A stretch of DNA of 64,000 nt from positions 4,621,234 through 4,685,233 of the forward strand of contig OZ245815.1 of the NCBI GenBank assembly GCA_965228425.1, written 5' to 3'. Made by a program: the position numbers and the translations under genes. A model generated the notes under the pieces. The model had not been told where the DNA came from, made no database searches, and saw nothing but the letters and a program-made list of their open reading frames with translations. The stretch is from Alphaproteobacteria bacterium (lineage in GTDB: Bacteria > Pseudomonadota > Alphaproteobacteria > UBA8366). Of this stretch, positions 1-64,000 are shown piece by piece (positions within the stretch are counted from its first letter, which is position 1; every line of letters starts with the position of its first letter).

Positions 1-1217
1 TCGGCTCTTTCGAGTTCGCCCGGCGCGTTGGCATCGTAGAGAATCAGCGGATGCAGGTTGCCGTCGCCGGCGTGAAACACATTCGCGACCCGAAGGTCGT
101 ATTTCCGGGATAGCTCGTTCATGCGGGTCAGAACGATCGGGAGTTTCCCGCGCGGAATCGTGCCGTCCATGCAGTAATAGTCCGGCGAAATCCGGCCGAC
201 CGCCGGGAAGGCCGCCTTGCGCCCCGCCCAGAACCGGGTCCGTTCTTCCTCGTCCCGCGACACGCGGACGGTGACCGCCTTGTTCGCCTTGGCGATTTCC
301 TCGACCTGGCCGATCAGATAATCGACCTCGGTCTCGGGTCCATCCAATTCCACGATCAACAGAGCTTCCACATCCAGCGGATAGCCGGCATGGACGAAAT
401 CCTCCGCCGCGTGGATCGCCGGGCGGTCCATCATTTCCATGCCGCCGGGAATGATCCCTGCGCCGATGACCCCTGCGACGCAGGCGCCCGCGTCTTCGCT
501 GGTGGGGAAGCCGACCAGCACGGCGCGCGCGGTTTCCGGCTTGCGCAGCAAACGGACGGTGACCTCGGTGACCACGCCCAACAATCCCTCCGACCCGGTC
601 AATACGCCGAGCAGGTCATACCCTTCGGCATCCAAGTGCGAGCCGCCGATGCGGATCACCTCACCGTCGATCAGCACCAGTTCCAGACCGAGCACATTAT
701 TGGTGGTGAGGCCGTATTTCAGGCAATGCACCCCGCCCGAGTTCTCGGCGATATTACCCCCGATCGTACAGGCGATCTGGCTCGACGGATCCGGCGCGTA
801 ATAGAAGTCATCGTCGCTGACGGCCGTGCTGATCGCCAGATTTGTGACGCCCGGCTGCACCACGGCGCAGCGGTTGTCTAAGTCGACGTCCAGGATGCGA
901 TTGAATTTTGCCATGCCCAGCAGGATGCCGTCTTCCAACGGCAGCGCGCCGCCCGACAGCGAGGTGCCCGCGCCGCGCGGCACGACCTTCACGCCATTCG
1001 CGTGGCAATAGCGCAGAACGTCGCTGACCTGCTGCGTCGTTTCGGGCAACACGACGATCATCGGCAATTGCCGATAAGCGGTCAGGCCGTCGCTTTCATA
1101 GGGCCGGCGTTCGTTCTCTTCGACGATGACGCCTTCGCCCGGAACGATCGCGCGGAGCGCCGCGGCGATCTCGAGGCGCCGGGCGATGATGTCCTGGTCC
1201 GGATCGGGCATTTTCAT
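1..1217 (-). CDS. glcD: FAD-linked oxidase, glycolate oxidase subunit GlcD-like; C-terminus cut by the window edge
   Basis: Absent from the ORF track because the frame runs off the left edge. My own reverse-complement translation from the ATG at 1217 reads MKMPDPDQD... It contains RYCHANGVKVVPRGAGTS (FAD-binding motif) and ends ...NLHPLILYDANAPGELERA at position 1, which is typical of GlcD/D-lactate dehydrogenase family proteins. Confidence 0.85.
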   Translation of the reverse strand, partial: MKMPDPDQDIIARRLEIAAALRAIVPGEGVIVEENERRPYESDGLTAYRQLPMIVVLPETTQQVSDVLRYCHANGVKVVPRGAGTSLSGGALPLEDGILLGMAKFNRILDVDLDNRCAVVQPGVTNLAISTAVSDDDFYYAPDPSSQIACTIGGNIAENSGGVHCLKYGLTTNNVLGLELVLIDGEVIRIGGSHLDAEGYDLLGVLTGSEGLLGVVTEVTVRLLRKPETARAVLVGFPTSEDAGACVAGVIGAGIIPGGMEMMDRPAIHAAEDFVHAGYPLDVEALLIVELDGPETEVDYLIGQVEEIAKANKAVTVRVSRDEEERTRFWAGRKAAFPAVGRISPDYYCMDGTIPRGKLPIVLTRMNELSRKYDLRVANVFHAGDGNLHPLILYDANAPGELERA

Positions 1218-1321
1218 GACAAGACACTCAGGATCGTTTACCTCAATTCCGGGATATCATGGGCGTTCCGGCCCGGAAACACCATGCAAAATTGCTCGGA
1301 TCGTCGCCGCCAAGCCGGCAA

Positions 1322-1346
1322 CAAAAAACCGCGCCAAAGGCGCGGT
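1322..1346 (-). terminator. Rho-independent terminator downstream of rpmJ
   Basis: The minus-strand RNA reads ACCGCGCC-UUU-GGCGCGGU followed by UUUUUG. It lies 36 nt after the rpmJ stop. Confidence 0.6.
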
Positions 1347-1381
1347 CAGTCCGGGCGCACGGGGTCGGCCCCGCGCTGTCC

Positions 1382-1507
1382 TTAACCCTGGCGGGCTTTG
1401 AAACGGGGGTTCCGCTTGTTGATCACGTAGACACGGCCTTTGCGCCGCACAATACGGCATTCCTTGTGCCGCTTCTTCAAAGTCTTCAACGAGCTTGCGA
1501 CTTTCAT
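1382..1507 (-). CDS. rpmJ: 50S ribosomal protein L36
   Basis: Too short for the ORF track. My own translation is [41 protein letters not shown] (41 aa), a textbook L36 sequence. Confidence 0.95.
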
Positions 1508-1625
1508 GGTCCGCTCCCGGGCTCTTATCCTGTATCTCGACAGCGGCGGACAATATGGAGCAGCGGCCGGCTTGTCAATGCCAAGCGGGCCGTTTTAGAC
1601 CTTGGAAGATGGGAATTTCCGGACG

Positions 1626-2594
1626 TCAGGACTTGCTGCTGGTTCGGCTCAATTCCATATAACAGTACCGCAGGGACCCGCTGTTGATCGCGGCGATCCG
1701 GCGCTTCATCACCTCGGCTTCGCGCATCAGCGTGTCCACGAAGGGCCGATCGAGCGTTTCCTTGGTAATACTGTTAGAAAAGTCCGTCCAGCTATCGAGC
1801 AGAAGGCGCCGGTATCCGTCGGTTTCATCGCGGTAATGCGCGATTTGCAGGCCACAACGGCCGCATTCTTCCTGGAATTCGCCCAGCGTCCACGGTTCGA
1901 CTTCGGTATCGTCCGCCATCGCCTGCATCGGGCCGCTGGACCGCAGATCGGTCCGGCTGAGCAACAGGTCGGTCACAACGAGCCGGCCATCCGATGCCAG
2001 CGCCTTCTCAGCCTGGGCCAACAACCGCTCGCGTCCCGCCATTTGAGCCAGACGTTCGCGAATGATGACGACGTCATAGGCTTGATCCGATAGGGAAATG
2101 GTTTCCGGATCATAGGTGGAAATCGGCACCCGCGCCTCCAGCCCGCGGATCAGGGAAATCTTCATCCCCAACTCGGCGACGTCGGCGTCCGGCTCCAGTC
2201 CCATCACCGTCGCGCCGAACTGCAACGCCGCCGCCCGGATCGTTCCGCCGAGGCCGGCGGCTAGGTCGAGCACCGTATGGGTCTTCTGGAGATCGATGTA
2301 TTTCAGGAATTGGGTCGTGACTTCCTGTCCGCCGGGCAAGGAGAACCCTTCACCATAGAGACGCGACCACAGGCGATAGCGCAGATCCGCCCATTCTTCG
2401 CTGCTGCCGCTCTCCGCCGTCGGCGCATCGACGACGATCAACCGATTGCGCCGAACCGACGCCGATTGTCCCTGACGCACCATGGCGCCCGGCTCCACGC
2501 CATCCCACCAGGCGCGGAAACGAACGGCGAAGGGAACGTAATCATCCCCTTGGCCGACATTGGAAGCCGCATTGGAGGCGACTTGCTGAGACAT
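1626..2594 (-). CDS. class I SAM-dependent methyltransferase
   Basis: ORF 1626..2603. The motif VLDLAAGLGGTIRAAALQFGATVMGLEPD is a SAM-binding motif I plus an acidic loop. The first track codon is GTG, so I place the start at the ATG at 2594, which is preceded by GGTGGTGAG. Confidence 0.8.
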   Translation of the reverse strand: MSQQVASNAASNVGQGDDYVPFAVRFRAWWDGVEPGAMVRQGQSASVRRNRLIVVDAPTAESGSSEEWADLRYRLWSRLYGEGFSLPGGQEVTTQFLKYIDLQKTHTVLDLAAGLGGTIRAAALQFGATVMGLEPDADVAELGMKISLIRGLEARVPISTYDPETISLSDQAYDVVIIRERLAQMAGRERLLAQAEKALASDGRLVVTDLLLSRTDLRSSGPMQAMADDTEVEPWTLGEFQEECGRCGLQIAHYRDETDGYRRLLLDSWTDFSNSITKETLDRPFVDTLMREAEVMKRRIAAINSGSLRYCYMELSRTSSKS

Positions 2595-2602
2595 ACTCAC
2601 CA

Positions 2603-2753
2603 CCGAAACCGCGCCTATGATTGTTGAAATCCGACCCAGATTAGGAAAAACAGATTAATGCATGCTTAACCTTTGAAATTCGGTCAAACCAACCTCAGCA
2701 AGCTGATTTTAAACAATAAATTGGGATATGTGTGCTAAACGGCGCGGTTTCGG
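2603..2753. repeat. 13-bp perfect inverted repeat pair bracketing an AT-rich spacer in the methyltransferase leader
   Basis: CCGAAACCGCGCC at 2603-2615 and GGCGCGGTTTCGG at 2741-2753 are exact reverse complements. About 125 bp of unusually AT-rich sequence lies between them. Confidence 0.6.
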
Positions 2754-2825
2754 ATCCTACGATTTGGTTAAGGTTCCCAGCGAATTCGGTGTGAAAACAG
2801 CTCTGGTCAACACTACGGAATCTTT

Positions 2826-4043
2826 CTAAACCACACCGCGCGACCGCAGGTCCTCGACCGCCGCCGAATCCATATCGAGATATTCGCCGAGCAACTCGTC
2901 GGTGTGCTGCCCCAATGTCGGCGGCGATTGCCGGTAGCTGACCGGTGTGCCGGACATTTTGATCGGGCTGGCGATCAGTTTGGCCGGGCGGCCATCGGTC
3001 GCCGGATGGTCCATCTCGATCACCATCTCGCGCGCCTTGACCTGCGGGTCGTCGAACACGTCGCTCAGTTCGTTGATGGGGCCGCAGCCGATCTTCTCTT
3101 TCTCCAAATTCTCGATCCACCAGGCGGACGGCTTCGTGCGCGTGATGTCGTTCAGCGTCTCGGTCACGGCATCCCGGTTGCGGACCCGTTCGACCGCCGT
3201 CTTGAACCGCTCATCGTCCAGCAGGTTCTCGCAGCCCGCTACCTTGCAAAACCGCTCGAAGGTCGGATCGTTGCCGACCGACAGCACGAAATACCCATCC
3301 GCCGACGGCATCACCTGATACGGCACGATATTCGGATGCTGGTTCCCCAAACGCTCAGGGTTCTCGTTGGTCGCCAGATAGTTCATGCCCTGGTTGGCGA
3401 GCCACGCAACATGCGCGTCCAGCATGCTGATATCGAGATGCTGCCCCTCGCCGGTGAGCTGCTGATGGCGGACCGCCGCGAGGATCGCGACGGCCGCATA
3501 CATGCCGGACATCAGGTCGGCGATCGACACGCCGACCTTCATCGGCTCGCCGGCCGGCTCGCCGGTCAGGCTCATCACGCCGCCCATCGCCTGGATCAAC
3601 GCGTCATAGGCGGGGCGCGCCGCATACGGGCCGGTATGGCCGAAGCCTGTGACCGAACAGTAGATCAAGCGCGGAAAGTCGGATTTCAGGTCGTCGTAGC
3701 CGAGCCCATACTTCGCAAGTGTTCCCGTCTTGAAATTCTCGGCGAGGATATCGGCCTTCGCGACCAAGCGCTTGGCGATGTCCTGACCCTCCGGGTCGCT
3801 GAGATTCAGCGTCATGGACCGCTTGTTCCGGTTCGTCCCCGCGAAATAGGCGCTTTCCTCGCTGTCCTCGCCACCGGGCAGCGGCAGGTAGGGCGGCGCG
3901 AAGTTACGCGTATCGTCGCCGACGCCGGGCCGCTCGATCTTGATCACCTCGGCGCCCAGGTCGCCGAGTATCTGCGTGCAGTGCGGTCCCGCGAGAATCC
4001 GCGTGAGATCGAACACAACTAGGCCGGTGAGCGGACCCTTCAT
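2826..4043 (-). CDS. family III CoA-transferase (CaiB/BaiF type)
   Basis: ORF 2826..4094. The family-typical N-terminus MKGPLTGLVVFDLTRILAGPHCTQILGDLGAEVIKIERP starts at the ATG at 4043 behind AAGGAAAAG. Confidence 0.9.
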   Translation of the reverse strand: MKGPLTGLVVFDLTRILAGPHCTQILGDLGAEVIKIERPGVGDDTRNFAPPYLPLPGGEDSEESAYFAGTNRNKRSMTLNLSDPEGQDIAKRLVAKADILAENFKTGTLAKYGLGYDDLKSDFPRLIYCSVTGFGHTGPYAARPAYDALIQAMGGVMSLTGEPAGEPMKVGVSIADLMSGMYAAVAILAAVRHQQLTGEGQHLDISMLDAHVAWLANQGMNYLATNENPERLGNQHPNIVPYQVMPSADGYFVLSVGNDPTFERFCKVAGCENLLDDERFKTAVERVRNRDAVTETLNDITRTKPSAWWIENLEKEKIGCGPINELSDVFDDPQVKAREMVIEMDHPATDGRPAKLIASPIKMSGTPVSYRQSPPTLGQHTDELLGEYLDMDSAAVEDLRSRGVV

Positions 4044-4159
4044 CGTTTCTTTTCCTTTCAATGCCTGTATTCTTGGCTCGTCCTTCTTACCCATCGGCGT
4101 GTCCTACGACAAGGCATCGACGCGGATGGGTCCGGGATTTCGGCGCGAAAGGTCGGTTC

Positions 4160-5491
4160 TTGAACGTCATCTTCTTTGCCATCGTGCTGGTCTCCTTCCT
4201 GATCGCGGGCTACCGGCAGTTCGTCGTCCCGTCGGTCGCGGGCCAGCCGACGCCGATGGACCTGCTGTCGACCGGCACCATCGAAGCCGCCAAGGGCTCT
4301 GTCACCCTCGCACTCGGCCTGATCGGCGTGATGGCGTTGTTCCTCGGCCTGATGAAGGTCGCGGAGGCCGGCGGCCTTTTGACCATCATCGCGCGCCTGA
4401 TGCGGCCGATCATGGTGCGGCTTTTCCCGGACGTTCCGGCCGACCATCCGGCGATGGGCGCGATCATCATGAACCTGTCGGCCAACGTCATGGGCCTCGG
4501 CAACGCGGCGACGCCCTTCGGCATCCGGGCGATGCAGGAACTCGACAAACTGAACCCGCAGAAAGGCACCGCGACAAACTCGATGGCGCTGTTCCTCGCC
4601 ATCAACACGTCGAGCATCACGGTCTTGCCGACCGGCGTCATCGCGCTGCGGGCGGCGGCCGGATCGGACGATCCCGCCGGCATCCTGCCGACGACCCTGT
4701 TCGCCACGGTGTGCTCGACCATTGTCGCCATCACCGCGGCCAAGCTGTACGGCCGCTATTGGCCGGCCGCCACGCCCGCCCTTCCCGAACAAGCCCAGCC
4801 CGCGAACGAACCGGAAAGCCCCGCGGACGCCGTCGAAACCGACAGCGACGCGGTCGCCGACGCGGCGGCGAGCGTACAAAGCGCCGAATCCTACCCGATG
4901 TGGGCCACGATCACGGCCATCCTAAGCGTCCTGGCGCTGATCCCGCTGTCGATCCTGTATGGCCGGGCGATCTCGCCGTGGATCATCCCCGGCCTGATCG
5001 TCACGCTGCTCGGTTTCGGCGTCATCCGGCGCGTGCCGATTTACGAGGTCTTCGTCGAGGGCGCGAAGGATGGATTCCAAGTCGCCATCCGCATCATCCC
5101 TTACCTCGTCGCGATCCTGGTCGCGGTCGGCATGTTCCGGGCGAGCGGCGCAATGGAACTGGTGGTCGGCCCGCTCGGCGCGCTGACGGAACTGGTCGGC
5201 CTGCCCGCCGAGGCGCTGCCGATGGCATTGCTGCGGCCGTTGTCCGGCTCCGGCGCCTATGGCTATCTCAGCGCGATCATTCAGGATCCCGCGATCGGGC
5301 CGGACAGCTACACCGGATTCCTGGTCAGCACCTTGCAGGGATCGACGGAGACCACCTTTTATGTCCTCGCCGTCTATTTTGGCGCCGTGCAGATACGCCG
5401 GATCCGCCACGCTCTCGCGGCGGGACTGACCGCGGATTTCGCCGGGATCGTCGCCGCCGTCTTCATCTGCTCGCTGCTATTCGCCGCGTGA
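4160..5491 (+). CDS. nucleoside-recognition-domain membrane protein (fused SpmA/SpmB-like)
   Basis: ORF 4061..5491 is a multi-pass membrane protein with GLMKVAEAGGLL and LNPQKGTATNSMALFLAINTSSITVLPTG segments. The start is probably the TTG at 4160 (LNVIFFAIVL...) behind GAAAGG. That placement leaves a 116-bp divergent promoter region. Confidence 0.75.
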   Translation: MNVIFFAIVLVSFLIAGYRQFVVPSVAGQPTPMDLLSTGTIEAAKGSVTLALGLIGVMALFLGLMKVAEAGGLLTIIARLMRPIMVRLFPDVPADHPAMGAIIMNLSANVMGLGNAATPFGIRAMQELDKLNPQKGTATNSMALFLAINTSSITVLPTGVIALRAAAGSDDPAGILPTTLFATVCSTIVAITAAKLYGRYWPAATPALPEQAQPANEPESPADAVETDSDAVADAAASVQSAESYPMWATITAILSVLALIPLSILYGRAISPWIIPGLIVTLLGFGVIRRVPIYEVFVEGAKDGFQVAIRIIPYLVAILVAVGMFRASGAMELVVGPLGALTELVGLPAEALPMALLRPLSGSGAYGYLSAIIQDPAIGPDSYTGFLVSTLQGSTETTFYVLAVYFGAVQIRRIRHALAAGLTADFAGIVAAVFICSLLFAA

Positions 5492-5683
5492 CCCCGGCAA
5501 TTTTTACCCGCAATTATCGACGCACCGGACCGCCATGCCCATCACCTCGATGCTTTTCAGCCTTTGAGGAAACACGAAACCTCATTCCCTAAAGAAATTC
5601 AGCCGCTTACGGATACAGACCGTCAATCGGCAAGTTTCTTGCATTTCAAGTCATAGAATTGCGTTAGGCGGAGACAGAGGCAG

Positions 5684-6511
5684 ATGCAAGCACAGGCACT
5701 CAACGAAGAACCGACCCTCAATGAAATCTTGGCGGTCGACTCGGAAGAACTGGCCGAGCGGATGCTCGAGCCGGCGACGATGCAGGCGATCTACGAAGAT
5801 ACCGAGGAAATCATTGGCCGAAGCCGCACACCGGATAGCCTCTACGCCCTGGTGCAGAACGCCATAAAGACGATGGCCGAAGTCTGGGGCAACCTCGCCG
5901 CGGAGGCTGAACCCGCCGCTTGCCGCAAGGGATGCTCCATGTGCTGCCATCAGTCGGTAATGACCACGGCGCCGGAAGTGCTGCTGACCGTCAAACTGTT
6001 GCGCGACAACCTCTCCGAGGCGGAAATCGACCAATTGCAGGCCCGTGTCGCCGACCGCGCGAAAGCGATCGAAGGACGGTCGAGCAACGAGCGTATGGAT
6101 AGCCGGATCGCTTGTGCCTTTCTCGTCGACAATATCTGTTCGATCTACCCGGCCCGGCCGCTGCAATGCCGCGGCGGGTATTCCGAAGACGTCGAGTATT
6201 GCCGCAGCCTCTTCGAAGACCGGGAAAATACGCAGCAGGCCGTCGCCGACGGCAGCGTGGACGGCCGTTACATGCTGATCCCGAAGATGTTGTATGACAG
6301 CGCACAGGTTGGCATGGCCGGCGCGCTCAAGGCGGAGGGGTTAAGCGCCGATCCGCTCGAATTCACGGCCGCCATGGCGATCGCCCTCGCCGATCCGAAC
6401 ATCACGGACAAATGGCTACAAGGCTGGCCGGTCTTCGACGGCGCACGGCTTGTCCGCCAAACGTCCGCCAATGGCGATCAGTACATTACGGAAGCCGACG
6501 TACCCGCCTAA
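5684..6511 (+). CDS. YkgJ-family cysteine-cluster (putative Fe-S/Zn) protein
   Basis: It has CRKGCSMCCHQ (CxxCxxCC) plus a downstream CAFLVDNICSIYPARPLQCR segment. Confidence 0.7.
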   Translation: MQAQALNEEPTLNEILAVDSEELAERMLEPATMQAIYEDTEEIIGRSRTPDSLYALVQNAIKTMAEVWGNLAAEAEPAACRKGCSMCCHQSVMTTAPEVLLTVKLLRDNLSEAEIDQLQARVADRAKAIEGRSSNERMDSRIACAFLVDNICSIYPARPLQCRGGYSEDVEYCRSLFEDRENTQQAVADGSVDGRYMLIPKMLYDSAQVGMAGALKAEGLSADPLEFTAAMAIALADPNITDKWLQGWPVFDGARLVRQTSANGDQYITEADVPA

Positions 6512-6550
6512 CCATTTGCGGCGGGTTCCCCTCTGAATGGGATTTGAGCG

Positions 6551-7867
6551 TTATCGGCTGATCACGCCGGTCGGCGCACTGACGGTCTGCGCGGACAGAA
6601 GCTGAAGCGCCCGTTCGAGCTGTTCGTCGCCGTCCCGTTCCTCGTCCATCTCGACCGTATGGTCGGGCGCGATCCCGCCCTCGACCGAGACGCCCGACGG
6701 CGTCAGGTAAATCGCCGTCGTCAGCTTGACCGCATCCGTGCTGCTGAGCGGCAGAATGGTCTGCACCGTTCCCTTGCCGAAGCTGCGGGTACCGATCAAA
6801 GTCGCCCGGTGGTGATCGCGGAGCGCGCCCGCAACGATTTCCGCCGCCGATGCCGAGCCGTTGTTGATCAACACCACCATCGGCAAGCCGTCGGTCAAAT
6901 CGCCCTTTGTGGCGCTGTAGTGCTGCTCGTAATGGCGTTCGCGGGTTGAGACGATCCGCCCTTGGTCCAGAAAGACATCGGACACTTCGATCGATTGATC
7001 GAGCAGACCGCCCGGATTATTCCGCAAATCCAAAACGAGGCCGCGCATCCGCGATCCGATGGCCTTTTTCAGCGACATCACCGACCCGGCCACATCGTCG
7101 CCGACCCGTTCGGAAAAACTGGTGATCCGCAGATACCCGATATCGCCCTCGGCGCGCCACCGCACGGATGCGACATTGATGATCGCTCGCGTGATCGTGA
7201 CGTCGAAGGGTGCTTTCTCGCCCCGTTGGATCGATAGCGTGACATCCGATCCGGGGGCGCCGCGCAACAGAAGTACCGCATCCCGAAGCAGCGCGTCCTT
7301 GAGCGATTTACCATCCGCCCGGACGATGTGATCACCGGATTTCAGGCCCGCCCGCTGGGCCGGCGTACCGTCGATCGGCGCGACGATATCGATATACGTA
7401 TCGCCCTTGCGAACCTCGATGCCCAAACCGCCGAACCGGCCCCGGGTCTGTTCGCGAAGCGCCTTCAAATGCTTCTTGTCCAGATAGCTGCTGTAATTGT
7501 CGAGCGATCCCAGCATGCCGTGGATAGCCGCCTCGACAAGTTCCTTGTCCTCGGCGTCCTGCGGTTCCGGATGACGCTTGCGGATTTCCTGCGTCGCCGC
7601 TTCGATAAGCGCCTCATCGTCGATGTCGCGGACGTAATGGACGCGGACCTTTTCGTAAACCTGGGCAAACAGGTTCGCCCCACGGACCAGAACACTCGCA
7701 TCCTGGCGGGCTTTGACCTTGTCCACGCCGTTGCGATAACTGACGATATCGCTGGAAAGCCGTTTAGCAGCCTCTTGGGCTTCCGGCCCCGGCGCCCGTC
7801 CAACCGACGAACAGCCAGCCATTGAAAACAGCAGAAGCGCTACGACAAAGTACCGAAAATCCGACAA
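6551..7867 (-). CDS. ctpA: S41 family carboxy-terminal processing peptidase
   Basis: ORF 6551..8020. It has a PDZ segment (GLGIEV...GTPAQRAGLKSGDHIV) and catalytic regions (NPGGLLDQ, INNGSASAAEI, SFGKGTVQ). The likely start is the TTG at 7867, giving MSDFRYFVVALLLFSMAGC, a lipoprotein-type signal. The start is uncertain. Confidence 0.85.
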   Translation of the reverse strand: MSDFRYFVVALLLFSMAGCSSVGRAPGPEAQEAAKRLSSDIVSYRNGVDKVKARQDASVLVRGANLFAQVYEKVRVHYVRDIDDEALIEAATQEIRKRHPEPQDAEDKELVEAAIHGMLGSLDNYSSYLDKKHLKALREQTRGRFGGLGIEVRKGDTYIDIVAPIDGTPAQRAGLKSGDHIVRADGKSLKDALLRDAVLLLRGAPGSDVTLSIQRGEKAPFDVTITRAIINVASVRWRAEGDIGYLRITSFSERVGDDVAGSVMSLKKAIGSRMRGLVLDLRNNPGGLLDQSIEVSDVFLDQGRIVSTRERHYEQHYSATKGDLTDGLPMVVLINNGSASAAEIVAGALRDHHRATLIGTRSFGKGTVQTILPLSSTDAVKLTTAIYLTPSGVSVEGGIAPDHTVEMDEERDGDEQLERALQLLSAQTVSAPTGVISR

Positions 7868-7917
7868 AATCCACTCACTGTGACGATCTCTTCTGAGCAC
7901 TGAATATGAGCCGAAGC

Positions 7918-7953
7918 GGGCATTTCGGCAACTGCATTTATGGGGCATTTCGG
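7918..7953. repeat. 11-bp direct repeat GGGCATTTCGG x2 in a divergent promoter region
   Basis: Exact copies lie at 7918-7928 and 7943-7953, between the protease gene and the PqqC-like gene. Confidence 0.5.
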
Positions 7954-8092
7954 GGGCAGCGGCGCTACCTCCGACCTGCGAAACGCCAAACTTCCGCGCA
8001 AAATCTGACCCTTGCGACAATGCTGTGCTAACCTGTCACAAAGCCGTGTCGGCATAAAAAATTCACACCAGGAATCAGAGGAGACATCCAAT

Positions 8093-8818
8093 ATGGCCAA
8101 AAGTGCGTTCCGGACTGCCCTCAAGGATATGGTCGAGCAACGCCATTCCAAGATTCATCCATTTAGCGAAGCCTGGGTCACGGGCGGCTTGAACCGCCAG
8201 ATACTCGGCGAATGGGTAACGCAGCATTACCATTATGTCGGCCATTTCTCACAGTGGTGCGGCGCTATTTTCGCGAACTGCCAGGACGAGGAAACCAACC
8301 ATTTCCTGGTGGAGAACATCATGGAAGAGGAAGGGTTCGTCGAGGAAGGCGGCTTTCCCGCCGCCAAGCATGTGGACCTTTTGCTGAACTTCGGCGAGGC
8401 CTGCGGCAAGGACCGGCAGGCGATGAAGGACGCGCAGAAGAACGGTGAGTTGATGGCCGGTCTGCTGGGGCTGCAATCCTGGTGCACCGTTCAATCCACC
8501 AAGCCGACGCATGAAGCCATCGCCGGCCTGCTTGTCGGGCTCGAGAGCCAAGTGCCGCAAATCTACAAGCGGACGACGCCGCCCCTGGTGGAAAAATACG
8601 GATTCAGCGAAGAGGATATCGTGTTCTTCCGCCTGCACATCGTCGCGGACACCGAGCATGGCAAACGCGGCTACGAGATCGTCGAACGGCTTGCCGACAC
8701 CGAGGAAAAACAACAGGCCTGCCTGCGCGCGGTGCGCGAGGCGACGCTGATGCGTCGGCTCTATCTCGATGCGCTATACGACGAATATGTGGCGCCCCAA
8801 AGCGCGGCCGCCGAATGA
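8093..8818 (+). CDS. PqqC-like / heme-oxygenase-fold iron-containing redox enzyme
   Basis: The start is the ATG at 8093 behind GAGGAGA. The sequence HPFSEAWVTGGLNRQILGEWVTQHYHYV and the C-terminus LDALYDEYVAP closely recall PqqC. No other pqq genes are nearby. Confidence 0.8.
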   Translation: MAKSAFRTALKDMVEQRHSKIHPFSEAWVTGGLNRQILGEWVTQHYHYVGHFSQWCGAIFANCQDEETNHFLVENIMEEEGFVEEGGFPAAKHVDLLLNFGEACGKDRQAMKDAQKNGELMAGLLGLQSWCTVQSTKPTHEAIAGLLVGLESQVPQIYKRTTPPLVEKYGFSEEDIVFFRLHIVADTEHGKRGYEIVERLADTEEKQQACLRAVREATLMRRLYLDALYDEYVAPQSAAAE

Positions 8819-9246
8819 GGACGGTCAAAACGCTCTCGCTCGCCGAAGCCAACCTCATCCTCGATGCGGCGCAGGCGAAGTCGGAGGAAATCGGCGTCGC
8901 GCATGTCTTATGCATCGCCGACAATGCCGGATACCCGATCGCATTGCGCCGTCTCGACGGCGGTAAAGTGACCAGCGTCCAGATCGCCGAAAACAAGGCG
9001 TTCACCGCCGCGGGGCACCGCCGCAAGACGCATACCTTCACCAACACGTATCCCGGAGAGGAAGCCTGGGGCATCTTCACCCAACATGGCGGACGGCTGA
9101 CGGTGTTCGTCGGCGGTTTCCCGATCGAAGCGGATGGCGAGGTGGTCGGCGGGATCGGCGCATCGGGCGGCAACGGCGAAGAGGATATCGCAGCCTGCGA
9201 GGCAGGAATCGCAGCGTTCGATGCCTACCTCGCCGCCCAGAAATAG
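8815..9246 (+). CDS. GlcG/HbpS-like heme-binding protein (DUF336)
   Basis: ATGA start/stop overlap with the upstream gene. Motifs are SVQIAENKAFTAA and GGFPI..DGEVVGGIGASGG. Confidence 0.85.
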   Translation: MRTVKTLSLAEANLILDAAQAKSEEIGVAHVLCIADNAGYPIALRRLDGGKVTSVQIAENKAFTAAGHRRKTHTFTNTYPGEEAWGIFTQHGGRLTVFVGGFPIEADGEVVGGIGASGGNGEEDIAACEAGIAAFDAYLAAQK

Positions 9247-9256
9247 CGCGTACGGT

Positions 9257-9607
9257 TTAGGTGAGTGACGCGCTGACGACGATCTCGACCAGTGTTTCGG
9301 GCGACCCCAAAACCGTACCGACCGTGGCACGGGTCGGCGGGTTGGCCGGATCGACCCACTCATGCCAGGCGTCGTTCATCTCACTCTTCTTGGACATGTC
9401 GGAGACATAAACCATCGCGGTCAACAGCTTCGACTTGTCCGTGCCGGCCTTCGCGAGATAGCCGTCGATTTTCTGAAGGACATTCGCGGTTTGATCTTTC
9501 ATCGACGCGGTCTGGTCGTCGGCCGTCAGGCCGCAGACGTAGACGACGCCGTTGTTCACCACGGCGCGGCTCATGGTCGGGTTCGGATCGATCCGTTCAA
9601 TGCTCAT
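9257..9607 (-). CDS. RidA/YjgF family deaminase
   Basis: 116 aa. The sequences VVNNGVVYVCGL and ...ATVGTVLGSPETLVEIVVSA are typical of the YjgF/RidA fold. Confidence 0.9.
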   Translation of the reverse strand: MSIERIDPNPTMSRAVVNNGVVYVCGLTADDQTASMKDQTANVLQKIDGYLAKAGTDKSKLLTAMVYVSDMSKKSEMNDAWHEWVDPANPPTRATVGTVLGSPETLVEIVVSASLT

Positions 9608-9654
9608 GCGGGTACTCCCTTAGTTTCTGGTTTGGTGGATAGAGTGATGATCGC

Positions 9655-10674
9655 TCACGCCGAGTCCCGCATCGCAAGGATATCGTCGTGGAGTTTCTTG
9701 GGGATCGTGATGCCTTCGCTCGGCGTGCGCTTGCGCGCCTCATAACGACGGTCCGACGGCAGGCGGGTTCCGCCCTGGCCGAGGATGCGCTCAAACAGCG
9801 GTTCCACATGGTCAAGCGACGCATCGGCATCGCCGTCGCCGACGAAGCGGGACGGATCCATCGCCATCAGCAACTCGCCCCCTTTCGCCGGCCCGCCGTC
9901 GCCCGGATCGTCGGCCGCCGCTTCGAATGCCAGATGGTTTCGCGGCAGACCGGCGGCCATCAATTCGACCATCAAGGCGATCGCCGACCCTTTGTAACCA
10001 CCGAACGGCAGTTGTGCGCCCGCCAGCCCGGCTTCCGGGTCCGTGGTCGGATTGCCGTCCGCATCGACCGCCCAGCCTTCGGGGATCGGTTTGCCGTCGC
10101 GCTTGTGGATCATGATCTCGCCGCGGGCGCTGGCGCTCGACGCCTGATCGAAGACCAGCGGCGGCCTGCCCTTGCGTGGCCAACCGAAGGACATGGGGTT
10201 GGTGCCGAAGATCGGCTCCGATCCGCCGGCAGGCGCCACGAAGCTGCGGGAGTTGACGAAGGCGAACGCGACAAGGCCGTCGGCGGCCAGCGCCTCCACC
10301 TCGAACCACAGGGCGGCGAAATGATGCGAATTGACGATCGGCATCGCTGCGATGCCCTGACTGCGCGCCTTCTCGACCAGCGGTGCCCGGCCAACCTGCA
10401 ACGCCAGCGGCGCGAAACCGCCCTTGGCATCGACCTGCACAACGGCGGGGGCTAATTCGTTGACCTCGGGAACCGATTTGCCGTCAATGCGGCCGTTCTT
10501 CAGCCCGATGCTGTATCCGGGTAGACGGAACAGGCCATGCGATTTGCAATCGTCGCGTTCCGCCGCGGTGATCACGTCGGCGACCGCCGTCGCGTTGTCA
10601 TCCGACGCACCCAAGGCCGTCAGCGTCTCCGTCGTAAGTTGATGCACCTCCTCGAGTGTCAATCGAACGTCCAT
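9655..10674 (-). CDS. Ldh2-family (malate/L-lactate dehydrogenase type 2) oxidoreductase
   Basis: Within ORF 9655..10929. The family N-terminus MDVRLTLEEVHQL...AAERDDCKSHGLFRLPGY starts at the ATG at 10674. The longer track ORF would overlap the next gene. Confidence 0.85.
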   Translation of the reverse strand: MDVRLTLEEVHQLTTETLTALGASDDNATAVADVITAAERDDCKSHGLFRLPGYSIGLKNGRIDGKSVPEVNELAPAVVQVDAKGGFAPLALQVGRAPLVEKARSQGIAAMPIVNSHHFAALWFEVEALAADGLVAFAFVNSRSFVAPAGGSEPIFGTNPMSFGWPRKGRPPLVFDQASSASARGEIMIHKRDGKPIPEGWAVDADGNPTTDPEAGLAGAQLPFGGYKGSAIALMVELMAAGLPRNHLAFEAAADDPGDGGPAKGGELLMAMDPSRFVGDGDADASLDHVEPLFERILGQGGTRLPSDRRYEARKRTPSEGITIPKKLHDDILAMRDSA

Positions 10675-10700
10675 CCCTGCCTCCCTGCTTTTTCTTTGAT

Positions 10701-13094
10701 CTATTGCGCCGTCTGTATAACGCGCCAAACCTTCTCCGCCGTCACGGGCATGTCCAGACCTGCGGTGTCGCAGTCCGATAGCGCATCCAGCACGGCGTTC
10801 ATGACCGCCGGCAATGCGGCCGTCGGACCGGACTCGCCGCAGCCTTTCACGCCCAGCGGATTGGTCTTGCAGAATGTTTCGGTCTGACCCCAATCGAACA
10901 TCGGCAGATGGGTCGCGCGCGGGATGCAATAATCCATGAAGGATCCGGTCAAGAGCTGTCCGCTGTCGCCGTCGTAGAGGCAGTCTTCATACATGATCTG
11001 GCCGATACCCTGCGCGATCCCGCCATGGAGCTGCCCTTGCAGCAGCATGGGGTTGATGACGGTACCGAAATCGCTGACCAGCGTGTAACGGACCACATCG
11101 ACCAAGCCGGTTTCCTCGTCCACCTCGACCTCGGCGACATGACAGCCGCAGGGGTAACTGTAGGCTTCGGCGTTGAAGTGATAGCTCGCCTCGAGACCAA
11201 GTCCGGCGCCCGACGGCATGACCGTCTCATCGTAGGACGCACGCGCCACCTCGGCGATCCCCACCGCCTGATCCGTCCCGGCAACCCGGAACATGCCGTG
11301 ATCGAACTCGATATCCTCGGCGTTCGACTGCAACAAACGCCCCGCGATCGCTTTTCCTTGTTCGACGATGTCACGGGACGCGTGATAGATGGCGGCGCCC
11401 ATCACGGTCGCCGTGCGCGACCCGCCGGAACCGGACCCGCGACCGACCCGGTCGGTATCGCCCTGCACGACGGTGATTTCGTCGCTCGGCACGCCCAACT
11501 GGCTCGCCGCGACCTGCGCGAAGGTGGTTTCGTGGCCCTGCCCATTGGTTTGCCCCGTGGACGTCACCGTCAGGTGGCCGCTCGGATCGAACTGCAACCC
11601 GGCGCGGTTGTCCTTGAATCCGTCCGGTTCGGTGTAGACGGAGAATCCGAAGCCGAGGCGCTTCCCGGCCGCGCGCGCGGCGGCGGACCGGGCGGCGAAA
11701 CCATCGCGATCCGCCTGAACCAGCGCCGCATCCAGGTTCTCCTGAAAATCGCCGCTGTCATAGACCAGGCCCGTCGGTGTCCGGTAGGGCAGGTCTTCCT
11801 CGCGGATGAGGTTGCGCCGGCGCAGGTCCGCGGGGTCGATGCCCGTCTCGCGCGCGGCCGCATCCACCAGCCGCTCGACCATGTAGCAGAATTCCGGTTT
11901 GCCCGCGCCACGATAGGCGGCGATCGATGCTGTGTTGGTGAACACGCATTGCGTTTCGGCATAGACCTTGTCGATGCGATAGACATTGGTCAGCATCCGC
12001 GTGCCGCCGCCGGTCGGGATCACCGGCCCCGACGCGGTGAGATACGCGCCCATGTTGGAAATCGTGCGGCACCGGAGCGCCAAGAATTTGCCGTCGGCAT
12101 CCATAGCCAGCGACGCATGCATGACATGGTCGCGCGCCTGACGGTCGGTCAGGAAACTATCGTCACGATCCGCATACCATTTCACCGGCCGGCCGAGCCG
12201 CTTTGCCGCCCAGCAGACCAGGATCTGTTCCGAATAGATGTAGTTCTTGATGCCGAAGCCACCGCCGACATCCGGCGTGACCACGCGGATACTCGCGGCC
12301 GGCACGCCAAGCCCTTTTCCGGCAAGGCCCGACTGGATTGCCGTGCCGCCGCCGGTCGGCGTGTAGATCGTATAGCGGTCGCCCGCCGGGTCATGCACGC
12401 CAAGCGCGCCGCGCGGCTCCAACGCGGCGACCACGATGCGGTTATGCACCAAATCCACAGTCGTGACGTGGTGCGCCTGGGAAAAGGCGTCTTCGACGGC
12501 GGCCTTGTCGCCCATCTCCCAATCGAGGGCGACGTTCGACGGCAAGTCGTCCCAAACCTTCGGCGATTGCGGGTCCAGCGCATCGACCCCGGCGGTCACG
12601 CACGGCAATTCCTGCCAATCGACCGCGACCGCCTCCGCCGCGGCCTGGGCGGCGGCGCGGGTGTCGGCAACCACCATGGCGACGGTGTCGCCGACATGGC
12701 GCGCCTTGTCGGTCGGCATAGCGGGCTGCGGCGGATTGTGGATCGGCGTGCCATCTTTCCCGGACGGGGACGCCGGCGCCTGCATCAATCCGATCCCGTC
12801 GGCGGCGAGATCGGCCCCCGTCAGAACCGCGACGACGCCCGGCATCGATGCGGCCGCGGCGGTGTCGATACCGCCGATCCGCGCATGGCCATAGGGCGAC
12901 CGCACGAAACTCGCATGGAGTTGTCCCGCAAGGTCGATATCGTCGATGAACCGGCCTCGTCCGGTCAGCAACGCGGCATCCTCGCGGCGCGGCACCGAAG
13001 CGCCAATTCCATCGCCTGTATTGCTGGCGCCACCCGAATGCGCGCCGTTTCCACCATCCTGCATTTTGTGCTTGGTCCGGTTTTTCGGTATCAC
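10701..13094 (-). CDS. xanthine dehydrogenase/aldehyde oxidase family molybdopterin-binding large subunit
   Basis: 797 aa. The N-terminal GASVPRREDAALLTGRGRFIDD signature and the size are typical of CoxL/XdhB-like subunits. The start could instead be 13064. Confidence 0.9.
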   Translation of the reverse strand: MIPKNRTKHKMQDGGNGAHSGGASNTGDGIGASVPRREDAALLTGRGRFIDDIDLAGQLHASFVRSPYGHARIGGIDTAAAASMPGVVAVLTGADLAADGIGLMQAPASPSGKDGTPIHNPPQPAMPTDKARHVGDTVAMVVADTRAAAQAAAEAVAVDWQELPCVTAGVDALDPQSPKVWDDLPSNVALDWEMGDKAAVEDAFSQAHHVTTVDLVHNRIVVAALEPRGALGVHDPAGDRYTIYTPTGGGTAIQSGLAGKGLGVPAASIRVVTPDVGGGFGIKNYIYSEQILVCWAAKRLGRPVKWYADRDDSFLTDRQARDHVMHASLAMDADGKFLALRCRTISNMGAYLTASGPVIPTGGGTRMLTNVYRIDKVYAETQCVFTNTASIAAYRGAGKPEFCYMVERLVDAAARETGIDPADLRRRNLIREEDLPYRTPTGLVYDSGDFQENLDAALVQADRDGFAARSAAARAAGKRLGFGFSVYTEPDGFKDNRAGLQFDPSGHLTVTSTGQTNGQGHETTFAQVAASQLGVPSDEITVVQGDTDRVGRGSGSGGSRTATVMGAAIYHASRDIVEQGKAIAGRLLQSNAEDIEFDHGMFRVAGTDQAVGIAEVARASYDETVMPSGAGLGLEASYHFNAEAYSYPCGCHVAEVEVDEETGLVDVVRYTLVSDFGTVINPMLLQGQLHGGIAQGIGQIMYEDCLYDGDSGQLLTGSFMDYCIPRATHLPMFDWGQTETFCKTNPLGVKGCGESGPTAALPAVMNAVLDALSDCDTAGLDMPVTAEKVWRVIQTAQ

Positions 13095-13191
13095 TGAGCC
13101 AGAACTTTAACACACTCTTCCGCCAGCGCACGGCGATGAATCACATGGAGACGCGAGCGACGGCATACCGTTCGCGCAGGGAGAAAATTTC

Positions 13192-14826
13192 ATGCACGGT
13201 GGTGAAATTGTCGTCGAAACGTGGCTGTCACGCGGTGTCGATACCGTCTTCTTCGTCCCCGGCGGCACGAACGTGACGGTGCTGGAAGCGCTCAGCCGGA
13301 ACCAGAACAAGATCCGGTCGGTGCCGACCCGCCTCGAATCCTCCGCGGTCTTCGCCGCCGACGCCTATAGCGCGATCCGAAAGAAACCCGCCTGCGTCGT
13401 CTGCAGCCGGGCGCCCGGCGCCACCAACGCCTCGATCGGCATTCACACCGCAATGCAGGCATCGCGGCCGGTCGTCCTGTTCATCACCAATATTCCCCGC
13501 CGGATGAAAGGCCGCGAAGCGTTCCAGGAAATCAACTATCCGGAAATGTACGCGCCGATCGCGAAGGCGGTGATCGACGTCAATTCCCTCGACGAACTCG
13601 CCGGCGATGTGGCCCGGGCGCTGGATATTTCGATCTCCGGCCGGCCCGGCCCCGTCGTGGTCGCCATCTCGAAGGATATCCTCGACGAGAAAGCGGACGA
13701 CCCCCTCATTCCGAAACCGGCTGCCCCGGTCCGGGTGGGTCCGGATCCGCTGGCGGTCGACCGGGCCGCTCGCCTGATCGAATCGTCGAAGCACCCGATC
13801 ATCCTGGCCGGCGAGATGGTCGGCTTCGAGAGCGCCAATGAGGAATTGGAAAAATTCGCGGATGCGACCGGCGCGGGCGTGCTGACCGCCTACCGCCAAC
13901 AGGATTCGATCCGCGCGGATCATCCGGCTCATTTCGGGCACCTTTCGATCAACCGTCTGCCCTTCCAGGAACAAGCGTTGAAGGAGTCGGATCTGATCAT
14001 CGCGGTCGGCAGCCGCCTCGACAGCGTGACGACCGCCGACTACACGATGCTGCGGCCGGACCAGAAACTGGTCATGATCTATCCGGACCCGTCCGCCTTC
14101 GCGCAGTGGCAGGCCGATGCGGCGTTGGGCTCCAACGTCATCCCGGCGATGGAAGCGATCGCCAACGCCCTGTCCGCCCCGCCGCCGCCCGACCGCATCG
14201 CCTGGCGTGACAAAGTCCATCAAGAAGAAGTGGACTTCGCGAAGCCCGGTGAGATCGAGGTTCAGGGCGACATCGACATGGCCCAGGTCATCGAGCATTT
14301 CAACAAATCGGTCCCGAAGGAATCCGTGATGGTATCCGACGCCGGTACGTTCGGGCGATGGATCACCCGTTATTACCGGTTTAACGAACCGAATACCGAA
14401 CTCTCACCGGTCAGCGGCGCGATGGGCTATGGCGTGCCCGGCGGGATCGGCGCCCAGGTGGCCAATCCGGACGATCCGGTATTCGTCTGGGTCGGCGACG
14501 GCGGGTTCCTGATGACCGGCAACGAATGCGCCGTCATCGCGCAGGAAAAGCTGCCGGTGAAACTGATCGTCTGCGACAACAACTGCTGGGGTTCGATCCT
14601 CGTCCATCAGCAAAAAACGTTCGAGGGCTGGGATTTCGGCACCCGGCTGGAAAGCCCCGACTTCGCGGCGATCGGCCGCGGCTTCGGGATGCCGGCCTGG
14701 ACGGTTTCGAAGACCGAAGACTTCGCCGGCGCCTTGGAAGAGATGATGGCGGTCGACGGTCCCGCGATGCTGCACCTGTTGCAGGATATGCGCGACGTTT
14801 CGCCCTATTCCGGCAGCGCCCGTTAG
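13192..14826 (+). CDS. thiamine-pyrophosphate-dependent enzyme (acetolactate synthase large-subunit-like)
   Basis: 544 aa. It has N-terminal GVDTVFFVPGG and the TPP-binding motif VGDGGFLMTGNE...CDNNCWG. Confidence 0.9.
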   Translation: MHGGEIVVETWLSRGVDTVFFVPGGTNVTVLEALSRNQNKIRSVPTRLESSAVFAADAYSAIRKKPACVVCSRAPGATNASIGIHTAMQASRPVVLFITNIPRRMKGREAFQEINYPEMYAPIAKAVIDVNSLDELAGDVARALDISISGRPGPVVVAISKDILDEKADDPLIPKPAAPVRVGPDPLAVDRAARLIESSKHPIILAGEMVGFESANEELEKFADATGAGVLTAYRQQDSIRADHPAHFGHLSINRLPFQEQALKESDLIIAVGSRLDSVTTADYTMLRPDQKLVMIYPDPSAFAQWQADAALGSNVIPAMEAIANALSAPPPPDRIAWRDKVHQEEVDFAKPGEIEVQGDIDMAQVIEHFNKSVPKESVMVSDAGTFGRWITRYYRFNEPNTELSPVSGAMGYGVPGGIGAQVANPDDPVFVWVGDGGFLMTGNECAVIAQEKLPVKLIVCDNNCWGSILVHQQKTFEGWDFGTRLESPDFAAIGRGFGMPAWTVSKTEDFAGALEEMMAVDGPAMLHLLQDMRDVSPYSGSAR

Positions 14827-14835
14827 CCGGGGGCG

Positions 14836-16065
14836 TTAGGCCGCCTTCTGCGCGTCCTGCCAGTCCCGGACCAGATCGAGCACGCGGTCCACGTCTTCCT
14901 CGGTGTTATAGAAGTGGAGCGCGAAGCGCAGCATGCCGCGCCGCACGGTGAGGACCACGTTGTTCTCGGTCAGATAGTTGTACAGCGCGTCGGTATCGGC
15001 ATCGCCGGCGCCATCATGCGTGTCCTGCGTGTACTGTCCGGCGGTCACGATATGCGCCAGATGCGGACCCGGCGGGCCGCCGCTGACCGGTAGACCCAGT
15101 TGATGCAGCCCGGCGGCGAGCCGATGCGACAGGCCACAGACATAGGACTCGATCGCCGCCGGCCCGACCGCCAACAACAGGTCGAGCGCCGGCTCCACCA
15201 TCGCCGCTGCCGGGAAATTGTAATTGCCCAGGTCGAAGCGCCGCGCGCCCGGCATTAGGGCATAGCTGTCACCGCCCATCGTCGCCTCATGCGTGCCCTC
15301 GCCCAGATCGACGCTGAACCGCGCGAGAGCCGCCGGCGTGATCTTTTCCGCCCATTCGCGGCGGCAATAGATAAAGCCCATGCCGTACAGGCCAAGCAGC
15401 GCTTTCTGCGTCGACACGGCGAGAGCATCCACCTTCAGCGCCTGCACGTCGGTCTCCACGATGCCGACCGACTGCACGCCGTCCACCAACAGGAACACGC
15501 CGCGTTCCCGGCAAACCGCCCCCAACTTTGCGACATCGGTCCGGAACCCGGGGGCAAAGGTTACCGTCGCCACGGTGACAAGCCGGGTCCGGTCGTCCAT
15601 CGCGGCGATAATGCCGTCCACGTCGATGAAGCCGTCGCGGTCGGCGATGTCGCGAATCTCGACACCCTTGGTCCGACCCAAGTTAAGCCACGGGTAAATA
15701 TTGTTTGGGTGCTCCAAGTTGCGGCACAAAACCACGTTGTCGCCCTCGGCCAGCAGCACCGACGCCGCGATCATGTTCAATCCGTCGGAGACATTCTTCG
15801 TGAAGGCGATCTCGTCGCTGTCGGCGTTGATCAGCCGGGCGTATTTCTCGCGCACGCGCTCGATCATGTCGAAGTTGGCGGCCTTGTCGACACGCCCGTC
15901 GGTGAGCTTGTCGAGATAGGCGTCGAGCGCGGCCCGCGACTCGCGGCACGGCAACCCGCGCGCGGCCGCGTTCATGTAGACCTTGTCCTGCGCACCGGGA
16001 AAACTTTCGCGGATCGCCGCAAAGTCAGCGGGCGCGCCGCCCGTCGACACTCTGGCCTGCGACAT
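14836..16065 (-). CDS. class V aminotransferase-fold PLP enzyme (cysteine desulfurase/lyase-like)
   Basis: 409 aa with VYMNAAARG at the N-terminus, LLVDGVQSVG, and a STQKALLG lysine region. Confidence 0.85.
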   Translation of the reverse strand: MSQARVSTGGAPADFAAIRESFPGAQDKVYMNAAARGLPCRESRAALDAYLDKLTDGRVDKAANFDMIERVREKYARLINADSDEIAFTKNVSDGLNMIAASVLLAEGDNVVLCRNLEHPNNIYPWLNLGRTKGVEIRDIADRDGFIDVDGIIAAMDDRTRLVTVATVTFAPGFRTDVAKLGAVCRERGVFLLVDGVQSVGIVETDVQALKVDALAVSTQKALLGLYGMGFIYCRREWAEKITPAALARFSVDLGEGTHEATMGGDSYALMPGARRFDLGNYNFPAAAMVEPALDLLLAVGPAAIESYVCGLSHRLAAGLHQLGLPVSGGPPGPHLAHIVTAGQYTQDTHDGAGDADTDALYNYLTENNVVLTVRRGMLRFALHFYNTEEDVDRVLDLVRDWQDAQKAA

Positions 16066-16378
16066 GGTCGTTCCTTTTCGAGATTACGATTGAATCCGTT
16101 GAACCGGAAGCGTAGCGCCATCGTCCAGCCGCCGCAATTACGCAGAGATTGCGTTTCAATCGAGCATGACAACCACGTTGCGAATCGGATGACACAATCG
16201 AGGCAGTTCGCAATATCTATCGCACATCCTGCCGTCCCCCTCTCTCGCTTGCCCAGCAGGCCCTTATCGCCAGGCCGAGTAGCCTTACTTGACCGTCTCG
16301 GGGTGCGCTTGTATTAGCTTTCGTCATATTTCCGTAACAATCAGCGTCAGTCCGATCGCATTATTTGGTTCCAAATCG

Positions 16379-16846
16379 GTGCAGCAGGTTGCCGCGCTGC
16401 CCTTTGTCCCCACCGACAACGCGATTGACGTGCTGTTGATAACGTCACGTCGGCGCAAGCGGTGGATCCTCCCAAAGGGCTGGCCGGTCAAGAATCTCTC
16501 ATTGCCGGAATCGGCGGCCAAAGAAGCATCCGAAGAAGCCGGCGTGCTTGGCCCGGTCCGGACCGATGCCGTCGGCAGCTACAGTTATTCCAAGAATACA
16601 AAGCCCGGTTATCCAGTGACGTGTCAGGTATTCATCTATCCGCTGTTGGTGACGCAACACCGGTTGGCATGGCGCGAACAATCGCAACGGTCGTTCAAAT
16701 GGCTCTCGCTATCGGACGCCGCAGAGCATGTCGACGAGGACGGCGTCGGCAAGGTTCTCGAAGATCTCGCCGATACCGACGGCTCCAGCCTGCACGCCTT
16801 CGTCGCGGAAACAATGACGTCCAACCGCACGCCGACACCAGTCTGA
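16379..16846 (+). CDS. NUDIX hydrolase
   Basis: ORF 16289..16846. The Nudix box is GWPVKNLSLPESAAKEASEEAGV. There is no in-frame ATG, so the candidate starts are the GTG at 16379 (VQQVAALPF...) or the TTG at 16289. Confidence 0.7.
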   Translation: MQQVAALPFVPTDNAIDVLLITSRRRKRWILPKGWPVKNLSLPESAAKEASEEAGVLGPVRTDAVGSYSYSKNTKPGYPVTCQVFIYPLLVTQHRLAWREQSQRSFKWLSLSDAAEHVDEDGVGKVLEDLADTDGSSLHAFVAETMTSNRTPTPV

Positions 16847-16855
16847 CGAGACATC

Positions 16856-18340
16856 ATGGACCTGACGAAACAATCGCTCGACAAAGATCTCGAAAAACTG
16901 GTCCATGTCGAAGCGGCGACGCGCGTGACCGCCCACAGCGTCCGGTCCCACGGCTTCGCCTTCCTCTTCCTCGGCGTCACGGCTCTGATCGCCAGCATTT
17001 ATTCCGGCGTCACGTCGGACGCGGCCCTCGTGGTCTTCGCCGCGATCCTCGGCGGATATATGGCGCTCAACATCGGCGCCAACGATGTCGCCAACAATGT
17101 CGGCCCCGCGGTCGGCGCGCGGGCCCTCACCCTCGTCGGCGCGCTCGTCATCGCAGCGATCTTCGAGAGCGCCGGCGCATTGATCGCCGGCGGCGACGTC
17201 GTCAAGACGATTTCGAAAGGCATCATCGATCCGTCTATGGTGAAGGACGATTCCGTATTCATCTGGGCGATGATGGCGGCGCTCATCTCGTCGGCGGTCT
17301 GGGTCAATATCGCGACCTATATCGGCGCGCCGGTCTCAACGACCCATGCCGTGGTCGGCGGGGTCATGGGCGCGGGGATCGCCGCCGTGGGGTTCCAACT
17401 CGTCAACTGGGCCACGATGGGCGCCATTGCCGCGAGCTGGGTCATCTCGCCGTTGCTGGGGGGCGTGATCGCCGCCGGGTTTCTGGCCTTCATCAAGGTC
17501 AACCTGATCTACCAGTCGGACAAGATCGCGGCGGCGCGGCGTTGGGTCCCTCTGTTGGTGGCGATCATGGCGGGCGCCTTCGGATGTTACCTCTCGATCA
17601 AAGGATTCAAACGCATCTGGCGGCCCGATGCGGCGACGGTCGCCCTGGTCGGGATCGCGATCTTCTTCGCTGTATGGGCAGTCATGCGACCATTGATCCG
17701 GCGCCAATCCGAGGGGATGGAGAATCGCAACCAGTCCCTCCGCACGCTGTTCCGCATTCCGCTGATCTGCTCCGCCGCCTTACTGTCCTTCGCGCATGGC
17801 GCAAACGACGTGGCGAACGCCATCGGCCCCTTGGCGGCCATTCTGCACAGCGCGCAATTCGGTGACATCGCCACGAAAGTCGCGATCCCGGTCTGGGTCA
17901 TGTTGATCGGCGCGTTCGGGATAAGCCTCGGCCTGTTTCTCTATGGCCCCAAGCTGATCCGCATGGTCGGCGCGCAGATCACCAAGATGAACCCGATGCG
18001 CGCCTATTGCGTCGCCTTGTCCGCCGCGATCACCGTGATCATCGCATCATGGCTCGGCCTGCCGGTCAGTTCGACGCATATCGCGGTCGGTGCGGTCTTC
18101 GGTGTCGGATTCTTCCGCGAGTACTATACCAAGCACAGCAAACGCCGCCGTGCGATGGTTCAGCCGCGCCGCGGCACCGACGAAAACGGCGTACCGAAAC
18201 TGGGGGTCGAAGAGCTGCGGCACCGCAAACTGGTACGGCGCGCGCATTTCCTGACTATCGTTGCCGCCTGGGTGATTACGGTGCCGGCGACTGCCCTGCT
18301 GTCCGCCGGCGTATTCTACGCCCTCAGCTTTATCGAATGA
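16856..18340 (+). CDS. PiT-family inorganic phosphate transporter
   Basis: The GANDVAN signature occurs twice (N- and C-terminal halves), in a polytopic membrane protein. Confidence 0.9.
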   Translation: MDLTKQSLDKDLEKLVHVEAATRVTAHSVRSHGFAFLFLGVTALIASIYSGVTSDAALVVFAAILGGYMALNIGANDVANNVGPAVGARALTLVGALVIAAIFESAGALIAGGDVVKTISKGIIDPSMVKDDSVFIWAMMAALISSAVWVNIATYIGAPVSTTHAVVGGVMGAGIAAVGFQLVNWATMGAIAASWVISPLLGGVIAAGFLAFIKVNLIYQSDKIAAARRWVPLLVAIMAGAFGCYLSIKGFKRIWRPDAATVALVGIAIFFAVWAVMRPLIRRQSEGMENRNQSLRTLFRIPLICSAALLSFAHGANDVANAIGPLAAILHSAQFGDIATKVAIPVWVMLIGAFGISLGLFLYGPKLIRMVGAQITKMNPMRAYCVALSAAITVIIASWLGLPVSSTHIAVGAVFGVGFFREYYTKHSKRRRAMVQPRRGTDENGVPKLGVEELRHRKLVRRAHFLTIVAAWVITVPATALLSAGVFYALSFIE

Positions 18341-18344
18341 CCGC

Positions 18345-19469
18345 ATGACCAGCACATCGGGAAGCTGGCGCGCCGTCGTGACCGCTTCATCCGTGCTCTC
18401 GCTCGCGTTGCTCGGCGACGCATTGATCTATGCCGTGCTGCCGGTCTACGCCGCATCTTTCGGCGTCAGCCTCGCGATGGTCGGCATTCTTCTCTCGGCC
18501 AACCGGTTCGTCCGCGTCTTCGCCTATGGCGCGGTCGCCAGGCTGACGTACAAGGTGGGCAGCCGCCGCATGTGCATTGTGGCGGCGGTTTTGGCCGTCG
18601 TCTCCACCGCGACCTACGGCATCGGCCAAGGGTTCTGGGTCTTGCTCATCGGCCGCGCCCTCTGGGGCGTGACCTACGCCATCCTGCTGCTGGTCACGCT
18701 CGACTACGCGGTCGAGTTCCGCAAGCAGGCCGGCACGCGCGTGGGGGTCAGCGTCGCGATACAGCGGACCGGCCCCATCATCGCCCTATTGGGCGGCGCA
18801 TGGCTGACCGGGCTGATCGGGCCAACCGACGTGTTCCTCGTGCTGGCGGGCGTGTCGGTACTGGCCATCCCGCTGGCCATGAGCCTTCCGGCCCGGCGCG
18901 AAGGCGAGCAACAACAGACCCCGCCCAAACGCCTCGGCCGGCCCTATCCGGTGGATCTGGTATTCTTCCTGTTGGGGTTCGGCGTCGACGGCGTCTTCGC
19001 CATCAGCATTGCCCTGATCTTCGCGCAGGATTCCTCCGCCGCGGTCGCCGTGATGTCCGGCGGCGCAATCCTGGCGATGCGGCATCTCGCCGGCGCGGTG
19101 GCGGCACCGGTATTCGGATGGGCAGCCGACCGGTTCGGAACACGCCGCGTGTTCATCACGTCCGCCGTCTTGACGATCGCCGGCTTCGCCTGTATCGCCA
19201 CCGGTTTCACCGTGATTGGCGCCGTCGCTATGCTGGTCTTCCGGGGGGCGTTGGCCTCGCTGGGCCCCGCGATCATCGTGGACGGGCTCGCCGAAGACGA
19301 CGCGGCAATCGGCCCGCTCGCGCGTATGCAAGCATGGCGCGATCTCGGCGCGGCGATTGGCCCGCTGACCACCGGGTTCGCCCTCACTTTCGTTTCGGCG
19401 CAACTCCTTCACGGCGTTGTCGCCGCGATGCTCGTACTCGGTCTGCTCTATTGGATGCGAGCGCGCTGA
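18345..19469 (+). CDS. MFS transporter
   Basis: 374 aa with about 12 hydrophobic segments, starting 4 nt after the PiT gene. Confidence 0.8.
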   Translation: MTSTSGSWRAVVTASSVLSLALLGDALIYAVLPVYAASFGVSLAMVGILLSANRFVRVFAYGAVARLTYKVGSRRMCIVAAVLAVVSTATYGIGQGFWVLLIGRALWGVTYAILLLVTLDYAVEFRKQAGTRVGVSVAIQRTGPIIALLGGAWLTGLIGPTDVFLVLAGVSVLAIPLAMSLPARREGEQQQTPPKRLGRPYPVDLVFFLLGFGVDGVFAISIALIFAQDSSAAVAVMSGGAILAMRHLAGAVAAPVFGWAADRFGTRRVFITSAVLTIAGFACIATGFTVIGAVAMLVFRGALASLGPAIIVDGLAEDDAAIGPLARMQAWRDLGAAIGPLTTGFALTFVSAQLLHGVVAAMLVLGLLYWMRAR

Positions 19470-19580
19470 CAGTCGCCTTACGGACTCTACCGCCACAGGA
19501 CGTGCTTTTCGGGCCGTATGTTGGTATGAGCGAAGGCGCACCGTGACCGAAACCCAATGCGAACAAGTAGAAGGCCAGTG

Positions 19581-20477
19581 ATGTTCGAAATCCGCGATCC
19601 GTCCTTTCACGACATCGTTGCAGAGAACGCCACGATAGAGACCGTCGCCGACGGCTTCACCTTCACCGAAGGCCCGATCTGGCACCCTACCGAGCATTGG
19701 CTCGTCTTCTCCGACATCGCCGAGAGCCGTCAGTACCGGTGGTCGGAAAAGGAGGGATTGACGGTCTTCCGCTGCCCGTCGAACCAGGCGAACGGAAACG
19801 CCTTCGACTGGGAAGGCCGGATCGTCAGCGGCGAACACGCAGCATCCCGGCTGATCCGTCACGACCACGACGGCAAGCTGATCCAACCCATCGCCACGCA
19901 CTACGAGGGCAAGGAACTGAACAGCCCGAACGACGTGGTCGTCGACAGCACGGGCCGTATCTGGTTCACCGATCCGGTCTTCGGCCGCATCCGAGAGGAC
20001 CTGGGCATCCTGCGCGATCAGCAGCTCGACGTCCAAGGCGTCTTTCGCCTCGACCCGGACGGGATCCTCGCCCTCGTCGCCTCAGACTTCCAGCAGCCGA
20101 ACGGCCTGTGTTTCTCGTCGGACGAGTCGACGCTGTTCATCAACGACAGTTGGGGACCCACGATCCGCAGCTTCACCGTCAACGACGACGGAACCCTGGG
20201 CGGCGGCGATGTCTGGGCCACCGTTACCGGCGACGGCGACGGCGTGCCCGACGGCATGAAGATCGATCTGCAGGACCGGGTTTTCTGCAACGGCCCCGGC
20301 GGCGTGCACGTCTTCGCGCCGGACGGCCTCTGCCTCGGCGTGATCAAGACGCCCGAGAAATCGACGAACTTTTGTTTCGGCGGGCCGGACCGGTCGGTCC
20401 TGTTCATCACCGCATCGACCTCGCTCTACCGAATCCAAACGGAAACCCGGGGCGCGCCGATGATCCCCGGCCCGTAG
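19581..20477 (+). CDS. SMP-30/gluconolactonase/LRE family lactonase
   Basis: The start is MFEIRDPSF at the ATG at 19581. The motifs EGPIWHP, NSPNDVVVDSTGRIWFTDP, PNGLCFS and PDGMKID are typical beta-propeller lactonase motifs. Confidence 0.85.
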   Translation: MFEIRDPSFHDIVAENATIETVADGFTFTEGPIWHPTEHWLVFSDIAESRQYRWSEKEGLTVFRCPSNQANGNAFDWEGRIVSGEHAASRLIRHDHDGKLIQPIATHYEGKELNSPNDVVVDSTGRIWFTDPVFGRIREDLGILRDQQLDVQGVFRLDPDGILALVASDFQQPNGLCFSSDESTLFINDSWGPTIRSFTVNDDGTLGGGDVWATVTGDGDGVPDGMKIDLQDRVFCNGPGGVHVFAPDGLCLGVIKTPEKSTNFCFGGPDRSVLFITASTSLYRIQTETRGAPMIPGP

Positions 20478-20576
20478 CGCCGGCAATCCCCGCAACGGGT
20501 TGACTGACTTTCGCGATCGCCGAACAGTAGGTTTCGCGATCGCGGTCGCCTCGAATGACGCAGGAAGGAAACCGAC

Positions 20577-21890
20577 ATGACGACCTATTTGAAACGCGGC
20601 AAGAGCGCCGACGAAGTCGCCGAAGACGACGCCAAGGTCCGCCAGACCGTCGAGGGAATCCTGGGCGATATCGAAAAACGCGGCGATGCCGCGGTGCGCG
20701 AGTTGGCGAAGAAATTCGACGGCACCGCGCGAGAACATGCCCGGCTGAGCGCCGATGAGATCGCCGAGGCGGTCGCCCAGGTCTCCCCGGACGACATCGC
20801 CGACATCGAATTCGCCCAGGCGCAAATCCGGAACTTCGCGCAGAAGCAGAAGGAATGCCTGCAGGACTTGGAAGTCGAAACGCTGCCGGGCGTCATTCTC
20901 GGCCACAAGAACGTGCCGGTGAATTCCGTCGGCTGCTATGTGCCCGGCGGGAAATACCCGATGGTCGCCTCGGCGCATATGAGCGTCGTGACCGCCAAGG
21001 TCGCCGGGGTAAAGCGCATCGTCGCCTCCGCCCCGCCGCAAGACGGCAAACCGCACCCCGCCGTCGTCGCGGCGATGCACATGGCCGGGGCGGACGAAAT
21101 CCTGTTGCTGGGCGGCGTACAGGCGGTCGGCGCGATGGCGCTCGGCACCGAGACGATCGACGGCGTCGACATGCTGGTCGGGCCCGGCAATATGTTCGTC
21201 GCCGAAGCCAAGCGCCAGTTGTTCGGCCGGGTCGGGATCGACCTGTTCGCCGGCCCGACCGAAACCCTGATCATCGCCGACGAAACGGTCGATGCGGAAC
21301 TCTGCGCGGTCGACCTGTTGGGCCAGGCGGAGCACGGCCCGACCTCGCCGGCGGCGCTGCTGACCAATTCCCGCAAACTCGCCGAAGAAACGCTGGCGGA
21401 GGTCGACCGGCAACTGGGCATCCTGCCGACCGCCGAGATCGCGCGGCAGGCCTGGCAGGATTACGGCTCGGTCATTCTCTGCGAGACGCTCGACGAGATG
21501 GTCGAGGAAGCCGACGCGCTGGCCTACGAGCATGTGCAGGTAATGACCGAAGACCCCGACTATTTCGCCGACAACATGAGCAACTACGGCGCGCTGTTCC
21601 TCGGCCCGCGCACCAACGTGTCCTATGGCGACAAGGTGATCGGCACGAACCACACGCTGCCGACGAAAAAAGCGGCGCGCTACACCGGCGGCCTTTGGGT
21701 CGGCAAGTTCATGAAGACCTGCACCTACCAGAAAGTGCTGACCGACGAAGCCTCGGCGATGATCGGCGGATACTGTTCGCGGCTCTGCGCCATCGAAGGT
21801 TTCGCCGGCCACGGCGAGCAGGCCAACATCCGCGTGCGGCGCTACGGCGGCGGCAATGTGGAACCGTATGGCGCGGTGGCGAAGCGATGA
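20577..21890 (+). CDS. histidinol dehydrogenase family protein (paralogue, not in a his context)
   Basis: 437 aa of HisD-like sequence ([40 protein letters not shown]). The N-terminus TYLKRGKS... is of the type seen in HisD paralogues such as sulfopropanediol dehydrogenase; that comparison is from memory only. Confidence 0.85.
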
Positions 21891-22663
21891 CCGACGCGGT
21901 CGTCCTGCCGAAGACCCCGAGCTTCCGGCTCGACGGACGCCGCGCGCTGGTCACCGGTGCGGGGCGCGGCCTCGGCGTGCCGATGGCCGCCGCCTTGGCC
22001 GAGGCCGGGGCCGATGTCGTGCTGGCGGCCCGCACCCTCGCGGAGGTCGAAGCCGTCGCCGAGGCGATACGCGCGCGCGGCGAGCAGGCCGAAGCCGTGA
22101 CGCTGGACGTGACGGACACGGCCGCGGCGGCGGCGTTGGTCAAGGACAAAGGGCCCTTCCAGATCCTCGTCAACAACGCCGGCACCAACCGGCTGGATCA
22201 TTTCCTTGACATCAAGGAAGACGACTTCGACGCGGTTTCCGAGCTGAACCTTCGATCCGCCCTGTTCCTGGCGCAGGCGGTCGCCAAGAACTTGATCGCC
22301 GCGAAACTGCCGGGGTCGATCATCAACATCTCCTCACAAATGGGGCATGTGGGCGGGCCGAAGCGGACGGTCTATTGCGCCACGAAACACGCGCTTGAGG
22401 GAGCAACGAAGGCGATGGCCTGGGAGCTGGCCGAACACGGCATTCGCGTCAACACCGTCGGCCCCACCTTCATCTACACGCCGCTGACGGCACCGATGTT
22501 CGACGACACGGAATTCCGCGACTTCGTCGAGTCGAAGATCGCCAACGGAAAGCTTGGCCAAGTCGAGGACGTGATGGGCGCGGTAATCTATCTCGCCTCC
22601 GACGCCTCGGCCCTCGTCACCGGGTCCGCGCTATTGCTCGATGGCGGCTGGACGGCGGCATAA
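21887..22663 (+). CDS. SDR family oxidoreductase
   Basis: The real gene is the last 258 aa of track ORF 20855..22663. It has [12 protein letters not shown] and YCATKHAL motifs, and an ATGA overlap with the HisD-like gene. Confidence 0.9.
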
Positions 22664-22739
22664 CCGCTGATCCATCGGATATCCGTTCACGTATGAGATT
22701 AAGGATGGGCAATCGCCGCCGAACGCGAGGTACGCGACC

Positions 22740-23141
22740 ATGACCATTGTTGCGCTTTACGCCGGAATTCTCGGTCTTCTGTATCTTCCGCTCGCGGCCA
22801 ACGTCATCCGCATCCGCCGCGCGGACAGCATAAGTTTGGGCGACGGCGGCAACGCTCTGCTCGAACGCCGCATTCGGGCGCATGGCAATTTTGCCGAATA
22901 CGTGCCGATCGCGCTGATCTTGATCGCCTTGGCCGAAGCGGGCGGCAGCTGGCCCTGGCTTATCCATGTGTTGGGCATCGCGCTCGTGACCGGACGGGCG
23001 CTGCACGCCGTCGCTTTGACGTCGCTCGCCCCCCGATCGATGGCCCGGGTTGGGGGTATGGTTGCGACATTGAATGTCATCGGTATCGCTGCGGCGACCT
23101 GCATCGTCCTCGCGGTTCAGGCACTGATCTACGATAGCTGA
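22740..23141 (+). CDS. MAPEG family membrane protein
   Basis: 133 aa and four hydrophobic helices. The sequence RIRAHGNFAEYVPIALILIAL is typical of MAPEG/YecN. Confidence 0.8.
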   Translation: MTIVALYAGILGLLYLPLAANVIRIRRADSISLGDGGNALLERRIRAHGNFAEYVPIALILIALAEAGGSWPWLIHVLGIALVTGRALHAVALTSLAPRSMARVGGMVATLNVIGIAAATCIVLAVQALIYDS

Positions 23142-23266
23142 GCCCTAAGCTGTGAGCTCATAAGCTCGAAACCGAAGCCAGATGGTAGCGAACTTGACGA
23201 AGGCGAGGAAGTTGTCAGCATGCTGCCCGCACCGCACTGCGATCCACCGACAGAGGACATTGATAA

Positions 23267-23662
23267 ATGCTGGAAGGAACGTGCCACTGCGGTGAAGTTG
23301 GCTGGACACTCGAAACATCGCCGACGTCGGCCACGGCCTGCAATTGCACAATATGTCGACGATACGGTGCCCTTTGGGCATACGGGTATATCGGCTATGA
23401 CATTCAAACGACCGGGCAAACGAAAACTTATCTTCGTCGCGATAGCGGCGATATCTATTTCCACCTCTGCGCCAATTGCGGCTGTGTAACGCACTACGTT
23501 GCGAGTACCAAGGGTGAAGAAGGGCGCACCCGGGCTGCCGTGAATCTACGGATGTCCGACCCGACATCGATCAGCGAGCTTCCAATCCGTCACTTTGAGG
23601 GGCACGACAGCTTCAAAGAACTTCCGCGTGACGGCCGGACGGTGAAGGATATGTGGTTTTGA
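23267..23662 (+). CDS. GFA (glutathione-dependent formaldehyde-activating / CENP-V) family protein
   Basis: It has the Cys-cluster pattern GTCHCG...CNCTIC...C..CG. Confidence 0.85.
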   Translation: MLEGTCHCGEVGWTLETSPTSATACNCTICRRYGALWAYGYIGYDIQTTGQTKTYLRRDSGDIYFHLCANCGCVTHYVASTKGEEGRTRAAVNLRMSDPTSISELPIRHFEGHDSFKELPRDGRTVKDMWF

Positions 23663-23671
23663 AGCGTTTCC

Positions 23672-23690
23672 AAAAAAGCGGTCGTCCGCT
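23672..23690 (-). terminator. weak Rho-independent terminator candidate after the enoyl-CoA hydratase gene
   Basis: The minus-strand RNA is AGCGG-ACGA-CCGCU followed by UUUUUUGG. The stem is only 5 bp. Confidence 0.35.
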
Positions 23691-23714
23691 CTCAACTGTT
23701 AATGGGTACACAAC

Positions 23715-24530
23715 CTAGTCGTCGCCGCTCCCGCGAACCGATTCCAAGGTCGGCATGTTGTAGCGGTCCTCGGGGTTGTGCCAGCCCTTGAAGTTCGGCT
23801 TGCGCTTCTCGGCGAAGGCGGCGCGCGATTCCATGCGGTCGTTCTTATCGCCGTGCTCATGCAGCGCCGCCGCGAGTTTCTCCAGATCGGGCGCCACGGC
23901 CGGGCGCATCTGGCGCATCATGTAGACCGTGTTGACACGGGACGCCGGCGGCAGGGTCAGCAGATGCTCCGCCATCTCATAGGCGGTCGGCATCAGATCG
24001 TCGGGATCGACCAGCCGATTGATATAGCCCACCTCGTAGAGCCGTTCGGCGGTGAAACGGAAGCCGAGCGCCATTTCCGTCGCCACGGGATGCGGCAAGC
24101 CGGCGAAATGGCCGTGGTTGTATCCGCCGAGCAGCCAGCGCTTGGCTTCGGAGACCTCGAAGACCGCGCCGCGCACCGCCACCCGCAGATCGGTGCGTTC
24201 GACAAGCATGAACCCGCCGCCCATGGCAAACCCGTTGACCGCGGCAATGACCGGCTTGTCGATCTCGCCCGCTTTCCAGGGGTCATGGACCGGCGCGCCG
24301 TCGCTGCCGGGCGCGCCGCGCTCGAGCGATTCCTTCATATCCTCGCCCGCGCAGAAAGCCCGGCCGGTTCCGGTGAAGACCGCGACTTCCAAGTCCGGAT
24401 CATCCTTGAACTCGGTGAAAGCCGCCGCCATCTCGCTCCGAAGCTGGAACCCCAATGCGTTCATCCGCTCGGGCCGGTTCAGCCGGATCGTCATGATCTG
24501 CCCGCGGCGCTCCGTTTCCACCAATGCCAT
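23715..24530 (-). CDS. enoyl-CoA hydratase/isomerase family protein
   Basis: This is the C-terminal 271 aa of track ORF 23715..25556. MALVETERRGQIMTIRLNRPERMNAL...FCAGEDM is the crotonase signature. The start is the ATG at 24530. Confidence 0.9.
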   Translation of the reverse strand: MALVETERRGQIMTIRLNRPERMNALGFQLRSEMAAAFTEFKDDPDLEVAVFTGTGRAFCAGEDMKESLERGAPGSDGAPVHDPWKAGEIDKPVIAAVNGFAMGGGFMLVERTDLRVAVRGAVFEVSEAKRWLLGGYNHGHFAGLPHPVATEMALGFRFTAERLYEVGYINRLVDPDDLMPTAYEMAEHLLTLPPASRVNTVYMMRQMRPAVAPDLEKLAAALHEHGDKNDRMESRAAFAEKRKPNFKGWHNPEDRYNMPTLESVRGSGDD

Positions 24531-24689
24531 CGCATATTCTCCCGTTGCAATAGAATAGCCGGCATCGGGGCGACGCCTGGCTGCATAAAGACCAAGACAT
24601 TGTCGTGTATCCGCCGCGCTCTGGCTAGTCCGGGCCGGGCCGTGTGCTATAGAGATGCCCCCATCCGCCGCACCGCCCCCCGGAGTTTT

Positions 24690-25598
24690 ATGTCCACAAG
24701 CACGCCCACCGCGCGCCCCACCGTACTCCGAGGCATCGGCTTGATGGTTGCGGGCTGTGCCTTCCTGATGATGAGCGATGCGGTCTCCAAGTGGTTGAGC
24801 CAGACTTATCCCATCGGCCAGATCATGAGCATGCGCAACGTGTTCGTCATGATCCCGATCCTCATCGTGGTGTGGCACCGGAACAGCTTCGGCGACCTGC
24901 GGGTCAAGAGTTGGGGCGGGCAAACGATGCGGGCGGGCTTCCATGTCGCATCCGCCGCGTTCTTCGTGACCGGCATCACCTACCTGCCCTTGGCCGATGT
25001 CCATGCGATCGCCTTCGCGGGACCGATCTTCATCGCCGCGATGGCGCCCTTCCTGCTGGGCGAGTCGGTCGGATGGCGGCGTTGGTGCGCAATCCTGTTC
25101 GGCTTCATAGGCGTGCTCATCATGCTGCGGCCAACCGGCGCAGGCATCCAATGGATCGGGCTGATCCCGCTGGCCGCCGCCTTTGCGGCGGCGCTGCGCG
25201 ACGTCGCGACGCGATGGCTCAGCAAGACCGACACGTCGATCTCGATCCTGTTCTTTTCGTCCATCGCCGTGATCATCGGTGGCATGACAACGATACCCTG
25301 GGGATGGGAACCGCTGACATGGACGGCAACCGGTTTGTTCATGGTGAACGGATTGGTCAACGGCACCGCGCATTTCCTGATCATCGAGTCCTACCGGCAG
25401 GCTCAGGCCCCGGTCGTCGCCCCCTTCAAATACTCCATGCTGCTGTGGGCCACGCTGTTCGGATTCCTGATCTGGGGACACTTGCCCGACCGCTGGATCA
25501 TCTTCGGCGCGCTGGCGGTGGTGGCAAGCGGGCTGTACATTCTGCACCGGGAACAACGGGCGGCGGCCGCCGCGGCCGCCGCGGCCAAGACTTCCTAG
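24690..25598 (+). CDS. DMT superfamily (EamA-type) transporter
   Basis: The real start is the ATG at 24690 (MSTSTPTARPTVLRGIGLMVAG...). It has about 10 TM segments and ends in an AAAAAAAAK tail. Confidence 0.85.
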   Translation: MSTSTPTARPTVLRGIGLMVAGCAFLMMSDAVSKWLSQTYPIGQIMSMRNVFVMIPILIVVWHRNSFGDLRVKSWGGQTMRAGFHVASAAFFVTGITYLPLADVHAIAFAGPIFIAAMAPFLLGESVGWRRWCAILFGFIGVLIMLRPTGAGIQWIGLIPLAAAFAAALRDVATRWLSKTDTSISILFFSSIAVIIGGMTTIPWGWEPLTWTATGLFMVNGLVNGTAHFLIIESYRQAQAPVVAPFKYSMLLWATLFGFLIWGHLPDRWIIFGALAVVASGLYILHREQRAAAAAAAAAKTS

Positions 25599-25655
25599 GC
25601 CGCCGAACTATGCTACTGTTTTCCCAAGCCAGCCACAGAGGACCAGGATCGCACC

Positions 25656-26447
25656 ATGATCGTAGAGCAGATTTGGACCAATAACGCCTATCGCAACTTC
25701 AACTATCTCATTGCGTGCCCGGATACCGGCGAAGCGATGGCGATCGACCCGCTGGACCATGAGAAATGCTTGGCCGCCGCCAAGGACAAGGGCTGGGAGA
25801 TCACGCAAATCCTGAATACGCATCATCACGGCGACCATATCGGCGGCAACGGCCCGGTGGTCGATGCGACCGGCGCGAAAATCCTCGCGCATGCAGGCGC
25901 ATCGGACAAAATCCCGAACATGGACCGCGGCCTCGGCGCGGGCGACGTCATCAAGATCGGCAATTCGGTCGAGTTGGAATGCCTGGACACCCCGGGCCAC
26001 ACCATGAGCCATATCTGCCTGATGTCGCGCACGGACGTGCCCGCGCTGTTCTGCGGCGACACGCTGTTCAATGCCGGTGCCGGCAACTGCCACAACGGCG
26101 GCCATCCAGCGGAACTGTACGACACCTTCGCCAACCAGCTCGCCAACCTGCCGGAGGAAACGCTGATCTATCCGGGTCACGACTACATCGCCAATAATCT
26201 GGAATTCACCCTCGACCGCGAGCCCGACAACCCGCGCGCGGGCGCGCTGTTGAAGGAAGTCGAGAATCAGGACACCAATCAGCCGCTCGTCTCGACGATG
26301 GCGTTAGAGAAGGAAATCAACACCTTCTTCCGTCTGCAGAACCCGTCGGTGATCAAGGCGCTGCAGGAGAAGTTCAGCGACGTGCCGGAGAATCCGGACC
26401 CCAAGACCGTCTTCCTGAAGCTGCGCGAACTGCGCAACGACTGGTAG
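25656..26447 (+). CDS. gloB: hydroxyacylglutathione hydrolase (glyoxalase II), MBL fold
   Basis: It has the THHHGDH metal motif, TPGHT, and a C-terminal NPFLR-like region (NTFFRL). Confidence 0.9.
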   Translation: MIVEQIWTNNAYRNFNYLIACPDTGEAMAIDPLDHEKCLAAAKDKGWEITQILNTHHHGDHIGGNGPVVDATGAKILAHAGASDKIPNMDRGLGAGDVIKIGNSVELECLDTPGHTMSHICLMSRTDVPALFCGDTLFNAGAGNCHNGGHPAELYDTFANQLANLPEETLIYPGHDYIANNLEFTLDREPDNPRAGALLKEVENQDTNQPLVSTMALEKEINTFFRLQNPSVIKALQEKFSDVPENPDPKTVFLKLRELRNDW

Positions 26448-26463
26448 GGAGCGACCCTCGGAA

Positions 26464-27594
26464 ATGATCCCGAACCAACGCGATCAGTTCGATATCCCCG
26501 ACGAGATCGTCTACCTCAACTGCGCGTCGCAGTCGCCGCTGTTGAACAGCGTCTGCCGCGCCGGGGAAGAAGGCGTGCTGCGCAAGGCCCATCCCTGGAC
26601 GGACTTCCGAACCGAAGCCGCCGCCAACGCGGAACAGGCGCGCGGCCTATTCGCCCGGTTGATCGGCGCCACCGCCGACGATGTCGCCATCGTGCCGGCG
26701 ACCAGCTACGGCATCTCCGTCGCCGCGCGGAACTTGCCATTGGCCGCCGGGCAGCGCGTAGTAACGTTGGACAACCAGTTTCCATCGAATTTTCATGCCT
26801 GGCGCGTCTCGGCCGACGACGCCGGCGCGGACTTCCACCAAGTCGCCCGGCCCGATGACGGCGATTGGACATCCGCCGTCCTGACCGCGATCGACGACAA
26901 TACCTCGGTCGTGGCCTTGCCGCCCTGCCATTGGACCGACGGCAGCGCCCTCGACCTCGGTGTGATCGGCGAGAGGTGCCGGGCCGTCGGCGCCGCCTTC
27001 GTGATCGACGCGACCCAGGCCGCCGGGGCCGCCCCCATTGACGTGAATAGGTTGCAGCCGGATTTCCTCGTCTCCTCCGCCTATAAATGGCTGTTATGTC
27101 CCTACACCTTGGCCTTTCTGTACGCCGCACCGCACCGGCAGTCGGGACGGCCCATCGAATTCCATGAATGGGCGGTTTCGGGCATGGAAAACCGGTCCAG
27201 CGACCGCGATCCGACCGCGACGGCCATCGGCGCGCGGCGCTACGACATGGGTGAGCGCAACAATCCGATCAACCTGTTGATGGCGGCCACCGCCCTGCAA
27301 CAACTCATCGAATGGACGCCCGCAGAGGTCGCCGAAACGATCAAACCGCTGACCGACCGGGTCGCCGCCGCGGCGCGCGACCGCGGCTATGCCGTGCCGC
27401 CGGACGCGCATCGGGTGGCGCACTATATCGGCATGCGCATGCCAAATGGCCTGCCCGACCGCGCGGACGAGCGGTTGGCGGAAAAGAACGTCCATATTAG
27501 CCTGCGCGGCGATTCCCTGCGGGTCAGCCCCCATATCTTCAATACCGCCGAGGAGATCGACCGGCTCTTCACCGAGTTGGACCGGATCACCTGA
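26464..27594 (+). CDS. class V aminotransferase-fold PLP enzyme
   Basis: 376 aa with VYLNCASQSP, FVIDATQAAG and the SSAYKWL lysine motif. Confidence 0.85.
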   Translation: MIPNQRDQFDIPDEIVYLNCASQSPLLNSVCRAGEEGVLRKAHPWTDFRTEAAANAEQARGLFARLIGATADDVAIVPATSYGISVAARNLPLAAGQRVVTLDNQFPSNFHAWRVSADDAGADFHQVARPDDGDWTSAVLTAIDDNTSVVALPPCHWTDGSALDLGVIGERCRAVGAAFVIDATQAAGAAPIDVNRLQPDFLVSSAYKWLLCPYTLAFLYAAPHRQSGRPIEFHEWAVSGMENRSSDRDPTATAIGARRYDMGERNNPINLLMAATALQQLIEWTPAEVAETIKPLTDRVAAAARDRGYAVPPDAHRVAHYIGMRMPNGLPDRADERLAEKNVHISLRGDSLRVSPHIFNTAEEIDRLFTELDRIT

Positions 27595-27744
27595 GCCGAT
27601 CTATCCTGACGCGGCGACTCCGCCGTGCGCGCGCATATCCTTAGGTTCATCCCCGTCAACCCAACGCGGCCGTAGCCGTCACCGGTTCGACGCGATGAAA
27701 CCGCCCCGCTATTGTTCGGGAAAGCACCAAAAGAGGACAGAACC

Positions 27745-29277
27745 GTGGCCTTCGAAGACAGGATCAAAGAACACGAAGAACGCACGAAACGCGCGACAGC
27801 CATGGGCGGCCCCGACAAGCTGGACCGCCGCCGCGACAACGGGCTGCTGAACGCGCGCGAACGGGTCGACTACCTGTTCGACGCCGGCAGCTTCCGGGAA
27901 TCCGGCCTCTACGGCGTCTCCTACCTTCCCGATATGCGCGACCAGACACCGACCGACGGCAAGGTGACCGGGTTCGGCAATGTCGACAGCCGCAAGGTCG
28001 GGGTGGTGGCCTATGACTTCACGGTCAAGGGATCGTCGAGCAGCTACACCAACAACCGCAAGATGTCGCATATAAAGGAGATGGGCACGAAGCGCGGCTT
28101 TCCCGTGGTGTTCATGACCGAATCCACCGGCGTCCGCATGCCGGACGTGATGGGCGAAGGCATGGGCTTCACCGACGAAGGCCGCCGCTTCATGCGCACC
28201 CGGACCGCGCCCTGGGTCTGCGCCCAGCTCGGCCCGTGTTTCGGCTCGGCGGCGTGGCACGCCGTCTGTTCGGACTTCAACGTGATGCGCAAAGGCTCGG
28301 TGATGGCGGTGACCAGTCCCCGGATGGTGTCGCGCGCCGTCGGCCAGGAAATCTCCGGCGAAGACCTCGGCGGCTGGCGGGTCCATGCGGATCACACGGG
28401 GTTCGCCGACGTCGTGGTCGACACCGACGAGGAAGCGATCGACACGGTCAAGAAATTCCTGAGCTACATGCCGAGCCACCAGAACGAAGCGCCGCCGGTC
28501 ATGCCCGTCCCGGACGGATCGGACGAGGCCGGTAAGACCATCCTCGACCTGTTCCCGGAATCGCCGACGAAGGTCTACGACGTGCGCAAGATCATCCAGG
28601 CCTTCGTGGACAAGGACAGCTTCTTCGAGATCAAGGCGCGGTATGGCCGCAGCATGTGCACGGCGCTGGCCCGCATCGACGGCAAGAGCGTCGGGCTGAT
28701 CGCCAACAACCCGCAGTTCAAGGGCGGCGCCATGGATGCGCAGGCCTGCACCAAGGCGACGAGTTTTCTGGTGCTCTGTGATTCGTACAACATTCCAATC
28801 GTCTTCCTGCAGGACCAGCCGGGCTTCCTGATCGGCCCGGACGCCGAGAAACAGGGCATCATCGGCAAGATCATCAACTGGATGAACGCGATGCTGCAGA
28901 CCACGGTGCCGAAGGTCACGATCATCATGCGCAAGAGTTACGGCCGCGGCTTCATCAACATGGGGGCCGCGAACACGGTCGAAGAGATTGCCGCCTGGTG
29001 GAGCGCGGAGGTCAGTTTCATGGACCCGCGCTCGGCGGTCGCCGTGGTGCACGGTATCGAGGAAGAAGACGATCCCGAACGCTACCAGGAACTCCTGAAG
29101 GAAATGGCGCGCGACGGCGGCGCCTACGATCTCGCCGCGGTGTATGGCGTCAAGGAAGTCCTGGATCCGCGGGAGACGCGGGCCTATCTCATCGACATGC
29201 TGGACATCCACCGGTCCCGTCTCAGCAACGGGATCGGCGAGCACAAGCTGGAGGCATGGCCCACCAGTTACGTGTAG
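27745..29277 (+). CDS. acyl-CoA carboxylase carboxyltransferase (beta) subunit
   Basis: ORF 27712..29277 shows two carboxyltransferase half-domains (DFTVKGSSSSYTNNRK; IPIVFLQDQPGFLIG). The likely start is the GTG at 27745, 7 nt after AAGAGGA. Confidence 0.85.
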   Translation: MAFEDRIKEHEERTKRATAMGGPDKLDRRRDNGLLNARERVDYLFDAGSFRESGLYGVSYLPDMRDQTPTDGKVTGFGNVDSRKVGVVAYDFTVKGSSSSYTNNRKMSHIKEMGTKRGFPVVFMTESTGVRMPDVMGEGMGFTDEGRRFMRTRTAPWVCAQLGPCFGSAAWHAVCSDFNVMRKGSVMAVTSPRMVSRAVGQEISGEDLGGWRVHADHTGFADVVVDTDEEAIDTVKKFLSYMPSHQNEAPPVMPVPDGSDEAGKTILDLFPESPTKVYDVRKIIQAFVDKDSFFEIKARYGRSMCTALARIDGKSVGLIANNPQFKGGAMDAQACTKATSFLVLCDSYNIPIVFLQDQPGFLIGPDAEKQGIIGKIINWMNAMLQTTVPKVTIIMRKSYGRGFINMGAANTVEEIAAWWSAEVSFMDPRSAVAVVHGIEEEDDPERYQELLKEMARDGGAYDLAAVYGVKEVLDPRETRAYLIDMLDIHRSRLSNGIGEHKLEAWPTSYV

Positions 29278-29317
29278 AGTGCCCCCGCGCCAATAACCTC
29301 ATTGCGGAATTCCGGGC

Positions 29318-29677
29318 ATGACACAGCATGCGATCGCCAATCTCCTCGCGGACCTGCCCGACCATCTCTCCGAGGAACGGTTCGAAACGCTCGTCCAATC
29401 CGGCAACACCAAGCTCGAACGGATCATATCGACCGGACACAGCACCGACCCCGGCGACTGGTACGATCAGGCGCAGGCCGAGTGGGTAATGGTGGTCAAG
29501 GGCCGCGCCGGGCTTCGGTTCGAGGACGAGCCGGACACACGCATTCTTGAACCCGGCGACCATCTATTGATCCCGCCGCATGCCCGCCATCGCGTAGAAT
29601 GGACCAGCGCGGACGAGCCGACCGTTTGGCTCGCCCTTCATCTCCCCGGGAAAACCACGGAGCCATCGACCGAATGA
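29318..29677 (+). CDS. cupin domain protein
   Basis: 119 aa. GDHLLIPPHARHRVEW is a cupin motif-2-like His cluster. Confidence 0.75.
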   Translation: MTQHAIANLLADLPDHLSEERFETLVQSGNTKLERIISTGHSTDPGDWYDQAQAEWVMVVKGRAGLRFEDEPDTRILEPGDHLLIPPHARHRVEWTSADEPTVWLALHLPGKTTEPSTE

Positions 29678-31356
29678 CCGCCGCGACCCGATCTCTACGC
29701 CGACTCGCCGGAGCGGCCCTGTGTATTGTCGCCGCCGGCGGGCTGTCGATCGCCCCCGTTCAAGCGCGCAATGAGCTCGTTATCGGCATCAGCCAATTTC
29801 CCGACAACTTCAATCCCAAGATCAACTCGATGGCGGCCAAGTCGTACATCCTGGCCCTGGCCCGCCGGCCGGTCACGACCTTCGACGCGGACTGGAACCT
29901 GATCTGCATGCTGTGCACCGAACTGCCGAGCAAGGAGAAGGGTACCGCACGTTTTGAGAAGACCAAGGACGGCAAGGACGGCGTCGCCGTAACCTACACG
30001 CTGCGCCCGGACGCGCGCTGGGGTGACGGCACGCCGATCACCACCAAGGACGTGGTCTTGAGTTGGCAGATCGGCAAGCATCCGATGAGCGGCGTCAGCA
30101 ACGCCGAGTTCTATCGCCGGATCGACCGCATCGACGTGAAGGACGACCACACCTTCACGCTGCACAAGAACAAGCGGACCTGCACCTACGCCAACGCCAA
30201 CGACTTCCACATCGTCCCCGCGCATCTGGAAAAACCGAAGTTCAAGAATCCCAGCACCTACAACCGGCGCAGCGCCTACGAATCGGATACGACCAATCCG
30301 GGGCTCTGGTTCGGCCCCTACCGGGTCGCCAAGGTCGAGGCGGGCTCGCATGTGGTGCTGGAGCGCAACCCCACCTGGTGGGGCCGCAAACCGGCCTTCG
30401 ACCGGGTCGTCGTCAAGGCGATCGAAAACACCTCGGCCATGACCGCCAACCTGCTCGCCGGGGGCATCGACTATATCGCCGGTGAAGTCGGCATGACGCT
30501 GGACCAGGCCATGGCGTTGGAAGACCGCCACGGCGACCGGTTCAACTTCGTCTTCAAGCCGAGCCTCGTCTACGAACATATCGACGTGAACCTGGACAAT
30601 CCCGTCCTGGCCGACCGCCGCGTCCGGCAGGCCTTGCTCTATGCCATCGACCGCAAGGCGATCAGCACGCAACTGTTCGACGGCTACCAGCCGGTCGCCA
30701 CCAGTTCGATCAACCCGCTCGACCGCGTCTACAGCGCGGACACGCCGCGCTACCCGCTCGACCGCGAGAAAGCCTCGGCGCTGCTAGACGACGCCGGGTG
30801 GCGGCTGCGCGACGACGGCATCCGCTACAACGACAAGGGCAAGCGGCTGCAGCTCATGATCATGACGACGGCCGGCAACAAGACGCGGGAACTCGTCCAA
30901 CAGGTCCTGCAGAGCAATTGGCGGCAGGTCGGCATCGACATGCGCATCCGGAACGAGCCGGCCCGCGTCTTCTTCGGCGAAACGGTGCGGCGGCGGAAAT
31001 TCTCCGGGCTGGCGATGTACGCGTGGCTGTCGTCGCCGCAAAACGTGCCGCGCGGACAACTCCATTCGGAAGAAATCCCCAGCGCCGAGGGCGGATGGTC
31101 GGGACAGAACTACCCGGGCCTGCGCAGCCCGGCCTTCGACGCGGTTCTAGACAGCCTCGAAACCGAGTGCGACCCGGAAAAGAACATGCGGCTCTGGCAC
31201 GACCTGCAAAAGCTCTACATGGAGGAACTGCCGGCCTTGCCGCTGTATTTCCGCGCCCAGCCCCACATCATGCCGACATGGCTGAAAGGGGTGAACCCGA
31301 CCGGCCATCAATATCCGGCGAGCCTGTGGATCGAGGAATGGACGGCGAAGAAGTGA
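29674..31356 (+). CDS. ABC transporter substrate-binding protein, family 5 (peptide/nickel type)
   Basis: The start is the ATG at 29674 (MTAATRSLRRLAGAALCIVAAGG..., a signal peptide), with an ATGA overlap with the cupin stop. It has family 5 SBP size and sequence character. Confidence 0.85.
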   Translation: MTAATRSLRRLAGAALCIVAAGGLSIAPVQARNELVIGISQFPDNFNPKINSMAAKSYILALARRPVTTFDADWNLICMLCTELPSKEKGTARFEKTKDGKDGVAVTYTLRPDARWGDGTPITTKDVVLSWQIGKHPMSGVSNAEFYRRIDRIDVKDDHTFTLHKNKRTCTYANANDFHIVPAHLEKPKFKNPSTYNRRSAYESDTTNPGLWFGPYRVAKVEAGSHVVLERNPTWWGRKPAFDRVVVKAIENTSAMTANLLAGGIDYIAGEVGMTLDQAMALEDRHGDRFNFVFKPSLVYEHIDVNLDNPVLADRRVRQALLYAIDRKAISTQLFDGYQPVATSSINPLDRVYSADTPRYPLDREKASALLDDAGWRLRDDGIRYNDKGKRLQLMIMTTAGNKTRELVQQVLQSNWRQVGIDMRIRNEPARVFFGETVRRRKFSGLAMYAWLSSPQNVPRGQLHSEEIPSAEGGWSGQNYPGLRSPAFDAVLDSLETECDPEKNMRLWHDLQKLYMEELPALPLYFRAQPHIMPTWLKGVNPTGHQYPASLWIEEWTAKK

Positions 31357-31375
31357 GGCGGGCGCCGGCCACGCG

Positions 31376-32038
31376 TCACTCGCGCGGCTCCTCCGTGGCC
31401 TTGGTTTGGTATTGCGGGGCCGCCAAGCCCATGGAGACGTAAATCTGCGTCAACGCCTCGACGCCGAAATCGGCCGGCTCGATCCAATCCTTCGGAACGA
31501 AGATCAGGCCGCCGCCGAACGGGATCGGCGCCGTCGGAACCAGAATCCCGCAATAGGATTTGTCCTTGAGGTGAATGAGTTCGGACGTGGGCATCAGGGC
31601 AAGCACGGCGGCGCCCGCGTCACCGCCGAAAAAGCACCATACCGGACTCATCGACTTTAGATCGACTTCCTCCCGGCGCTCCAACATGGCGATGAAGCTA
31701 TTGGAGAGGCTATACATGCTGCCGATCAGCGGGACGCGACCGACCGTGTTGTCGAGAAAGGCCTTGAACCGTCCGCGCAAGGTCGACATGACGACCAGTC
31801 CGACCAGATAGAAGAGCAGCAGCAGAGCGACGACGCCGACGCCGTAAGCGATCGTCTCGTTGCGCAGGATGGTGACGCCGAGCCGGGAAAGGAACTGCCC
31901 GAACACGCTGCCCGGGCCGAGATAGTCCCGGATGAAATCCGCTAGCCAAACGACCACGATCGCGGTTAGGAGGATCGGAAGAACGGCGAGAAAACCCGCC
32001 ATTATCCGCTGCGCGAATGACCTTAAGAGTCTGTACAT
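31376..32038 (-). CDS. DUF502 family membrane protein
   Basis: MYRLLRSFAQRIMAGFLAVLPILLTAIVVVWL is a typical DUF502 N-terminus. The ATG at 32038 is preceded by GGAAGG. Confidence 0.75.
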   Translation of the reverse strand: MYRLLRSFAQRIMAGFLAVLPILLTAIVVVWLADFIRDYLGPGSVFGQFLSRLGVTILRNETIAYGVGVVALLLLFYLVGLVVMSTLRGRFKAFLDNTVGRVPLIGSMYSLSNSFIAMLERREEVDLKSMSPVWCFFGGDAGAAVLALMPTSELIHLKDKSYCGILVPTAPIPFGGGLIFVPKDWIEPADFGVEALTQIYVSMGLAAPQYQTKATEEPRE

Positions 32039-32250
32039 CAAACGACCTTCCATCGAACGGACGCGGGCGGCGCAATCGCCTTAAAGACGGGCGACCTTAC
32101 GGCGAAATTCATGGTTGGTCCCGCGAATTCGCACGGCACGTTGTCCCGCCCAAGCCAAGCGTGCCTAGAAGAGAAACGTCCGACCGGGCACAACAATCCC
32201 ATAATTCCGAAAATAGGGACCCGGTATCAGAAAAATAAGCGTCCGGGCGG

Positions 32251-33171
32251 TCAAACGGCCCACTTCCGTGGCTTCGTCAATGTGCCGGTCTTGCGCGCAA
32301 TATCGAGAAATCGGGCGACCGCGGGGGATGCATCATCTTGCCGCCACGCGACGCCGAATTCGATATGGCGCGATGCGGGTCGCGTTTTGAGATTGCGGAA
32401 CACGACCCCCGGCGGCCTGAAATGCCGCAGTGATGCCGCGCCGACCGCGACGCCGATCCCCGCCGCGACGAGGCTTACCATCGTGTGAAGATGCTGCACC
32501 TCTTCGACAACTTTCGGGGCAAACCCGGCTTCCGCGAAGGCAGAGGATACGTGCGCGTGAAGGCCGGTCCCCCAACGCGGCGGGATGAAGACGAAGGGCT
32601 CGTCCCGCAGGTCGGCGATACCCACAACCTTTCGCGTCGCCAGGCGATGTTCTTCGGGCACGGCGACGATCAATGGCTCCTTGTGGAAAATCTGCTGCAC
32701 CACCCCTTTCGCGGATGCCATCGGCGCAAGGAAGAGCGCCACGTCGATTTCCTTGACCCGCAGCGCCTCCGGCTGGTCCGGCGTCGTGATTTCGGCAAAC
32801 CGCAAGCCCACCTCGGGATGCCGGTCCCGGAAGATTCGCAGGATTCGCGGCAAAACATCATAGGTCGCCGTCGGAAAAAACCCGATCGTGATCCGACCGC
32901 TCAATCCTCTCGCGACCGCTTGCGCCACCGCCACGCTGTCGTCCAACTGGGACAGCAGAAGTTCGGCGCGACCAAGAAAAACCTCGCCGGCGCGAGTCAG
33001 CTCGACGCGATGCCGGTCGCGCAAGAACAACGGCGTCCCGATTTCCTCTTCCAGCTTTCGGATGGCCTCGCTCAACGGCGGTTGCGAGATATGCAGTTGT
33101 GCCGCGGCGCGGCGGAAACTGCGTTCTTTCGCAACCGCAATGAACCGCTCGAGTTGGCGAATGTCGGGCAC
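32251..33171 (-). CDS. LysR family transcriptional regulator
   Basis: It has an N-terminal HTH (LERFIAVAKERSFRRAAAQLHISQPPLSEAIRKLE) and is divergent from the TauD genes. Confidence 0.9.
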   Translation of the reverse strand: MPDIRQLERFIAVAKERSFRRAAAQLHISQPPLSEAIRKLEEEIGTPLFLRDRHRVELTRAGEVFLGRAELLLSQLDDSVAVAQAVARGLSGRITIGFFPTATYDVLPRILRIFRDRHPEVGLRFAEITTPDQPEALRVKEIDVALFLAPMASAKGVVQQIFHKEPLIVAVPEEHRLATRKVVGIADLRDEPFVFIPPRWGTGLHAHVSSAFAEAGFAPKVVEEVQHLHTMVSLVAAGIGVAVGAASLRHFRPPGVVFRNLKTRPASRHIEFGVAWRQDDASPAVARFLDIARKTGTLTKPRKWAV

Positions 33172-33199
33172 CGCAGCCTCCTATCTACGCACTTGCTTA

Positions 33200-33220
33200 G
33201 TGATAGGGTTTTCATATCAC
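33200..33220. promoter_or_regulatory. candidate LysR-type operator (GTGATA-N9-TATCAC)
   Basis: A perfect 6-bp inverted repeat with a 9-bp spacer lies in the 161-bp divergent region between the LysR gene and the first TauD gene. A further TATCAC half-site lies at about 33247-33252. Confidence 0.45.
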
Positions 33221-33332
33221 GATAGCAAAGAAAAACGTATTTGCCATATCACCCGCCGCTCCCTACCGTGATCGAAAACCGATTACCGGAGCGGCACCAA
33301 CAGTAACGGCGTGCCAATTGGGAGGACGAACC

Positions 33333-34190
33333 ATGAGCCATGTCGCCAAGCCCGACCAGTCCAAGCGCTACGACCAAATCGCCGTGCATCCGCAAGCGGG
33401 CACCTTGGGGGCGGAGATCGTCGGCGTCGACCTGTCGAAACCGCTGGAGGATGCGGTCTTCGCGGAGATCGAACAGGCCTTCCACGAAAATCTGGTCATC
33501 GTCCTGCGCAATCAAACGATCGAACCGGGCGACCTGGTCGCCTTCACGGAGCGCTTCGGCGCGGTCGAACCCCATCCGCTCGGCTCGCGGCGCGGGCTGG
33601 AAAGTCAGCCCGAAGTCATGATCCTCGAGAACAAGCCGGGGAAGCTCGGACCGCGTAACGATTTCTGGCATTCGGATATTTCCTTCGGCGACCAACCACC
33701 ACTGGGATCGATCCTGTACTCGATCAAGATCACCGAAGGCCGCGGCGACACCATGTTCTGCAACATGTATGACGCCTACGAGGGTTTGTCCGACGGCCTG
33801 CGCACGATGCTGGACGGCATGACAGCCCTGCACTCCGCCGAAAAGCTCGTGCGGGAGGTGCCGAACCGGCTGTCGGTGGACATCGCGCCGGCGGCGGTCG
33901 AGCACCCGGTCGTGCGCACCCATGTCGGCACCGGGCGCAAGGCCCTCTATGTCAATCCGCATTACACGCTGAGCTTCAAGGGCTGGACGCCCGAGGAAAG
34001 CCAACCGCTGCTCGACATGCTGACCGCCCGGGCCACCCGCCCGGAAAACGTCTATCGGCACAAATGGCAGGTTGGCGATGTCCTGATGTGGGATAACCGA
34101 TGCACCATGCACTACGCCGTGCGCGACTACGACGATACGATGCCGCGGCTGATGCATCGCACGACGGCCGCCGGCGACATTCCCCATTAA
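33333..34190 (+). CDS. TauD/TfdA family Fe(II)/2-oxoglutarate dioxygenase
   Basis: The start is the ATG at 33333 behind GGGAGGA. It has FWHSDISF (the HxD facial-triad region), and MWDNRCTMHYA and RLMHRTT near the C-terminus. Confidence 0.9.
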   Translation: MSHVAKPDQSKRYDQIAVHPQAGTLGAEIVGVDLSKPLEDAVFAEIEQAFHENLVIVLRNQTIEPGDLVAFTERFGAVEPHPLGSRRGLESQPEVMILENKPGKLGPRNDFWHSDISFGDQPPLGSILYSIKITEGRGDTMFCNMYDAYEGLSDGLRTMLDGMTALHSAEKLVREVPNRLSVDIAPAAVEHPVVRTHVGTGRKALYVNPHYTLSFKGWTPEESQPLLDMLTARATRPENVYRHKWQVGDVLMWDNRCTMHYAVRDYDDTMPRLMHRTTAAGDIPH

Positions 34191-34221
34191 CGGTGTTCGC
34201 AGCGGCGAGGAGGCCTGAAAC

Positions 34222-35088
34222 ATGACGATATCAATTGTCCCGTTGACCGATGCGCTGGGGGCGGAAATTCAGGGCATCGATCTGGCTCAACCGCTGGACG
34301 ACCGGACATTCGCCCGGATCGAGGACGCCTTCCATGCCCACTCGGTCTTGCTGTTTCGCGACCAATCGCTCTCGCCGGACCAGCAAGTAGCGTTCTCGCG
34401 GCGCTTCGGCGATCTCGAAACCCATGTCTTGGATCAATACAACCATCCCGACTTTCCGGAGATCCTGATCGTCTCGAATGTCATGGATGGCGACCGCCAC
34501 GTGGGAATCTACGACGCCGGGAAGTATTGGCACACCGACCTTTCCTACATGGAGGTGCCGAGCCGCGGCTCGATGCTACACGCAATCGAAGTGCCAGTGG
34601 AAAACGGCGAACCGTTGGGCGATACGCTGTTCACCAGCACCACGGCCGCCTATGACGCACTGACAGACGACCTGAAAGAGCAGATCGAGTCCCTCGAAGC
34701 GGTTTACAGCCTCGGGCATCGGTTCTCCCGCCTCGTCGCGGACGGCGACGCGGACGCGGCGATGACGGAAGCGCAGCTTGAACGAGCACCGGAGGTGACC
34801 CACCGCATCGTGCAGACCCACCCCATCACCGGCCGGCGCGTCCTCTATGTCAACGAGGGTCAGACGGCCCGGCTGCTCGGCATGTCCGATGGGGAAAGCC
34901 GTGCGCTGCTCGACACGCTTTTCGCCCATATCGCGCGGCCGGCCTACACCTATCGTCACAAATGGCGAAAGGGCGACGTCGTCATGTGGGACAACATCCC
35001 GACGCAGCATTTGGCGATTCAGGACTATGCCCTGCCGCAGCGGCGTTACATGCACCGCACGACGCTGCGGGGCACCGCGCTGGCATAA
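34222..35088 (+). CDS. TauD/TfdA family Fe(II)/2-oxoglutarate dioxygenase (second copy)
   Basis: It has YWHTDLSY, MWDNIPTQHLA and RYMHRTT. Confidence 0.9.
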   Translation: MTISIVPLTDALGAEIQGIDLAQPLDDRTFARIEDAFHAHSVLLFRDQSLSPDQQVAFSRRFGDLETHVLDQYNHPDFPEILIVSNVMDGDRHVGIYDAGKYWHTDLSYMEVPSRGSMLHAIEVPVENGEPLGDTLFTSTTAAYDALTDDLKEQIESLEAVYSLGHRFSRLVADGDADAAMTEAQLERAPEVTHRIVQTHPITGRRVLYVNEGQTARLLGMSDGESRALLDTLFAHIARPAYTYRHKWRKGDVVMWDNIPTQHLAIQDYALPQRRYMHRTTLRGTALA

Positions 35089-35105
35089 CGCCACTCCCAA
35101 ACAGG

Positions 35106-36479
35106 ATGAAAAAGATCGAGGCCATGGAAAGCGCATCGCAAACCCTTGCCCGGCATGTCGTGCGGACGACCTATGACGACCTGCCGGCACCCGCCATCGA
35201 CGCCGCGAAATGGTTCCTGCTGGACACGGTCGGGGTCGCCTGGGCGGGAACCGGAGCACCCGGCGCCGACGCTTTGCGGCGGACGGTGCTTGCCGACCAC
35301 GCCGCCGGCGACTGCACGGAACTCGCCTCGGACCATCGGCTACCGCCGACGTCGGCCGCGCTGTTGAACGGCATGTATGCGGGCGCGTTGGATTTCGACG
35401 GGGTGTATGAAAAGGGATCGGTCCATCCCGACATCGTCACACTGCCCGCCGCCCTCGCCATTGCGGAACAACAACATGCCAGCGGACGCGACCTGTTGAC
35501 GGCACTGACCCTCGGCAACGACATCTCGTGCCGGTCCGGCGGGGCGATGACCGGCAACCGGGGATGGTTCAATACGGCGACGCATGGCGTGTTCGGCGGC
35601 GCGGCGGCGGCCGCGAAGCTCCTGCGGTTGGATGCGGATCAAACCGCGGACGCGCTGGGACTTGCGTTCAGTCAGGCTGCGGGATCGCAACAGGCGCTCG
35701 TCGAAAAAAGCCTCGTCAAGCGCATGCTGTCCGGCATGGCCGCCCGCGCCGCGGTCTTCGCCGCGCTCGCCGCCCAGCAGGGCGTATCCGCACCGAAAGA
35801 AGTGTTCGAAGGGACGTTCGGATTCCATACCCTATACGGCGACGGCGATAGCGGCGCGTTGCTCGAGCGGCTCGGCGAGCGGTACGAGAATGCCGACACG
35901 GTGACCAAGAAATATCCAAGCTGCACCGCCAACCACGTCGCGATCGAGGCGGCGCTTACGTTGCGCGACGCGCATGGTCTCACCGCGGACGACATCGACG
36001 GGGCAACCGTGACGATCTCACCCTTCATGGACGGCCTGGTCGGCGGCCCGTTCGACCCGGCCGACAACCCGCAGGTCGCGGCGCAATTCTCGGTCCAGTA
36101 TTCGGTCGCCTGCGCGATCGTGCGCGGGCGGCTGGGTATCGCGGAAATCCAGGAAGACATCATTGCCGACCCGTCGATCAATGCCCTGGCAGAAAAGATA
36201 TCGGTGCGCGTGAACCAGGACTGGCCCGGTAAGTTCGCGCCCTGCGACCTGCAGATCCGCACGGCCGACGGGCGGGACCTGAACCATCACGCGGCGCACA
36301 CGCCGGGAAGCCCGGAGAATCCCATGAGCCTGGGCGACCTGAAGGATAAGTTCCGCGACTGCACGGCATCGGGCATCCGTCCGTTGTCGGATGCGCAATG
36401 CGACCGTGCAATCGAGACGATCCTGAATATCGAAGGCGCCGCCGATATCAGCGGCGTCTTCGCATTCCAGCAGCTTTAG
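35106..36479 (+). CDS. MmgE/PrpD family protein
   Basis: The start is the ATG at 35106 (MKKIEAMESASQTLARHVV.TTYDDLP..AIDAAK..LLDTVGVA, a typical PrpD-family N-terminus). Length is 457 aa. Confidence 0.85.
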   Translation: MKKIEAMESASQTLARHVVRTTYDDLPAPAIDAAKWFLLDTVGVAWAGTGAPGADALRRTVLADHAAGDCTELASDHRLPPTSAALLNGMYAGALDFDGVYEKGSVHPDIVTLPAALAIAEQQHASGRDLLTALTLGNDISCRSGGAMTGNRGWFNTATHGVFGGAAAAAKLLRLDADQTADALGLAFSQAAGSQQALVEKSLVKRMLSGMAARAAVFAALAAQQGVSAPKEVFEGTFGFHTLYGDGDSGALLERLGERYENADTVTKKYPSCTANHVAIEAALTLRDAHGLTADDIDGATVTISPFMDGLVGGPFDPADNPQVAAQFSVQYSVACAIVRGRLGIAEIQEDIIADPSINALAEKISVRVNQDWPGKFAPCDLQIRTADGRDLNHHAAHTPGSPENPMSLGDLKDKFRDCTASGIRPLSDAQCDRAIETILNIEGAADISGVFAFQQL

Positions 36480-36503
36480 ACGACATCAGCCCGCGCCGAA
36501 GCG

Positions 36504-37259
36504 TCACCGCATCTTGGCGACCATCTCCGCAGCGGCGACCCCAAGGATGCGGTAGTCGACCGACAGCGTCACCAGATCGAAGCCCGACTTCAGCATCTTC
36601 TTGGCGTATTCGGACGAGGCGCAATGGATGCCCGCATTCACGCCATGCTTCTTGGCTTGGCGCAGGATGCGCTTGATCTCTTTCACGACGACCGGATCGG
36701 TTTGGTCCAGCTTCGGAATCTTGCCGAGCGCCAAACCCAGGTCCGACGGTCCGACATAGACGGCGTCCAGCCCCGGTACCGACAGGATGTCGTCGAGATT
36801 GGCGAGGCCGTCTTCGGTCTCGATCATGCCGATCGCCAGGACGGTCGCGTTCGCCTTCGCCGCGTAATCGTCGCCGCCGTACATCGAGGCGCGCGCCGGT
36901 CCGAAACTGCGCTGTCCCTTCGGCGGATACCGGCAGGCAGCGACCAGACGCTCCGCGTCTTCCTTGTTGTTGATCATCGGGCAGATAATGCCGTAGCAGC
37001 CAGCGTCCAGCATCTTCATGATGATGCCTTCTTCCAGCCAGGGCACGCGCGCCATCGGCGTCGCCTTGGTCGTACTGATCGCCTGGAGCATGGGGACCGC
37101 GGTGTCGTAGTGGACGATGCCGTGCTGCAGATCGACGGTAACCGAATCGAATCCCTGATGGGCCATCACCTCGGCCGCGAAACTGCTGGGAATCGAGCAC
37201 CAGCCGTTGACGACCCCTTTCTTGCCCCGCCACATCCGGCGGACATTGTTTGCACGCAT
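36504..37259 (-). CDS. HpcH/HpaI family class II aldolase
   Basis: 251 aa with GWCSIPSSFAAEVMAHQGFDSVTVDLQHG and PMARVPW motifs. Confidence 0.85.
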   Translation of the reverse strand: MRANNVRRMWRGKKGVVNGWCSIPSSFAAEVMAHQGFDSVTVDLQHGIVHYDTAVPMLQAISTTKATPMARVPWLEEGIIMKMLDAGCYGIICPMINNKEDAERLVAACRYPPKGQRSFGPARASMYGGDDYAAKANATVLAIGMIETEDGLANLDDILSVPGLDAVYVGPSDLGLALGKIPKLDQTDPVVVKEIKRILRQAKKHGVNAGIHCASSEYAKKMLKSGFDLVTLSVDYRILGVAAAEMVAKMR

Positions 37260-37307
37260 GAATTCCTCCCTGAAACTGATTAAGTGTTGTTCTCCGAATC
37301 CCGGTCG

Positions 37308-38291
37308 CTACGGTAGATCGAGAACGTCCGGGTTGATGACCATGTCGAGATTCAAATTCCCATCGATCGCGTCCAGCACATTCTGGACACAGACCATCCC
37401 CATCCGCAACGACGCTTCCTTGCTCGACCCGCCCATATGCGGCGCGCACAAGACATTGTCGAAGGCGAAAAGCGGATGGTCGGGCGCCGGTGGCTCCACC
37501 GCGAATACGTCGAGCCCGACACCGAACAAACGGCCGGCCGTCAACGCATCCAACAGCGCAGCCTCGTCCACGAGGCCCCCGCGCGCGCAATTGACGACGA
37601 TCGCCGTATCCTTCATCGCGGCCAGTTCATCGGCGCCGATCATGCCGACGGTTTCCTCGTTCTTCGGCACGTGAACGGTCAGATAGTCCACCTCACCCAG
37701 AACCGACCGGTAGTCGGCGACCGGCGTGCACCCGGCGTCACGGATGATTTGTTGGTCGATATACGGATCGCAGACCAGGACGTTCATCTCGAATGCCTTG
37801 CAACGCGCGGCGACCCGGCGGCCGATCCGGCCGAACCCGATGATCAACAGCGTCTTCTGCCACAGCTCGATCATGTTGGCCTGGAACTTGAAGGTCCAAT
37901 CGTCGCCGCGCACGGCCCGGTCGTGATCCCGTCCGCGCTTGGCGAGTTCGAGCATCATGTAGATCGCAAGCTCGGCGACGTTGACCGCATTTGCCTCGCC
38001 GACGACGGTGAGCGGCACGCCGCATTCATTCAGCGCCTCCAGGTCGACATTGTCGTAGCCGACGCCGTAGCGCGACACCACTTTCAGGTCCGGCGCGGAC
38101 CGGATCATGCCGCCGGTCACGAAAGCGGCGCGCAACGCGACACCGGATGTTCCCGGAAACGCGGCAAGCAGCGACTCCTCGGAAACATCCGTTATGTGTT
38201 CCACCGAAATGTCGTCGCGCGCGGTGAAAAGATCGAGCGCCGACGGCGGCAGTTCGCCGATGACAAGGACCTTGTGCTGATTTTTCGTCAT
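37308..38291 (-). CDS. D-isomer-specific 2-hydroxyacid dehydrogenase
   Basis: It has the IIGFGRIGRRVA NAD-binding motif, the NCARGGLVDE and APHMGGSS catalytic regions. Confidence 0.9.
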   Translation of the reverse strand: MTKNQHKVLVIGELPPSALDLFTARDDISVEHITDVSEESLLAAFPGTSGVALRAAFVTGGMIRSAPDLKVVSRYGVGYDNVDLEALNECGVPLTVVGEANAVNVAELAIYMMLELAKRGRDHDRAVRGDDWTFKFQANMIELWQKTLLIIGFGRIGRRVAARCKAFEMNVLVCDPYIDQQIIRDAGCTPVADYRSVLGEVDYLTVHVPKNEETVGMIGADELAAMKDTAIVVNCARGGLVDEAALLDALTAGRLFGVGLDVFAVEPPAPDHPLFAFDNVLCAPHMGGSSKEASLRMGMVCVQNVLDAIDGNLNLDMVINPDVLDLP

Positions 38292-38517
38292 GCAAACTCC
38301 GCGGCCGCTTCGCCTGGGCCATCGCTCGTGCGGGCGTCATGTCCAGCGAAGGGAAACCGGAAGGAGACGATCCGTCGTGAAAACCAAGGTGCGGCCTTGC
38401 GCCGCTGCCAAATTCCATAGCAGGATACGCGGCGGCTATGCAAACGCCCGCATCGATTTTGTAATCGCGTCGACCAAATCAAAACACCATCTTCAATGAT
38501 CCGAAAGGACGGCACCA

Positions 38518-39225
38518 ATGACCGAAACGCCCCTGGACACCGCGCTGCTCGACACGTTGCGCAAGTACGACACCCCGACGATCTGCAACGGGCTCGAAAT
38601 CGTAGCACCGGAGCGCCGCGCGACCGGTTTCACGACGTCGCAGATGGTGTCCTGCAATCCGTCGCTGCCGCCGATCGTCGGTTATGCGCGCACCTGTCTA
38701 ATCCGCGCCGTCGACGCACCGACCATGTCCCCGCAAGAGACCAAGGACAAGCGGCTTGGGTATTACGAATACGTGGCGTCGGGCGACGGACCGACGATTC
38801 CGGTGATCCAGGATATCGATCCGGTCCCCGGCTTCGGCGCGTTCTGGGGCGAAGTACAGACCAACGTGCATAAGGCGCTCGGTTGCCCCGGCGCGGTGAC
38901 CAACGGGTCGATCCGCGATCTCGACGCGCTCGCCGAAGGATTCCACTTGATCGGCGGCGAAGTCGGGCCGAGCCATGCGCATGTACATGTCGTCGAGTTC
39001 GGCACGCATGTGAATCTGTTCGGCATGGCAGTGAAACACGGCGACCTGATCCATGCGGATCATCACGGCGCGGTCGTCATCCCGCATGCGGTGGCCAACG
39101 ACCTGCCGGCCGCGATCACGGTGATCGAGAAAAAGGAAAGCTTCATCCTCGAGGCCGCCCGCAGCGGAAACTTCACCGTCGATGCGTTGCGCAAGGCGAT
39201 GGCGGACGGCGAGGACATCCACTAA
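38518..39225 (+). CDS. RraA-family protein (HMG/CHA aldolase / oxaloacetate decarboxylase-like)
   Basis: 235 aa. LRKYDTPTICNGLE and GAVTNGSIRD are typical RraA/DlpA-fold motifs. Confidence 0.85.
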   Translation: MTETPLDTALLDTLRKYDTPTICNGLEIVAPERRATGFTTSQMVSCNPSLPPIVGYARTCLIRAVDAPTMSPQETKDKRLGYYEYVASGDGPTIPVIQDIDPVPGFGAFWGEVQTNVHKALGCPGAVTNGSIRDLDALAEGFHLIGGEVGPSHAHVHVVEFGTHVNLFGMAVKHGDLIHADHHGAVVIPHAVANDLPAAITVIEKKESFILEAARSGNFTVDALRKAMADGEDIH

Positions 39226-39249
39226 GGACGAAGCGCCCGGACCGACGGA

Positions 39250-40614
39250 TCAATCCAGCAGCTTGTTGGGCAGCCACATGGCGATGTCCGGAAAGGCCAT
39301 CACCGCGGCGAGCCCGATGAGTTGCAGGATCACGAACGGGATGATACCGCGATAGACCTGGATCATCCTGAGCCCGGCCGGCGCAACCCCCTTCATATAG
39401 AACAAGGCGAATCCGAAGGGTGGCGTCAGGAAGGACGTCTGTAGATTGACCGCAAGCAGGATCGCGAACCAATACACGATATCCTTCTTCATGACGTGAT
39501 CTCCGAAGTCCAGCAACTCGATGATCGGCGTGAACACCGGCAGGACGATCAACGTGATTTCGATCCAGTCGAAGAAGAACCCGAGGATGAAGACCAACAG
39601 CATCAGGGCGAACAGGATGCCCCAGGAACCCAGTTCCGCGGCCTCCACCGTGCCGATCACCACGTCGTCCCCGCCGAGCGCCCGGAAGACGTAGGAGAAA
39701 GCGGTCGCGCACAGGAAGATCATGAACAGCATGCCGCCAGTCAGCGCGCTGCGCTCGACGACATCCTTCAGGACCGGCAGCGTCAGTTTGCGGCGTATCA
39801 GCGCGAGCACCGTCGCCCCCGCCGCCCCAACGCCGGCTGCCTCGGTCGGTGTCGCCCAGCCGAACAGGATCGAGCCCAGCACCAGGAAGATCAAAAAGAC
39901 CGGCGGGATGAAACTGCGCACGACGAGCAACAGGAGTTGTCCCACCGAATCCGGCCCGACATCGCTCGCCAACGGCGGCGCGATACTAGGTTTGATACGG
40001 CTGACCGTGAAGATGTAAACGAAATACATCCCCGACAGCATCAGGCCCGGCAACAGCGCCGCAACGAACAGATTGCCGACCGACCGGGCCAGCAGGTCGG
40101 CCATCACCACCAGCATGATGCTGGGCGGAATCAAGATACCCAATGTGCCGGACGCAGCGATCGTGCCGCTGGACAATTCGTTGCTATACTTCTGCCGCAT
40201 CATCACCGGCAGCGCCAGCAGGGTCATCATGACGACCGACGCCCCAATGATCCCGGTCGTCGCGGCCATAATCGTGCCCATCACCGTCACCGACAGCGCG
40301 AGCCCACCGGGGACCCGACGCAACAACACCTGCAGGCAGTGCAACAGGTCGGTCGCCACGCCGCTTTTTTCCAGCATGGTGCCCATGAAGATGAACATCG
40401 GAATCGCGGTGAGGATTAAGTTCTCGGCAATGCCGCCCCAGATGCGCGGCAACAGATTGAAAAGCTGCAACGGCACGAACACGTCGTAGGCCATGCCCAA
40501 CGCGGCGAATCCCAACGCCACGCCGCCGAGCACGAAGGCGACGGGATACCCGCTGAACAGCAGGATGCCCAACGCGCCGAACATGAGAACCGGCAGAAGG
40601 TCGACGATGTCCAT
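39250..40614 (-). CDS. TRAP transporter large permease (DctM type)
   Basis: A 454-aa polytopic membrane protein immediately downstream of the small permease. Confidence 0.9.
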   Translation of the reverse strand: MDIVDLLPVLMFGALGILLFSGYPVAFVLGGVALGFAALGMAYDVFVPLQLFNLLPRIWGGIAENLILTAIPMFIFMGTMLEKSGVATDLLHCLQVLLRRVPGGLALSVTVMGTIMAATTGIIGASVVMMTLLALPVMMRQKYSNELSSGTIAASGTLGILIPPSIMLVVMADLLARSVGNLFVAALLPGLMLSGMYFVYIFTVSRIKPSIAPPLASDVGPDSVGQLLLLVVRSFIPPVFLIFLVLGSILFGWATPTEAAGVGAAGATVLALIRRKLTLPVLKDVVERSALTGGMLFMIFLCATAFSYVFRALGGDDVVIGTVEAAELGSWGILFALMLLVFILGFFFDWIEITLIVLPVFTPIIELLDFGDHVMKKDIVYWFAILLAVNLQTSFLTPPFGFALFYMKGVAPAGLRMIQVYRGIIPFVILQLIGLAAVMAFPDIAMWLPNKLLD

Positions 40615-41234
40615 CAGCCGTCCCCGCGGGCGGGGCCGGATGCGCCAGGCCGAACCGCCGCCATGTCGGCTTCGTCGAGAGGTTGCGCCTCTTCCTGCTC
40701 GACCGCGCTGACCCGCTCACGCAGATCCGGCGGACCGAACAATTCGACGATCTTTCGGAGCAGAACCGCAACGCCCGACAGGAACAGCAATCCGAATCCG
40801 ATCGGAATAGCGGACTTGATGATCCAACGATGGCTGAGACCGGTCGCCGAGGAAGACGCTTCGTTCTGGATGAAAGAGCGGTGCGTGAAATCGATGCCGT
40901 AATAGATGATCACGACGCAATAGGGCAGCAAAAATAGCAAAATGCCCAACAACTCAAGCCACCACTTCGTGCGCTCGCTCAACATGTTCCGCACGAGATC
41001 GATACGAACATGTGCATTGGCGAGATAGGCAAAGCCGAGACAAAAAGCAAACAAGATGGTGTGCAGGTGCCATTCGAACTCCTGCAGCTTGGTCGAGCCC
41101 AGGACGAAGAAGCGGCGGGTCACCACGTCGAATATCGTAACGACGATCAGCAAGGCCCCTGCCCACGCCGCCGTCTTGCCGATGCGCGTGATCCAGCGAT
41201 CGAGAAAATCGCTGAGGAGGACGAGATGTTTCAT
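40614..41234 (-). CDS. TRAP transporter small permease (DctQ type)
   Basis: It has four hydrophobic helices, lies between the SBP and DctM genes, and overlaps the DctM start by 1 nt. Confidence 0.8.
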   Translation of the reverse strand: MKHLVLLSDFLDRWITRIGKTAAWAGALLIVVTIFDVVTRRFFVLGSTKLQEFEWHLHTILFAFCLGFAYLANAHVRIDLVRNMLSERTKWWLELLGILLFLLPYCVVIIYYGIDFTHRSFIQNEASSSATGLSHRWIIKSAIPIGFGLLFLSGVAVLLRKIVELFGPPDLRERVSAVEQEEAQPLDEADMAAVRPGASGPARGDG

Positions 41235-41335
41235 AAGAATGCCCGCAAACCGCGCTTGGGCGAAAGGCGACGGGATCCGATGTCGGACCCCGTCGTTCTT
41301 TCGGTTATCGGCTTACGGTTCTTTCTTTACCGAAC

Positions 41336-42394
41336 TCAGAGATAGCCTAGCTCTTTCCATACCTGGTATTCGCCGCGGAACTTCGTGAACGACGCCCAGA
41401 CTTTCTTGAAGTCGGCATTGCTCGCGCTAAGCTCGCCGACGACTTCTTTCCAGGCCTTCTCCAGCTCAGCCAGGACTTCGGGCGGCCACCGATGGATCGT
41501 GACGCCCTTGCTCTTCAACTCGGTAAGCGCCTTGCCTTGGATCGCCTCACCTTCGGCAAGACCTTCGCGGATGTTGTCGCCACACGCGACTTCAAGCTGC
41601 GCCTTCTGAGTTTTCGAGAGTTCTTTCCACTTCTTGTCGCTGATCATTAGGTCGAACAGCGTCGCCTGCTGATGCCAGCCCGGGAAATAGTAGTGCTTGG
41701 CGATTTGATAGAAACCAAGCTTCAAGTCGATTGCCGGCATCGAAAATTCGGTCGCATCGATCGAACCGCGCTCCAGCGCCGGATAAATGTCGCCGCCGGC
41801 GATCAACTGGGTCGAGACGCCGACTTTCTGCATGACCTTCGCGCCAAGACCAAAGAAGCGAATCTTCAATCCCTTGAGGTCCGCAACCGATTTGATTTCC
41901 TTGCGGAACCAGCCGGATGCCTCCGGTGCAATGACGCCGCACATGATAGAATGGATATTGTGCTTGGCGTAGATATCCTTCATCAGCTTCTTGCCGCCGC
42001 CATAATAGTACCAGGCAAGATACTCCCCGGCGCGCGGACCGAACGGCACGGCGGAGAACATCGCTAAGGCGGGTTCCTTGCCGAACCAATAGCCCGGCGT
42101 GGACCACGCGGCATCCAGCGATCCGGACGAGATCGCGTCGAACATCTCCAGCGGCGGCACCAAAGCCTTCGGCTCGAAGAATTTCAGTTGAACGCTGCCG
42201 CCGGAAATGAGCTGCACTTTTTTCGACAGGCTTTTGCCCAGGCTGCCGAGCTGCACCAGCTTTCCGGGGAAGGCGCTGCCCATGTTGAGGCGAACCTTCT
42301 TGTCTTCCGCGCTCACCGCGGTCGCCCCGATGCCAAGTGCGACCGTGCCGGCCACGGCCCCGACGGCCAATGATTTGAGGATGGCATGCTTCAT
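41336..42394 (-). CDS. TRAP transporter substrate-binding protein (DctP type)
   Basis: The start is the ATG at 42394 behind GGGAGAA, giving MKHAILKSLAVGAVAGTVALGIGATAVSA (a signal peptide). Confidence 0.85.
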   Translation of the reverse strand: MKHAILKSLAVGAVAGTVALGIGATAVSAEDKKVRLNMGSAFPGKLVQLGSLGKSLSKKVQLISGGSVQLKFFEPKALVPPLEMFDAISSGSLDAAWSTPGYWFGKEPALAMFSAVPFGPRAGEYLAWYYYGGGKKLMKDIYAKHNIHSIMCGVIAPEASGWFRKEIKSVADLKGLKIRFFGLGAKVMQKVGVSTQLIAGGDIYPALERGSIDATEFSMPAIDLKLGFYQIAKHYYFPGWHQQATLFDLMISDKKWKELSKTQKAQLEVACGDNIREGLAEGEAIQGKALTELKSKGVTIHRWPPEVLAELEKAWKEVVGELSASNADFKKVWASFTKFRGEYQVWKELGYL

Positions 42395-42541
42395 GATCGT
42401 TTTCTCCCTGGTAACCATACATTTGTTTTGTTTGATCGATCTTTGCCTGTCTTTGCGCGACATTACCATAGGCTGTTTCCTGCGGCGGATTACGCAGCCA
42501 GGGTGCCCTATCCGACCATCGCGCCCCGGCGACGGGACCGT

Positions 42542-44239
42542 TCATCCACCTTCGAGAACGACCGCTTGTGCGTCGGCCAAGGCTTCCTCTGGTTCACGCC
42601 CCGCATCTATCCGATGCCAATCGCGAACCGGATCGACCGTCGCCCGTTGCTGCTTGCCGACCGAGGCCGTCGCATCCGACACGTCGGCCGTTCGCGCCGT
42701 CAATCGCCGCTCCTGTTCCTCCGCCGCAATGTCGAGCCAGAGCCCTTGGAACCGAACACCTGCCTCGGCGGCAACATCGGCAATTGCTTGCCGTTCGGCA
42801 TCGCGGCCGAACACGGCATCCGCCACCGCCGCAAATCCCGTCGCCAGCGCCGAGCGGCAGCCGTCGTCGAGGCGCGCATAGACCGCGTCGCTCTGGTCCT
42901 GAGTGTAGGCCTCCGCCGGCAAGGTCTCAAAAACATCAATCCCCGCGAGCTGCTTGCGCAGGACATCCGACCGCAGGATCACCGCGCCCGGCGAACGGCC
43001 GAAAGCCGGTGCAAGCGCAGCGGCCAACGTGCTCTTGCCGCTGCCCGACAGGCCGCCGACGGCGACCAGCCGTGGCGGCACAGGGGCGCGCAACCCGACT
43101 GCCAATTGGAAGTATTCGCGGGCCTCGTCGAATTGATCGGCCGCCGCACCGACATGCGCTCGCACCGCCGCGCGAACCGACATATACAGCGGCAGAAGCG
43201 CCAGGCAGGCATAGTCGGCCGTGCGCGCCAAATATCGGTTCAATACCCTGTTGGCCGCCCAGCGCAGTCCACGATGCTCCAGATCCATCAGCAGGAACGC
43301 TAGGTCGTAGGCCACGTCGATCGTGGCCAGCCGTTCACTGAACTCCAAACAATCGAACAGGGTCGGCACGCCATCGACCAGGCAGATGTTCCGCAGATGC
43401 AGGTCACCGTGACACCGGCGCACGAACCCGCCGCCGGCGCGCTGCCGCAACAACTCCCGATGCGTTTCGATTTCCGCCGTACACGACGCGTCCAGCCGGC
43501 CAACCGCGGCGGCGGAAAATGCGGACGGACTCAACCGGCGCAAGTTGGCCGTATTGCCGCGGACCACATCACACATCTCCGCCGGAAGATCGACGTCGGC
43601 CGCGACGTCGGCCGACGCGTGAAATCGCGCGATCTCATCCGCCAGCGACTCCATGAGCGGTACCGTCAAAGTACCGGTTTCCGCGAGACGGTCGAATAAC
43701 GTCGCCTGATCGAACCGGTCCATGATCACGACCCAATCGAGCACGCGCCCATCACCGCCGATCATCAGCCCGCCGCCGGCGCTTTCGGTTATCGGCGCGA
43801 CCGAACGGTAGAGCGTGGGGGCGGTTCGGCGATTCAGCCGTAGTTCCGCCTCGCAGACGGCTCGCCGCTTGGCAATGGTGGAAAAATCCATATACGGGAA
43901 TTTGACGGCGCGCTTGAGCTTGATCGCGCAATCACCGGCAAGAAAGACATAGGCGCCATGCGTCCGGATCGTCTCGACCGGACCGCCGCCATAGCTCGCC
44001 GGATCGGAGAGGCAATCTATGACCCGCTGTTGATCACCGGCGAAATCGCCCAAGCGAAACTCCTTGTCGATGAATTGCCCGCAACCGCATTCGTCTAACC
44101 CGCTAAAAGCTGACACTGGTGTCGTTACCGCATCCCGGCATTGAGGCACATCAATGCGTGCGCGGAACGACGATCCTATAAAGCATCGAATTACGGATGC
44201 CGGCGCGTGCAACGGCGCGCAAGGTGAAACGAAGGCCAA
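42542..44239 (-). CDS. fused aminoglycoside-phosphotransferase-like kinase / P-loop ATP-binding protein
   Basis: The N-terminal and middle part is a protein-kinase-like fold (CHGDLHLRNICL). The C-terminal part has the P-loop GGLSGSGKST. The start is uncertain: the track start is a TTG and a GTG at 44116 is an alternative. Confidence 0.75.
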   Translation of the reverse strand: MAFVSPCAPLHAPASVIRCFIGSSFRARIDVPQCRDAVTTPVSAFSGLDECGCGQFIDKEFRLGDFAGDQQRVIDCLSDPASYGGGPVETIRTHGAYVFLAGDCAIKLKRAVKFPYMDFSTIAKRRAVCEAELRLNRRTAPTLYRSVAPITESAGGGLMIGGDGRVLDWVVIMDRFDQATLFDRLAETGTLTVPLMESLADEIARFHASADVAADVDLPAEMCDVVRGNTANLRRLSPSAFSAAAVGRLDASCTAEIETHRELLRQRAGGGFVRRCHGDLHLRNICLVDGVPTLFDCLEFSERLATIDVAYDLAFLLMDLEHRGLRWAANRVLNRYLARTADYACLALLPLYMSVRAAVRAHVGAAADQFDEAREYFQLAVGLRAPVPPRLVAVGGLSGSGKSTLAAALAPAFGRSPGAVILRSDVLRKQLAGIDVFETLPAEAYTQDQSDAVYARLDDGCRSALATGFAAVADAVFGRDAERQAIADVAAEAGVRFQGLWLDIAAEEQERRLTARTADVSDATASVGKQQRATVDPVRDWHRIDAGREPEEALADAQAVVLEGG

Positions 44240-44377
44240 GGAGTAATCTTCCGCTGCACAAAATTCTAGCCCGGAGGAACAGTGTTCCGGGAACTGAGGG
44301 CGAACCTCTCAAAGTTGCGGAGCCGGCTTCGTAAATCCCATGAACGCATCCCTCTTTGTGTTCGAGCTTTCCCCCAA

Positions 44378-44410
44378 GCGCCGCCGGACCTTTACGGCGG
44401 CGCATTTTTA
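44378..44410 (+). terminator. strong Rho-independent terminator-like hairpin with no upstream plus-strand CDS
   Basis: GCGCCGCCG (44378-44386), loop GACCTTTA, CGGCGGCGC (44395-44403), then ATTTTTA. It is a perfect 9-bp GC stem. Confidence 0.55.
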
Positions 44411-44517
44411 ACGGTGAAGCTGCACGGGCGCTCAACTATCTCGACCTATGCAGGAACACCATTCTGATAGTCGACGGAGATGCCTGCCCAAATGTCGCGC
44501 TTATCCGTGTGCAAAGT

Positions 44518-44547
44518 GATTAATCTTTTTCCAACAAGCGATTAATC
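44518..44547. promoter_or_regulatory. two copies of the palindromic octamer GATTAATC upstream of aapJ
   Basis: GATTAATC occurs at 44518-44525 and 44540-44547, 22 bp start to start, about 140-170 bp upstream of the aapJ ATG. Confidence 0.35.
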
Positions 44548-44688
44548 GCACCCTTTTGGGCACGATTTGGCAATTCCGGGCGGTCAGACGTTGTGAGTCT
44601 CACAAAGCACCGCTAACATTCTCTTCGATGGAAGCGATGGCAGTCGGATTTGGCCCAGCTTCCGCGAACGTCTGACAGGGAGAGTTCT

Positions 44689-45720
44689 ATGAAAAGCCTA
44701 AAATTGACGGCTGTTGCCGCCGCGTTGGTAATCGCGCAACAGGCCGCCCCCGCGCTGGCCGCGGACGGGCCGACGCTGAAAACCGTGAAAGAGCGAGGAC
44801 AATTGGTTTGCGGCGTGCATCAGGGCCGCTATGGATTTGCCATTGCAGACAGTAAGGGCAAATGGGTCGGCCTCGACGTCGACTTCTGCCGCGCGGTTGC
44901 CGCGGCCGTACTGGGTGATTCCGAAAAAGTGAAATACATCCCGCTCGGCAGTGTCCAGCGCTTCCCGGCGTTGCAGTCCGGCGAAGTGGACATGCTGTCC
45001 CGCACGACGACGGTGACGCTGACCCGCGACGCCGCCCTCGGATTCAACTTCGGTCCGCCGACCTTCTATACGGGCACCGGCTTCATGGTGCGCAAGGACA
45101 TCAAGGTCAGCAAGGTCGATCAACTCGACGGCGCCAGCGTCTGCGTGTTCCCGGGCAGCACGACCGAAAAGAACGTGTCGGCCCTCTTCAAGTCGAAGGG
45201 CATGAAGTTCACGCCGGTCGTCATCGAGAATTCGAAAGAACTTGTGGGTGCCTATATGTCGGGCCGTTGCGACGTGCTGGCGATGGACCAGGCCGGATTG
45301 CCGGGACATCAACGGTATGACGCGAAGAACCCCGATGAGCATGTCATCCTAGACGGCGTGTTCTCGAAAGAGCCGCTTGCCGTCGGCGTCCGCCACGGCG
45401 ACGACCAGTGGTACGACATCATCAAGTATGTCACCTACGCGACCTTCAACGCGGAAGAGCTCGGCGTGCACAAGGCCAACGTCGACAAGATGAAGAACAC
45501 GAAGAATCCGAACATCCAGCGTCTGCTCGGCAAGTCCGGCGACCTTGGCAAGAAGCTCGGCCTCGATCCGGATTGGTCCTACCGGGTCATCAAGCAGGTC
45601 GGCAGCTACAAGGATATCTACGAAGTCAACTTCGGCGAAAAGTCACCGCTGAAACTGCCGCGCGGCCTGAACGCGCAGTGGAACGACGGCGGTATCCTGT
45701 ACGGCATGCCGATGAAGTAA
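44689..45720 (+). CDS. aapJ: general L-amino acid ABC transporter substrate-binding protein
   Basis: The start is the ATG at 44689 behind AGGGAGAG, giving the signal peptide MKSLKLTAVAAALVIAQQAAPALA. Size and four-gene order match aapJQMP/bztABCD. Confidence 0.85.
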   Translation: MKSLKLTAVAAALVIAQQAAPALAADGPTLKTVKERGQLVCGVHQGRYGFAIADSKGKWVGLDVDFCRAVAAAVLGDSEKVKYIPLGSVQRFPALQSGEVDMLSRTTTVTLTRDAALGFNFGPPTFYTGTGFMVRKDIKVSKVDQLDGASVCVFPGSTTEKNVSALFKSKGMKFTPVVIENSKELVGAYMSGRCDVLAMDQAGLPGHQRYDAKNPDEHVILDGVFSKEPLAVGVRHGDDQWYDIIKYVTYATFNAEELGVHKANVDKMKNTKNPNIQRLLGKSGDLGKKLGLDPDWSYRVIKQVGSYKDIYEVNFGEKSPLKLPRGLNAQWNDGGILYGMPMK

Positions 45721-45731
45721 GCTCCAATATC

Positions 45732-45770
45732 CCGCCGCCACCGGCCTTCCCGGTGGCGGCGGTTTCCTTT
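45732..45770 (+). terminator. intercistronic stem-loop / partial terminator between aapJ and aapQ
   Basis: A perfect 13-bp stem, CCGCCGCCACCGG (45732-45744) with CCGGTGGCGGCGG (45750-45762), has a 5-nt loop and is followed by TTTCCTTT. Confidence 0.55.
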
Positions 45771-45839
45771 CCAGCGAACGGCCCGATCGGTCGCTGCGTT
45801 CCGGCATAGCCGGAACCGAATGATTGGAGTGCAAAGGCC

Positions 45840-47018
45840 ATGGCGGACATTCAAGCGCCACGCAAGAGCAATACGTCGATCCTGAACAGCCTCGCTTTTC
45901 GAGGGATAGCCTACCAAGTCCTGCTCGCAGCCGGCGTCATCCTGATCGGCTGGTATCTCTATATCAATGTCAATGCGAACCTGGAACGCCAAGGCATCGC
46001 GACCGGCTTCGACTTCCTGACCGAAGACGCGGGCTTCGATATCGGCGAATCCGTCATCGCGTTCGATTCCAGCCAAAGCTACGGCCGGGTCATGGTCGCC
46101 GGCATCCTGAATACGCTGCATGTCGCCATCGTCGGCATCTTTCTGGCGACGATCGTCGGCGTGTTGATGGGCATCGCCCGCGTCTCGCGAAATTGGCTGA
46201 TTTCCAAACTCGCATCGGCTTATGTCGAGGCGTGCCGGAACGTACCGGTGGTTCTGCACGTCATCTTCTGGGCGTCGATCATCCGCAACCTGCCCTCGCC
46301 AAGACAGGCGATAGTGCCCATGGAGGGCATCTTCATTACCAATCGGGGCATCATCTACCCGATCCCGGAGGCGCACAGCATCTATCCGTGGCTCGGCGCC
46401 GCCTTGATTGCCGGCATCATCGGCGCGGTGATCCTGAGCCGCCGCGCCCAGAAACGCCGGGAGGAAACGGGGCAGTACATTCCGACCTTCTGGCCGGGCC
46501 TGGGTTTAATCCTCGGGCTGCCGCTCATTGTCTGGCTCGCCGCGGGCGCGCCCCTGGAATGGGACGTACCGGCGCTGCGCGGGTTCAACTATCAGGGCGG
46601 CTCTTCGCTGACCCCTGAATTCGTCGCCCTGCTGATCGGTATCACCGTTTACACAGGGGCCTTCATCGCCGAGATCGTTCGCGCCGGCATCCAATCGGTG
46701 CAACACGGGCAAGTCGAGGCGGCGCGGTCGCTCGGGCTCCGGCCCGGGCTGGTGATGCGGCTCGTCATCCTGCCGCAGGCGCTGCGCGTCATCGTGCCGC
46801 CAACCACCAGTCAGTATCTAAGCTTGACCAAGAACAGCTCGCTCGGCGTGCTGATCGGGTATCCCGATTTGGTCAACGTCGGGAACACGACACTCAATCA
46901 AACCGGCCAAGCCGTCGAAGCGATCGCGATCATGATGCTGGTCTACCTTTTGATCAGCCTGACGATCTCGATCTTCATGAATGTCTACAATCGCGTCGTC
47001 GCGATTCAAGAACGCTAG
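45840..47018 (+). CDS. aapQ: amino acid ABC transporter permease
   Basis: 392 aa with the EAA-type loop region EAARSLGLRPGLVMRLVILPQALRVIVPP. Confidence 0.85.
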   Translation: MADIQAPRKSNTSILNSLAFRGIAYQVLLAAGVILIGWYLYINVNANLERQGIATGFDFLTEDAGFDIGESVIAFDSSQSYGRVMVAGILNTLHVAIVGIFLATIVGVLMGIARVSRNWLISKLASAYVEACRNVPVVLHVIFWASIIRNLPSPRQAIVPMEGIFITNRGIIYPIPEAHSIYPWLGAALIAGIIGAVILSRRAQKRREETGQYIPTFWPGLGLILGLPLIVWLAAGAPLEWDVPALRGFNYQGGSSLTPEFVALLIGITVYTGAFIAEIVRAGIQSVQHGQVEAARSLGLRPGLVMRLVILPQALRVIVPPTTSQYLSLTKNSSLGVLIGYPDLVNVGNTTLNQTGQAVEAIAIMMLVYLLISLTISIFMNVYNRVVAIQER

Positions 47019-47030
47019 GGGGGACGGAAG

Positions 47031-48170
47031 ATGGTCGATAGCGCCGCCCCCCTGCCGGGCCAGAAAACCGCCGCAGAACCAGCGGCCAGCAAGAAAACCA
47101 CGCCGCCGCCGGTGGAGAAGATCGGCGTCCTGCGATGGCTCAGGGAAAACCTGTTCAGCAGCCCCCTCAATACGGTGCTGACGATCATCATGCTTTTCCT
47201 GCTCGCCGATTGGATCCCCAGCTTCTTCCAATGGGGAATCCTGGACGCGATCTGGTACACGCCGGACCACAACGTATGCCGTGAGGCCGATGGCGCGTGC
47301 TGGGCGGTCGTCGCGGAAAAACATCGGCCGATGCTGTTCGGCGTGTACCCGTATGAAGAGCATTGGCGATTGGTCATTGCCCTGATCGCCTACATGATCA
47401 CCGTCATCATGACGCTGACCCCGCGGTTCTGGAACATGAAGCTCCTTGTTCCACTTTGGATCGTCGGCGGCGGCACCGTCGGATTGATGCTATGGGGCGG
47501 ATTGTTTGGCTTGACCTATGTCGATTCGAGCCAATGGGGCGGGTTGCCGCTGACCATGGTCCTGTTCACAGGCACCGTCGTATTGGGCTTCCCGATCGCC
47601 ATCCTGTTCGCCCTAGGCCGGCGGTCACACCTGCCGGCGGTCAAGGCGATCTGCGTCACCTTGATCGAAAGCATGCGCGGCGTCCCCTTGATCACCATCC
47701 TGTTCGTCGCGGTGAACGTCTTCCCGCTGTTCCTGCCGGAAGGCATGGAAATCGATCAGCTGTTCCGCGTGATCGTGGGCATGGCGATCTTCTTTGCCTG
47801 CTACCAGGCGGAGGTTATCCGCGGTGGGTTGCAGGCCATCCCGCGCGGTCAATACGAAGCCGCCGAAGCGCTCGGCCTCGGCTATTGGCAGCATACGATC
47901 AAGATCATTCTGCCGCAGGCCCTGCGCATCTGTCTGCCGGGCATCGTCAATCACATCATCGCCGCGCTGAAGAACACGTCCTTCGTGCTCATCATCGGCC
48001 TGTTCGACATTCTGACGGCGACCACCGCGGTCATGCAAGACCCGCTCTGGCGCCGCTTCTTCGTCGAGGCCTATTTGTTCGTCGCGGTGGTTTACTTCAT
48101 CTTCTGCTACGCGCTTTCGAAATACAGCCAAAAGGTCGAAGGTTGGCTGAACGAAGGCCGCCGGTTCTGA
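47031..48170 (+). CDS. aapM: amino acid ABC transporter permease
   Basis: 379 aa with [29 protein letters not shown]. Confidence 0.85.
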
Positions 48171-48186
48171 TCTGGGAGACATCCAA

Positions 48187-48957
48187 ATGAGCGAATCCGT
48201 TATGGCGAAACCCGAGAGTGCCGAGCCGGCAATCCAACTCACCGACGTCAATAAATGGTACGGCGATTTTCAGGCCTTGCGGGACATCAACCTGAGCGTC
48301 GACCGGGGCGAGCGCGTCGTGGTCTGCGGCCCGTCGGGATCGGGCAAGTCGACGATGATCCGCTGTATCAACCGGCTCGAGGAACATCAACGCGGGACGA
48401 TCGTCGTCGACGGCATCGAACTCACCGACAACCTCAAGAATATCGAGGCGATCCGCAGCGAAGTCGGCATGGTGTTCCAATCCTTCAATCTGTTCCCGCA
48501 TCTTCGCGTGATCGACAACCTGACGCTGGCCCCCATGTGGGTGCGAAAGATGCCGAAGAAGGATGCCGAGGACCTTGCGACGCAATATCTTGAGCGCGTG
48601 CAAATTCCCGAACAGGCCTACAAGTACCCCGGTCAACTCTCCGGCGGCCAGCAACAGCGCGTGGCCATCGCGCGGGCACTCTGCATGCAGCCGAAAATCA
48701 TGCTGTTCGACGAGCCCACATCCGCCCTCGATCCCGAGATGATCAAGGAAGTGCTGGACGTCATGGTCGAATTGGCGGAAAGCGGCATGACAATGATCGT
48801 CGTGACCCATGAAATGGGTTTCGCCAAGACCGTGGCAGATAAAATGGTGTTCATGGACGACGCGGAAATCGTCGAGGTTGCCACGCCGGATGTCTTCTTC
48901 GAGAACCCGGAAAACGAACGGACCAAGCTGTTCTTGAGTCAAATCCTGGTTCATTGA
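48187..48957 (+). CDS. aapP: amino acid ABC transporter ATP-binding protein
   Basis: It has Walker [10 protein letters not shown], signature LSGGQQQR and Walker [12 protein letters not shown]. Confidence 0.9.
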
Positions 48958-49013
48958 CGCCGCAAATACGGCATAAGTACCTGTCGACAAACACATATTT
49001 TAAAGTTCCGAGA

Positions 49014-49067
49014 TTCTGCGAAAAATCCCTGTCTGGTGATGGGGATCACAGACCTTTTGCGAAAAAT
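49014..49067. repeat. 13-mer direct repeat TT(C/T)TGCGAAAAAT x2
   Basis: Copies lie at 49014-49026 and 49055-49067 with one mismatch, 41 bp apart, in the AT-rich region after aapP. Confidence 0.4.
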
Positions 49068-49115
49068 TATCTAAATTGCTTCCTATCGTACTTAATCCGC
49101 GATGCACTCAGCCTC

Positions 49116-49143
49116 GGCCGCGCCACAGCGCGGCCTTTTTTTT
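49116..49143 (+). terminator. strong Rho-independent terminator
   Basis: GGCCGCGC-CACA-GCGCGGCC is followed by eight T residues. It lies 158 nt after the aapP stop. Confidence 0.75.
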
Positions 49144-49224
49144 GCCGTATTCCCTTTTTAAATTAACCATAGATACCAAGGAGTTCCGGACCAAAATCCG
49201 GCGAAATTAACGAAGGATTAATCC

Positions 49225-49425
49225 GTGTCGACGACTCTTACCGGCGATATTTCAACATGGCGCGACGAAAGGCACCTGATGAAATTACGGCTGGTCACCG
49301 CGGACGCTCCCGCGGATATCTTCACGGTCCCCGATCGAGCCCCCGCCACCGGCGTCATCGTCGGTGTTTTCTGCGGCAGCATGTTCTGGCTGGGCCTCGC
49401 GTTGGGCTGGGCCTTCTGGGCCTGA
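49225..49425 (+). CDS. small hypothetical protein with a C-terminal hydrophobic helix (doubtful)
   Basis: It has a GTG start and ends VIVGVFCGSMFWLGLALGWAFWA. I recognise no family, and an internal ATG (MKLRLVT) is also possible. Confidence 0.25.
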   Translation: MSTTLTGDISTWRDERHLMKLRLVTADAPADIFTVPDRAPATGVIVGVFCGSMFWLGLALGWAFWA

Positions 49426-49585
49426 GCTAGCCAACCTTTCGATCGCTCATTACCCGCCTTTCGGCGGTTAATACCCCCTAACTCATCCTTATAATCCGAC
49501 CCCGTCCATTTGGGCGGCCGCGGCCGGCTGCGTTACAGTCCGATATCTAATTTTCGGCCAACAACGAACCACGCGGGACAACACC

Positions 49586-50140
49586 ATGCCCTTTTTCAAA
49601 TCGCACCCGGCGGATGCCGGGCCGCCGGCGGTCTTCACCGCCTATCCCGAGATTTACCAGCATTGGGCCCGGATGGGCGAAACGCTGATGAACGGCCCGT
49701 CCCCCTTGACGCCCGGCGAACGCGAGATGATCGCGGCCTATGTTGTCGGGCTCGCCGAGTGCGAATTCGCCTATGTGGCCCATACCGCCGTCGCCTATGC
49801 CTGGGGCATCGAGGACGGATTGATCGACAAGTTGATCGCTGATCTGGATAGCGCGCCGTTGGAGGACCGTTTCAAGCCATTGCTCGCCTTCGTCCGAATC
49901 CTGACGTTGACCCCGAACCAGGTGACGCAGGCCGACGCGGACGCCGTGTTCGATGCGGGCTGGGACGAGAAGGCCCTGCACGACGCGATCGCGGTCACCG
50001 CCCGCATGTGTTTCATGCAGCGTATCCTCGAAGGGCATGGATTCACCCCGATGACGCCGGAGCGCGCACGCCAGAGAGCCGAAGACCGGGTGAAGCTGGG
50101 ATATCAAAACCTGTATCCGGAACTCGCGGATAAAAAGTAG
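49586..50140 (+). CDS. carboxymuconolactone decarboxylase / AhpD-like family protein
   Basis: 184 aa. LTPGEREMIAAYVVGLAECEFAYVAHT and WDEKALHDAIAVTARMCFMQRI are typical of AhpD-fold, peroxidase-related proteins. Confidence 0.8.
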   Translation: MPFFKSHPADAGPPAVFTAYPEIYQHWARMGETLMNGPSPLTPGEREMIAAYVVGLAECEFAYVAHTAVAYAWGIEDGLIDKLIADLDSAPLEDRFKPLLAFVRILTLTPNQVTQADADAVFDAGWDEKALHDAIAVTARMCFMQRILEGHGFTPMTPERARQRAEDRVKLGYQNLYPELADKK

Positions 50141-50280
50141 CGCCACTCGCCCAGCGGCCATGAACGGCCCCCCACTTTCACGTAGTCTTAGGGCCGTCTC
50201 CGCAGTACCCTCCCGGTCCAAATCGGAAAGCGACGCCACGCCAACGATGCGCGGCGGATATTTCTCTCTACGGAACGGAT

Positions 50281-51489
50281 ATGAAGGCAGCCGACAACAC
50301 GGTCGGGAAGGTGAGTGTACGGCCCATCGTCCTGCTCAGCATGGCCGGATTTTGCGCCATGGCCGTGTTACGCATCTCGGAGCCGATCCTACCGGAAGTC
50401 GCGCACGAATTCGGGACGACGGTCGGCATCGCCTCGGTCATGGCCACCGCCTTCGCCTTGGCCTATGGCATTTGTCAGATATTCTCCGGCCCGTTCGGGG
50501 ACCGCTACGGTAAGTTCCTGATCATTACGATCTCCCTCGCCGCGGCGACGGTAATGGTCACCGCGACCGCCTGGGCCGACTCCCTTTCGACGCTCGCGTG
50601 GCTCCGCTTTGCCACCGGTGCGGCAACGGCCGCGGTCATCCCGCTGTCGCTGGCCTATATCGGCGACATCGTACCGTATGAGCAGCGCCAGCAGGTATTG
50701 GCGCGCTATATCACCGGCACGATCCTTGGCCTGCTGTTCGGCCAAGCAGCGGGCGGCTTGATCATCGACCTCGCGGGGTGGCGATCGGTTTTCCTGGTCA
50801 TGGGCGGACTCTACGCGATAGTAACGGTGCTCTGCATACTCGAGTTACGGTCGACACGGATCGACTGGCGCAAAAGCCAGGGTCCGGTTCGGGTCAAGAA
50901 CGTGCTGGCGCAATACCGCTCGATCGCGATCCGGCCACACCCGAAGCGGGTGCTGGTGACGGTCTTCCTCGAAGGATTTTTCCTTTATGGCGGCGTGGCG
51001 TATCTCGGCGCCTTCCTGCGGCACAAGTTCGCCATCGACTACGCGACCATCGGACTGCTGCTGTCGGGATTCGGCACCGGCGGGTTGATTTATATCGTGG
51101 CGTCGCGCCGGATCATCCGCACGTTGGGCGAAAGCGGCATGGTGCGTTGGGGCGGGACCTCCGCGCTGGCGGGATATATCATGTTGATCCTGCTGCCCGA
51201 TTGGCAATTCGCTGTACTGGGGAATTTCCTATTGGGATTCGGGTTCTCCATGTTGCACAACACGTTGCAAACGAACGCGACGCAGATGGCGCCCGACAGC
51301 CGCGGGTCGGCGGTGTCGCTGTTTGCCTTTTCGCTCTTTCTGGGGCAAGCGTCCGGCGTTGCCTTGCTGGGACCGGTCGTCGATGGGTTCGGTTATACGC
51401 CCGCCTTCCTTGCCTGCGGCGTCGGTATGCTGGCCATCGGCCTCTGGTTCGGGCACCGCCTGGAAGCCCGGCCGAACGATTCCCGGTAA
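50281..51489 (+). CDS. MFS transporter
   Basis: 402 aa and 12 hydrophobic segments, with a GPFGDRYG-type loop between TM2 and TM3. Confidence 0.85.
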   Translation: MKAADNTVGKVSVRPIVLLSMAGFCAMAVLRISEPILPEVAHEFGTTVGIASVMATAFALAYGICQIFSGPFGDRYGKFLIITISLAAATVMVTATAWADSLSTLAWLRFATGAATAAVIPLSLAYIGDIVPYEQRQQVLARYITGTILGLLFGQAAGGLIIDLAGWRSVFLVMGGLYAIVTVLCILELRSTRIDWRKSQGPVRVKNVLAQYRSIAIRPHPKRVLVTVFLEGFFLYGGVAYLGAFLRHKFAIDYATIGLLLSGFGTGGLIYIVASRRIIRTLGESGMVRWGGTSALAGYIMLILLPDWQFAVLGNFLLGFGFSMLHNTLQTNATQMAPDSRGSAVSLFAFSLFLGQASGVALLGPVVDGFGYTPAFLACGVGMLAIGLWFGHRLEARPNDSR

Positions 51490-51504
51490 CCGCAACGCCC
51501 CTGC

Positions 51505-52513
51505 TTAGCGCAGGTGGCAGGCCACCACATGTCCCGGCCGGATTTCCTTCAGCTCGGGTTCCTCGACGCGGCAGCGCTCTTCCGCATAGGGGCAACGGGT
51601 GTGGAAATGGCATCCCGGCGGCGGCGTGATCGGACTCGGAACATCGCCTTCCAGTACCCGCTTTTCGCGCCGAACGGCCGGGTTCGGGATCGGCACGGCC
51701 GACAACAGCGCCTCGGTATAGGGATGCTGAGGATTCGTGAACAACGTCTTCTTATCGGTGTATTCGACGATCCGCCCAAGATACATCACCGCGATCCGGT
51801 GACTGATGTGCTCGACAACCGCCAGGTCATGCGCGATGAACAGATAGGACAGCCGATACTCGTCCTGCAGATCCATCAACAGGTTGATGACCTGCGCCTG
51901 AATCGACACGTCGAGCGCGGAGACCGGCTCGTCGCCGATGATGACCTTTGGATTCAGCGCCAGCGCGCGGGCGATGCCGATCCGCTGGCGTTGGCCGCCG
52001 GAGAACTCGTGCGGGAAACTCTCCATCTGGGTACGCCGTAAGCCGACCCGGTCGAATATCTCCGCGACCCGCTCTTCCTTTTCCTTGCCGCTGGCAAGAC
52101 CGTGAATTTCAAGCGCTTCGCCGACGATCCGGCCGACCGGCATGCGCGGGTTGAGCGAGGAATACGGATCCTGAAAGATGATCTGCATCTGCCGACGGAT
52201 CGGCCGCATCTTGTCCTTGTCGAGGTCGGTAATATCCTGACCCTCAAGCTTGATGCGTCCCTCGGTCGGCTCCAGCAGCCGCAACACCGTCCGGCCGACC
52301 GTCGACTTACCGCACCCGCTTTCCCCCACCAAGCCCAGCGTCTCGCCCTGGTTTATCGAAAAACTGACGCCGTCGACCGCGTAGACATGCCCGACCGTCC
52401 GGGAAATGATCCCCTTCTTGATCGGAAAGTGCTTCTTCAATCCGTCGACTTCCAGCACCGGCGCATCGTTGCTGCGCGGCCGGGTATCCGGTTTCTCCTG
52501 CGTCACGGTCGCA

Positions 52514-52521
<8 letters not shown>
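51505..52521 (-). CDS. peptide-type ABC transporter ATP-binding protein (DppF/OppF-like)
   Basis: It has Walker [10 protein letters not shown], signature FSGGQRQR and a C-terminal oligopeptide-type extension (CHFHTRCP). Confidence 0.9.
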
Positions 52522-53587
<1,066 letters not shown>

Positions 53588-53637
53588 CGCTTCGCCTTCT
53601 ATGCACTTTTGTTGTTCAGGGTTAGGCGGTGGAAATC

Positions 53638-54534
53638 CTAGTTGCGCTGCCGCGGATCAAGCAGATCGCGGATCGCGTCGCCCAGCAGGTTCGTACCGAA
53701 CACCGCGAGACTGATTGCGATGCCCGGGAAAATGACCAGCCACGGCGCCGTCCGCACGTATTCGGCGGCCGATTCAGACAACATCCGGCCCCAGGACGGA
53801 TGCGGTTCCGGAATGCCCAGCCCCAGGAAGGACAAGGACGCCTCGGTCAGGATTGCCGAACTCAACTGTGCGGTGGCCAGCACGATGAATGGCGCCATCG
53901 TGTTCGGCAGGATGTGGCGGATCGCAATGCGAATCTCGCTCATGCCGAGCGCCTGCGCCGCCTCGACGAACGGCATTTCCCGCAGCGACAGCGTATTCGA
54001 CCGGATGACCCGGGCGACCTGCGGCACCAAGGGTATCGATATAGCGATAATCGTGTTCTCGAGCGATGGCCCGAGCGACGCCGCCATGACCAGCGCCATG
54101 ACGAGCAGCGGCAGCGCCTGCATGATGTCGATGATGCGCTGCATCACCAAATCGAACCAGCCCAGCAGGTAGCCGGACATCAGCCCGATGATCACGCCGA
54201 GCAAACCGCCGAGCAACGTCGAGCCGATGCCAACGGCCAGCGAGATACGCGCGCCGTGGATGATCCGGCTGTAGACGTCCCGGCCCATCATGTCCGCCCC
54301 CATCACGAAATCCGGATCGGGTGCGGCAAGCGACGCGGACGCCTTCGTCGCCAGCGGGTCGTGCGGCGCGATGACGTCGGCGAAGATCGCGGCGAGCACG
54401 AAGACCGCAAAGATGACGCCACCGGCCGCCCCCAGCGGATAGCGGCGGCAGAAGTAGAGGAATGCACCCCATTTTCCTTCGACGCCGGCGCCGGCTTTGG
54501 CAAGTTCGGCATCATGATCGATGGTCGCAGCCAT
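53638..54534 (-). CDS. peptide-type ABC transporter permease (DppC-like)
   Basis: The start is the ATG at 54534 behind GGGAGAA. The EAA loop is [21 protein letters not shown]. Confidence 0.85.
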
Positions 54535-54553
54535 TGTCCGTTCTCCCGCTTCG

Positions 54554-55501
54554 CTAGTCGGCGTATTTGATGCGCGGATCAAGGACCGCATACAACAAAT
54601 CGACGATGAAGTTGATGACCACCACGACGACCGCGATGAACATGACCAGGTTTTGAACGATCGGATAGTCGCGCATCAGAATCGCTTCAACCAAGAAATG
54701 CGCGACGCCGGGAATGTTGAAAACGGTTTCGGTAATGATGAGGCCGCCGATGAGAAAGGCCGCCTCGAAGCCGATGATCGTGGTTACCGGCAGCACCGCG
54801 TTCTTGAGCGCATGGTAGTAGTTCACCGAGTTGTCGGTGGCGCCCTTCGACCGCGCGGTCCGGATGTAATCCTGCCGCAGCACCTCAAGCATGGAGGACC
54901 GCGTCAACCGCATGATAATTGCCGATGCCCGGAAGCCGACGGCGGCCGCCGGAATCGTATAGAGCAGCAATTCGTCCCAAAGGTTTTCCGGCGGATCGGT
55001 ATAGATGGGAATCTCGCCCAGATAGGTAACAAAGGCCATTAGTATCAGCAGGGCCAGCCAGAAGGACGGCAAGGACAGCCCGCTCAAGCTGATCACCCGC
55101 AAGACATAATCGAGCGGCGTATCCTGACGGACGGCGCTGATCACACCGAGCGGCAGCCCGAACAACACCGAAAATCCCAACGCCATGACGGCGAGTTTCA
55201 CGGTGATCGGGATGCGCGGCCCAATCTCGTCGATCGCCGGCATTTCGGAGACATAGGAAAATCCGAGATCGCCCACCACAAGGGCGCTGATCCATTCCCA
55301 GTATTGCACTGGAATCGGCAGATCCAGACCGAGTTCCTTTTCCAGTGCGGCCTTCTCGGCCGGATCAACGAAGCCGGCGGAATCGAACATGATGTCGGCG
55401 ATGTTGCCGGGCATCAGGCGAAGCAACAGGAAGATGACGATCGACATGCCGACCAGCGTCAGCAACATCAAGAAGAAGCGCCTCACCAAGTAGCTTGTCA
55501 C
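54554..55501 (-). CDS. peptide-type ABC transporter permease (DppB-like)
   Basis: It has MTSYLVRRFFLMLLTLVGMSIVIF, a typical DppB N-terminus, and the RTARSKG loop. Confidence 0.9.
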   Translation of the reverse strand: MTSYLVRRFFLMLLTLVGMSIVIFLLLRLMPGNIADIMFDSAGFVDPAEKAALEKELGLDLPIPVQYWEWISALVVGDLGFSYVSEMPAIDEIGPRIPITVKLAVMALGFSVLFGLPLGVISAVRQDTPLDYVLRVISLSGLSLPSFWLALLILMAFVTYLGEIPIYTDPPENLWDELLLYTIPAAAVGFRASAIIMRLTRSSMLEVLRQDYIRTARSKGATDNSVNYYHALKNAVLPVTTIIGFEAAFLIGGLIITETVFNIPGVAHFLVEAILMRDYPIVQNLVMFIAVVVVVINFIVDLLYAVLDPRIKYAD

Positions 55502-55573
55502 GGCCTGCCTCCGTTCATGGGGATGTGGTGTTCATGCACCATGCGTAACCGCCGGCGTTAATCAGGAACGAAC

Positions 55574-55610
55574 GAAGCCAACCAGGCGTGAAATTAACCC
55601 GGTTGGCTTC
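55574..55610 (-). other. intercistronic stem-loop between the SBP gene and the first permease gene
   Basis: GAAGCCAACC (55574-55583) and GGTTGGCTTC (55601-55610) are exact reverse complements, and partially complementary flanks extend the stem. Confidence 0.35.
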
Positions 55611-55631
55611 TCTATGTTCGTCCCGTAGCGA

Positions 55632-57230
55632 CTACTTATCCAGCCAGACTTCTTCCAACCGCCAGCCGTTGTAGACGCTGTTGGTCATCGTCGTGAAATT
55701 CTTCACGTGCGGCTGCCAACAGGTCGCCGACTTGTTGTTGAAGATGATCGGCCGTGCTGCGTCTTCCTGCAGCTTCTTGTCGATTTCCCACACGACTTTC
55801 TTGCGGGCGTCGACGTCTTCCATCATCGACTGTTTCTCGAAAAGCTTTTCGAGATCGGCGTTGCAGTAACCGGTGTAGTTGCGCTGCGAGCCGCACGCAT
55901 AGTTCTCGTAGAACATGGCGTCCGGATCGTCGACGCCGATACCGGTCAGGTTCAGGCCGACCGAGTAGTCCTTGCGGGCCACTTTGGCATGCCAGTTACT
56001 GGTCTCGACCGTCTCTAGCTCCGCATCGACATAGATGCTCTTCAGATGATCGATCAGGATGACCGCCGGGTCGCGATAGATCGCGATGTTCCGGGTCGCA
56101 ACCTTGACCTTGAGCCGATTGGTATCGCTATAGCCCTTCGACTTCATGATCGCGCGGGCCTTTTCCCGGTTCGCGTTGACGTCCGGGTTGTACCCCGCAA
56201 CCGTCTTCAGGAATTCCGGCGGCATGCCCCAGACGCCACTCGGCGGTGGCAGCAACGCGCCGCTCTTGATGAACTGGCCATGGCCCAGAATCTTGATAAA
56301 GGCATCACGGTCGATCGACATCACCATCGCGCGGCGAATATCCGGATCATTGAACGGCGGCTTGTCCTGATTGACGATCAGGTTGGTCGACACGTTGGTC
56401 GTCCGAAGCTTGCACACCGCATTCGGCGCTTGCTCCTTAACGTCCTTCAGCAACGGAATCGTCACGTCGGAGTTGAACGTCATGTCGAACTTGCCGGCGA
56501 TGAAGGCGAGCACCCGGGTCGAACGGCTCTTGATGATGGTCCACTCGATCGCGTCGAGATGCGGAAGACCCTTTTTCCAGTATTTGTCGTTTTTCGTGAA
56601 CTTTACGAATTCGTTCTGCTTCAACTGAACGAACTTGAAGGGGCCCGTGCCGATGGGATGCGTGCGCATCTTCTTGGGCGGCACGTGGCACGGATAGACC
56701 GGCGAATAGCCGGATGCCAACAACGTCACGAACGCCGGCTGCTTACGCTTCAGATGGAATGTCACCTGCGTATCGCTATCGGCGGTGACCTTGTCCAGAT
56801 TCCGATACCAGGATTTGCGAGGGTTCTTGCGCAGTTTGGCTTTCCGTTTGCCCTGCAGCAGGTCCCAGGTGCAGACCACGTCTTTTGCGCTGAAGGGCTT
56901 GCCGTCATGCCATTTGACGCCCGAGCGCAGATTGAAGGTCAGCTTCGTCTTATCTCCGTTCCACGACCACTTGGTCGCCAGATCCGGAACGATGGTGTCG
57001 ATGCTGTTTGTTGGTTTGCTCTGATCGTACATGATCAGGTTATTGAAGACCGGCATGTAGGGCGACAGCGTGGAGTTCGTCGCTTCCTCATGGATCGATC
57101 CGCTCGGCGGTGTTCCGCGGTGATACACCTTGAGCGTACCGCCGCTCTTTTGCGCGAGTGCCGCCCCGGCGCCAAGCGAGACGGCAAACAATGCGGCACC
57201 TGCCGCACATACACTAATCTTCCGTAGCAT
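55632..57230 (-). CDS. ABC transporter substrate-binding protein, family 5 (peptide type)
   Basis: The start is the ATG at 57230 behind GGGAGGAGA, giving the signal peptide MLRKISVCAAGAALFAVSLGAGAALA. Confidence 0.9.
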   Translation of the reverse strand: MLRKISVCAAGAALFAVSLGAGAALAQKSGGTLKVYHRGTPPSGSIHEEATNSTLSPYMPVFNNLIMYDQSKPTNSIDTIVPDLATKWSWNGDKTKLTFNLRSGVKWHDGKPFSAKDVVCTWDLLQGKRKAKLRKNPRKSWYRNLDKVTADSDTQVTFHLKRKQPAFVTLLASGYSPVYPCHVPPKKMRTHPIGTGPFKFVQLKQNEFVKFTKNDKYWKKGLPHLDAIEWTIIKSRSTRVLAFIAGKFDMTFNSDVTIPLLKDVKEQAPNAVCKLRTTNVSTNLIVNQDKPPFNDPDIRRAMVMSIDRDAFIKILGHGQFIKSGALLPPPSGVWGMPPEFLKTVAGYNPDVNANREKARAIMKSKGYSDTNRLKVKVATRNIAIYRDPAVILIDHLKSIYVDAELETVETSNWHAKVARKDYSVGLNLTGIGVDDPDAMFYENYACGSQRNYTGYCNADLEKLFEKQSMMEDVDARKKVVWEIDKKLQEDAARPIIFNNKSATCWQPHVKNFTTMTNSVYNGWRLEEVWLDK

Positions 57231-57423
57231 ATTTAGGGTCTCCTCCCATTGCATACATTCTAGTTCTTATTGTTTTTCTTATTTGCACCGCTCATATCGA
57301 CAGCGCATTGCGTGTTAGAAAGTGCGTAGGGGGAGGATAGACGGAATCGCGGAAGGGGGGCAATCATATCGTGATCAATTTATGACCGCAGCGGGATTTT
57401 GCCGACAACGGCAGGTTGACACC

Positions 57424-57921
57424 TCAGTCCTCACCGGCGGCTTCGGCGGCAAGCGGACCGCCGATGGAAGGCCGGCCCGCGACATCGACCAAGGCTTCAA
57501 TTCTCTTTCTAAGAGTACCCGGCATATTGACAGCAGGACTGGTGCAGATCTCGGTCAGCGCCTGTTCCAGCAACCCAAGCCGGACGCGTGTGTCGGGATC
57601 GCCCTTCGATGAAAAGGCAGCTTCCAATCGATCGCCGAGCCGTCGCTCGTCGTGGGACCCATGCGAATGCGTCAACGAATGGGCCAGGACGAGCGCGCGC
57701 CGCCAGGTCACCGCCTCCGCCTCGGCGGCGTCTTTGGCGGTCGCCGCGTCGATCAAAAGCGCGATGCGATCGGGCGTGCATAGGTCGTGAAACTCAGCCC
57801 GCGCCTGTTTGACCAGGTGAACATTCGGAAGCCCCACCTCTGCCTCGGCGCACCGCATGAAGTGTTCGAGCCGCTTACCGGAGGCGCGAAGTTTTTCAAG
57901 CCAATCCGGATCGTCCATCAT
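57424..57921 (-). CDS. hypothetical protein, predicted all-alpha, no family recognised
   Basis: This is the C-terminal 165 aa of track ORF 57424..58215. The ATG at 57921 (MMDDPDWLEKL...) lies 19 nt after the upstream gene's stop, and an AGGA lies in that gap. Confidence 0.5.
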   Translation of the reverse strand: MMDDPDWLEKLRASGKRLEHFMRCAEAEVGLPNVHLVKQARAEFHDLCTPDRIALLIDAATAKDAAEAEAVTWRRALVLAHSLTHSHGSHDERRLGDRLEAAFSSKGDPDTRVRLGLLEQALTEICTSPAVNMPGTLRKRIEALVDVAGRPSIGGPLAAEAAGED

Positions 57922-57940
57922 AGTCGGTGGTCCTAAGCGG

Positions 57941-58294
57941 TCAGTTCGTCGAGAAGGCGCGGCAGATCGGCCGCAGAAACGAATCCAAACGGGTTTCCTG
58001 GATGTACAGCAGGCTTCGGCGACCCCGCCGGCGCTTTTGGATCCAACCGATCCGTGCCAGTTTTCGGACATAGGATATGATCGTTGTCCGAGGCATCTCC
58101 ATCGCCGCGGCGAGCGACGATTCATCGAATGGTCGCCGTTCCAAATGTCCCAGGGCGACCATGTCCATGATGATGACCTCGATGGCGACGAATCCCTCGG
58201 CGCGCCGAACGGCATAGTACTCCGCGCGCTGACTCAAGAAACGCCGGGCGCGCTCGAGTTCGGCCTCATCGAGAGATTTCTCCTGCTCTGGCAT
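57941..58294 (-). CDS. small winged-helix DNA-binding protein (putative regulator)
   Basis: Within ORF 57941..58342. MPRTTIISYVRKLARIGWIQKRRRGRRSLLYIQ looks like a recognition helix plus a wing. The start is taken as the ATG at 58294. Confidence 0.55.
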   Translation of the reverse strand: MPEQEKSLDEAELERARRFLSQRAEYYAVRRAEGFVAIEVIIMDMVALGHLERRPFDESSLAAAMEMPRTTIISYVRKLARIGWIQKRRRGRRSLLYIQETRLDSFLRPICRAFSTN

Positions 58295-58413
58295 TCTCAC
58301 ACTGTGGAATTGCCGTTCACCCGGAATAGATCTCGGCGGCAACCCTTTCGATCAAGCGGCCATAGGATACTGTTAACCATTCAGCAAAGTCCTTGCCTAA
58401 TAGCGCCCCCCAT

Positions 58414-58445
58414 CGACAATCTTGTCGAGTTTCGACAAATGTCGA
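58414..58445. promoter_or_regulatory. two adjacent palindromes sharing a CGACA half-site (candidate operator)
   Basis: CGACAA-TC-TTGTCG lies at 58414-58427 and TCGACA-AA-TGTCGA at 58432-58445, about 120-150 bp upstream of the wHTH gene. Confidence 0.35.
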
Positions 58446-58649
58446 CTGCCACTTTAAGTAACGAAACGAACATCATAACGGACCCGGAATTCACCGAAAT
58501 GACCGCGGTCACACGTTAGCGCAGCCGCATCGACCATGCCGGCACGCCACGCGCTGTAAGGGATTATCGCCGTTGTACTTTCGGTATGTTTGTGCGCTCT
58601 ATCATTTTTGCACTTCCCGCGTGTGGTCCACGAAGCGCGCCGCACTCAG

Positions 58650-59828
58650 TTACGTCTTCCCGCTAGCCACCCAGTCCCGGAAAATCCGAAACAGGTCATT
58701 AGCGTTTCGGCCGTATTTCGCGTAGCCGAATTTCACCAATACCTTGCCGCTTTCCGGGTCCACCCCGAGGGCCTGCCCGGCGTAGCCAAGCCCCCAAAAC
58801 CCCGGAGCGTGTTTGTGTTCGGTCCACCATTGATATCCGTAGCCCCGAAAAAACCCGCCGCCGGTGGCAATCTGCGTTACCGTCGCCGCCCGCAAGTAAT
58901 CACCGTAACAACCGGATTTGGCGCGCTCTTCCAGAAGCCACAGGGCGAGACGCCCCCAGTCCGCAAGCCGGGCCTGAAAACCCGCGTGCGCCAAGGCCGA
59001 CCCGGCGCTGTCGGATTCCCAATGGGCGCTATGCGCCGCCCGCACAAAACGCCAGACGGTCTGCTCGAAATACGCGGCCAGACGCCTGCCCGTCGCCCGT
59101 TCCACCGTCCGGGCCAACGCCAACGTGTCACCCGACTTGTAGAGGAAACGGTCGCCCGGCGGATGGATGTTGCGGTTCCGGGTTTCGTTCCAGACCCAGC
59201 CCCACAACGTCTCGTCGATGGTCAACGCGCCGAGCCGCAACGGCCAGGTAATGCCCGAATATTTCCCCAGCAGTTTGCCGCCAAAATTTTGCATCCCACC
59301 GTTCTTGCTCTTATAGGCGCCGGAACTCATGGTCAGGAGCTGGCGCACCGTGCTCCTGCCGAAATTATTGTTGGCCATCTCCGGCACATAGCGGCCCGCG
59401 GCGGCATCCAAACCGGACAACGCGCCCGCGCACAAGGCCCGGCCGACCGCCAGGCTCGTCAAACTCTTGCCGATGCTCATACCGTAGAATTCGCGGCCGG
59501 ACGCACCCATGCCCTGGTAGCCTTCGAAGACGATGCGGCCCCGGTCGATCAAGAGAAAACCGGTCGTCTCGGGATATTTCTCCAGATACCCTTCGACCGA
59601 CGCCACGGCGGCGCGGTCGCCCGCCGCCCTCTCCTCCGGCACGCGGCGCGGCAACGGCCGGGGTTCTGGATGCGGCGTCAGGCGATACGGATCGGTCCCG
59701 CCGGCATCGATATAACCGCCGACGTTGTAGCGCTCCTGCATCCGTGTGTCGCGCGCGGCCGCTGGCGCGACCGCAACGGCAATCACCGTCATCGCAGCAA
59801 CCGAAAGACAAGTGCACCGCAAGTGCAT
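58650..59828 (-). CDS. serine hydrolase, beta-lactamase/transpeptidase-like family
   Basis: 392 aa with an N-terminal signal-like segment and an SxxK motif (MSIGKSLTSLAVG). Confidence 0.85.
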   Translation of the reverse strand: MHLRCTCLSVAAMTVIAVAVAPAAARDTRMQERYNVGGYIDAGGTDPYRLTPHPEPRPLPRRVPEERAAGDRAAVASVEGYLEKYPETTGFLLIDRGRIVFEGYQGMGASGREFYGMSIGKSLTSLAVGRALCAGALSGLDAAAGRYVPEMANNNFGRSTVRQLLTMSSGAYKSKNGGMQNFGGKLLGKYSGITWPLRLGALTIDETLWGWVWNETRNRNIHPPGDRFLYKSGDTLALARTVERATGRRLAAYFEQTVWRFVRAAHSAHWESDSAGSALAHAGFQARLADWGRLALWLLEERAKSGCYGDYLRAATVTQIATGGGFFRGYGYQWWTEHKHAPGFWGLGYAGQALGVDPESGKVLVKFGYAKYGRNANDLFRIFRDWVASGKT

Positions 59829-59906
59829 AGCCAGATCGTCCAGCAGTTGCGGAGCGAGAAACCGCCCCGCGTCGATGCCGATCTTTGACAGAAAAACTTT
59901 AAGGAA

Positions 59907-59957
59907 TGGTGGGCGCGGCTGGGATTGAACCAGCGACCCCTACGATGTCAACGTAAG
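59907..59957 (-). pseudogene. 3-prime portion (about 51 nt) of a tRNA-Val(GAC) gene with no 5-prime half; probable attachment-site remnant
   Basis: The minus strand reads TTACG-TTGACAT-CGTAG (anticodon arm, anticodon GAC), GGGTC (variable), GCTGG-TTCAATC-CCAGC (T arm), CGCGCCC-A-CCA. The expected 5-prime acceptor strand GGGCGCG and a D arm are absent from the adjacent sequence, which is AT-rich instead. Confidence 0.6.
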
Positions 59958-60072
59958 GTCACCTGTTAATGTGCGTCCTGATGATCATTGCTGTTAATAA
60001 GAATATCAATACATTAAATCTCCTGTAACATATTGGTTTAATGATATTCAATCTAGTTTATTTCTGTTATTT

Positions 60073-60142
60073 GTGGGGATTGCGTGGGGTTTAAATCGCC
60101 TCTTGGAGAACAAATATGTTAGAATTCCCCACTAATCCCCAC
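60073..60142. promoter_or_regulatory. four phased copies of the heptamer GTGGGGA/T (two direct, two inverted) just upstream of int
   Basis: GTGGGGA lies at 60073-60079 and GTGGGGT at 60084-60090. TCCCCAC lies at 60126-60132 and 60136-60142. Spacing within each pair is 10-11 bp. A near copy, TCCCCAT, lies at 62141-62147 upstream of the AlpA-like gene. Confidence 0.5.
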
Positions 60143-60159
60143 TGCATATTGGACATAGC

Positions 60160-61341
60160 ATGCCGGGTGGAAGACCTAAGCGATATGCGAAGTTCGAAGA
60201 ACTCGTTGAGGCTTCGATCAAGCGCAAGACAAAGCGCCCTCTCTACCATGACAATATCGGTGTTTACCCTGGAGCACGTGGGCACACTGCGTGGGTCAAA
60301 ATAAACTTGCGCAACGGCACCACATACCGAGGGAAGTCATACCCTTCAGGTCACGCGCTCGAAATGAAGCTCGGCAAACTATCATCCTGGGACTGGAAGC
60401 AACTCGAACGAAAACGAGATGAACTTCAAGGCAAAGCCGACAGAGCAGAACCTCTCGAAGACACGAAGCCGCCGATATTCCGAGATTGGGCTAATGAATG
60501 GTTGGAAAGAGCTAAGCCGCGACTTCGGAGCTATCCGATCGTACGTGCTCACATAAAACAGCATCTCTTGCCCGAATTCGGAAATAGGGCTCTCGATTCA
60601 ATTACAGTGGGTGACGTAAATTCTTGGACTTCGAAGAAGCTCAAGGACCAGAAACCCGCAACAGTCAAACGGGAACGCGACACGCTACAAGTCATATTGA
60701 ACGAGGCCGTCCGCGAAGGGTTGATCAGTAGCAACCCATGCCAGCACGCGGTCAAGATTTCGGGGATCGTCGGCAGGCGGCGATATCTCAATGGCGAAGA
60801 GCTTACAAGTCTGCTCACGTCAGCCGAACTAGTCGCAGATTGGCTTCCGGACATAATTCGTTGGGCTGTTCATTCAGGGATGCGAAAGAGCGAAATCCTC
60901 TCACTTAGATGGGAGGACATTGCGCAATTCGAAGATGGCCGAGCCTTTGCAACCGTTACGCATAGCAAGACTGATGAGCCAAGGCTGGTGACCTGCACAA
61001 GGGAGATGAAAGAAGTACTCGAACGACAGAAGAGACGACAATCAACGAGTGGCGGTAGCATTTTTCCTGTCGCACGAATGACACTCCGCCGAAAATGGGA
61101 AAAGGCGAGAAAGGGTGCCGGACTGGAAGACGTAACAATGCATGATCTTCGTCGTACGCACAGCACACACGCAGCAGTCGCTGGTGTCGACCTTCGGACG
61201 CTTGCGTACCGCATGGGTCACAGCGATCTGACTATGTTGCAGAAACATTATGCGTCAATTGTGGGTTCCGCCTCCGTTGAAGCAGCAGAGAAAGTCCAAA
61301 GCGCATTTGACAAAATCTCTGATACCGATGGCCATGACTGA
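60160..61341 (+). CDS. int: tyrosine-type site-specific recombinase (phage integrase family)
   Basis: 393 aa. The C-terminal catalytic region has HSGMRKSEILSLRW (Arg I), HDLRRTHSTHAA (HxxR) and HSDLTMLQKHYA (His/Tyr). Confidence 0.9.
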   Translation: MPGGRPKRYAKFEELVEASIKRKTKRPLYHDNIGVYPGARGHTAWVKINLRNGTTYRGKSYPSGHALEMKLGKLSSWDWKQLERKRDELQGKADRAEPLEDTKPPIFRDWANEWLERAKPRLRSYPIVRAHIKQHLLPEFGNRALDSITVGDVNSWTSKKLKDQKPATVKRERDTLQVILNEAVREGLISSNPCQHAVKISGIVGRRRYLNGEELTSLLTSAELVADWLPDIIRWAVHSGMRKSEILSLRWEDIAQFEDGRAFATVTHSKTDEPRLVTCTREMKEVLERQKRRQSTSGGSIFPVARMTLRRKWEKARKGAGLEDVTMHDLRRTHSTHAAVAGVDLRTLAYRMGHSDLTMLQKHYASIVGSASVEAAEKVQSAFDKISDTDGHD

Positions 61342-62071
61342 GCACGTTTCCACGCTCGCGCAGTTGCATTTACGCGGAAGCAACTTTTTAGTGATTGTTG
61401 CGAATGAAAGCGGTCACTCGACAGAGATCCAAAGCAAGTTAGACAAGAACGCTAATTTGTTCGGGAATGAGGTCGGAATCGCAGCACGTCTCGTTCGCGC
61501 AACATCAAGAGCACACATAAACGTGTCTCGGGAGCTACTGGAAAAACCCTGGCCGCCAGAGGTGTTGAACCGAATGCGGCGAGAAGAGGATCCCTATCTA
61601 GTATTTATTACCGACGTAGATTTTGATGAATTCAATCCAGGTAGTCATGATTGGAGAATTTTGTGGCTCGGGAATGCCCGAACACCCGGCAATTCGATCC
61701 CTAGATTTTTTGGCATCTTGCAACAAGCAATCAGCAACGGAGAAACACCATTCACGTTGCTTGATCGTGTTAGTGACGAACAGACAGGCGCCTCGGTTTA
61801 CGGCTCCATCACATCACCGCATAGGCTGCAGGCAGCCGCTTTAGAACGTGGTCCAGGTAGACCCGGCATCATGGATCCTGGCTATGGCATTCGAGAGTGG
61901 ATCGACGAGCAGGCTCATCAAGGTAATCTGCAAGATCGTTCCCGTGGTTGGAGAATCCGCTTGGTAGACCGTTTGATCCAAGAGAAACCGAACCTTCCGG
62001 GCAATCGAAAATCTGTTAGAGATGCGATAACACGAGCCGGACTGTTTGCAGAGCTGCAAAACAAACAATAG
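61334..62071 (+). CDS. hypothetical protein translationally coupled to int
   Basis: This is in-frame ATG 61334 of track ORF 61250..62071 (MTEHVSTLAQLHLRG...), 245 aa. The ATG lies 5 nt before the int stop, so the genes overlap by 8 nt (ATGACTGA). I recognise no family. The C-terminal RGPGRPGI and SVRDAITRAGLFAEL hint at DNA binding. Confidence 0.6.
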   Translation: MTEHVSTLAQLHLRGSNFLVIVANESGHSTEIQSKLDKNANLFGNEVGIAARLVRATSRAHINVSRELLEKPWPPEVLNRMRREEDPYLVFITDVDFDEFNPGSHDWRILWLGNARTPGNSIPRFFGILQQAISNGETPFTLLDRVSDEQTGASVYGSITSPHRLQAAALERGPGRPGIMDPGYGIREWIDEQAHQGNLQDRSRGWRIRLVDRLIQEKPNLPGNRKSVRDAITRAGLFAELQNKQ

Positions 62072-62177
62072 CCGGCTGGCAATGGCGTTATTCCTATTCC
62101 AAGGCTAGTCAATTAACGCCTTAGTTAAACGCATTCGGAATCCCCATTCTCCTTGTCACTAATCCCTGTAAGGAGAA

Positions 62178-62411
62178 ATGGAAATGCCACGCAACGTCGA
62201 TTCCGACTGCCTCCTCCTGAGTGATTGTCAGGTAGCCCGCATGCTCGGCTTTTCACGAAGCTGGATGCGGCAACAGCGATTCAAGAGAAAGCACAATCTT
62301 CCTCATCACTTTGATTTAGACCCAGTCTGGATTGGAACATCGCCGCGCTATCGCGTTGAAGATGTGAAGGCATGGATCGAGCGTTTAGCCACGAATGCTG
62401 CGGCTCAATAG
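62178..62411 (+). CDS. AlpA / excisionase-type helix-turn-helix protein
   Basis: 77 aa. LLLSDCQVARMLGFSRSWMRQQR...SPRYRVEDVKAWIERL follows the AlpA/HTH_17 pattern (an HTH followed by R-W/Y-x-x-x-x-V-x-x-W). Confidence 0.7.
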   Translation: MEMPRNVDSDCLLLSDCQVARMLGFSRSWMRQQRFKRKHNLPHHFDLDPVWIGTSPRYRVEDVKAWIERLATNAAAQ

Positions 62412-62419
62412 GCACCGCC

Positions 62420-63754
62420 ATGCCCTGTAACTTCATCGACGAAGATGCGTATTGGGAAGGTATATGCCTCGACGAATTGTCGGCCGAGGCTGAAGCTTAT
62501 GACTTTAAGAAATTCATAGACTTCAATCTTACCGTCCAGAATGGGGAGATGGACGCAGCCGTCTCACACCTCCTACCCATTCTTCGACAAACTGAAGCGG
62601 CACGCCGAGGGCATCTTCAAAAGACGGCGGTGGCATTACGCTTGGTGCTTGCAAACCTAATTCGGAATTTTGGGCTCCACCCAGACCTATACACCGCATA
62701 TCCAAGAAACAACGAAGGCTATCCGGATCAGCGCTATAACCCTACGAACGCAAAGCTAGTTGGCACGAAGAGAGCAGTAGATGGCCTCACTGAACTCGGG
62801 CTGATTACCAATCATACTGGATTCTATCGCCGAGATTACGGATACGGACGACTATCCCGGATGCGTGCTACGCAACAATTTTCTGAAACACTGAGAGACC
62901 GATTTGACCTCACGCCGGAACGCATAATCGCCAACCCGGACGCGGAAACTATCATCCTCCGGCAGGCTGGCAGGCCAATTCCGTATGTGGATACCGATCA
63001 AACGCATGCGATGCGAGCACAACTAGCAGATTACAACGCTCGGCTTTCGGCTGCGGATATCTCAGTCGCATTAACCCAAGATCAACACGAAGATTTCGGG
63101 CCCGAACCGGTCGATTTCGGATCCAATACCTACCGCCGGATTTTCTCTAGGGGACGGTTCGACCGAGGAGGCCGATTCTACGGTCCCTGGTGGATCAACG
63201 CGAGGCGCGCCATTCGACAACACATTCTGATCGACAATCAGCCGACAGTCGAATGCGACTACTCAGGCCAGCACCTACATATCCTCTATAGCCTTGCAGG
63301 GCTCAACTATCATCGAATCGATAACACAGGCGATCCTTACAACATGGTCGAGGCGGCAGTAGTAGATCGCGATTTCCTCAAGGTCTGCCTCCTAGTCGCT
63401 CTCAACGCCAGATCCAAAACTGGAGCACTGACCTCATTACGGAACAAGGTCCAAGGTCATCCTGAGTTGCAGGAAGTGGATTTAAGAGACCTACTATCCG
63501 GATTTGAAAGAAAGCATGAGTCAATAGCTCATCACTTTTTCTCTGATGTGGGGGTAGAGCTTCAATATCGAGACTCTTGTCTTTGTGAGTATGTGGTCAG
63601 GAGGCTAATGGAAGACGGAATTCTAGGATTAGCCATCCATGATAGCTTCATAGTCCAAAGACCGTACGAAGATAGGCTTAGAACTATCATGCAAGAGGCC
63701 TATATCCAGTATGGATATGACTCTATCCCCTCCATTCACAGCAACATTCAGTGA
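62420..63754 (+). CDS. hypothetical protein with family-A polymerase / T7-type RNA polymerase-like motif series (putative island polymerase or primase)
   Basis: 444 aa counted from the ATG at 62420; the alternative ATG at 62372 overlaps the AlpA-like gene. The motifs occur in this order: DRGGRFYGPWWIN (nt 63161-63199), ECDYSGQHLHILYSLAG (D280, nt 63257), RDFLKVCLLVALNA (R317/K321, nt 63368-63409) and LAIHDSFIV (D408, nt 63641). Confidence 0.6.
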   Translation: MPCNFIDEDAYWEGICLDELSAEAEAYDFKKFIDFNLTVQNGEMDAAVSHLLPILRQTEAARRGHLQKTAVALRLVLANLIRNFGLHPDLYTAYPRNNEGYPDQRYNPTNAKLVGTKRAVDGLTELGLITNHTGFYRRDYGYGRLSRMRATQQFSETLRDRFDLTPERIIANPDAETIILRQAGRPIPYVDTDQTHAMRAQLADYNARLSAADISVALTQDQHEDFGPEPVDFGSNTYRRIFSRGRFDRGGRFYGPWWINARRAIRQHILIDNQPTVECDYSGQHLHILYSLAGLNYHRIDNTGDPYNMVEAAVVDRDFLKVCLLVALNARSKTGALTSLRNKVQGHPELQEVDLRDLLSGFERKHESIAHHFFSDVGVELQYRDSCLCEYVVRRLMEDGILGLAIHDSFIVQRPYEDRLRTIMQEAYIQYGYDSIPSIHSNIQ

Positions 63755-63763
63755 TTAAGGCCT

Positions 63764-63838
63764 AAGGACCAAATTTCCATAGGTCAAAATGAAGGGAGAG
63801 GGGGGGATGATAACTAGGAGCAATTTTTTTTGGTCCTT
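63764..63838 (+). other. 10-bp perfect inverted repeat after the polymerase-like gene, enclosing G7 and T8 homopolymer tracts
   Basis: AAGGACCAAA (63764-63773) and TTTGGTCCTT (63829-63838) are exact reverse complements, followed by TTTGAA. The roughly 55-nt loop contains GGGGGGG and TTTTTTTT. Confidence 0.3.
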
Positions 63839-64000
63839 TTTGAATGCGTTTTGGGACGTGGTCCGCATCCCAATTTTCAGCAATTCGCCTCCTAAACCTG
63901 ATCGTTCCCCTCAAAAATAGCCAGCAATACAATTACACTGTTTCAAGATGAACAATGGGACAGGCTGGATCGCAATTAACCATCAATTTGCGTTCTATTG

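Follow-up and report, generated by a model that had tools for sequence, protein, structure and literature searches.

Do ten contiguous genes in a 64,000-nucleotide stretch of an alphaproteobacterial genome (the window) form one catabolic unit for an imported carboxylate, as a preliminary description of the locus proposed, and on what kind of compound would their products act? Searches with Pfam and NCBIfam bore out the coordinates and families that had been given for all ten. A LysR-type regulator (32251-33171, minus strand; Pfam HTH_1 and LysR_substrate) lies divergent from an operon of three plus-strand genes, encoding two Fe(II)/2-oxoglutarate dioxygenases, TauD-A (33333-34190; Pfam TauD, 224 bits; 285 amino acids from the called ATG at 33333) and TauD-B (34222-35088; 241 bits), and a divergent MmgE/PrpD-family enzyme with both the N and C domains of Pfam (35106-36479). 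To their right lie, all assigned by Pfam, an HpcH/HpaI aldolase of the HKA type (36504-37259, minus), a D-2-hydroxyacid dehydrogenase (HADH; 37308-38291, minus), an RraA-like protein (38518-39225, plus) and a DctPQM TRAP transporter (39250-42394, minus), consisting of DctM (39250-40614), DctQ (40614-41234) and DctP (41336-42394). The strands alternate along this series, a point on which the preliminary description was silent, so the genes must be divided among five or more transcription units: LysR, TauDA-TauDB-PrpD (with gaps of only 31 and 17 bp), HADH-HpcH (36504-38291), RraA and DctPQM.

The regulator has a recognizable candidate operator. A GTGATA-N9-TATCAC site had been placed in the LysR/TauD-A divergent promoter and is indeed present there, at 33200-33220 (palindrome GTGATAGGGTTTTCATATCAC, T-N11-A type), as the window's only copy, where chance alone would give 0.03. 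Its core, TGATAGG-N5-TCATATCA, is kept in nine orthologous loci and is followed about 15 nt downstream by a conserved half-site at 33235-33252 (ACGTATTTGCCATATCAC), in which the columns TATT-G-C-TATCA are invariant (alignment A3, nine loci). The other promoters in the window were searched for the operator motif and yielded no further copy. Orthologues of the regulator occur in 11 loci; those beside the cassette in L006, L014, L016, L018, L020, L025, L029 and L072 are 47-67% identical to it. We infer that LysR binds the two-part operator and controls the TauDA-TauDB-PrpD operon.

The extent of the conserved unit can be read from relatives of the window. In two loci at about 86% DNA identity (L154 and L155), the flanking gene order is the same, pepSBP-DUF502-HpcH-HADH-RraA-DctMQP, and LysR-TauD-TauD-PrpD is missing, with a 226-bp spacer standing for positions 32155-36518. 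By blastn, window positions 29000-32154 align with L154 14155-10968 and positions 36519-44064 with L154 10741-3195, both at about 86% identity. The LysR-TauDA-TauDB-PrpD cassette is thus a 4.36-kb insertion/deletion polymorphism among close relatives, with bounds (32155-36518) set by the indel itself. In 32 loci with an orthologue of the PrpD-like gene, TauD-A and TauD-B are both present in 21, TauD-A alone in five, TauD-B alone in one and another TauD paralogue in one, and the PrpD-like gene adjoins a TauD gene in about 28, in several gene orders. Orthologues of TauD-A are 60-83% identical across loci. The TauDA-TauDB pair also occurs without PrpD (L156).

The genes to the right of the cassette behave differently. 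Among the loci with a PrpD orthologue, the HpcH, HADH, RraA and TRAP genes were found only in near-identical relatives, and all are missing from more than 25 cassette loci. Even at about 90% identity, relatives differ in their transporters: L003 and L005 have an inserted TAXI-TRAP transporter, and L005 has no DctPQM. The HADH-HpcH pair is present in L154 and L155, which lack the cassette; the closest structure to its aldolase is that of the Sphingomonas wittichii hydroxyketoacid aldolase (6r62, 3e-60). The RraA-like protein had been described as HMG/CHA-aldolase-like; its family match held, at a weak 51.6 bits, but the aldolase role is not established, since it scores 23-26 bits against LigK/HMG-CHA aldolase models with cut-offs of 179-304. 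No close solved homologue was found for it, a profile search giving 3noj at only E = 0.006; its family is large (6555 matches) and the gene is widespread, lying beside psd-pssA in 16 of 47 other loci. DctP matches TakP (2hzk, 2e-69) and a "ketoacid-binding protein" (7ug8, 1e-61), identifying it by sequence as a TakP-like binding protein of the alpha-keto-acid type.

The proposal that all ten genes constitute one LysR-controlled pathway, with import by the TRAP transporter, two hydroxylations, PrpD-like and dehydrogenase steps and cleavage by two aldolases, can be set against these observations. In its favour, the window, L003 and L004 have the ten genes side by side. In the unrelated lineage of L069, HpcH, HADH, PrpD and TauDA are co-directional, and the 1.95 Mb of loci compared contain no other HpcH-family genes. 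The HpcH and HADH proteins of L069 are only 31-33% identical to those of the window, and we regard its arrangement as one residual hint of a functional tie between the cassette and its neighbours. The division into five transcription units with a single operator copy, the mutual independence of cassette and right-hand genes in both directions, the exchange of transporters, the monocarboxylic keto-acid type of DctP and the usual position of the RraA-like gene make a single pathway highly unlikely. The ten-gene unit of the preliminary description was therefore not borne out, its genes falling into separate transcription units that are not conserved together, while its gene families and LysR site stood. 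The region consists of two separable things, a cassette and an adjacent, independently inherited gene set, and HADH-HpcH, the RraA-like protein and the TakP-like TRAP transporter are not demonstrably part of the cassette's pathway.

What, then, might the cassette do? TauD-A and TauD-B are 37-38% identical to each other; the closest solved relative of TauD-A is RdpA/AAD-1 (PDB 6d0o; 2e-62, 214 bits) and the best solved match of TauD-B is Pseudomonas putida TauD (PDB 3pvj, 5e-61). Both share the PF02668 fold and family with the TauD enzymes of the E. coli and P. putida tauABCD systems. With residue roles taken from E. coli TauD (PMC9304159; PMC12951627), both enzymes agree with it in the iron triad, in the Thr and Arg that bind 2-oxoglutarate and in the His70/Arg270 anion clamp, the catalytic residues and H70/R270 being invariant: TauD-A keeps the H/D/H triad, T126, R266, R270 and H70, and TauD-B keeps the catalytic set and H70/R270. 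The binders of the taurine amine, in contrast, have given way to Arg or Gly, with D94 changed to R in TauD-A, which also has an invariant GSRRG in its lid, and with D94A, N95G, D96K/R and S158R as invariant changes in TauD-B. TfdA has a lysine at the position of TauD His70, and a basic residue at this position can also bind a carboxylate.

It is hardly credible that the pair simply scavenge sulfur as ordinary taurine dioxygenases, next to an unrelated PrpD-like gene. Taurine dioxygenase is the best NCBIfam model for both proteins and the name of their orthologues in some sources, but their scores (212 and 251 bits) do not reach the equivalog cut-off of 313 bits, and Asp94, Asn95 and Ser158, which bind the amine, are replaced, partly by arginines. 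The recurrent adjacency of the PrpD-like gene also argues against chance neighbourhood. Unlike tauABCD, the cassette pairs two diverged tandem paralogues with a PrpD-family gene and has a dedicated LysR regulator that is not CysB/Cbl-like. A point in common with tauABCD is the TauE-type exporter that adjoins the cassette in relatives.

The third enzyme has iminodisuccinate (IDS) epimerase (PDB 2hp0) as its closest solved relative, at 3e-43, and matches true PrpD at 1e-11, which places it, by sequence, as a divergent member on the IDS-epimerase side of the MmgE/PrpD family. We mapped its residues onto H85/D88/H99/Y145/H150/K198/K266 of IDS epimerase, with roles as described (PMC12290011). The equivalents of the catalytic His99, of Asp88 and of both enolate-stabilising lysines are kept (D96, H107, K205 and K268), whereas a three-residue deletion removes the second base, Tyr145, and the carboxylate binders His85 and His150 are replaced by Gly (Gly/Ala across the group) and Phe. 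Since the G/A93 and F155 substitutions are common to a wider clade without TauD neighbours, they do not point to sulfonate binding in particular. Further Arg, Lys and Cys residues are invariant in the cassette subclade. In contrast to the systems of IDS epimerase and (S)-(R)-methylsuccinate isomerase, the cassette has no lyase or CoA-transferase partner.

A link to sulfur comes from the surroundings of the cassette in other genomes. Of 29 loci with a TauD gene, 9 have genes for a TauE exporter, a sulfatase or sulfite reductase, whereas two control sets of similar total length (39 and 80 loci, 119 together) have none. The link is one of association, and the loci are phylogenetically clustered, mostly in marine Rhodospirillales-like MAGs. 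The operon is followed by a TauE/SafE gene in five loci, immediately in four; sulfatase-family genes are no more than 10 kb away in five; and CysI-DUF934 adjoins the TauDA-TauDB pair in L156. Two observations speak against a sulfur compound: no TauE, sulfatase or sulfite-handling gene lies alongside the window's own cassette, and the TPP enzyme encoded in the L069 operon is acetolactate-synthase-like rather than Xsc.

These observations suggest that the cassette probably serves to remove sulfur from, or otherwise oxidatively cleave, a multiply charged acid. TauD-A and TauD-B would be active Fe(II)/2-oxoglutarate enzymes, each hydroxylating the carbon beside an anionic group gripped by the His70/Arg270 clamp. 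The arginines that stand in the distal pockets where the binders of taurine's amine were would favour substrates with further negative charge, for example one or more carboxylates. Where the hydroxylated carbon carries a leaving group, that group would be lost and a 2-oxo or aldehyde acid left. The PrpD-like enzyme might then apply the His/Lys enolate chemistry of its family to the same or a related acid; given the missing second base, it is probably not a classical epimerase but a one-base isomerase, eliminase or decarboxylase. Because sulfur-related genes recur beside the cassette, we consider a small sulfo-carboxylate, which would lose sulfite, the likeliest type of substrate; candidates would include sulfosuccinate, 3-sulfolactate, cysteate, sulfoacetate and 3-sulfopropionate.

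A sulfur-free polycarboxylate is a less probable substrate, though one to be taken seriously. It could be ether- or amine-linked, such as an iminodisuccinate-like compound, an opine or carboxymethyl-succinate, in which case TfdA/RdpA-type O- or N-dealkylation would yield a 2-oxo acid and isomers would be interconverted by the PrpD-like enzyme, or it could be an alkyl- or tricarboxylate that is simply hydroxylated. RdpA and SdpA are two family members that divide the stereoisomers of a 2-substituted carboxylate between them, and their chemistry, in which hydroxylation beside the anion expels a leaving group and a 2-oxo acid results, is the model that we propose for the cassette. The substrate of RdpA is a carboxylate with an ether bond, which the enzyme cleaves, and polycarboxylates would suit arginine-rich pockets. 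Nevertheless, TauD-A matches RdpA at the paralogue level only, with GSRRG in its lid against LKS; RdpA Val80 is His in both window paralogues, as in TauD; and the cassette has no aromatic-catabolic context. The kinship with IDS epimerase and the fact that known MmgE/PrpD substrates are all C4 dicarboxylates substituted at C2/C3 (PMC12290011) likewise favour a sulfur-free compound, as does the lack of sulfur genes beside the window's own cassette, but the PrpD-like enzyme is without the base Tyr145 and two histidines that bind carboxylates, and the sulfur-related genes elsewhere would be left unexplained.

The TauD family has a precedent for such chemistry beyond sulfur scavenging in the sulfoquinovose dioxygenase SqoD of the sulfo-ASDO pathway, which catalyzes oxygenolytic C-S cleavage for carbon catabolism (PMC10507154; PMC12951627). 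SqoD is specific for a sugar, whose sulfonate it holds by a neutral Gln/backbone motif, in contrast to the cationic clamp and Arg-rich pocket of the window enzymes, and there are no sugar-processing genes near the window cassette. We found no characterised match to the cassette, and the view that the locus is not a named pathway stands; the locus does contain an uncharacterised unit that is conserved, with differences in gene order and genomic context, in many Alphaproteobacteria and also in a few Burkholderiales MAGs. On balance, we lean towards a separable LysR-TauDA-TauDB-PrpD cassette with a polyanionic sulfo-carboxylate as its most likely substrate class. Our best guess is that it would provide these bacteria with an inducible, oxygen-dependent cleavage, probably a desulfonation, of such a compound.

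The four genes at the left of the region, which code for a LysR regulator, two tandem TauD-type dioxygenases and a divergent MmgE/PrpD-family enzyme, form together with a predicted two-part operator a separable 4.36-kb cassette (window 32155-36518). All ten genes listed in the preliminary description were recovered by ORF listing and profile searches. LysR (32251-33171), an HpcH/HpaI aldolase (HpcH, 36504-37259), a D-2-hydroxyacid dehydrogenase (HADH, 37308-38291), DctM (39250-40614), DctQ (40614-41234) and DctP (41336-42394) lie on the minus strand, and TauD-A (33333-34190), TauD-B (34222-35088), the MmgE/PrpD protein, called PrpD-like here (35106-36479), and an RraA-like protein (38518-39225) on the plus strand. 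Public collections hold identical protein sequences as called genes, with starts that agree. The alternation of strands implies a minimum of five transcription units (LysR; TauDA-TauDB-PrpD; HADH then HpcH; RraA; DctP-Q-M), and the gaps within the TauDA-TauDB-PrpD operon are 31 and 17 bp. The proposal that all ten genes constitute one LysR-controlled catabolic unit could not be upheld, because there are five units by strand and one operator, no co-conservation of the ten genes across genomes beyond near-identical relatives, and close relatives that lack the cassette. A conserved, uncharacterised unit does exist, and it is the unity of the ten genes that fails.

Four long ORFs (307-380 aa; 33249-34223 and 36448-37590 on the minus strand, 37437-38420 and 39496-40419 on the plus strand) run antisense to the real genes or in another frame. 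Such ORFs are usual in DNA of 62% GC, and these are taken to be spurious because the genes they overlap are confirmed by Pfam. Scanning the window for Rfam families and tRNA genes gave no matches. Towards its end, over 60160-64000, the GC content falls from ~0.60 to 0.50. An integrase gene of phage type (60160-61341; Phage_integrase) marks the beginning of the fall and is followed by ORFs without a Pfam match; this stretch is probably an integrated element, and no tRNA gene was found in the window.

The separability of the cassette emerged from a search for PrpD-like homologues, of which 24 were aligned (A1), and from 65 fetched genomic loci against which all window proteins were scored by tblastn. 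Across these 65 loci the HpcH, HADH, RraA and TRAP genes were confined to three relatives with ~90% protein identity (L003-L005). In L003 (13323-16407) and L005 (13410-16396) HADH and RraA are separated by an inserted TAXI-type TRAP system, which reads in the same direction as RraA and consists of an NMT1_3 binding protein and a fused DctQM of 633 aa; DctPQM is absent from L005, and HADH is 70% identical to that of the window in L003 and L005 versus 93% in L004. Two further near relatives, L154 and L155, reached via a sequence from the 90% cluster of HpcH, have the gene order of the window (pepSBP-DUF502-HpcH-HADH-RraA-DctMQP-AAA/APH) with proteins 76-98% identical to it, and LysR, TauD and PrpD are missing from both. 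The DNA of L154 matches window positions 29000-32154 and 36519-44064 at ~86% identity and has a 226-bp spacer in place of 32155-36518. No repeats or mobile-element scars were evident at the cassette junctions. We therefore consider with high confidence that the cassette is separable from the neighbouring genes. Directly downstream of DctP lies a gene (42542-44239, minus strand) whose 565-aa product joins an APH-type phosphotransferase domain to an AAA_33 kinase-like domain; the gene keeps this position in L004, L005, L154 and L155.

The LysR protein, with HTH_1 and LysR_substrate domains, is encoded divergently from its target operon. The GTGATA-N9-TATCAC palindrome noted earlier in the intervening promoter is indeed present, as GTGATAGGGTTTTCATATCAC at 33200-33220, in a single copy in the window (0.03 expected). 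A phylogenetic footprint over nine loci consists of TGATAGG-N5-TCATATCA followed ~15-17 nt later by TATTTG-C-TATCA, and it is kept even in L016, where other genes part LysR from the operon. The domains, the layout and the palindrome are those of a divergent T-N11-A-type LysR system, and we regard the element as its predicted operator. An orthologous LysR (47-67% identity) accompanies the operon in 11 loci. No second copy of the operator was found at the HADH/RraA or DctP promoters; with two mismatches allowed there were 7 matches versus 8.4 expected, none of them at these promoters.

A PrpD-like protein with the subclade signature (46-91% identity) was counted in 32 distinct loci. Orthologues of both dioxygenases lie beside it in 21 of these, TauD-A only in five, TauD-B only in one and another TauD paralogue in one; three loci have no dioxygenase in the available flank, and in the last the contig ends at the PrpD-like gene. 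The gene orders A-B-PrpD, PrpD-A-B and PrpD-B-A all occur, and this survival of the association through rearrangement argues for functional coupling of the TauD and PrpD genes. TauD-A orthologues share 60-83% identity and TauD-B orthologues 53-67%, versus only 37-38% between A and B, and judged by sequence the two are distinct orthologue groups. A reciprocal check seeded with TauD-A gave one PrpD-TauDA locus (L157) and one TauDA-TauDB pair without PrpD (L156), the latter marking the two dioxygenases as the most closely coupled genes. In L001, L072 and L157 the cassette is bordered by transposase or integrase genes, which fits its patchy distribution. The adjoining transporters vary by locus (TauE, AEC/Mem_trans, MFS, EamA, TAXI-TRAP), a variety characteristic of portable enzyme modules. 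Confidence in this composition of the cassette is high. One locus, L070, also has four tandem GMC oxidoreductase genes, a P450 gene and a CMD-family gene upstream of the cassette (3148-9717) and, 7 kb downstream, amid luciferase-like monooxygenases, a second PrpD-family paralogue of 28% identity (18074-19414).

Both dioxygenases belong to the TauD/TfdA superfamily (PF02668, 224 and 241 bits versus a cut-off of 27). Neither orthologue set shows any variation at the Fe triad (H99, D101 and H255, numbered as in E. coli TauD) or at the 2-oxoglutarate residues T126 and R266. The His70/Arg270 pair, which holds the sulfonate in TauD (PMC12951627, PMC9304159), is conserved in all TauD-A and TauD-B orthologues. 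The ammonium group of taurine is held in TauD by Asp94, Asn95 and Ser158 (PMC9304159); TauD-A has D94R together with an invariant two-residue lid insertion, giving GSRRG, and TauD-B has D94A, N95G, D96K/R and S158R. Since the residues for the taurine ammonium are replaced, neither protein is a taurine dioxygenase, and both score below the cut-off of the NCBIfam taurine dioxygenase equivalog (NF007104; 211.6 and 250.7 bits versus 313). The altered residues make it very likely that the substrates of both enzymes carry extra negative charge, and we have moderate confidence in a polyanionic substrate for the cassette. The dioxygenases would hydroxylate the carbon beside the clamped anion, and a leaving group on that carbon would yield a 2-oxo or aldehyde acid.

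The third enzyme belongs to the MmgE/PrpD family (PF03972, 204 bits; PF19305, 108 bits), a large and mostly uncharacterised family (PMC12290011). It is nearest to iminodisuccinate epimerase (3e-43), and distant from true PrpD, with a PDB match at only 1e-11; 2-methylcitrate dehydratase PrpD itself is excluded by scores of 35-41 bits versus NCBIfam cut-offs of 458-950. D96, H107, K205 and K268 are invariant and correspond to the catalytic His and two enolate-stabilising Lys of the family, plus an Asp. Our residue mapping reproduces the published iminodisuccinate epimerase numbering exactly (H85, D88, H99, Y145, H150, K198, K266; PMC12290011). In two-base epimerases, the second base is Tyr145/148 and the carboxylate is bound by His85/88 and His150/152 (PMC12290011). 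Every PrpD-like orthologue has G or A in place of H85 and F in place of H150, and a three-residue deletion takes out H144-Y145-L146, the second catalytic base included. With this base deleted and both carboxylate-binding His replaced, the enzyme does not qualify as a two-base epimerase of the iminodisuccinate epimerase or methylsuccinate isomerase kind. The H85 and H150 losses are common to a wider clade, mostly from Burkholderiales, that has no TauD neighbours, and G93/F155 had to be rejected as marks of the TauD-associated subclade because the wider clade has both; the cassette subclade adds invariant E102, S105, C142, N151 and K201. Members of a broad uncharacterised MmgE/PrpD clade in Burkholderiales/Alcaligenaceae MAGs (L024-L067, 34-50% identity to the window protein) are without His85 and His150, have Arg at 143 and 206 instead, and have no TauD neighbours. 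The PrpD-like enzyme would carry out enolate chemistry at the carbon beside a carboxylate, probably by a one-base mechanism, and its ligand would differ from an ordinary 1,4-dicarboxylate. The family thus contains a clade defined by the lack of two supposedly universal carboxylate-binding His, with one subclade tied to a partner enzyme pair.

Could the right-hand genes nevertheless act on a product of the cassette? HpcH is a class II aldolase (HpcH_HpaI, 109 bits) that scores below the HpaI, GarL and YfaU equivalog cut-offs and has as nearest structure the S. wittichii hydroxyketoacid aldolase 6r62 (3e-60). DctP, DctQ and DctM all match their Pfam families and together correspond to a TakP-type (alpha-keto-acid) TRAP transporter, whose binding protein is by sequence nearest to TakP (2hzk, 2e-69), with a 'ketoacid-binding protein', 7ug8, at 1e-61. 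The RraA-fold gene, previously described as HMG/CHA-aldolase-like, scores 23-26 bits against LigK-type class II aldolase cut-offs of 179-304 (LigK/PRK09262) and matches 3NOJ at E = 0.0064 even with a profile; only a generic RraA-like fold is supported, not an aldolase role. Its family is large (6555 matches). Neither HpcH nor DctP lies beside it in any of 47 metagenome loci, HADH occurs in six of these and is directly adjacent in three (43-46% identity), and in 16 of the 47 the RraA-like orthologue (52-60% identity) directly follows psd-pssA, as in L102 (6192-8696). The absence of HpcH and DctP and the psd-pssA synteny rule out the gene as a marker of an HpcH/TRAP catabolic module; psd and pssA encode phosphatidylserine decarboxylase and a CDP-alcohol phosphatidyltransferase, a housekeeping-type synteny for the RraA-like protein. 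A link of aldolase and dehydrogenase to the cassette appears in L069 (= L022), where HpcH-HADH-PrpD-TauDA-GltS-like-TPP enzyme form a co-directional, tightly spaced run (8158-15497), the GltS-like gene encoding a stand-alone glutamate-synthase FMN-domain protein of 500 aa; a PrpD-TauDA-TPP core is also present in L028, L060 and L157. Had the TPP enzyme of L069 been an Xsc (sulfoacetaldehyde acetyltransferase), a sulfonate link would have been secured; it resembles acetolactate synthase instead (PRK08322, 746 bits). The L069 run might suggest that an aldolase of class II together with a 2-hydroxyacid dehydrogenase is able to act on a cassette product, which seems to us improbable: more than 25 cassette loci have neither gene, and the relatives without the cassette also speak against it. 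HpcH-family genes in the 1.95 Mb fetched occur in L069 and the window lineage only, and the HpcH and HADH of L069 are only 31-33% identical to those of the window.

As to the substrate, the gene directly after the operon in L014, L015, L018 and L023 belongs to the TauE/SafE family, and L017 has such a gene ~4 kb downstream of the operon; the encoded proteins are mutually 61-72% identical. Genes of the sulfatase family are no more than 10 kb away in L007, L015, L016, L023 and L072, the last with the order LysR then PrpD-TauDA-sulfatase-TAXI TRAP, and CysI-DUF934 sits 4 kb from the TauDA-TauDB pair of L156. Altogether, 9 of 29 TauD-bearing loci (560 kb), which are not phylogenetically independent, have a sulfur-related gene. 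Two comparison sets, one of 39 PrpD-clade loci that have no TauD (608 kb) and one of 80 RraA loci serving as controls (619 kb), contain none. This enrichment points to a sulfur link and, given the relatedness of the loci, is suggestive rather than proof; no sulfur gene adjoins the window's own cassette. We tentatively favour a small sulfo-carboxylate (sulfosuccinate, 3-sulfolactate, cysteate, sulfoacetate or 3-sulfopropionate), the sulfonate assignment being of low to moderate confidence. Its main rival, a substrate among sulfur-free ether- or amine-linked polycarboxylates or tricarboxylates, is in our view only slightly less likely; the His70/Arg270 clamp alone would also be compatible with a carboxylate ligand, and RdpA, the carboxylate-binding enzyme that is TauD-A's best solved match, differs in having Val at the His70 position. 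It is conceivable, if rather unlikely, that the cassette represents an undescribed O2-dependent route for polyanionic acids that contain sulfur (sulfosuccinate, 3-sulfolactate or cysteate, for example), in which the two TauDs cleave the C-S (or C-O-S) bond and the PrpD-like enzyme takes a sulfonate analogue of a C4 dicarboxylate.

No characterised cluster joining TauD-family and MmgE/PrpD-family genes was found in the literature searched, in keeping with the earlier remark that the combination is not a named pathway. The component families are well known; what appears undescribed is their pairing, the charge-reversed pockets and an active site without the second base and the two His. A speculative ten-gene pathway thereby shrinks to a four-gene cassette, classed as a substrate-inducible oxygenase cassette, with a conserved operator and presence/absence variants among close relatives. 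The TauD-A and TauD-B groups occur commonly among MAGs of marine and other origin, with more than 120 clusters at ≥59% identity to TauD-A. Environmental surveys often count TauD-family genes as taurine dioxygenase (e.g. bioRxiv 10.1101/2024.12.10.627767); both groups should not be read as taurine users, because the amine-binding residues of TauD are gone. If the O2-dependent organosulfur route were true, many of the 'tauD' genes that marine metagenome surveys assign to taurine dioxygenase would act on another substrate, and the MmgE/PrpD family would gain its first sulfur-linked role; should the sulfur reading hold, the cassette would provide a new oxygenolytic desulfonation route for organosulfur cycling.

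Follow-up and report, generated by a model that had tools for sequence, protein, structure and literature searches.

What kind of DNA begins near the end of this stretch, and what does its largest gene do? We analysed 64,000 nucleotides from an alphaproteobacterium (the window), in which G+C is 0.620 across positions 1-59907 and 0.495 across 59959-64000; the lowest value among 280 other 4-kb segments is 0.573. GC3 follows the same step, being 0.48-0.55 (about 0.51) in the four genes beyond the break and 0.77-0.81 (about 0.79) in the flanking core genes. A preliminary description of this DNA had claimed a sharp G+C drop exactly at a tRNA fragment, with the boundary at 59958. The drop was borne out (0.62 before, 0.50 after), the computed boundary lies within 3 nt of that position, and a hand count of 14 G+C among the 60 letters at 60001-60060 proved exact.

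The tRNA-Val junction and the genes beyond it

The composition break coincides with the junction of a tRNA fragment, as in a tRNA-targeting island. The fragment (59907-59955, minus strand) comprises the 49 nt of a tRNA-Val(GAC) 3' part from anticodon stem to CCA, is identical in alignment with intact tRNA-Val genes and is present once in the window. No complete tRNA was found by ARAGORN over the window or by Rfam over 57000-64000. The fragment is the integrase-proximal att core. Because its 3' end is directed away from the island, the intact tRNA-Val should lie past 64000, where the far end is expected. As that end lies past the limit of the window, completeness and mobility of this particular copy are presumptive. 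The att sequence whose second copy is expected at the far end is TACGTTGACATCGTAGGGGTCGCTGGTTCAATCCCAGCCGCGCCCACCA. Between the fragment and the first gene lies an AT-rich att arm and integrase upstream region (59956-60159, no strand assigned, G+C 0.36). It contains short inverted repeats, such as 60026-60038/60109-60121 and 60069-60079/60126-60136, which are candidate recombinase or regulator binding sites.

Four genes follow in the order given by the preliminary description: int, an uncharacterized gene, an alpA-like HTH gene and a gene for a large protein. Its claim that the three non-integrase genes have no obvious housekeeping role also stood, housekeeping genes being absent. The first gene (60160-61341, plus strand, transcribed into the element) encodes a tyrosine integrase of 393 aa. 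It matches Pfam Phage_integrase (PF00589) at 3.8e-23, covering profile positions 2-166 of 172, as well as Phage_int_M (central), Phage_int_SAM_3 (N-terminal, SAM-like) and phrog_1 (2.8e-57). The catalytic domain at this end of the island is intact, and R...HxLRxT...HY motifs are readable in the translation. The integrase stop is overlapped by 8 nt by an ORFan gene (61334-62071, plus strand, 245 aa), whose product found only itself among 5.8 billion proteins and had no family match in Pfam, phrog or PADLOC-type profile searches. Its single-sequence AF2 model was poor (pLDDT 43), and it is probably an element-specific cargo protein or regulator. Directly upstream of the large gene is a small HTH protein of the MerR/AlpA/excisionase type (62178-62411, plus strand, 77 aa). 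It matches phrog_66, 'excisionase and transcriptional regulator', at 3.2e-5 and HTH_17 at E 1.5e-5, where a score of 25.6 bits narrowly misses the curated cut-off of 27 bits. Homologous HTH ORFs occupy the same position upstream of the polymerase-like gene in related loci L014, L030 and L044, and this protein is likely an excision or regulatory factor.

Past the large gene, an AT-rich stretch (63755-64000, no strand assigned, G+C 0.43) leads up to the end of the window, past which the element continues. It is at best a speculative, weak candidate for an origin region; a minimal related element, L056, has an AT-rich repeat cluster near the 3' end of its polymerase-like ORF. A search of the window for an origin of the iteron type gave nothing convincing. 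PADLOC gave no significant defence match over the visible 4 kb. The earlier labels 'satellite' and 'mobilisable' drew no support from a packaging, relaxase or oriT gene in these 4 kb: the visible island genes encode no relaxase domain, and 59959-64000 contains no packaging or capsid-hijack gene (terS, capsid-size redirection, head-tail adaptor).

Predicted fold and motifs of the 444-residue protein

The fourth gene (62420-63754, plus strand) ends inside the window and encodes a protein of 444 aa, read from Met17 of a 460-aa ORF and equal to P0001, that has no Pfam or NCBIfam match. Its AF2 model reached a pLDDT of 91 and a pTM of 0.88. When the model was compared with the PDB by Foldseek, all top 50 matches were family-A DNA polymerases (E 1e-6 to 3e-5, probability 0.99-1.00), at low TM-scores of 0.22-0.35. 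In BFVD, phage proteins of the same family came first, followed by phage PolA. The catalytic half contains GGRFY, which resembles T/DxxGR (R252), motif A as ExDYS (D280), motif B as RxxxK (R317, K321) and motif C as HDSF (H407, D408). Among 129 sequences, R240, G251, R252, D280, Y307 and K321 are conserved in 100%, H407 and D408 in 99%, and R317 in 98%. In the model, strand 274-281 has Asp280 of motif A at its end, helix 317-329 carries motif B, and the turn of hairpin 404-413 is formed by His407-Asp408. Klenow and T7 polymerases have this same arrangement, which is canonical for palm and fingers.

Sequence comparison alone with PolA or T7 RNAP was not significant (hhalign E 0.05-0.14, hmmsearch negative). 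The hhalign alignments did set motifs A and C opposite their T7 gp5 counterparts and motif C opposite its T7 gp1 counterpart; the pairing of motif B (RDFLK with RDNAK) needs a one-residue shift, which was applied by eye. Pfam DNA_pol_A (PF00476) gave no match up to E 10, a profile search of the PDB with the protein was negative, and Pfam RNA_pol (PF00940) was weakly touched by 3 of 48 family members (best E 0.066). As no sequence-profile match is significant, homology is argued from predicted structure and motifs; we therefore name the protein 'PolA-like' and do not count it as a member of the curated PolA family.

The protein resembles Pol I, T7 gp5 and T7 gp1 in its predicted palm and fingers fold, in the order of the T/DxxGR-like, A, B and C motifs with their secondary-structure context, and in possessing both catalytic Asp residues and the O-helix Arg and Lys. 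It differs from them in being half their size or less, in lacking any 3'-5' or 5'-3' exonuclease domain, and in its N-terminal part of about 230 aa, which is predicted to include a winged-helix-like unit. In place of the O-helix Tyr it has a conserved Asn (N329), and the steric-gate Glu is absent. It also falls outside the PolA1, PolA2, PolA3 and PolA1-like groups of a 2026 census of bacterial DNA polymerases (PMC12926913). On the strength of the model, the 444-aa protein looks to be a miniature polymerase of the DNA polymerase I/T7 RNA polymerase fold, with a complete and conserved active site. The preliminary description had guessed that this gene occupies a replicase slot; the guess was a good one, for a polymerase-fold protein of a kind that its author could not have recognized. 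We infer that the element is replicated with the help of this protein, acting as a polymerase or primase of its own.

Related elements and known systems

The polymerase-like family is large, with about 12,000 clusters at 50% identity. Among GTDB species genomes there were 415 pattern matches, of which 399 encode a relative. At 37 loci, tRNA-derived direct repeats (17-82 nt) enclose a polymerase-like gene together with one integrase and delimit elements of 2.5-12.8 kb (median 8.5 kb). Counted by gene cluster, all 37 have the polymerase-like gene and 36 have an integrase; every other cluster is found in 7 at most. The tRNA-flanked elements have no conserved backbone beyond these two genes, and the rest is variable cargo. 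The smallest elements, L056 (4.0 kb) and L013 (5.0 kb), hold little else. Some cargo consists of restriction-modification, retron-type and Abi genes; packaging or relaxase families are not among the 25 commonest Pfam families of the 120 cargo proteins from the 37 elements. No circular or episomal contig was found among 95 loci. Mini-islands of this kind, marked by the polymerase-like gene together with an integrase, number in the thousands among marine and soil bacteria.

A fully delimited relative, L044, lies on a Thalassobaculum chromosome, where an 8,964-bp element occupies tRNA-Val(GAC) with both att copies visible. Its integrase is 55.6% identical to that of the island over 387 aa, end to end. 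The integrase-side junction of the island, arm included, matches the far att copy of L044 at 96.7% over 61 nt, and the element-side arm AACAG[G/C]TGAC is common to both. Comparison with L044 supports reading the region as an integrated element whose remainder lies beyond the window. A syntenic relative, L090, has a flanking serine hydrolase 82% identical to the one here and the same opp-type operon. Its boundary is without int, HTH gene and polymerase-like gene, but also without the tRNA, so that it does not provide a clean empty attB; being rearranged at the boundary, it indicates that the region is plastic.

The island has the architecture by which tycheposons of Prochlorococcus are defined (bioRxiv 10.1101/2020.12.28.424599). 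In both cases an inward-facing tyrosine integrase lies at one end, a small replication module adjoins it or sits at the opposite end, cargo is variable, integration into tRNA genes leaves partial tRNA repeats, and sizes range from a few to about 20 kb. The replication hallmarks of tycheposons are mainly primases and helicases, with polymerases also listed, whereas a minimal PolA-like protein without Pfam/NCBIfam profile is found here; their hosts are cyanobacteria, whereas the present elements occur in Alpha-, Beta-, Gamma- and Deltaproteobacteria. Published accounts of pipolins, self-synthesizing integrative elements with a primer-independent PolB (PMC5695915, PMC11551731), likewise describe an element-encoded enzyme of DNA-polymerase fold with a tyrosine recombinase, tRNA-derived flanking direct repeats and variable, defence-rich cargo. 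The pipolin polymerase belongs to family B, in contrast to the family A/T7-RNAP-like fold of the 444-aa protein, and piPolB is proven to synthesize without a primer, an activity only hypothesized for the protein here. PICI, P4-like and PICMI satellites share the order int, AlpA-type HTH and replication protein, together with tRNA or other site-specific integration and small size. They differ in using Pri-Rep, AEP or DnaG-type primases with helicases and in carrying packaging or hijacking genes, none of which is seen here or is frequent in related elements.

A probable integrative element weighed against its alternatives

We favour, as the probable explanation, that a small element with a PolA-like replication protein has integrated site-specifically into tRNA-Val(GAC), and that 59907-64000 is its integrase-proximal end. 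The integrase would have catalysed recombination between the chromosomal tRNA-Val gene and a copy of the tRNA 3' part borne by the element, so that the displaced original 3' fragment now adjoins int and a reconstituted tRNA would stand at the far end. The AlpA/Xis-type HTH protein would probably serve in excision or in regulation. Once excised, the circular element would replicate from an origin of its own, to which the polymerase-like protein may bind through its N-terminal winged-helix-like domain. That protein would either make a primer, of RNA or DNA, or carry out strand synthesis, and the host replisome would finish replication. Movement of the element between cells is likewise presumed.

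A phage satellite (PICI, P4 or PICMI-like), silent until helper infection and then excised, replicated and packaged in helper capsids, would account for the int, alpA, replication layout and for the satellite-like sizes of the related elements (2.5-12.8 kb). Polymerase-like homologues do occur in 286 phage records, and marine virion-borne integrative elements of similar size have been documented (PMC9618062). We nevertheless consider it improbable, because neither the visible 4 kb nor the 25 most frequent Pfam families of related cargo include a terminase, capsid, portal or interference gene, because the smallest related elements consist of int and the polymerase-like gene only, and because 2.9 million IMG/VR contigs yielded only 4 relatives, as opposed to the 399 in bacterial genomes. 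A decayed remnant is just as improbable in our estimate, that is, an old insertion which lost or rearranged its far end and can no longer excise, its genes being kept by chance or domesticated. The second att copy is indeed out of view beyond the window end, and the L090 locus is rearranged and has no tRNA at the boundary. Against decay, none of the four ORFs is truncated and they are closely spaced, the integrase can be aligned over its whole length with a homologue of 56% identity, the polymerase-like protein retains every invariant residue, and a GC3 of about 0.51 next to about 0.79 in the host indicates little amelioration.

The polymerase-like protein could also serve some purpose other than replication, either as a mini T7-type RNA polymerase that transcribes the element or as a defence or counter-defence nucleotidyltransferase, with the element replicated passively by the chromosome. 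Its motifs lean towards those of RNA polymerases: T7 RNA polymerase has RGRVY, to be compared with GGRFY here, and an identical motif C, HDSF. Position +5 of motif A is never the steric-gate Glu of DNA polymerases, and the weak RNA_pol hits of three members point the same way. In phages, homologues lie among early or variable genes beside an XRE regulator; those in large lytic phages (ICP1, other Vibrio phages, Aeromonas and Rheinheimera phages) show that island replication is not the only role open to the protein. By contrast, PADLOC does not match the protein, and besides int its gene is the sole one common to all delimited elements, including those of 4-5 kb with almost nothing to transcribe. 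Such universal sharing is what one would see with a maintenance function in the backbone, not with a cargo effector. We hold this alternative to be unlikely as a whole, and in part it overlaps with the integrative element proposed above, since an RNA-synthesizing activity would suit a primase as well.

A broader proposal, which we put forward tentatively, is that the 444-aa protein may be the founding example of an unrecognized and very large clade of minimal polymerases that lack an exonuclease and stand between the family-A DNA polymerases and the T7-type RNA polymerases, acting as origin-specific, self-priming replicases or primases of widespread tRNA-targeting mini-islands. If so, this class of mini-islands would be to family A what the PolB-bearing pipolins are to family B. 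Many Proteobacteria, SAR11, SAR116, roseobacters and rhizobia among them, would be the hosts in which it shuttles cargo, defence genes included.

The tRNA-Val junction and the foreign segment

The preliminary description had read the end of the window as an integrated element that begins with a sharp fall in G+C at a tRNA fragment and continues past the last base. The fall is real and sharp: computed G+C was 0.620 at 1-59907 and 0.495 at 59959-64000, while none of the other 4-kb windows (n=280) was below 0.573, and the hand count of 14/60 G+C at 60001-60060 was exact. GC3 was 0.48-0.55 in the four island genes versus 0.77-0.81 in flanking genes, indicating that the segment is foreign and little ameliorated.

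No complete tRNA was found in the window by ARAGORN or in 57000-64000 by Rfam. The minus strand of 59907-59955, present as a single copy within the window, matches the 3' part of tRNA-Val(GAC) at 100% (anticodon stem and T arm to CCA, aligned with intact tRNA-Val genes). As its 3' end faces away from the island, we take this fragment to be the displaced chromosomal 3' end and expect a reconstituted tRNA past 64000, where the element would end. A like layout was found in L001, another locus with a relative of the 444-aa island protein described below, where an intact tRNA-Glu occupies the far end and an 18-nt repeat the integrase side. Rfam gave only two matches: one to HPnc0260 antisense RNA at 59890-59942 (34.9 bits, gathering score 59), which is explained by the T-arm and acceptor of the tRNA-Val fragment seen from the other strand, and a spurious one to a miRNA.

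A sister element on a Thalassobaculum chromosome (L044) supplied the comparison for the part beyond the window. Here tRNA-Val(GAC) and a 54-nt direct repeat, 8,964 bp apart, enclose genes for an integrase, an HTH protein and a 444-aa-protein homologue. Over 61 nt, the window junction shares 96.7% identity with the far, integrase-side att copy of this element, the match extending past the tRNA into the element-side bases AACAG[G/C]TGAC; between the two integrases, identity is 55.6% across 387 aa. We conclude that the junction in the window is the integrase-side one of an element that is related to L044 and uses the same attB, and that insertion is site-specific, at tRNA-Val. In L090, a syntenic relative of the flank (serine hydrolase 82% identical, same peptide-ABC operon and same MFS gene), the island genes are absent at the corresponding boundary. 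As the tRNA is absent there too, this locus shows non-conservation and not a clean empty site. Comparison thus supports the earlier reading: 59907-64000 is very probably the near end of an integrated element whose far end would lie past the window.

Two stretches beside the boundary were also inspected. The spacer between the peptide-binding-protein and serine-hydrolase genes (57255-58649) has a lower G+C of 0.58 and contains small ORFs, among them 57941-58342 (-) with weak winged-helix matches (TrmB and HTH_27); in L090 this place is taken by two short genes that lack annotation (117 and 165 aa). A 432-aa ORF at 58590-59888 (+), antisense to the serine-hydrolase gene at 58650-59828 (-), was rejected as an artefact, since DNA of about 65% G+C is poor in stop codons; further overlapping antisense ORFs of this sort occur elsewhere in the window.

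Gene content of the island and the class of element

Four genes, all on the plus strand, were found in the visible 4 kb. A full-length tyrosine integrase (60160-61341; Pfam 3.8e-23, phrog_1 2.8e-57) is followed by a 245-aa ORFan (61334-62071) that matched no family and, among 5.8 billion proteins, nothing but itself; its single-sequence model was unusable (pLDDT 43). Next come a 77-aa HTH protein of AlpA/excisionase type (62178-62411; HTH_17 E 1.5e-5, slightly below the curated cut-off; phrog_66 3e-5) and the 444-aa polymerase-like protein (62420-63754; 100% identical to P0001). The polymerase-like gene stops at 63754, so that it is the element, not the protein, that crosses the window end. 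Searches for an origin or iterons in the island, like those for promoters and terminators, yielded no signal stronger than expected by chance. Directly after the polymerase-like gene, the AT-rich stretch 63755-64000 (G+C 0.43) is a weak candidate for the position of an origin.

The island itself is of an ordinary, known kind: tRNA-integrated, integrase-bearing and compositionally foreign. The end of a prophage was rejected, as the visible 4 kb has no phage structural or lysis genes and related elements do not exceed 13 kb; an ICE or IME was likewise rejected, no relaxase or T4SS genes being seen. PICI and P4 satellites have a similar gene order, but packaging genes were not seen in the island. 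It matches the published definition of tycheposons (bioRxiv 10.1101/2020.12.28.424599), with an integrase that faces inward, a small replication module beside it, cargo and partial tRNA repeats. What is not ordinary is the polymerase-like gene in the replication slot, and this hallmark gene sets the island apart as a variant that seems to be new.

Predicted fold and active site of the 444-aa protein

The sole profile match of the 444-aa protein was a PHROG of unknown function; sequence searches against Pfam, NCBIfam, PADLOC and PDB gave nothing. Aligning 48 homologues revealed the invariant motifs ExD(Y/F)S (D280), RxxxK (R317, K321), HDSF (H407, D408) and GGRFYGGWW (R252). We take these to resemble motifs A, B, C and T/DxxGR of the superfamily of family-A polymerases and single-subunit RNAPs (Klenow, T7 DNA polymerase, T7 RNA polymerase). 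An AlphaFold2 model built from the same alignment (pLDDT 91, pTM 0.88) places D280 at the end of strand 274-281, R317 and K321 on helix 317-329, and H407-D408 at the turn of hairpin 404-413, which in the model is the canonical geometry of palm and fingers. The top 50 Foldseek matches in the PDB were all family-A DNA polymerases (E 1e-6 to 3e-5, probability 0.99-1.00), including Bst, Taq, M. smegmatis Pol1, apicoplast Pol and T7 gp5; the low TM-scores (0.22-0.35) are in line with the protein being only about half as large. When viral models were searched, the first 11 matches were phage proteins of the same family, one of which (from a Rheinheimera phage) carries the name 'DNA polymerase', followed by phage PolA enzymes. 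The modelled protein is thus a stripped-down Pol I / T7-RNAP-type fold with a predicted intact active site. Sequence-only methods did not detect the polymerase relationship, and we therefore name it PolA-like and do not file it in a curated PolA family.

Among 129 sequences, R240, G251, R252, D280, Y307 and K321 were conserved at 100%, H407 and D408 at 99% and R317 at 98%, a pattern that argues for a probably active enzyme. As to its chemistry, the HDSF of motif C is the same as that of T7 RNAP, and GGRFY is similar to RGRVY. At the +5 position from the motif A Asp, the family has His, Asn, Ser or similar residues and never Glu, the steric gate of DNA polymerases; in the O-helix, a conserved Asn takes the place of Tyr. 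These features lean towards RNA-polymerase-like or primase-like chemistry but do not decide it. The N-terminal 230 residues contain a helix and beta-hairpin unit with an LxxLGxIE signature, which resembles a winged helix and has a weak match to the winged-helix ribosomal protein S19e; it is plausibly a DNA-recognition module.

Related elements and the role of the polymerase-like gene

When 1.84 billion cluster representatives were searched with an HMM, 12,225 relatives passed E<=1e-3 and 6,096 passed E<=1e-30; scanning a single genome for each GTDB species gave 399 confirmed loci. Hosts include SAR11 (several HIMB isolates), SAR116, Rhodospirillales, roseobacters, Mesorhizobium, Rhizobium, Ensifer, Nitrosomonas, Methylophilaceae, Geomonas and Desulfovibrio. 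Phage records with homologues numbered 286, among them ICP1, further Vibrio phages and phages of Aeromonas and Rheinheimera, and only 4 matches came from IMG/VR. Apart from the one phage 'DNA polymerase', family members were 'hypothetical' in the annotated bacterial and phage records examined, and neither Pfam nor NCBIfam has a model for them. In isolates of the Vibrio cholerae phage ICP1, the homologues fall into two distinct alleles, about 32% and about 25% identical to the query from an Aeromonas phage; the ICP1-type homologues, such as HQ641347.1:53935-54771 (ICP1 ORF100) and MW794168.1:57942-59021, are all annotated hypothetical, and in several large marine phages of Vibrio and Aeromonas the genome contains two copies.

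The 82 fetched loci contained 73 integrase ORFs. At 37 loci, the polymerase-like gene and one integrase are enclosed by direct repeats of 17-82 nt that stem from a tRNA (Val, Glu, Gly, Met, Leu, Pro, Phe, Gln, Ser, Thr or Ala), delimiting elements of 2.5-12.8 kb (median 8.5 kb). Clustering of their 349 ORFs brought out no shared genes besides the polymerase-like one (37/37) and that of the integrase (36/37), so the backbone consists of an integrase and a polymerase-fold enzyme with a conserved active site. A serine resolvase came next (7/37). No circular contig was found among 95 fetched loci. The preliminary description had expected defence or accessory genes beyond 64000; this fits the cargo of related elements (type IIG and type I restriction-modification, retron-type reverse transcriptases, AbiL, AriA/OLD-like ATPases and many unknowns). 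PADLOC gave no significant defence match in the visible 4 kb, its sole match there being the HTH protein to PDC-M06B (weak, E 7e-4).

The resolvase (about 200 aa, Resolvase and HTH_7; L005, L029 and five others, e.g. L005:8968-9540) is the sole gene, besides those for the integrase and polymerase-like protein, found in over three elements; it may serve to resolve multimers if the circle replicates. The Thalassobaculum element carries an unusual trio of cargo genes at L044:11501-15156, encoding a DUF7002 protein, a 543-aa protein fusing a P-loop kinase-like AAA domain to an adenylosuccinate-synthetase-like domain, and an IrrE/M78-peptidase-like protein, which may form an uncharacterised defence or regulatory module; an HNH_3 protein adjoins its HTH-polymerase pair. 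In an Ensifer MAG, three imperfect 'AATAGATATAA'-type repeats form an AT-rich cluster (L056:11357-11412) near the 3' end of the polymerase-like ORF of a minimal 4-kb element, a position weakly suggestive of an origin. Five Pelagibacter elements (L004, L034, L039, L047, L059) of 7.5-10.5 kb are flanked by tRNA-Val, tRNA-Gly or tRNA-Met with repeats of 54-68 nt; SAR11 genomes are usually held to be poor in mobile elements.

A backbone role is proposed for the polymerase-like gene because it is the integrase's only conserved partner, even in elements of 4-5 kb. The same reasoning was applied to piPolB of pipolins (PMC5695915, PMC11551731), which offer a parallel in self-encoded polymerase, tRNA repeats and defence cargo. 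We consider the chances about even that the 444-aa protein is a replicase or primase. The excised circle would then replicate with it as an origin-specific primase or replicase, the HTH protein would help excision or regulation, and transfer between cells would rest on other vehicles (phage, gene transfer agents, vesicles or conjugative helpers). The protein is not among the A-family groups (PolA1, PolA2, PolA3, PolA1-like) of a 2026 census of bacterial DNA polymerases (PMC12926913), and no mention of such proteins was found in the 2023 PolA reclassification. Our incomplete coverage of the literature yielded no paper on it or on a PolA-like replicase in islands or satellites, and an earlier description is possible.

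If the protein is a replicase or primase, these elements would form a novel class of integrative elements that replicate themselves, present in some of Earth's most abundant bacteria. It would also be the smallest known natural enzyme of the Pol I / T7-RNAP fold, relevant to polymerase evolution and engineering, and the combination of integrase, polymerase-like gene and tRNA repeat would provide a simple marker for cargo and defence islands missed by current tools.

Follow-up and report, generated by a model that had tools for sequence, protein, structure and literature searches.

T7 RNAP and mitochondrial RNAP, both single-subunit RNA polymerases (ssRNAPs), prime DNA replication at origins, and the piPolB of pipolins is a primer-independent family-B polymerase for which synthesis without a primer has been demonstrated. 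Other small integrative elements offer precedents for the position of a replication gene. In PIMEs, the gene order is int / alpA / repA and oriV lies downstream of repA. In PICMIs, the order is int / iolg / alpA / prim, and prim is needed for replication (PMC10803314), while the architecture of tycheposons provides a further positional precedent (bioRxiv 10.1101/2020.12.28.424599).

Here we describe an element found within a window of 64,000 nucleotides (the whole stretch of DNA that was analysed) from an alphaproteobacterial contig. With the PICMI, tycheposon and PIME elements, it and its relatives share site-specific or tRNA integration, an int gene, a small int-overlapping gene, alpA and a putative replication gene, as well as a size range of a few kb to ~15 kb and variable cargo. 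In the slot taken by the PICMI primase (DUF3987/DUF5906), the tycheposon primase/helicase or the PIME RepA, it carries a gene for a 444-aa polymerase-like protein. The folds of those replication proteins are unrelated to that of the polymerase-like protein, and so the arrangement looks like non-orthologous replacement. We consider it somewhat better than even, at a probability of roughly 55%, that the protein is a small right-hand polymerase of the PolA/T7-type RNAP superfamily with a working active site, and that a very small element which integrates at tRNA genes uses it as its replication module.

The integrated element and its gene order

The left end of the element is evidently marked by an att repeat, the 3' half of a tRNA-Val gene (Table 1). 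Its reverse complement shares 49 identical nt with the att repeat of a related locus (L045), which also derives from tRNA-Val. ARAGORN called no full tRNA at 59908..59957, and GC content is about 0.62 before position 60000 and 0.46-0.52 after it. The right end lies beyond position 64000, outside the window. Reading inwards from the half-site, the gene order is int / int-overlapping ORF / AlpA / polymerase. The integrase also contains Phage_int_M and SAM-like N-terminal domains (Pfam), and its stop codon (TGA, 61339-61341) is overlapped by 8-14 nt by the next ORF, at the junction ATGGCCATGACTGAG. That ORF has no match in Pfam, PHROG, NCBIfam or PADLOC; it sits where the integrase-overlapping gene iolg sits in PICMIs (PMC10803314), a likeness of position alone.

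Table 1 Features of the element and of the polymerase-like protein, in window coordinates.
Feature	Position	Strand	Basis and remarks
Partial tRNA-Val(TAC), 3' half, anticodon loop to CCA	59908..59957	-	Sequence TGGTGGGCGCGGCTGGGATTGAACCAGCGACCCCTACGATGTCAACGTAAGG, read directly
Tyrosine integrase, 393 aa	60160..61341	+	Pfam Phage_integrase E 3.8e-23; phrog_1 integrase E 2.8e-57
Int-overlapping ORF, up to 273 aa, function unknown	61250..62071	+	ORF list; likely start ATG 61328/61334
AlpA/HTH_17-type small DNA-binding protein, 77 aa	62178..62411	+	Pfam; PHROG
Polymerase-like protein, 444 aa	62420..63754	+	Translation; phrog_4756 E 4.3e-47, function unknown
N-terminal half, residues 1-238	62420..63133	+	Not recognisably PolA-like; winged-helix-like module
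T/DxxGR-like motif GGRFYG (R252)	63167..63184	+	Conservation; model beta-hairpin, strands 239-242 and 250-254
Motif A TVECDYSGQHLHILY, including ECDYSGQH (D280, proposed metal ligand)	63245..63289	+	Conservation; hhalign; model
Motif B, O-helix equivalent RDFLKVCLLVALNA (R317, K321, N329)	63368..63409	+	Conservation; hhalign; model helix 317-329
Motif C LAIHDSFIV (H407, D408)	63629..63655	+	Conservation; hhalign; model beta-hairpin, HD at turn
AT-richer non-coding DNA, ends at window edge	63755..64000	.	GC 0.43 (63500-63999) vs ~0.51 in gene

The AlpA-type protein scores 25.6 bits with PF12728 HTH_17 (cut-off 27, E 1.5e-5) and also matches phrog_66 (E 3.2e-5), which is labelled 'excisionase and transcriptional regulator'; it is likely an excision regulator or excisionase. 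Eight nucleotides separate its stop codon from the ATG of the polymerase-like gene, in agreement with an earlier reading of the sequence alone (the sequence-only reading), which placed the gene directly after an AlpA-type HTH. A longer frame from ATG 62372 would give a 40-nt overlap with the AlpA gene. The N-termini of homologues are of the MP[YC]D type, which speaks for 62420 as the true start.

In the non-coding DNA downstream of the polymerase-like gene there is one 10-nt perfect inverted repeat (63764-63773 / 63829-63838). As oriV of PIMEs lies downstream of the replicase gene, we speculate that the origin of the present element may be located in this segment. Beside the gene there is no general signature of an origin. 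No iterons were found in the window; iteron-like repeats occur in 4 of 34 related loci, which is near chance. A promoter and terminator scan gave background levels, and an Rfam search returned nothing relevant.

Two features of tycheposon/PICMI-like elements are present, namely a site-specific tyrosine integrase at the end of the element and an att repeat that derives from a tRNA gene. The hallmarks of PICMIs are absent: the Pfam search gave no DUF3987/DUF5906 match, and integration is at tRNA-Val where PICMIs use fis. Membership of the polymerase-like protein in the PICMI primase family was excluded, the Pfam families being different, and Charybdis elements and PIMEs were rejected as identities of the element, their gene content being unrelated.

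Related loci and phage homologues

Across 83 related loci, the integrase is the only recurrent neighbour of the polymerase-like gene. A member of the integrase cluster is found in 59 of them, at a median of 343 bp upstream. Other replication genes, a primase or helicase included, do not recur. The elements measure 4.0-15 kb in the more than 40 loci where they are flanked by direct repeats of 17-146 bp that overlap a tRNA gene. Among the smallest are elements of 3,987 bp (L058: polymerase-like gene, a small ORF, an XRE HTH and the integrase) and 4,982 bp (L014), and one of 6,397 bp (L022) consists of the integrase, the polymerase-like gene and one cargo gene. Cargo differs from element to element, while the polymerase-like gene stays beside the integrase. 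By its position, the gene is the probable replication module of the element.

The family is large, with 11,553 cluster representatives, and is unannotated. We found no description of it in the literature, and two recent censuses of family-A polymerases (PMC10201439, PMC12926913) both missed it. Members from cultured hosts include that of Oricola indica and those of Ruegeria denitrificans (L048), Cohaesibacter celericrescens (L017) and Sulfitobacter sediminilitoris (L065). At least 286 lytic phage genome records contain a member. One of these is ORF100 of ICP1 (probability 99.6%, E 6e-25), and across ICP1 isolates the homologue is located at 53-61 kb. The 8-minute coverage profile of ICP1 by Barth et al. 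has a theta peak at roughly 60 kb. Large lytic phages that have their own PolA and primase-helicase would have no obvious need of an extra priming enzyme, which counts against a priming role.

Conserved motifs of the polymerase-like protein

The sequence-only reading had described a 444-aa protein with four motifs in the order typical of family-A DNA polymerases and T7-type RNA polymerases. Translation gives the same ORF, with the motifs at the same positions and separated by the same 28, 37 and 87 residues, and the order is borne out by the fold search and by the residue alignments from hhalign described below. In an alignment of 143 family members, whose overall identity is 25-47%, D280, K321 and G251 are invariant (143/143), and R317, R252, H407 and D408 are each found in 141. 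Conservation is nearly as high at E278 (140/143), F253 and Y254 (137 each), S409 (136) and N329 (134), and lower at H285 (121) and Leu325 (103). The four residues whose invariance the sequence-only reading had proposed to test (D280, D408, R317 and K321) are thus retained in 141-143 of the 143 members. The motifs are not chance resemblances, and active-site residues that persist at such low overall identity read as the signature of a working active site.

Profile-profile comparison connects these motifs to both polymerase families. Using hhalign, D280, R317 and K321 are aligned with D705, R754 and K758 of Klenow. IHDSF is aligned with the IHDSF of T7 RNAP (H811/D812), together with the preceding helix, in a match that spans only 58 columns; the likeness of motif C to that of T7 RNAP, as first noted by eye, is thereby recovered. 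The links to the two families are weak (E 0.0025 for the T7-type RNAPs and 0.069 for PolA), and a positive control, in which ssRNAP and PolA profiles were compared with each other, scored worse (E 0.39). Because of this, the weak scores of the 444-aa family are compatible with true remote homology, but, since the control failed, hhalign E-values cannot decide family membership. Against the single sequences of T7 RNAP and T7 DNAP, hhalign aligned motif C only, with negligible probability; in T7 DNAP its HD falls on VHDE. The proteins from a third homologue search, for T7 DNAP, were all above 80% identity and contributed little.

Searches with existing models were largely negative. The family goes undetected by the models of Pfam and NCBIfam, and sequence searches of the PDB gave no match, whether they started from the protein itself or from the profile of its family. 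PF00476 DNA_pol_A did not match the window protein and is absent from the families listed for 64 members, even at E<=10. PF00940 RNA_pol is the only recurrent meaningful Pfam family, with weak matches in 5 of the 64 members; the best of these (member P0057), confined to 42 residues at motif C, scores 20.6 bits where the cut-off is 22, and the window protein itself has no match. The RNA_pol and DNA_pol_A profiles that the sequence-only reading had proposed to run thus fail to recognise the protein.

Predicted structure

An AF2 model of the 444-aa protein has a pLDDT of 93.7 and a pTM of 0.90, and predicts a palm and fingers of the Klenow-type right-hand fold. In a Foldseek search of the PDB there were 127 matches at E<=1e-3, and the best 50 of the 127 are all family-A DNA polymerases, with a probability of 1.00 and E-values of 1.7e-6 to 3e-5; global TM scores are low (0.26-0.33) and identities are 10-16%. 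The structure search that the sequence-only reading had proposed thus returns a right-hand family-A polymerase fold, as judged from these 50 matches, and this fold rules out an HUH Rep or a classical plasmid initiator. In a search of BFVD, PolA DNA polymerases come after the protein's own phage homologues, and the phage matches include proteins of ~400 aa named DNA polymerase I.

Along the model, the beta-hairpin of GGRFY is followed by a strand that ends at D280 with its helix, and then by the helix 317-329. Next comes a hairpin (404-413) whose turn bears the HD, and the chain closes with a helix and a C-terminal strand. By comparison with the Klenow topology, we take this order of the motif-bearing secondary structures to be the palm/fingers order of family A. 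No thumb subdomain was recognised; helix 193-211 might be one.

The N-terminal half, which the sequence-only reading had described as a region of about 245 aa unlike anything known, was modelled separately (pLDDT 84). For residues 1-238, the top 50 Foldseek matches in the PDB include no polymerase or exonuclease, and to that extent the description holds. It needs qualifying in that the top matches are consistently winged-helix proteins, although the best E-value of 0.1 is not significant. They comprise eS10, with a probability of up to 0.90 and a TM of about 0.6 on the target, together with MarR/PadR/GntR regulators, TFE-alpha, FokI and RTP. The winged-helix-like module would span roughly residues 66-162. 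Longer family members have N-terminal extensions, in which no Pfam domain was found.

Relationship to known polymerases

With family-A DNA polymerases (Klenow, the Bst and Taq large fragments, apicoplast Pol and T7 DNAP), the protein has in common the predicted palm/fingers fold and the sequence of motifs. Its motif A Asp and motif B Arg/Lys can be matched one by one to theirs, and an HD is present in motif C. It differs in having no recognised 3'-5' or 5'-3' exonuclease domain, in its N-terminal half, which lacks a PolA match, and in a core of ~205 aa from the T/DxxGR-like motif to the C-terminus. Within the PolA motif B pattern RxxxKxxxFxxxYG, the Arg and Lys are kept, but Leu325 would replace Phe762 and Asn329 would replace Tyr766, as judged from spacing. 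N329 falls beyond the reach of hhalign, and its probable equivalence to Y766 of Klenow and Y639 of T7 RNAP follows from the 12-residue spacing after R317. In motif A, His285 appears at the steric-gate position, where Glu710 would be (counting five residues on from D705), and motif C reads HDS, not HDE.

With the T7-type ssRNAPs (PF00940; T7 RNAP, mitochondrial RNAP) the protein shares an identical motif C, IHDSF, and its GGRFY resembles the RGRVY / DFRGRVY consensus, by eye, as this motif falls outside the hhalign alignment. It is about half as long as T7 RNAP (444 aa vs 883), with neither a promoter-binding N-terminal domain nor a specificity loop, and without Tyr639. None of the 64 members searched reaches the Pfam gathering threshold, and no ssRNAP is found among the top 50 structural matches. 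The earlier statement that the protein is about half the size of known members holds against T7 RNAP, at 883 aa, but not against the Klenow polymerase domain alone, at 409 aa; the small size results mainly from an apparently missing exonuclease domain and compact fingers. Its unusual features are the lack of a recognisable exonuclease domain, the palm and fingers core of ~205 aa and the non-PolA N-terminal half.

The piPolB of pipolins is likewise a stand-alone replicative-type polymerase encoded beside a tyrosine recombinase in a small integrative element. However, it belongs to family B, pipolins are larger, and the primer-independent synthesis demonstrated there is hypothesised for the 444-aa protein.

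Proposed function

The analysis establishes the predicted fold, the constancy of the active-site residues, the integrase as sole recurrent neighbour, and the tRNA att boundaries with the element sizes; that the protein polymerises, begins synthesis de novo, binds an origin and takes part in replication, and what it makes, we infer. Most likely, the protein is an element-encoded replication-initiating polymerase, possibly a primase, that starts copying of the excised element. A priming or replication role had been suggested by the sequence-only reading and agrees with the context of the gene, next to int and in the slot that holds the replication gene in PICMIs and PIMEs. In the mechanism that we propose, the integrase and AlpA, possibly with the product of the int-overlapping ORF, would excise the element as a circle. 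The polymerase-like protein would then bind the element's origin, with the winged-helix-like N-terminal half as the candidate DNA-binding part, and its palm/fingers site would make a primer or nascent strand de novo. D280 and D408 would serve as metal ligands, with R317 and K321 on the triphosphate, and host or helper-phage replication proteins would extend the product. A short RNA primer seems the more likely product, since the T/DxxGR-like motif and motif C resemble those of ssRNAPs.

The strongest competitor, to which we give perhaps half the weight of the preferred reading or a little less, is a self-sufficient DNA polymerase that uses dNTPs, possibly without a primer, and replicates the whole small circle, in analogy to piPolB. 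All top structural matches are DNA polymerases and not RNA polymerases, the alignment with Klenow covers motifs A (DYS...) and B (R...K), and the elements, at only 4-15 kb, have no other replication gene. Such an enzyme would, however, have to work with no recognisable exonuclease domain, thumb or processivity element, and no helicase; GRFY and IHDSF look ssRNAP-like, the only Pfam signal is RNA_pol, and the Tyr/Phe sugar-sensing positions of PolA are Asn329/Leu325. The same ssRNAP-like traits could instead point to a dedicated single-subunit RNAP which, like T7 RNAP, would use promoters of its own to transcribe genes of the element or phage, and would affect replication secondarily. Motif C is identical to that of T7 RNAP, the Pfam RNA_pol match is near threshold, the DNA-binding-like N-terminal domain could recognise a promoter, and ICP1-like phages have a homologue yet no obvious RNAP. 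We consider this improbable, as elements of 4-5 kb with little beyond the integrase and the polymerase-like gene offer almost nothing to transcribe, the large N-terminal domain, specificity loop and Tyr639 of ssRNAPs are missing, and the predicted fold is closer to DNA polymerases.

Two further readings have very little weight. Polymerase-like defence enzymes exist, namely the DRT and AbiK reverse transcriptases, and defence genes are frequent in small integrative islands, so that precedent and setting would both allow a cargo effector, for instance an anti-phage or abortive-infection enzyme that makes a nucleic-acid product. There is no PADLOC match, though, and the gene behaves as a conserved core gene beside the integrase where cargo varies by element, which together make a defence effector unlikely; it is also present in the lytic phage genome records counted above. 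Equally doubtful is a polymerase fold that has lost catalysis and serves purely as an initiator of the origin-binding or recruiting kind. In its favour, the fold has diverged strongly, motif B no longer has its Tyr and many initiators act by DNA binding alone, but the catalytic Asps, the motif B Arg/Lys and the Arg of the T/DxxGR-like motif are kept in nearly every aligned member (141-143/143).

The reading that we prefer, a compact replication-initiating polymerase, can be extended into a bolder and distinctly more tentative one. Here, the family would be a deep, unrecognised PolA/ssRNAP branch lying between both arms, with motifs A and B DNA-polymerase-like and the T/DxxGR-like motif and motif C RNA-polymerase-like. 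Its members might be origin-specific de novo primase-polymerases, acting as the sole replication protein of the smallest known self-replicating integrative elements (~4 kb), common in SAR11, SAR116, Roseobacter-group and rhizobial genomes, and as the 'missing' replication-initiating polymerase of ICP1-like phages.

If the preferred reading is true, a compact, exonuclease-free branch would be added to one of the best-studied enzyme superfamilies, and its mixed motif signature would bear on the origin of T7-type RNA polymerases from DNA polymerases. A two-gene core of integrase and polymerase would be defined for very small tRNA-integrating elements in abundant marine and soil Alphaproteobacteria, giving a concrete candidate replication mechanism for tycheposon-like islands. 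The ICP1 homologue would provide a tractable system, in a phage whose replication initiation is not understood. Finally, the motif B Tyr that is conserved in both the DNA and the RNA polymerases of the superfamily appears as Asn in the 444-aa protein, and substrate handling may differ because of this; a polymerase-like protein of ~440 aa with an unusual Asn at the sugar-sensing position could be of interest to enzyme engineers.

A divergent polymerase-like protein with a conserved predicted active site

Translation of the polymerase-like gene gives exactly the 444-aa protein quoted in the sequence-only reading, and the four motifs claimed there, in the order T/DxxGR-A-B-C with spacings of 28, 37 and 87 residues, are all present. 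An alternative upstream ATG at 62372 would give a 40-nt overlap with the preceding AlpA/HTH_17 gene; the MP[YC]D-type N-termini of homologues favour 62420 as the start codon. Conservation was counted over 143 family members of 25-47% identity. D280, K321 and G251 are present in all 143, R240 and Y307 in 142, R252, R317, H407 and D408 in 141, E278 and D305 in 140, S409 in 136, N329 and D385 in 134, and H285 in 121.

An AlphaFold2 model was built from a 64-sequence alignment (pLDDT 93.7, pTM 0.90) and compared with the PDB using Foldseek, which returned 127 matches at E<=1e-3. The best 50 were without exception family-A DNA polymerases (probability 1.00, E from 1.7e-6, identity 10-16%), including the Bst and Taq large fragments, M. 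smegmatis Pol1, apicoplast Pol and T7 DNAP. Global TM-scores were low (0.26-0.33), and the shorter alignments, of about 276-330 columns, had an rmsd of 6-13 Å. In the model, the GGRFY hairpin is followed by a strand ending at D280 and a helix, then by helix 317-329, hairpin 404-413 with the HD at its turn, a further helix and the C-terminal strand; judged by the topology of Klenow, this is the family-A palm/fingers order. Two tests proposed with the right-hand polymerase reading, fold search and residue conservation among homologues, support it. The modelled fold is that of a family-A polymerase, and the active site is apparently intact.

Sequence profiles were compared using hhalign. Against 23 T7-type single-subunit RNA polymerases (ssRNAP), the match had E 0.0025 and a probability of 12% over 58 columns, with IHDSF placed on IHDSFGT and the preceding helix also aligned. 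Pfam RNA_pol was weakly matched by 5 of 64 family members, the best (P0057) reaching 20.6 bits (cut-off 22) at profile positions 317-358, the motif C region. The family-A DNA polymerase (PolA) profile, comprising the Klenow polymerase domain and T7-like DNAPs, was matched at E 0.069 over 53 columns spanning motif A to motif B, placing D280 on D705, R317 on R754 and K321 on K758 of Klenow. For calibration, the known homologues ssRNAP and PolA were aligned with each other; the result was meaningless, with E 0.39. Comparison by sequence thus reaches its limit with this family, and its weak but motif-exact matches appear as good as could be expected. Motifs A and B (DYS..., R...K) look DNA-polymerase-like, while the T/DxxGR-like motif (GRFY, versus RGRVY in ssRNAP) and motif C (HDSF) look RNA-polymerase-like. 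In motif B, the Tyr common to PolA and ssRNAP is replaced by Asn.

The protein has no match in Pfam, NCBIfam or PADLOC, and neither it nor the family profile found any PDB sequence. Among the libraries, only PHROG 4756, a group without assigned function, was matched (E 4e-47). A word-indexed search found at least 470 relatives, all labelled 'hypothetical' and none with a Pfam domain, and when 1.84 billion cluster representatives were searched exhaustively with a HMMER profile, 11,553 scored E<=1e-3, of which 5,667 reached E<=1e-30. No description of the family was found in the literature searched, including surveys of family-A polymerases (PMC10201439, PMC12926913). We regard the family as a new and highly divergent variant inside a known superfamily.

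Size and the N-terminal half

The protein had been called half the size of known members. Its length stands, but the comparison was overstated: the Klenow polymerase domain used for comparison is 409 aa, and the phage structural matches include proteins of ~400 aa named DNA polymerase I. What is unusual is the lack of a recognisable exonuclease domain, the short core (just ~205 aa from the T/DxxGR-like motif to the C-terminus) and an N-terminal half that is not PolA-like. Residues 1-238, modelled separately (pLDDT 84), gave no significant Foldseek match in the PDB (best E 0.1), and the best 50 included neither a polymerase nor a thumb or exonuclease. The top, non-significant matches were consistently winged-helix proteins: eS10 (TM on target about 0.6, probability up to 0.9), MarR/PadR/GntR regulators, TFE-alpha, FokI and RTP. 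Tentatively, the modelled N-terminal half may bind DNA.

About one tenth of the top family representatives (P0205, P0179, P0148, P0207, P0241 and others) carry extensions of 125-210 aa before the conserved region. None of these contains a Pfam domain, and they could be mis-called starts or an uncharacterised extra domain.

An integrase-associated gene in small elements

In the window, GC falls from about 0.62 to about 0.46 at position 60000, coinciding with a tRNA-Val half-site that shares 49 identical nt with the att repeat of the related element L045. This half-site marks the left att site of an island that extends past the window end, beyond which the intact tRNA-Val should lie. The ORF overlapping the integrase gene has no match in Pfam, PHROGs, NCBIfam or PADLOC. 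The spacer between att site and integrase start (60069-60136) holds inverted repeats with GGGGA/TCCCC (ATTTGTGGGGA / TCCCCACTAAT, and a second, TCCCCACTG), which could be recombinase arm sites or an integrase promoter/operator.

Features of the window element, of the polymerase-like protein and of related loci
Feature	Position or size	Strand	Remarks
Partial tRNA-Val(TAC), 3' half	59908-59957	-	Read from sequence; no ARAGORN call
Tyrosine integrase	60160-61341	+	First gene after half-site
ORF of unknown function, up to 273 aa	61250-62071	+	Overlaps integrase stop by 8-14 nt (ATGGCCATGACTGA; junction 61328-61341)
AlpA/HTH_17 gene	62178-62411	+	Third in order
Polymerase-like gene	62420-63754	+	Fourth; begins 8 nt after AlpA stop
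T/DxxGR-like motif	R252	+	GGRFYG, from translation
Motif A	D280	+	ECDYSGQH, from translation
Motif B	R317/K321/N329	+	RDFLKVCLLVALNA, from translation
Motif C	H407/D408	+	IHDSF, from translation
L058, among smallest complete elements	3,987 bp		Polymerase-like gene, 132-aa ORF, XRE HTH, integrase
L014, among smallest complete elements	4,982 bp		
L022, among smallest complete elements	6,397 bp		Integrase, polymerase-like gene, one cargo gene
ICP1 ORF100 (Vibrio phage ICP1 HQ641347)	L088 5179-6846		555 aa, among small early-type genes

When one genome per species was scanned, the polymerase-like gene was found at 338 loci, the majority in Alphaproteobacteria (Pelagibacter, SAR116, Rhodobacterales, Hyphomicrobiales/Rhizobiales, Rhodospirillales) and some in Beta-, Gamma- and Deltaproteobacteria. 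Among the 83 loci analysed, the integrase was the only strongly recurrent neighbour (59 loci, a median of 343 bp upstream), a pairing that is previously undescribed. In more than 40 of the 83, direct repeats of 17-146 bp overlapping a tRNA gene (Val, Gln, Gly, Leu, Met, Glu and others) bracket the polymerase-like gene and delimit elements of 4.0-15 kb; the remaining cargo is highly variable. Tycheposon-related elements have been reported from Alpha-, Gamma- and Deltaproteobacteria (bioRxiv 10.1101/2020.12.28.424599).

In the lytic Aeromonas phage 4L372D, a small XRE-type HTH gene (L087 6342-6623) directly adjoins the polymerase-like gene; in L058, the smallest bacterial element, one lies at 11897-12145 with the 132-aa ORF in between. 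Both echo the AlpA-polymerase pairing of the window.

Homologues in phages

In tblastn searches, the window protein detected homologues in 40 phage records and an Aeromonas phage member did so in at least 286. Hosts are Vibrio (including that of ICP1), Rheinheimera, Aeromonas, Pseudoalteromonas and Shewanella, and the copies listed are annotated as hypothetical throughout; TM rises to 0.74 for the best structural matches. Some genomes, such as Aeromonas phage 2L372D and Vibrio phage PWH3a-P1, hold two separate matches, suggesting paralogous copies.

By its sequence, ICP1 ORF100 is a secure family member: hhalign gave a probability of 99.6% (E 6e-25), and the Asp of motif A, the R...K...N of motif B and the HD of motif C are all retained. 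ICP1 is reported to have a T7-like PolA and a helicase-primase, no obvious RNA polymerase, and an early theta origin 'near the 60kb position' (Barth et al., bioRxiv 10.1101/639039). In the reference genome the homologue is found at 53-55 kb; other isolates carry it at 58-61 kb, close to this origin, a purely correlative observation.

A possible role in replication of the excised element

The four genes of the window, with the polymerase-like gene in last place, follow the order known from PICMI (integrase, integrase-overlapping gene, alpA, replication gene), in which the last gene encodes a DUF3987/DUF5906 primase shown to be necessary for replication and the integrase-overlapping gene, iolg, is needed for excision (PMC10803314). 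The overlapping ORF of the window is placed like iolg. In PIMEs, a replicase gene follows alpA, with oriV just downstream. As the polymerase-like protein is unrelated to both the PICMI primase and the PIME replicase, its gene looks, by analogy, as if it had taken over the replication slot by non-orthologous replacement.

This genomic context strengthens the proposal, made from the sequence, that the protein primes or replicates the excised element. We favour, with a probability of about 0.55, a polymerase, encoded by the element, with which copying of the excised circle begins. On this view, origin recognition would fall to the N-terminal half, a primer (RNA more likely) or nascent strand would be made at the palm/fingers site, and host or helper enzymes would extend it. 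In the 83 loci there is no recurrent primase, helicase or other replication gene. A DNA replicase sufficient by itself, like piPolB, is conceivable, if rather unlikely. A dedicated transcriptase seems improbable, and we give very little credence either to a defence effector or to a catalytically dead initiator.

No iterons were found in the window. Iteron-like repeats lie 3' of the polymerase-like gene in 4 of 34 loci (L056, L012, L023 and L032); in L056, the array follows right after the stop codon (1340-1411), with four copies of TTTTCCTGA spaced by 20-22 bp.
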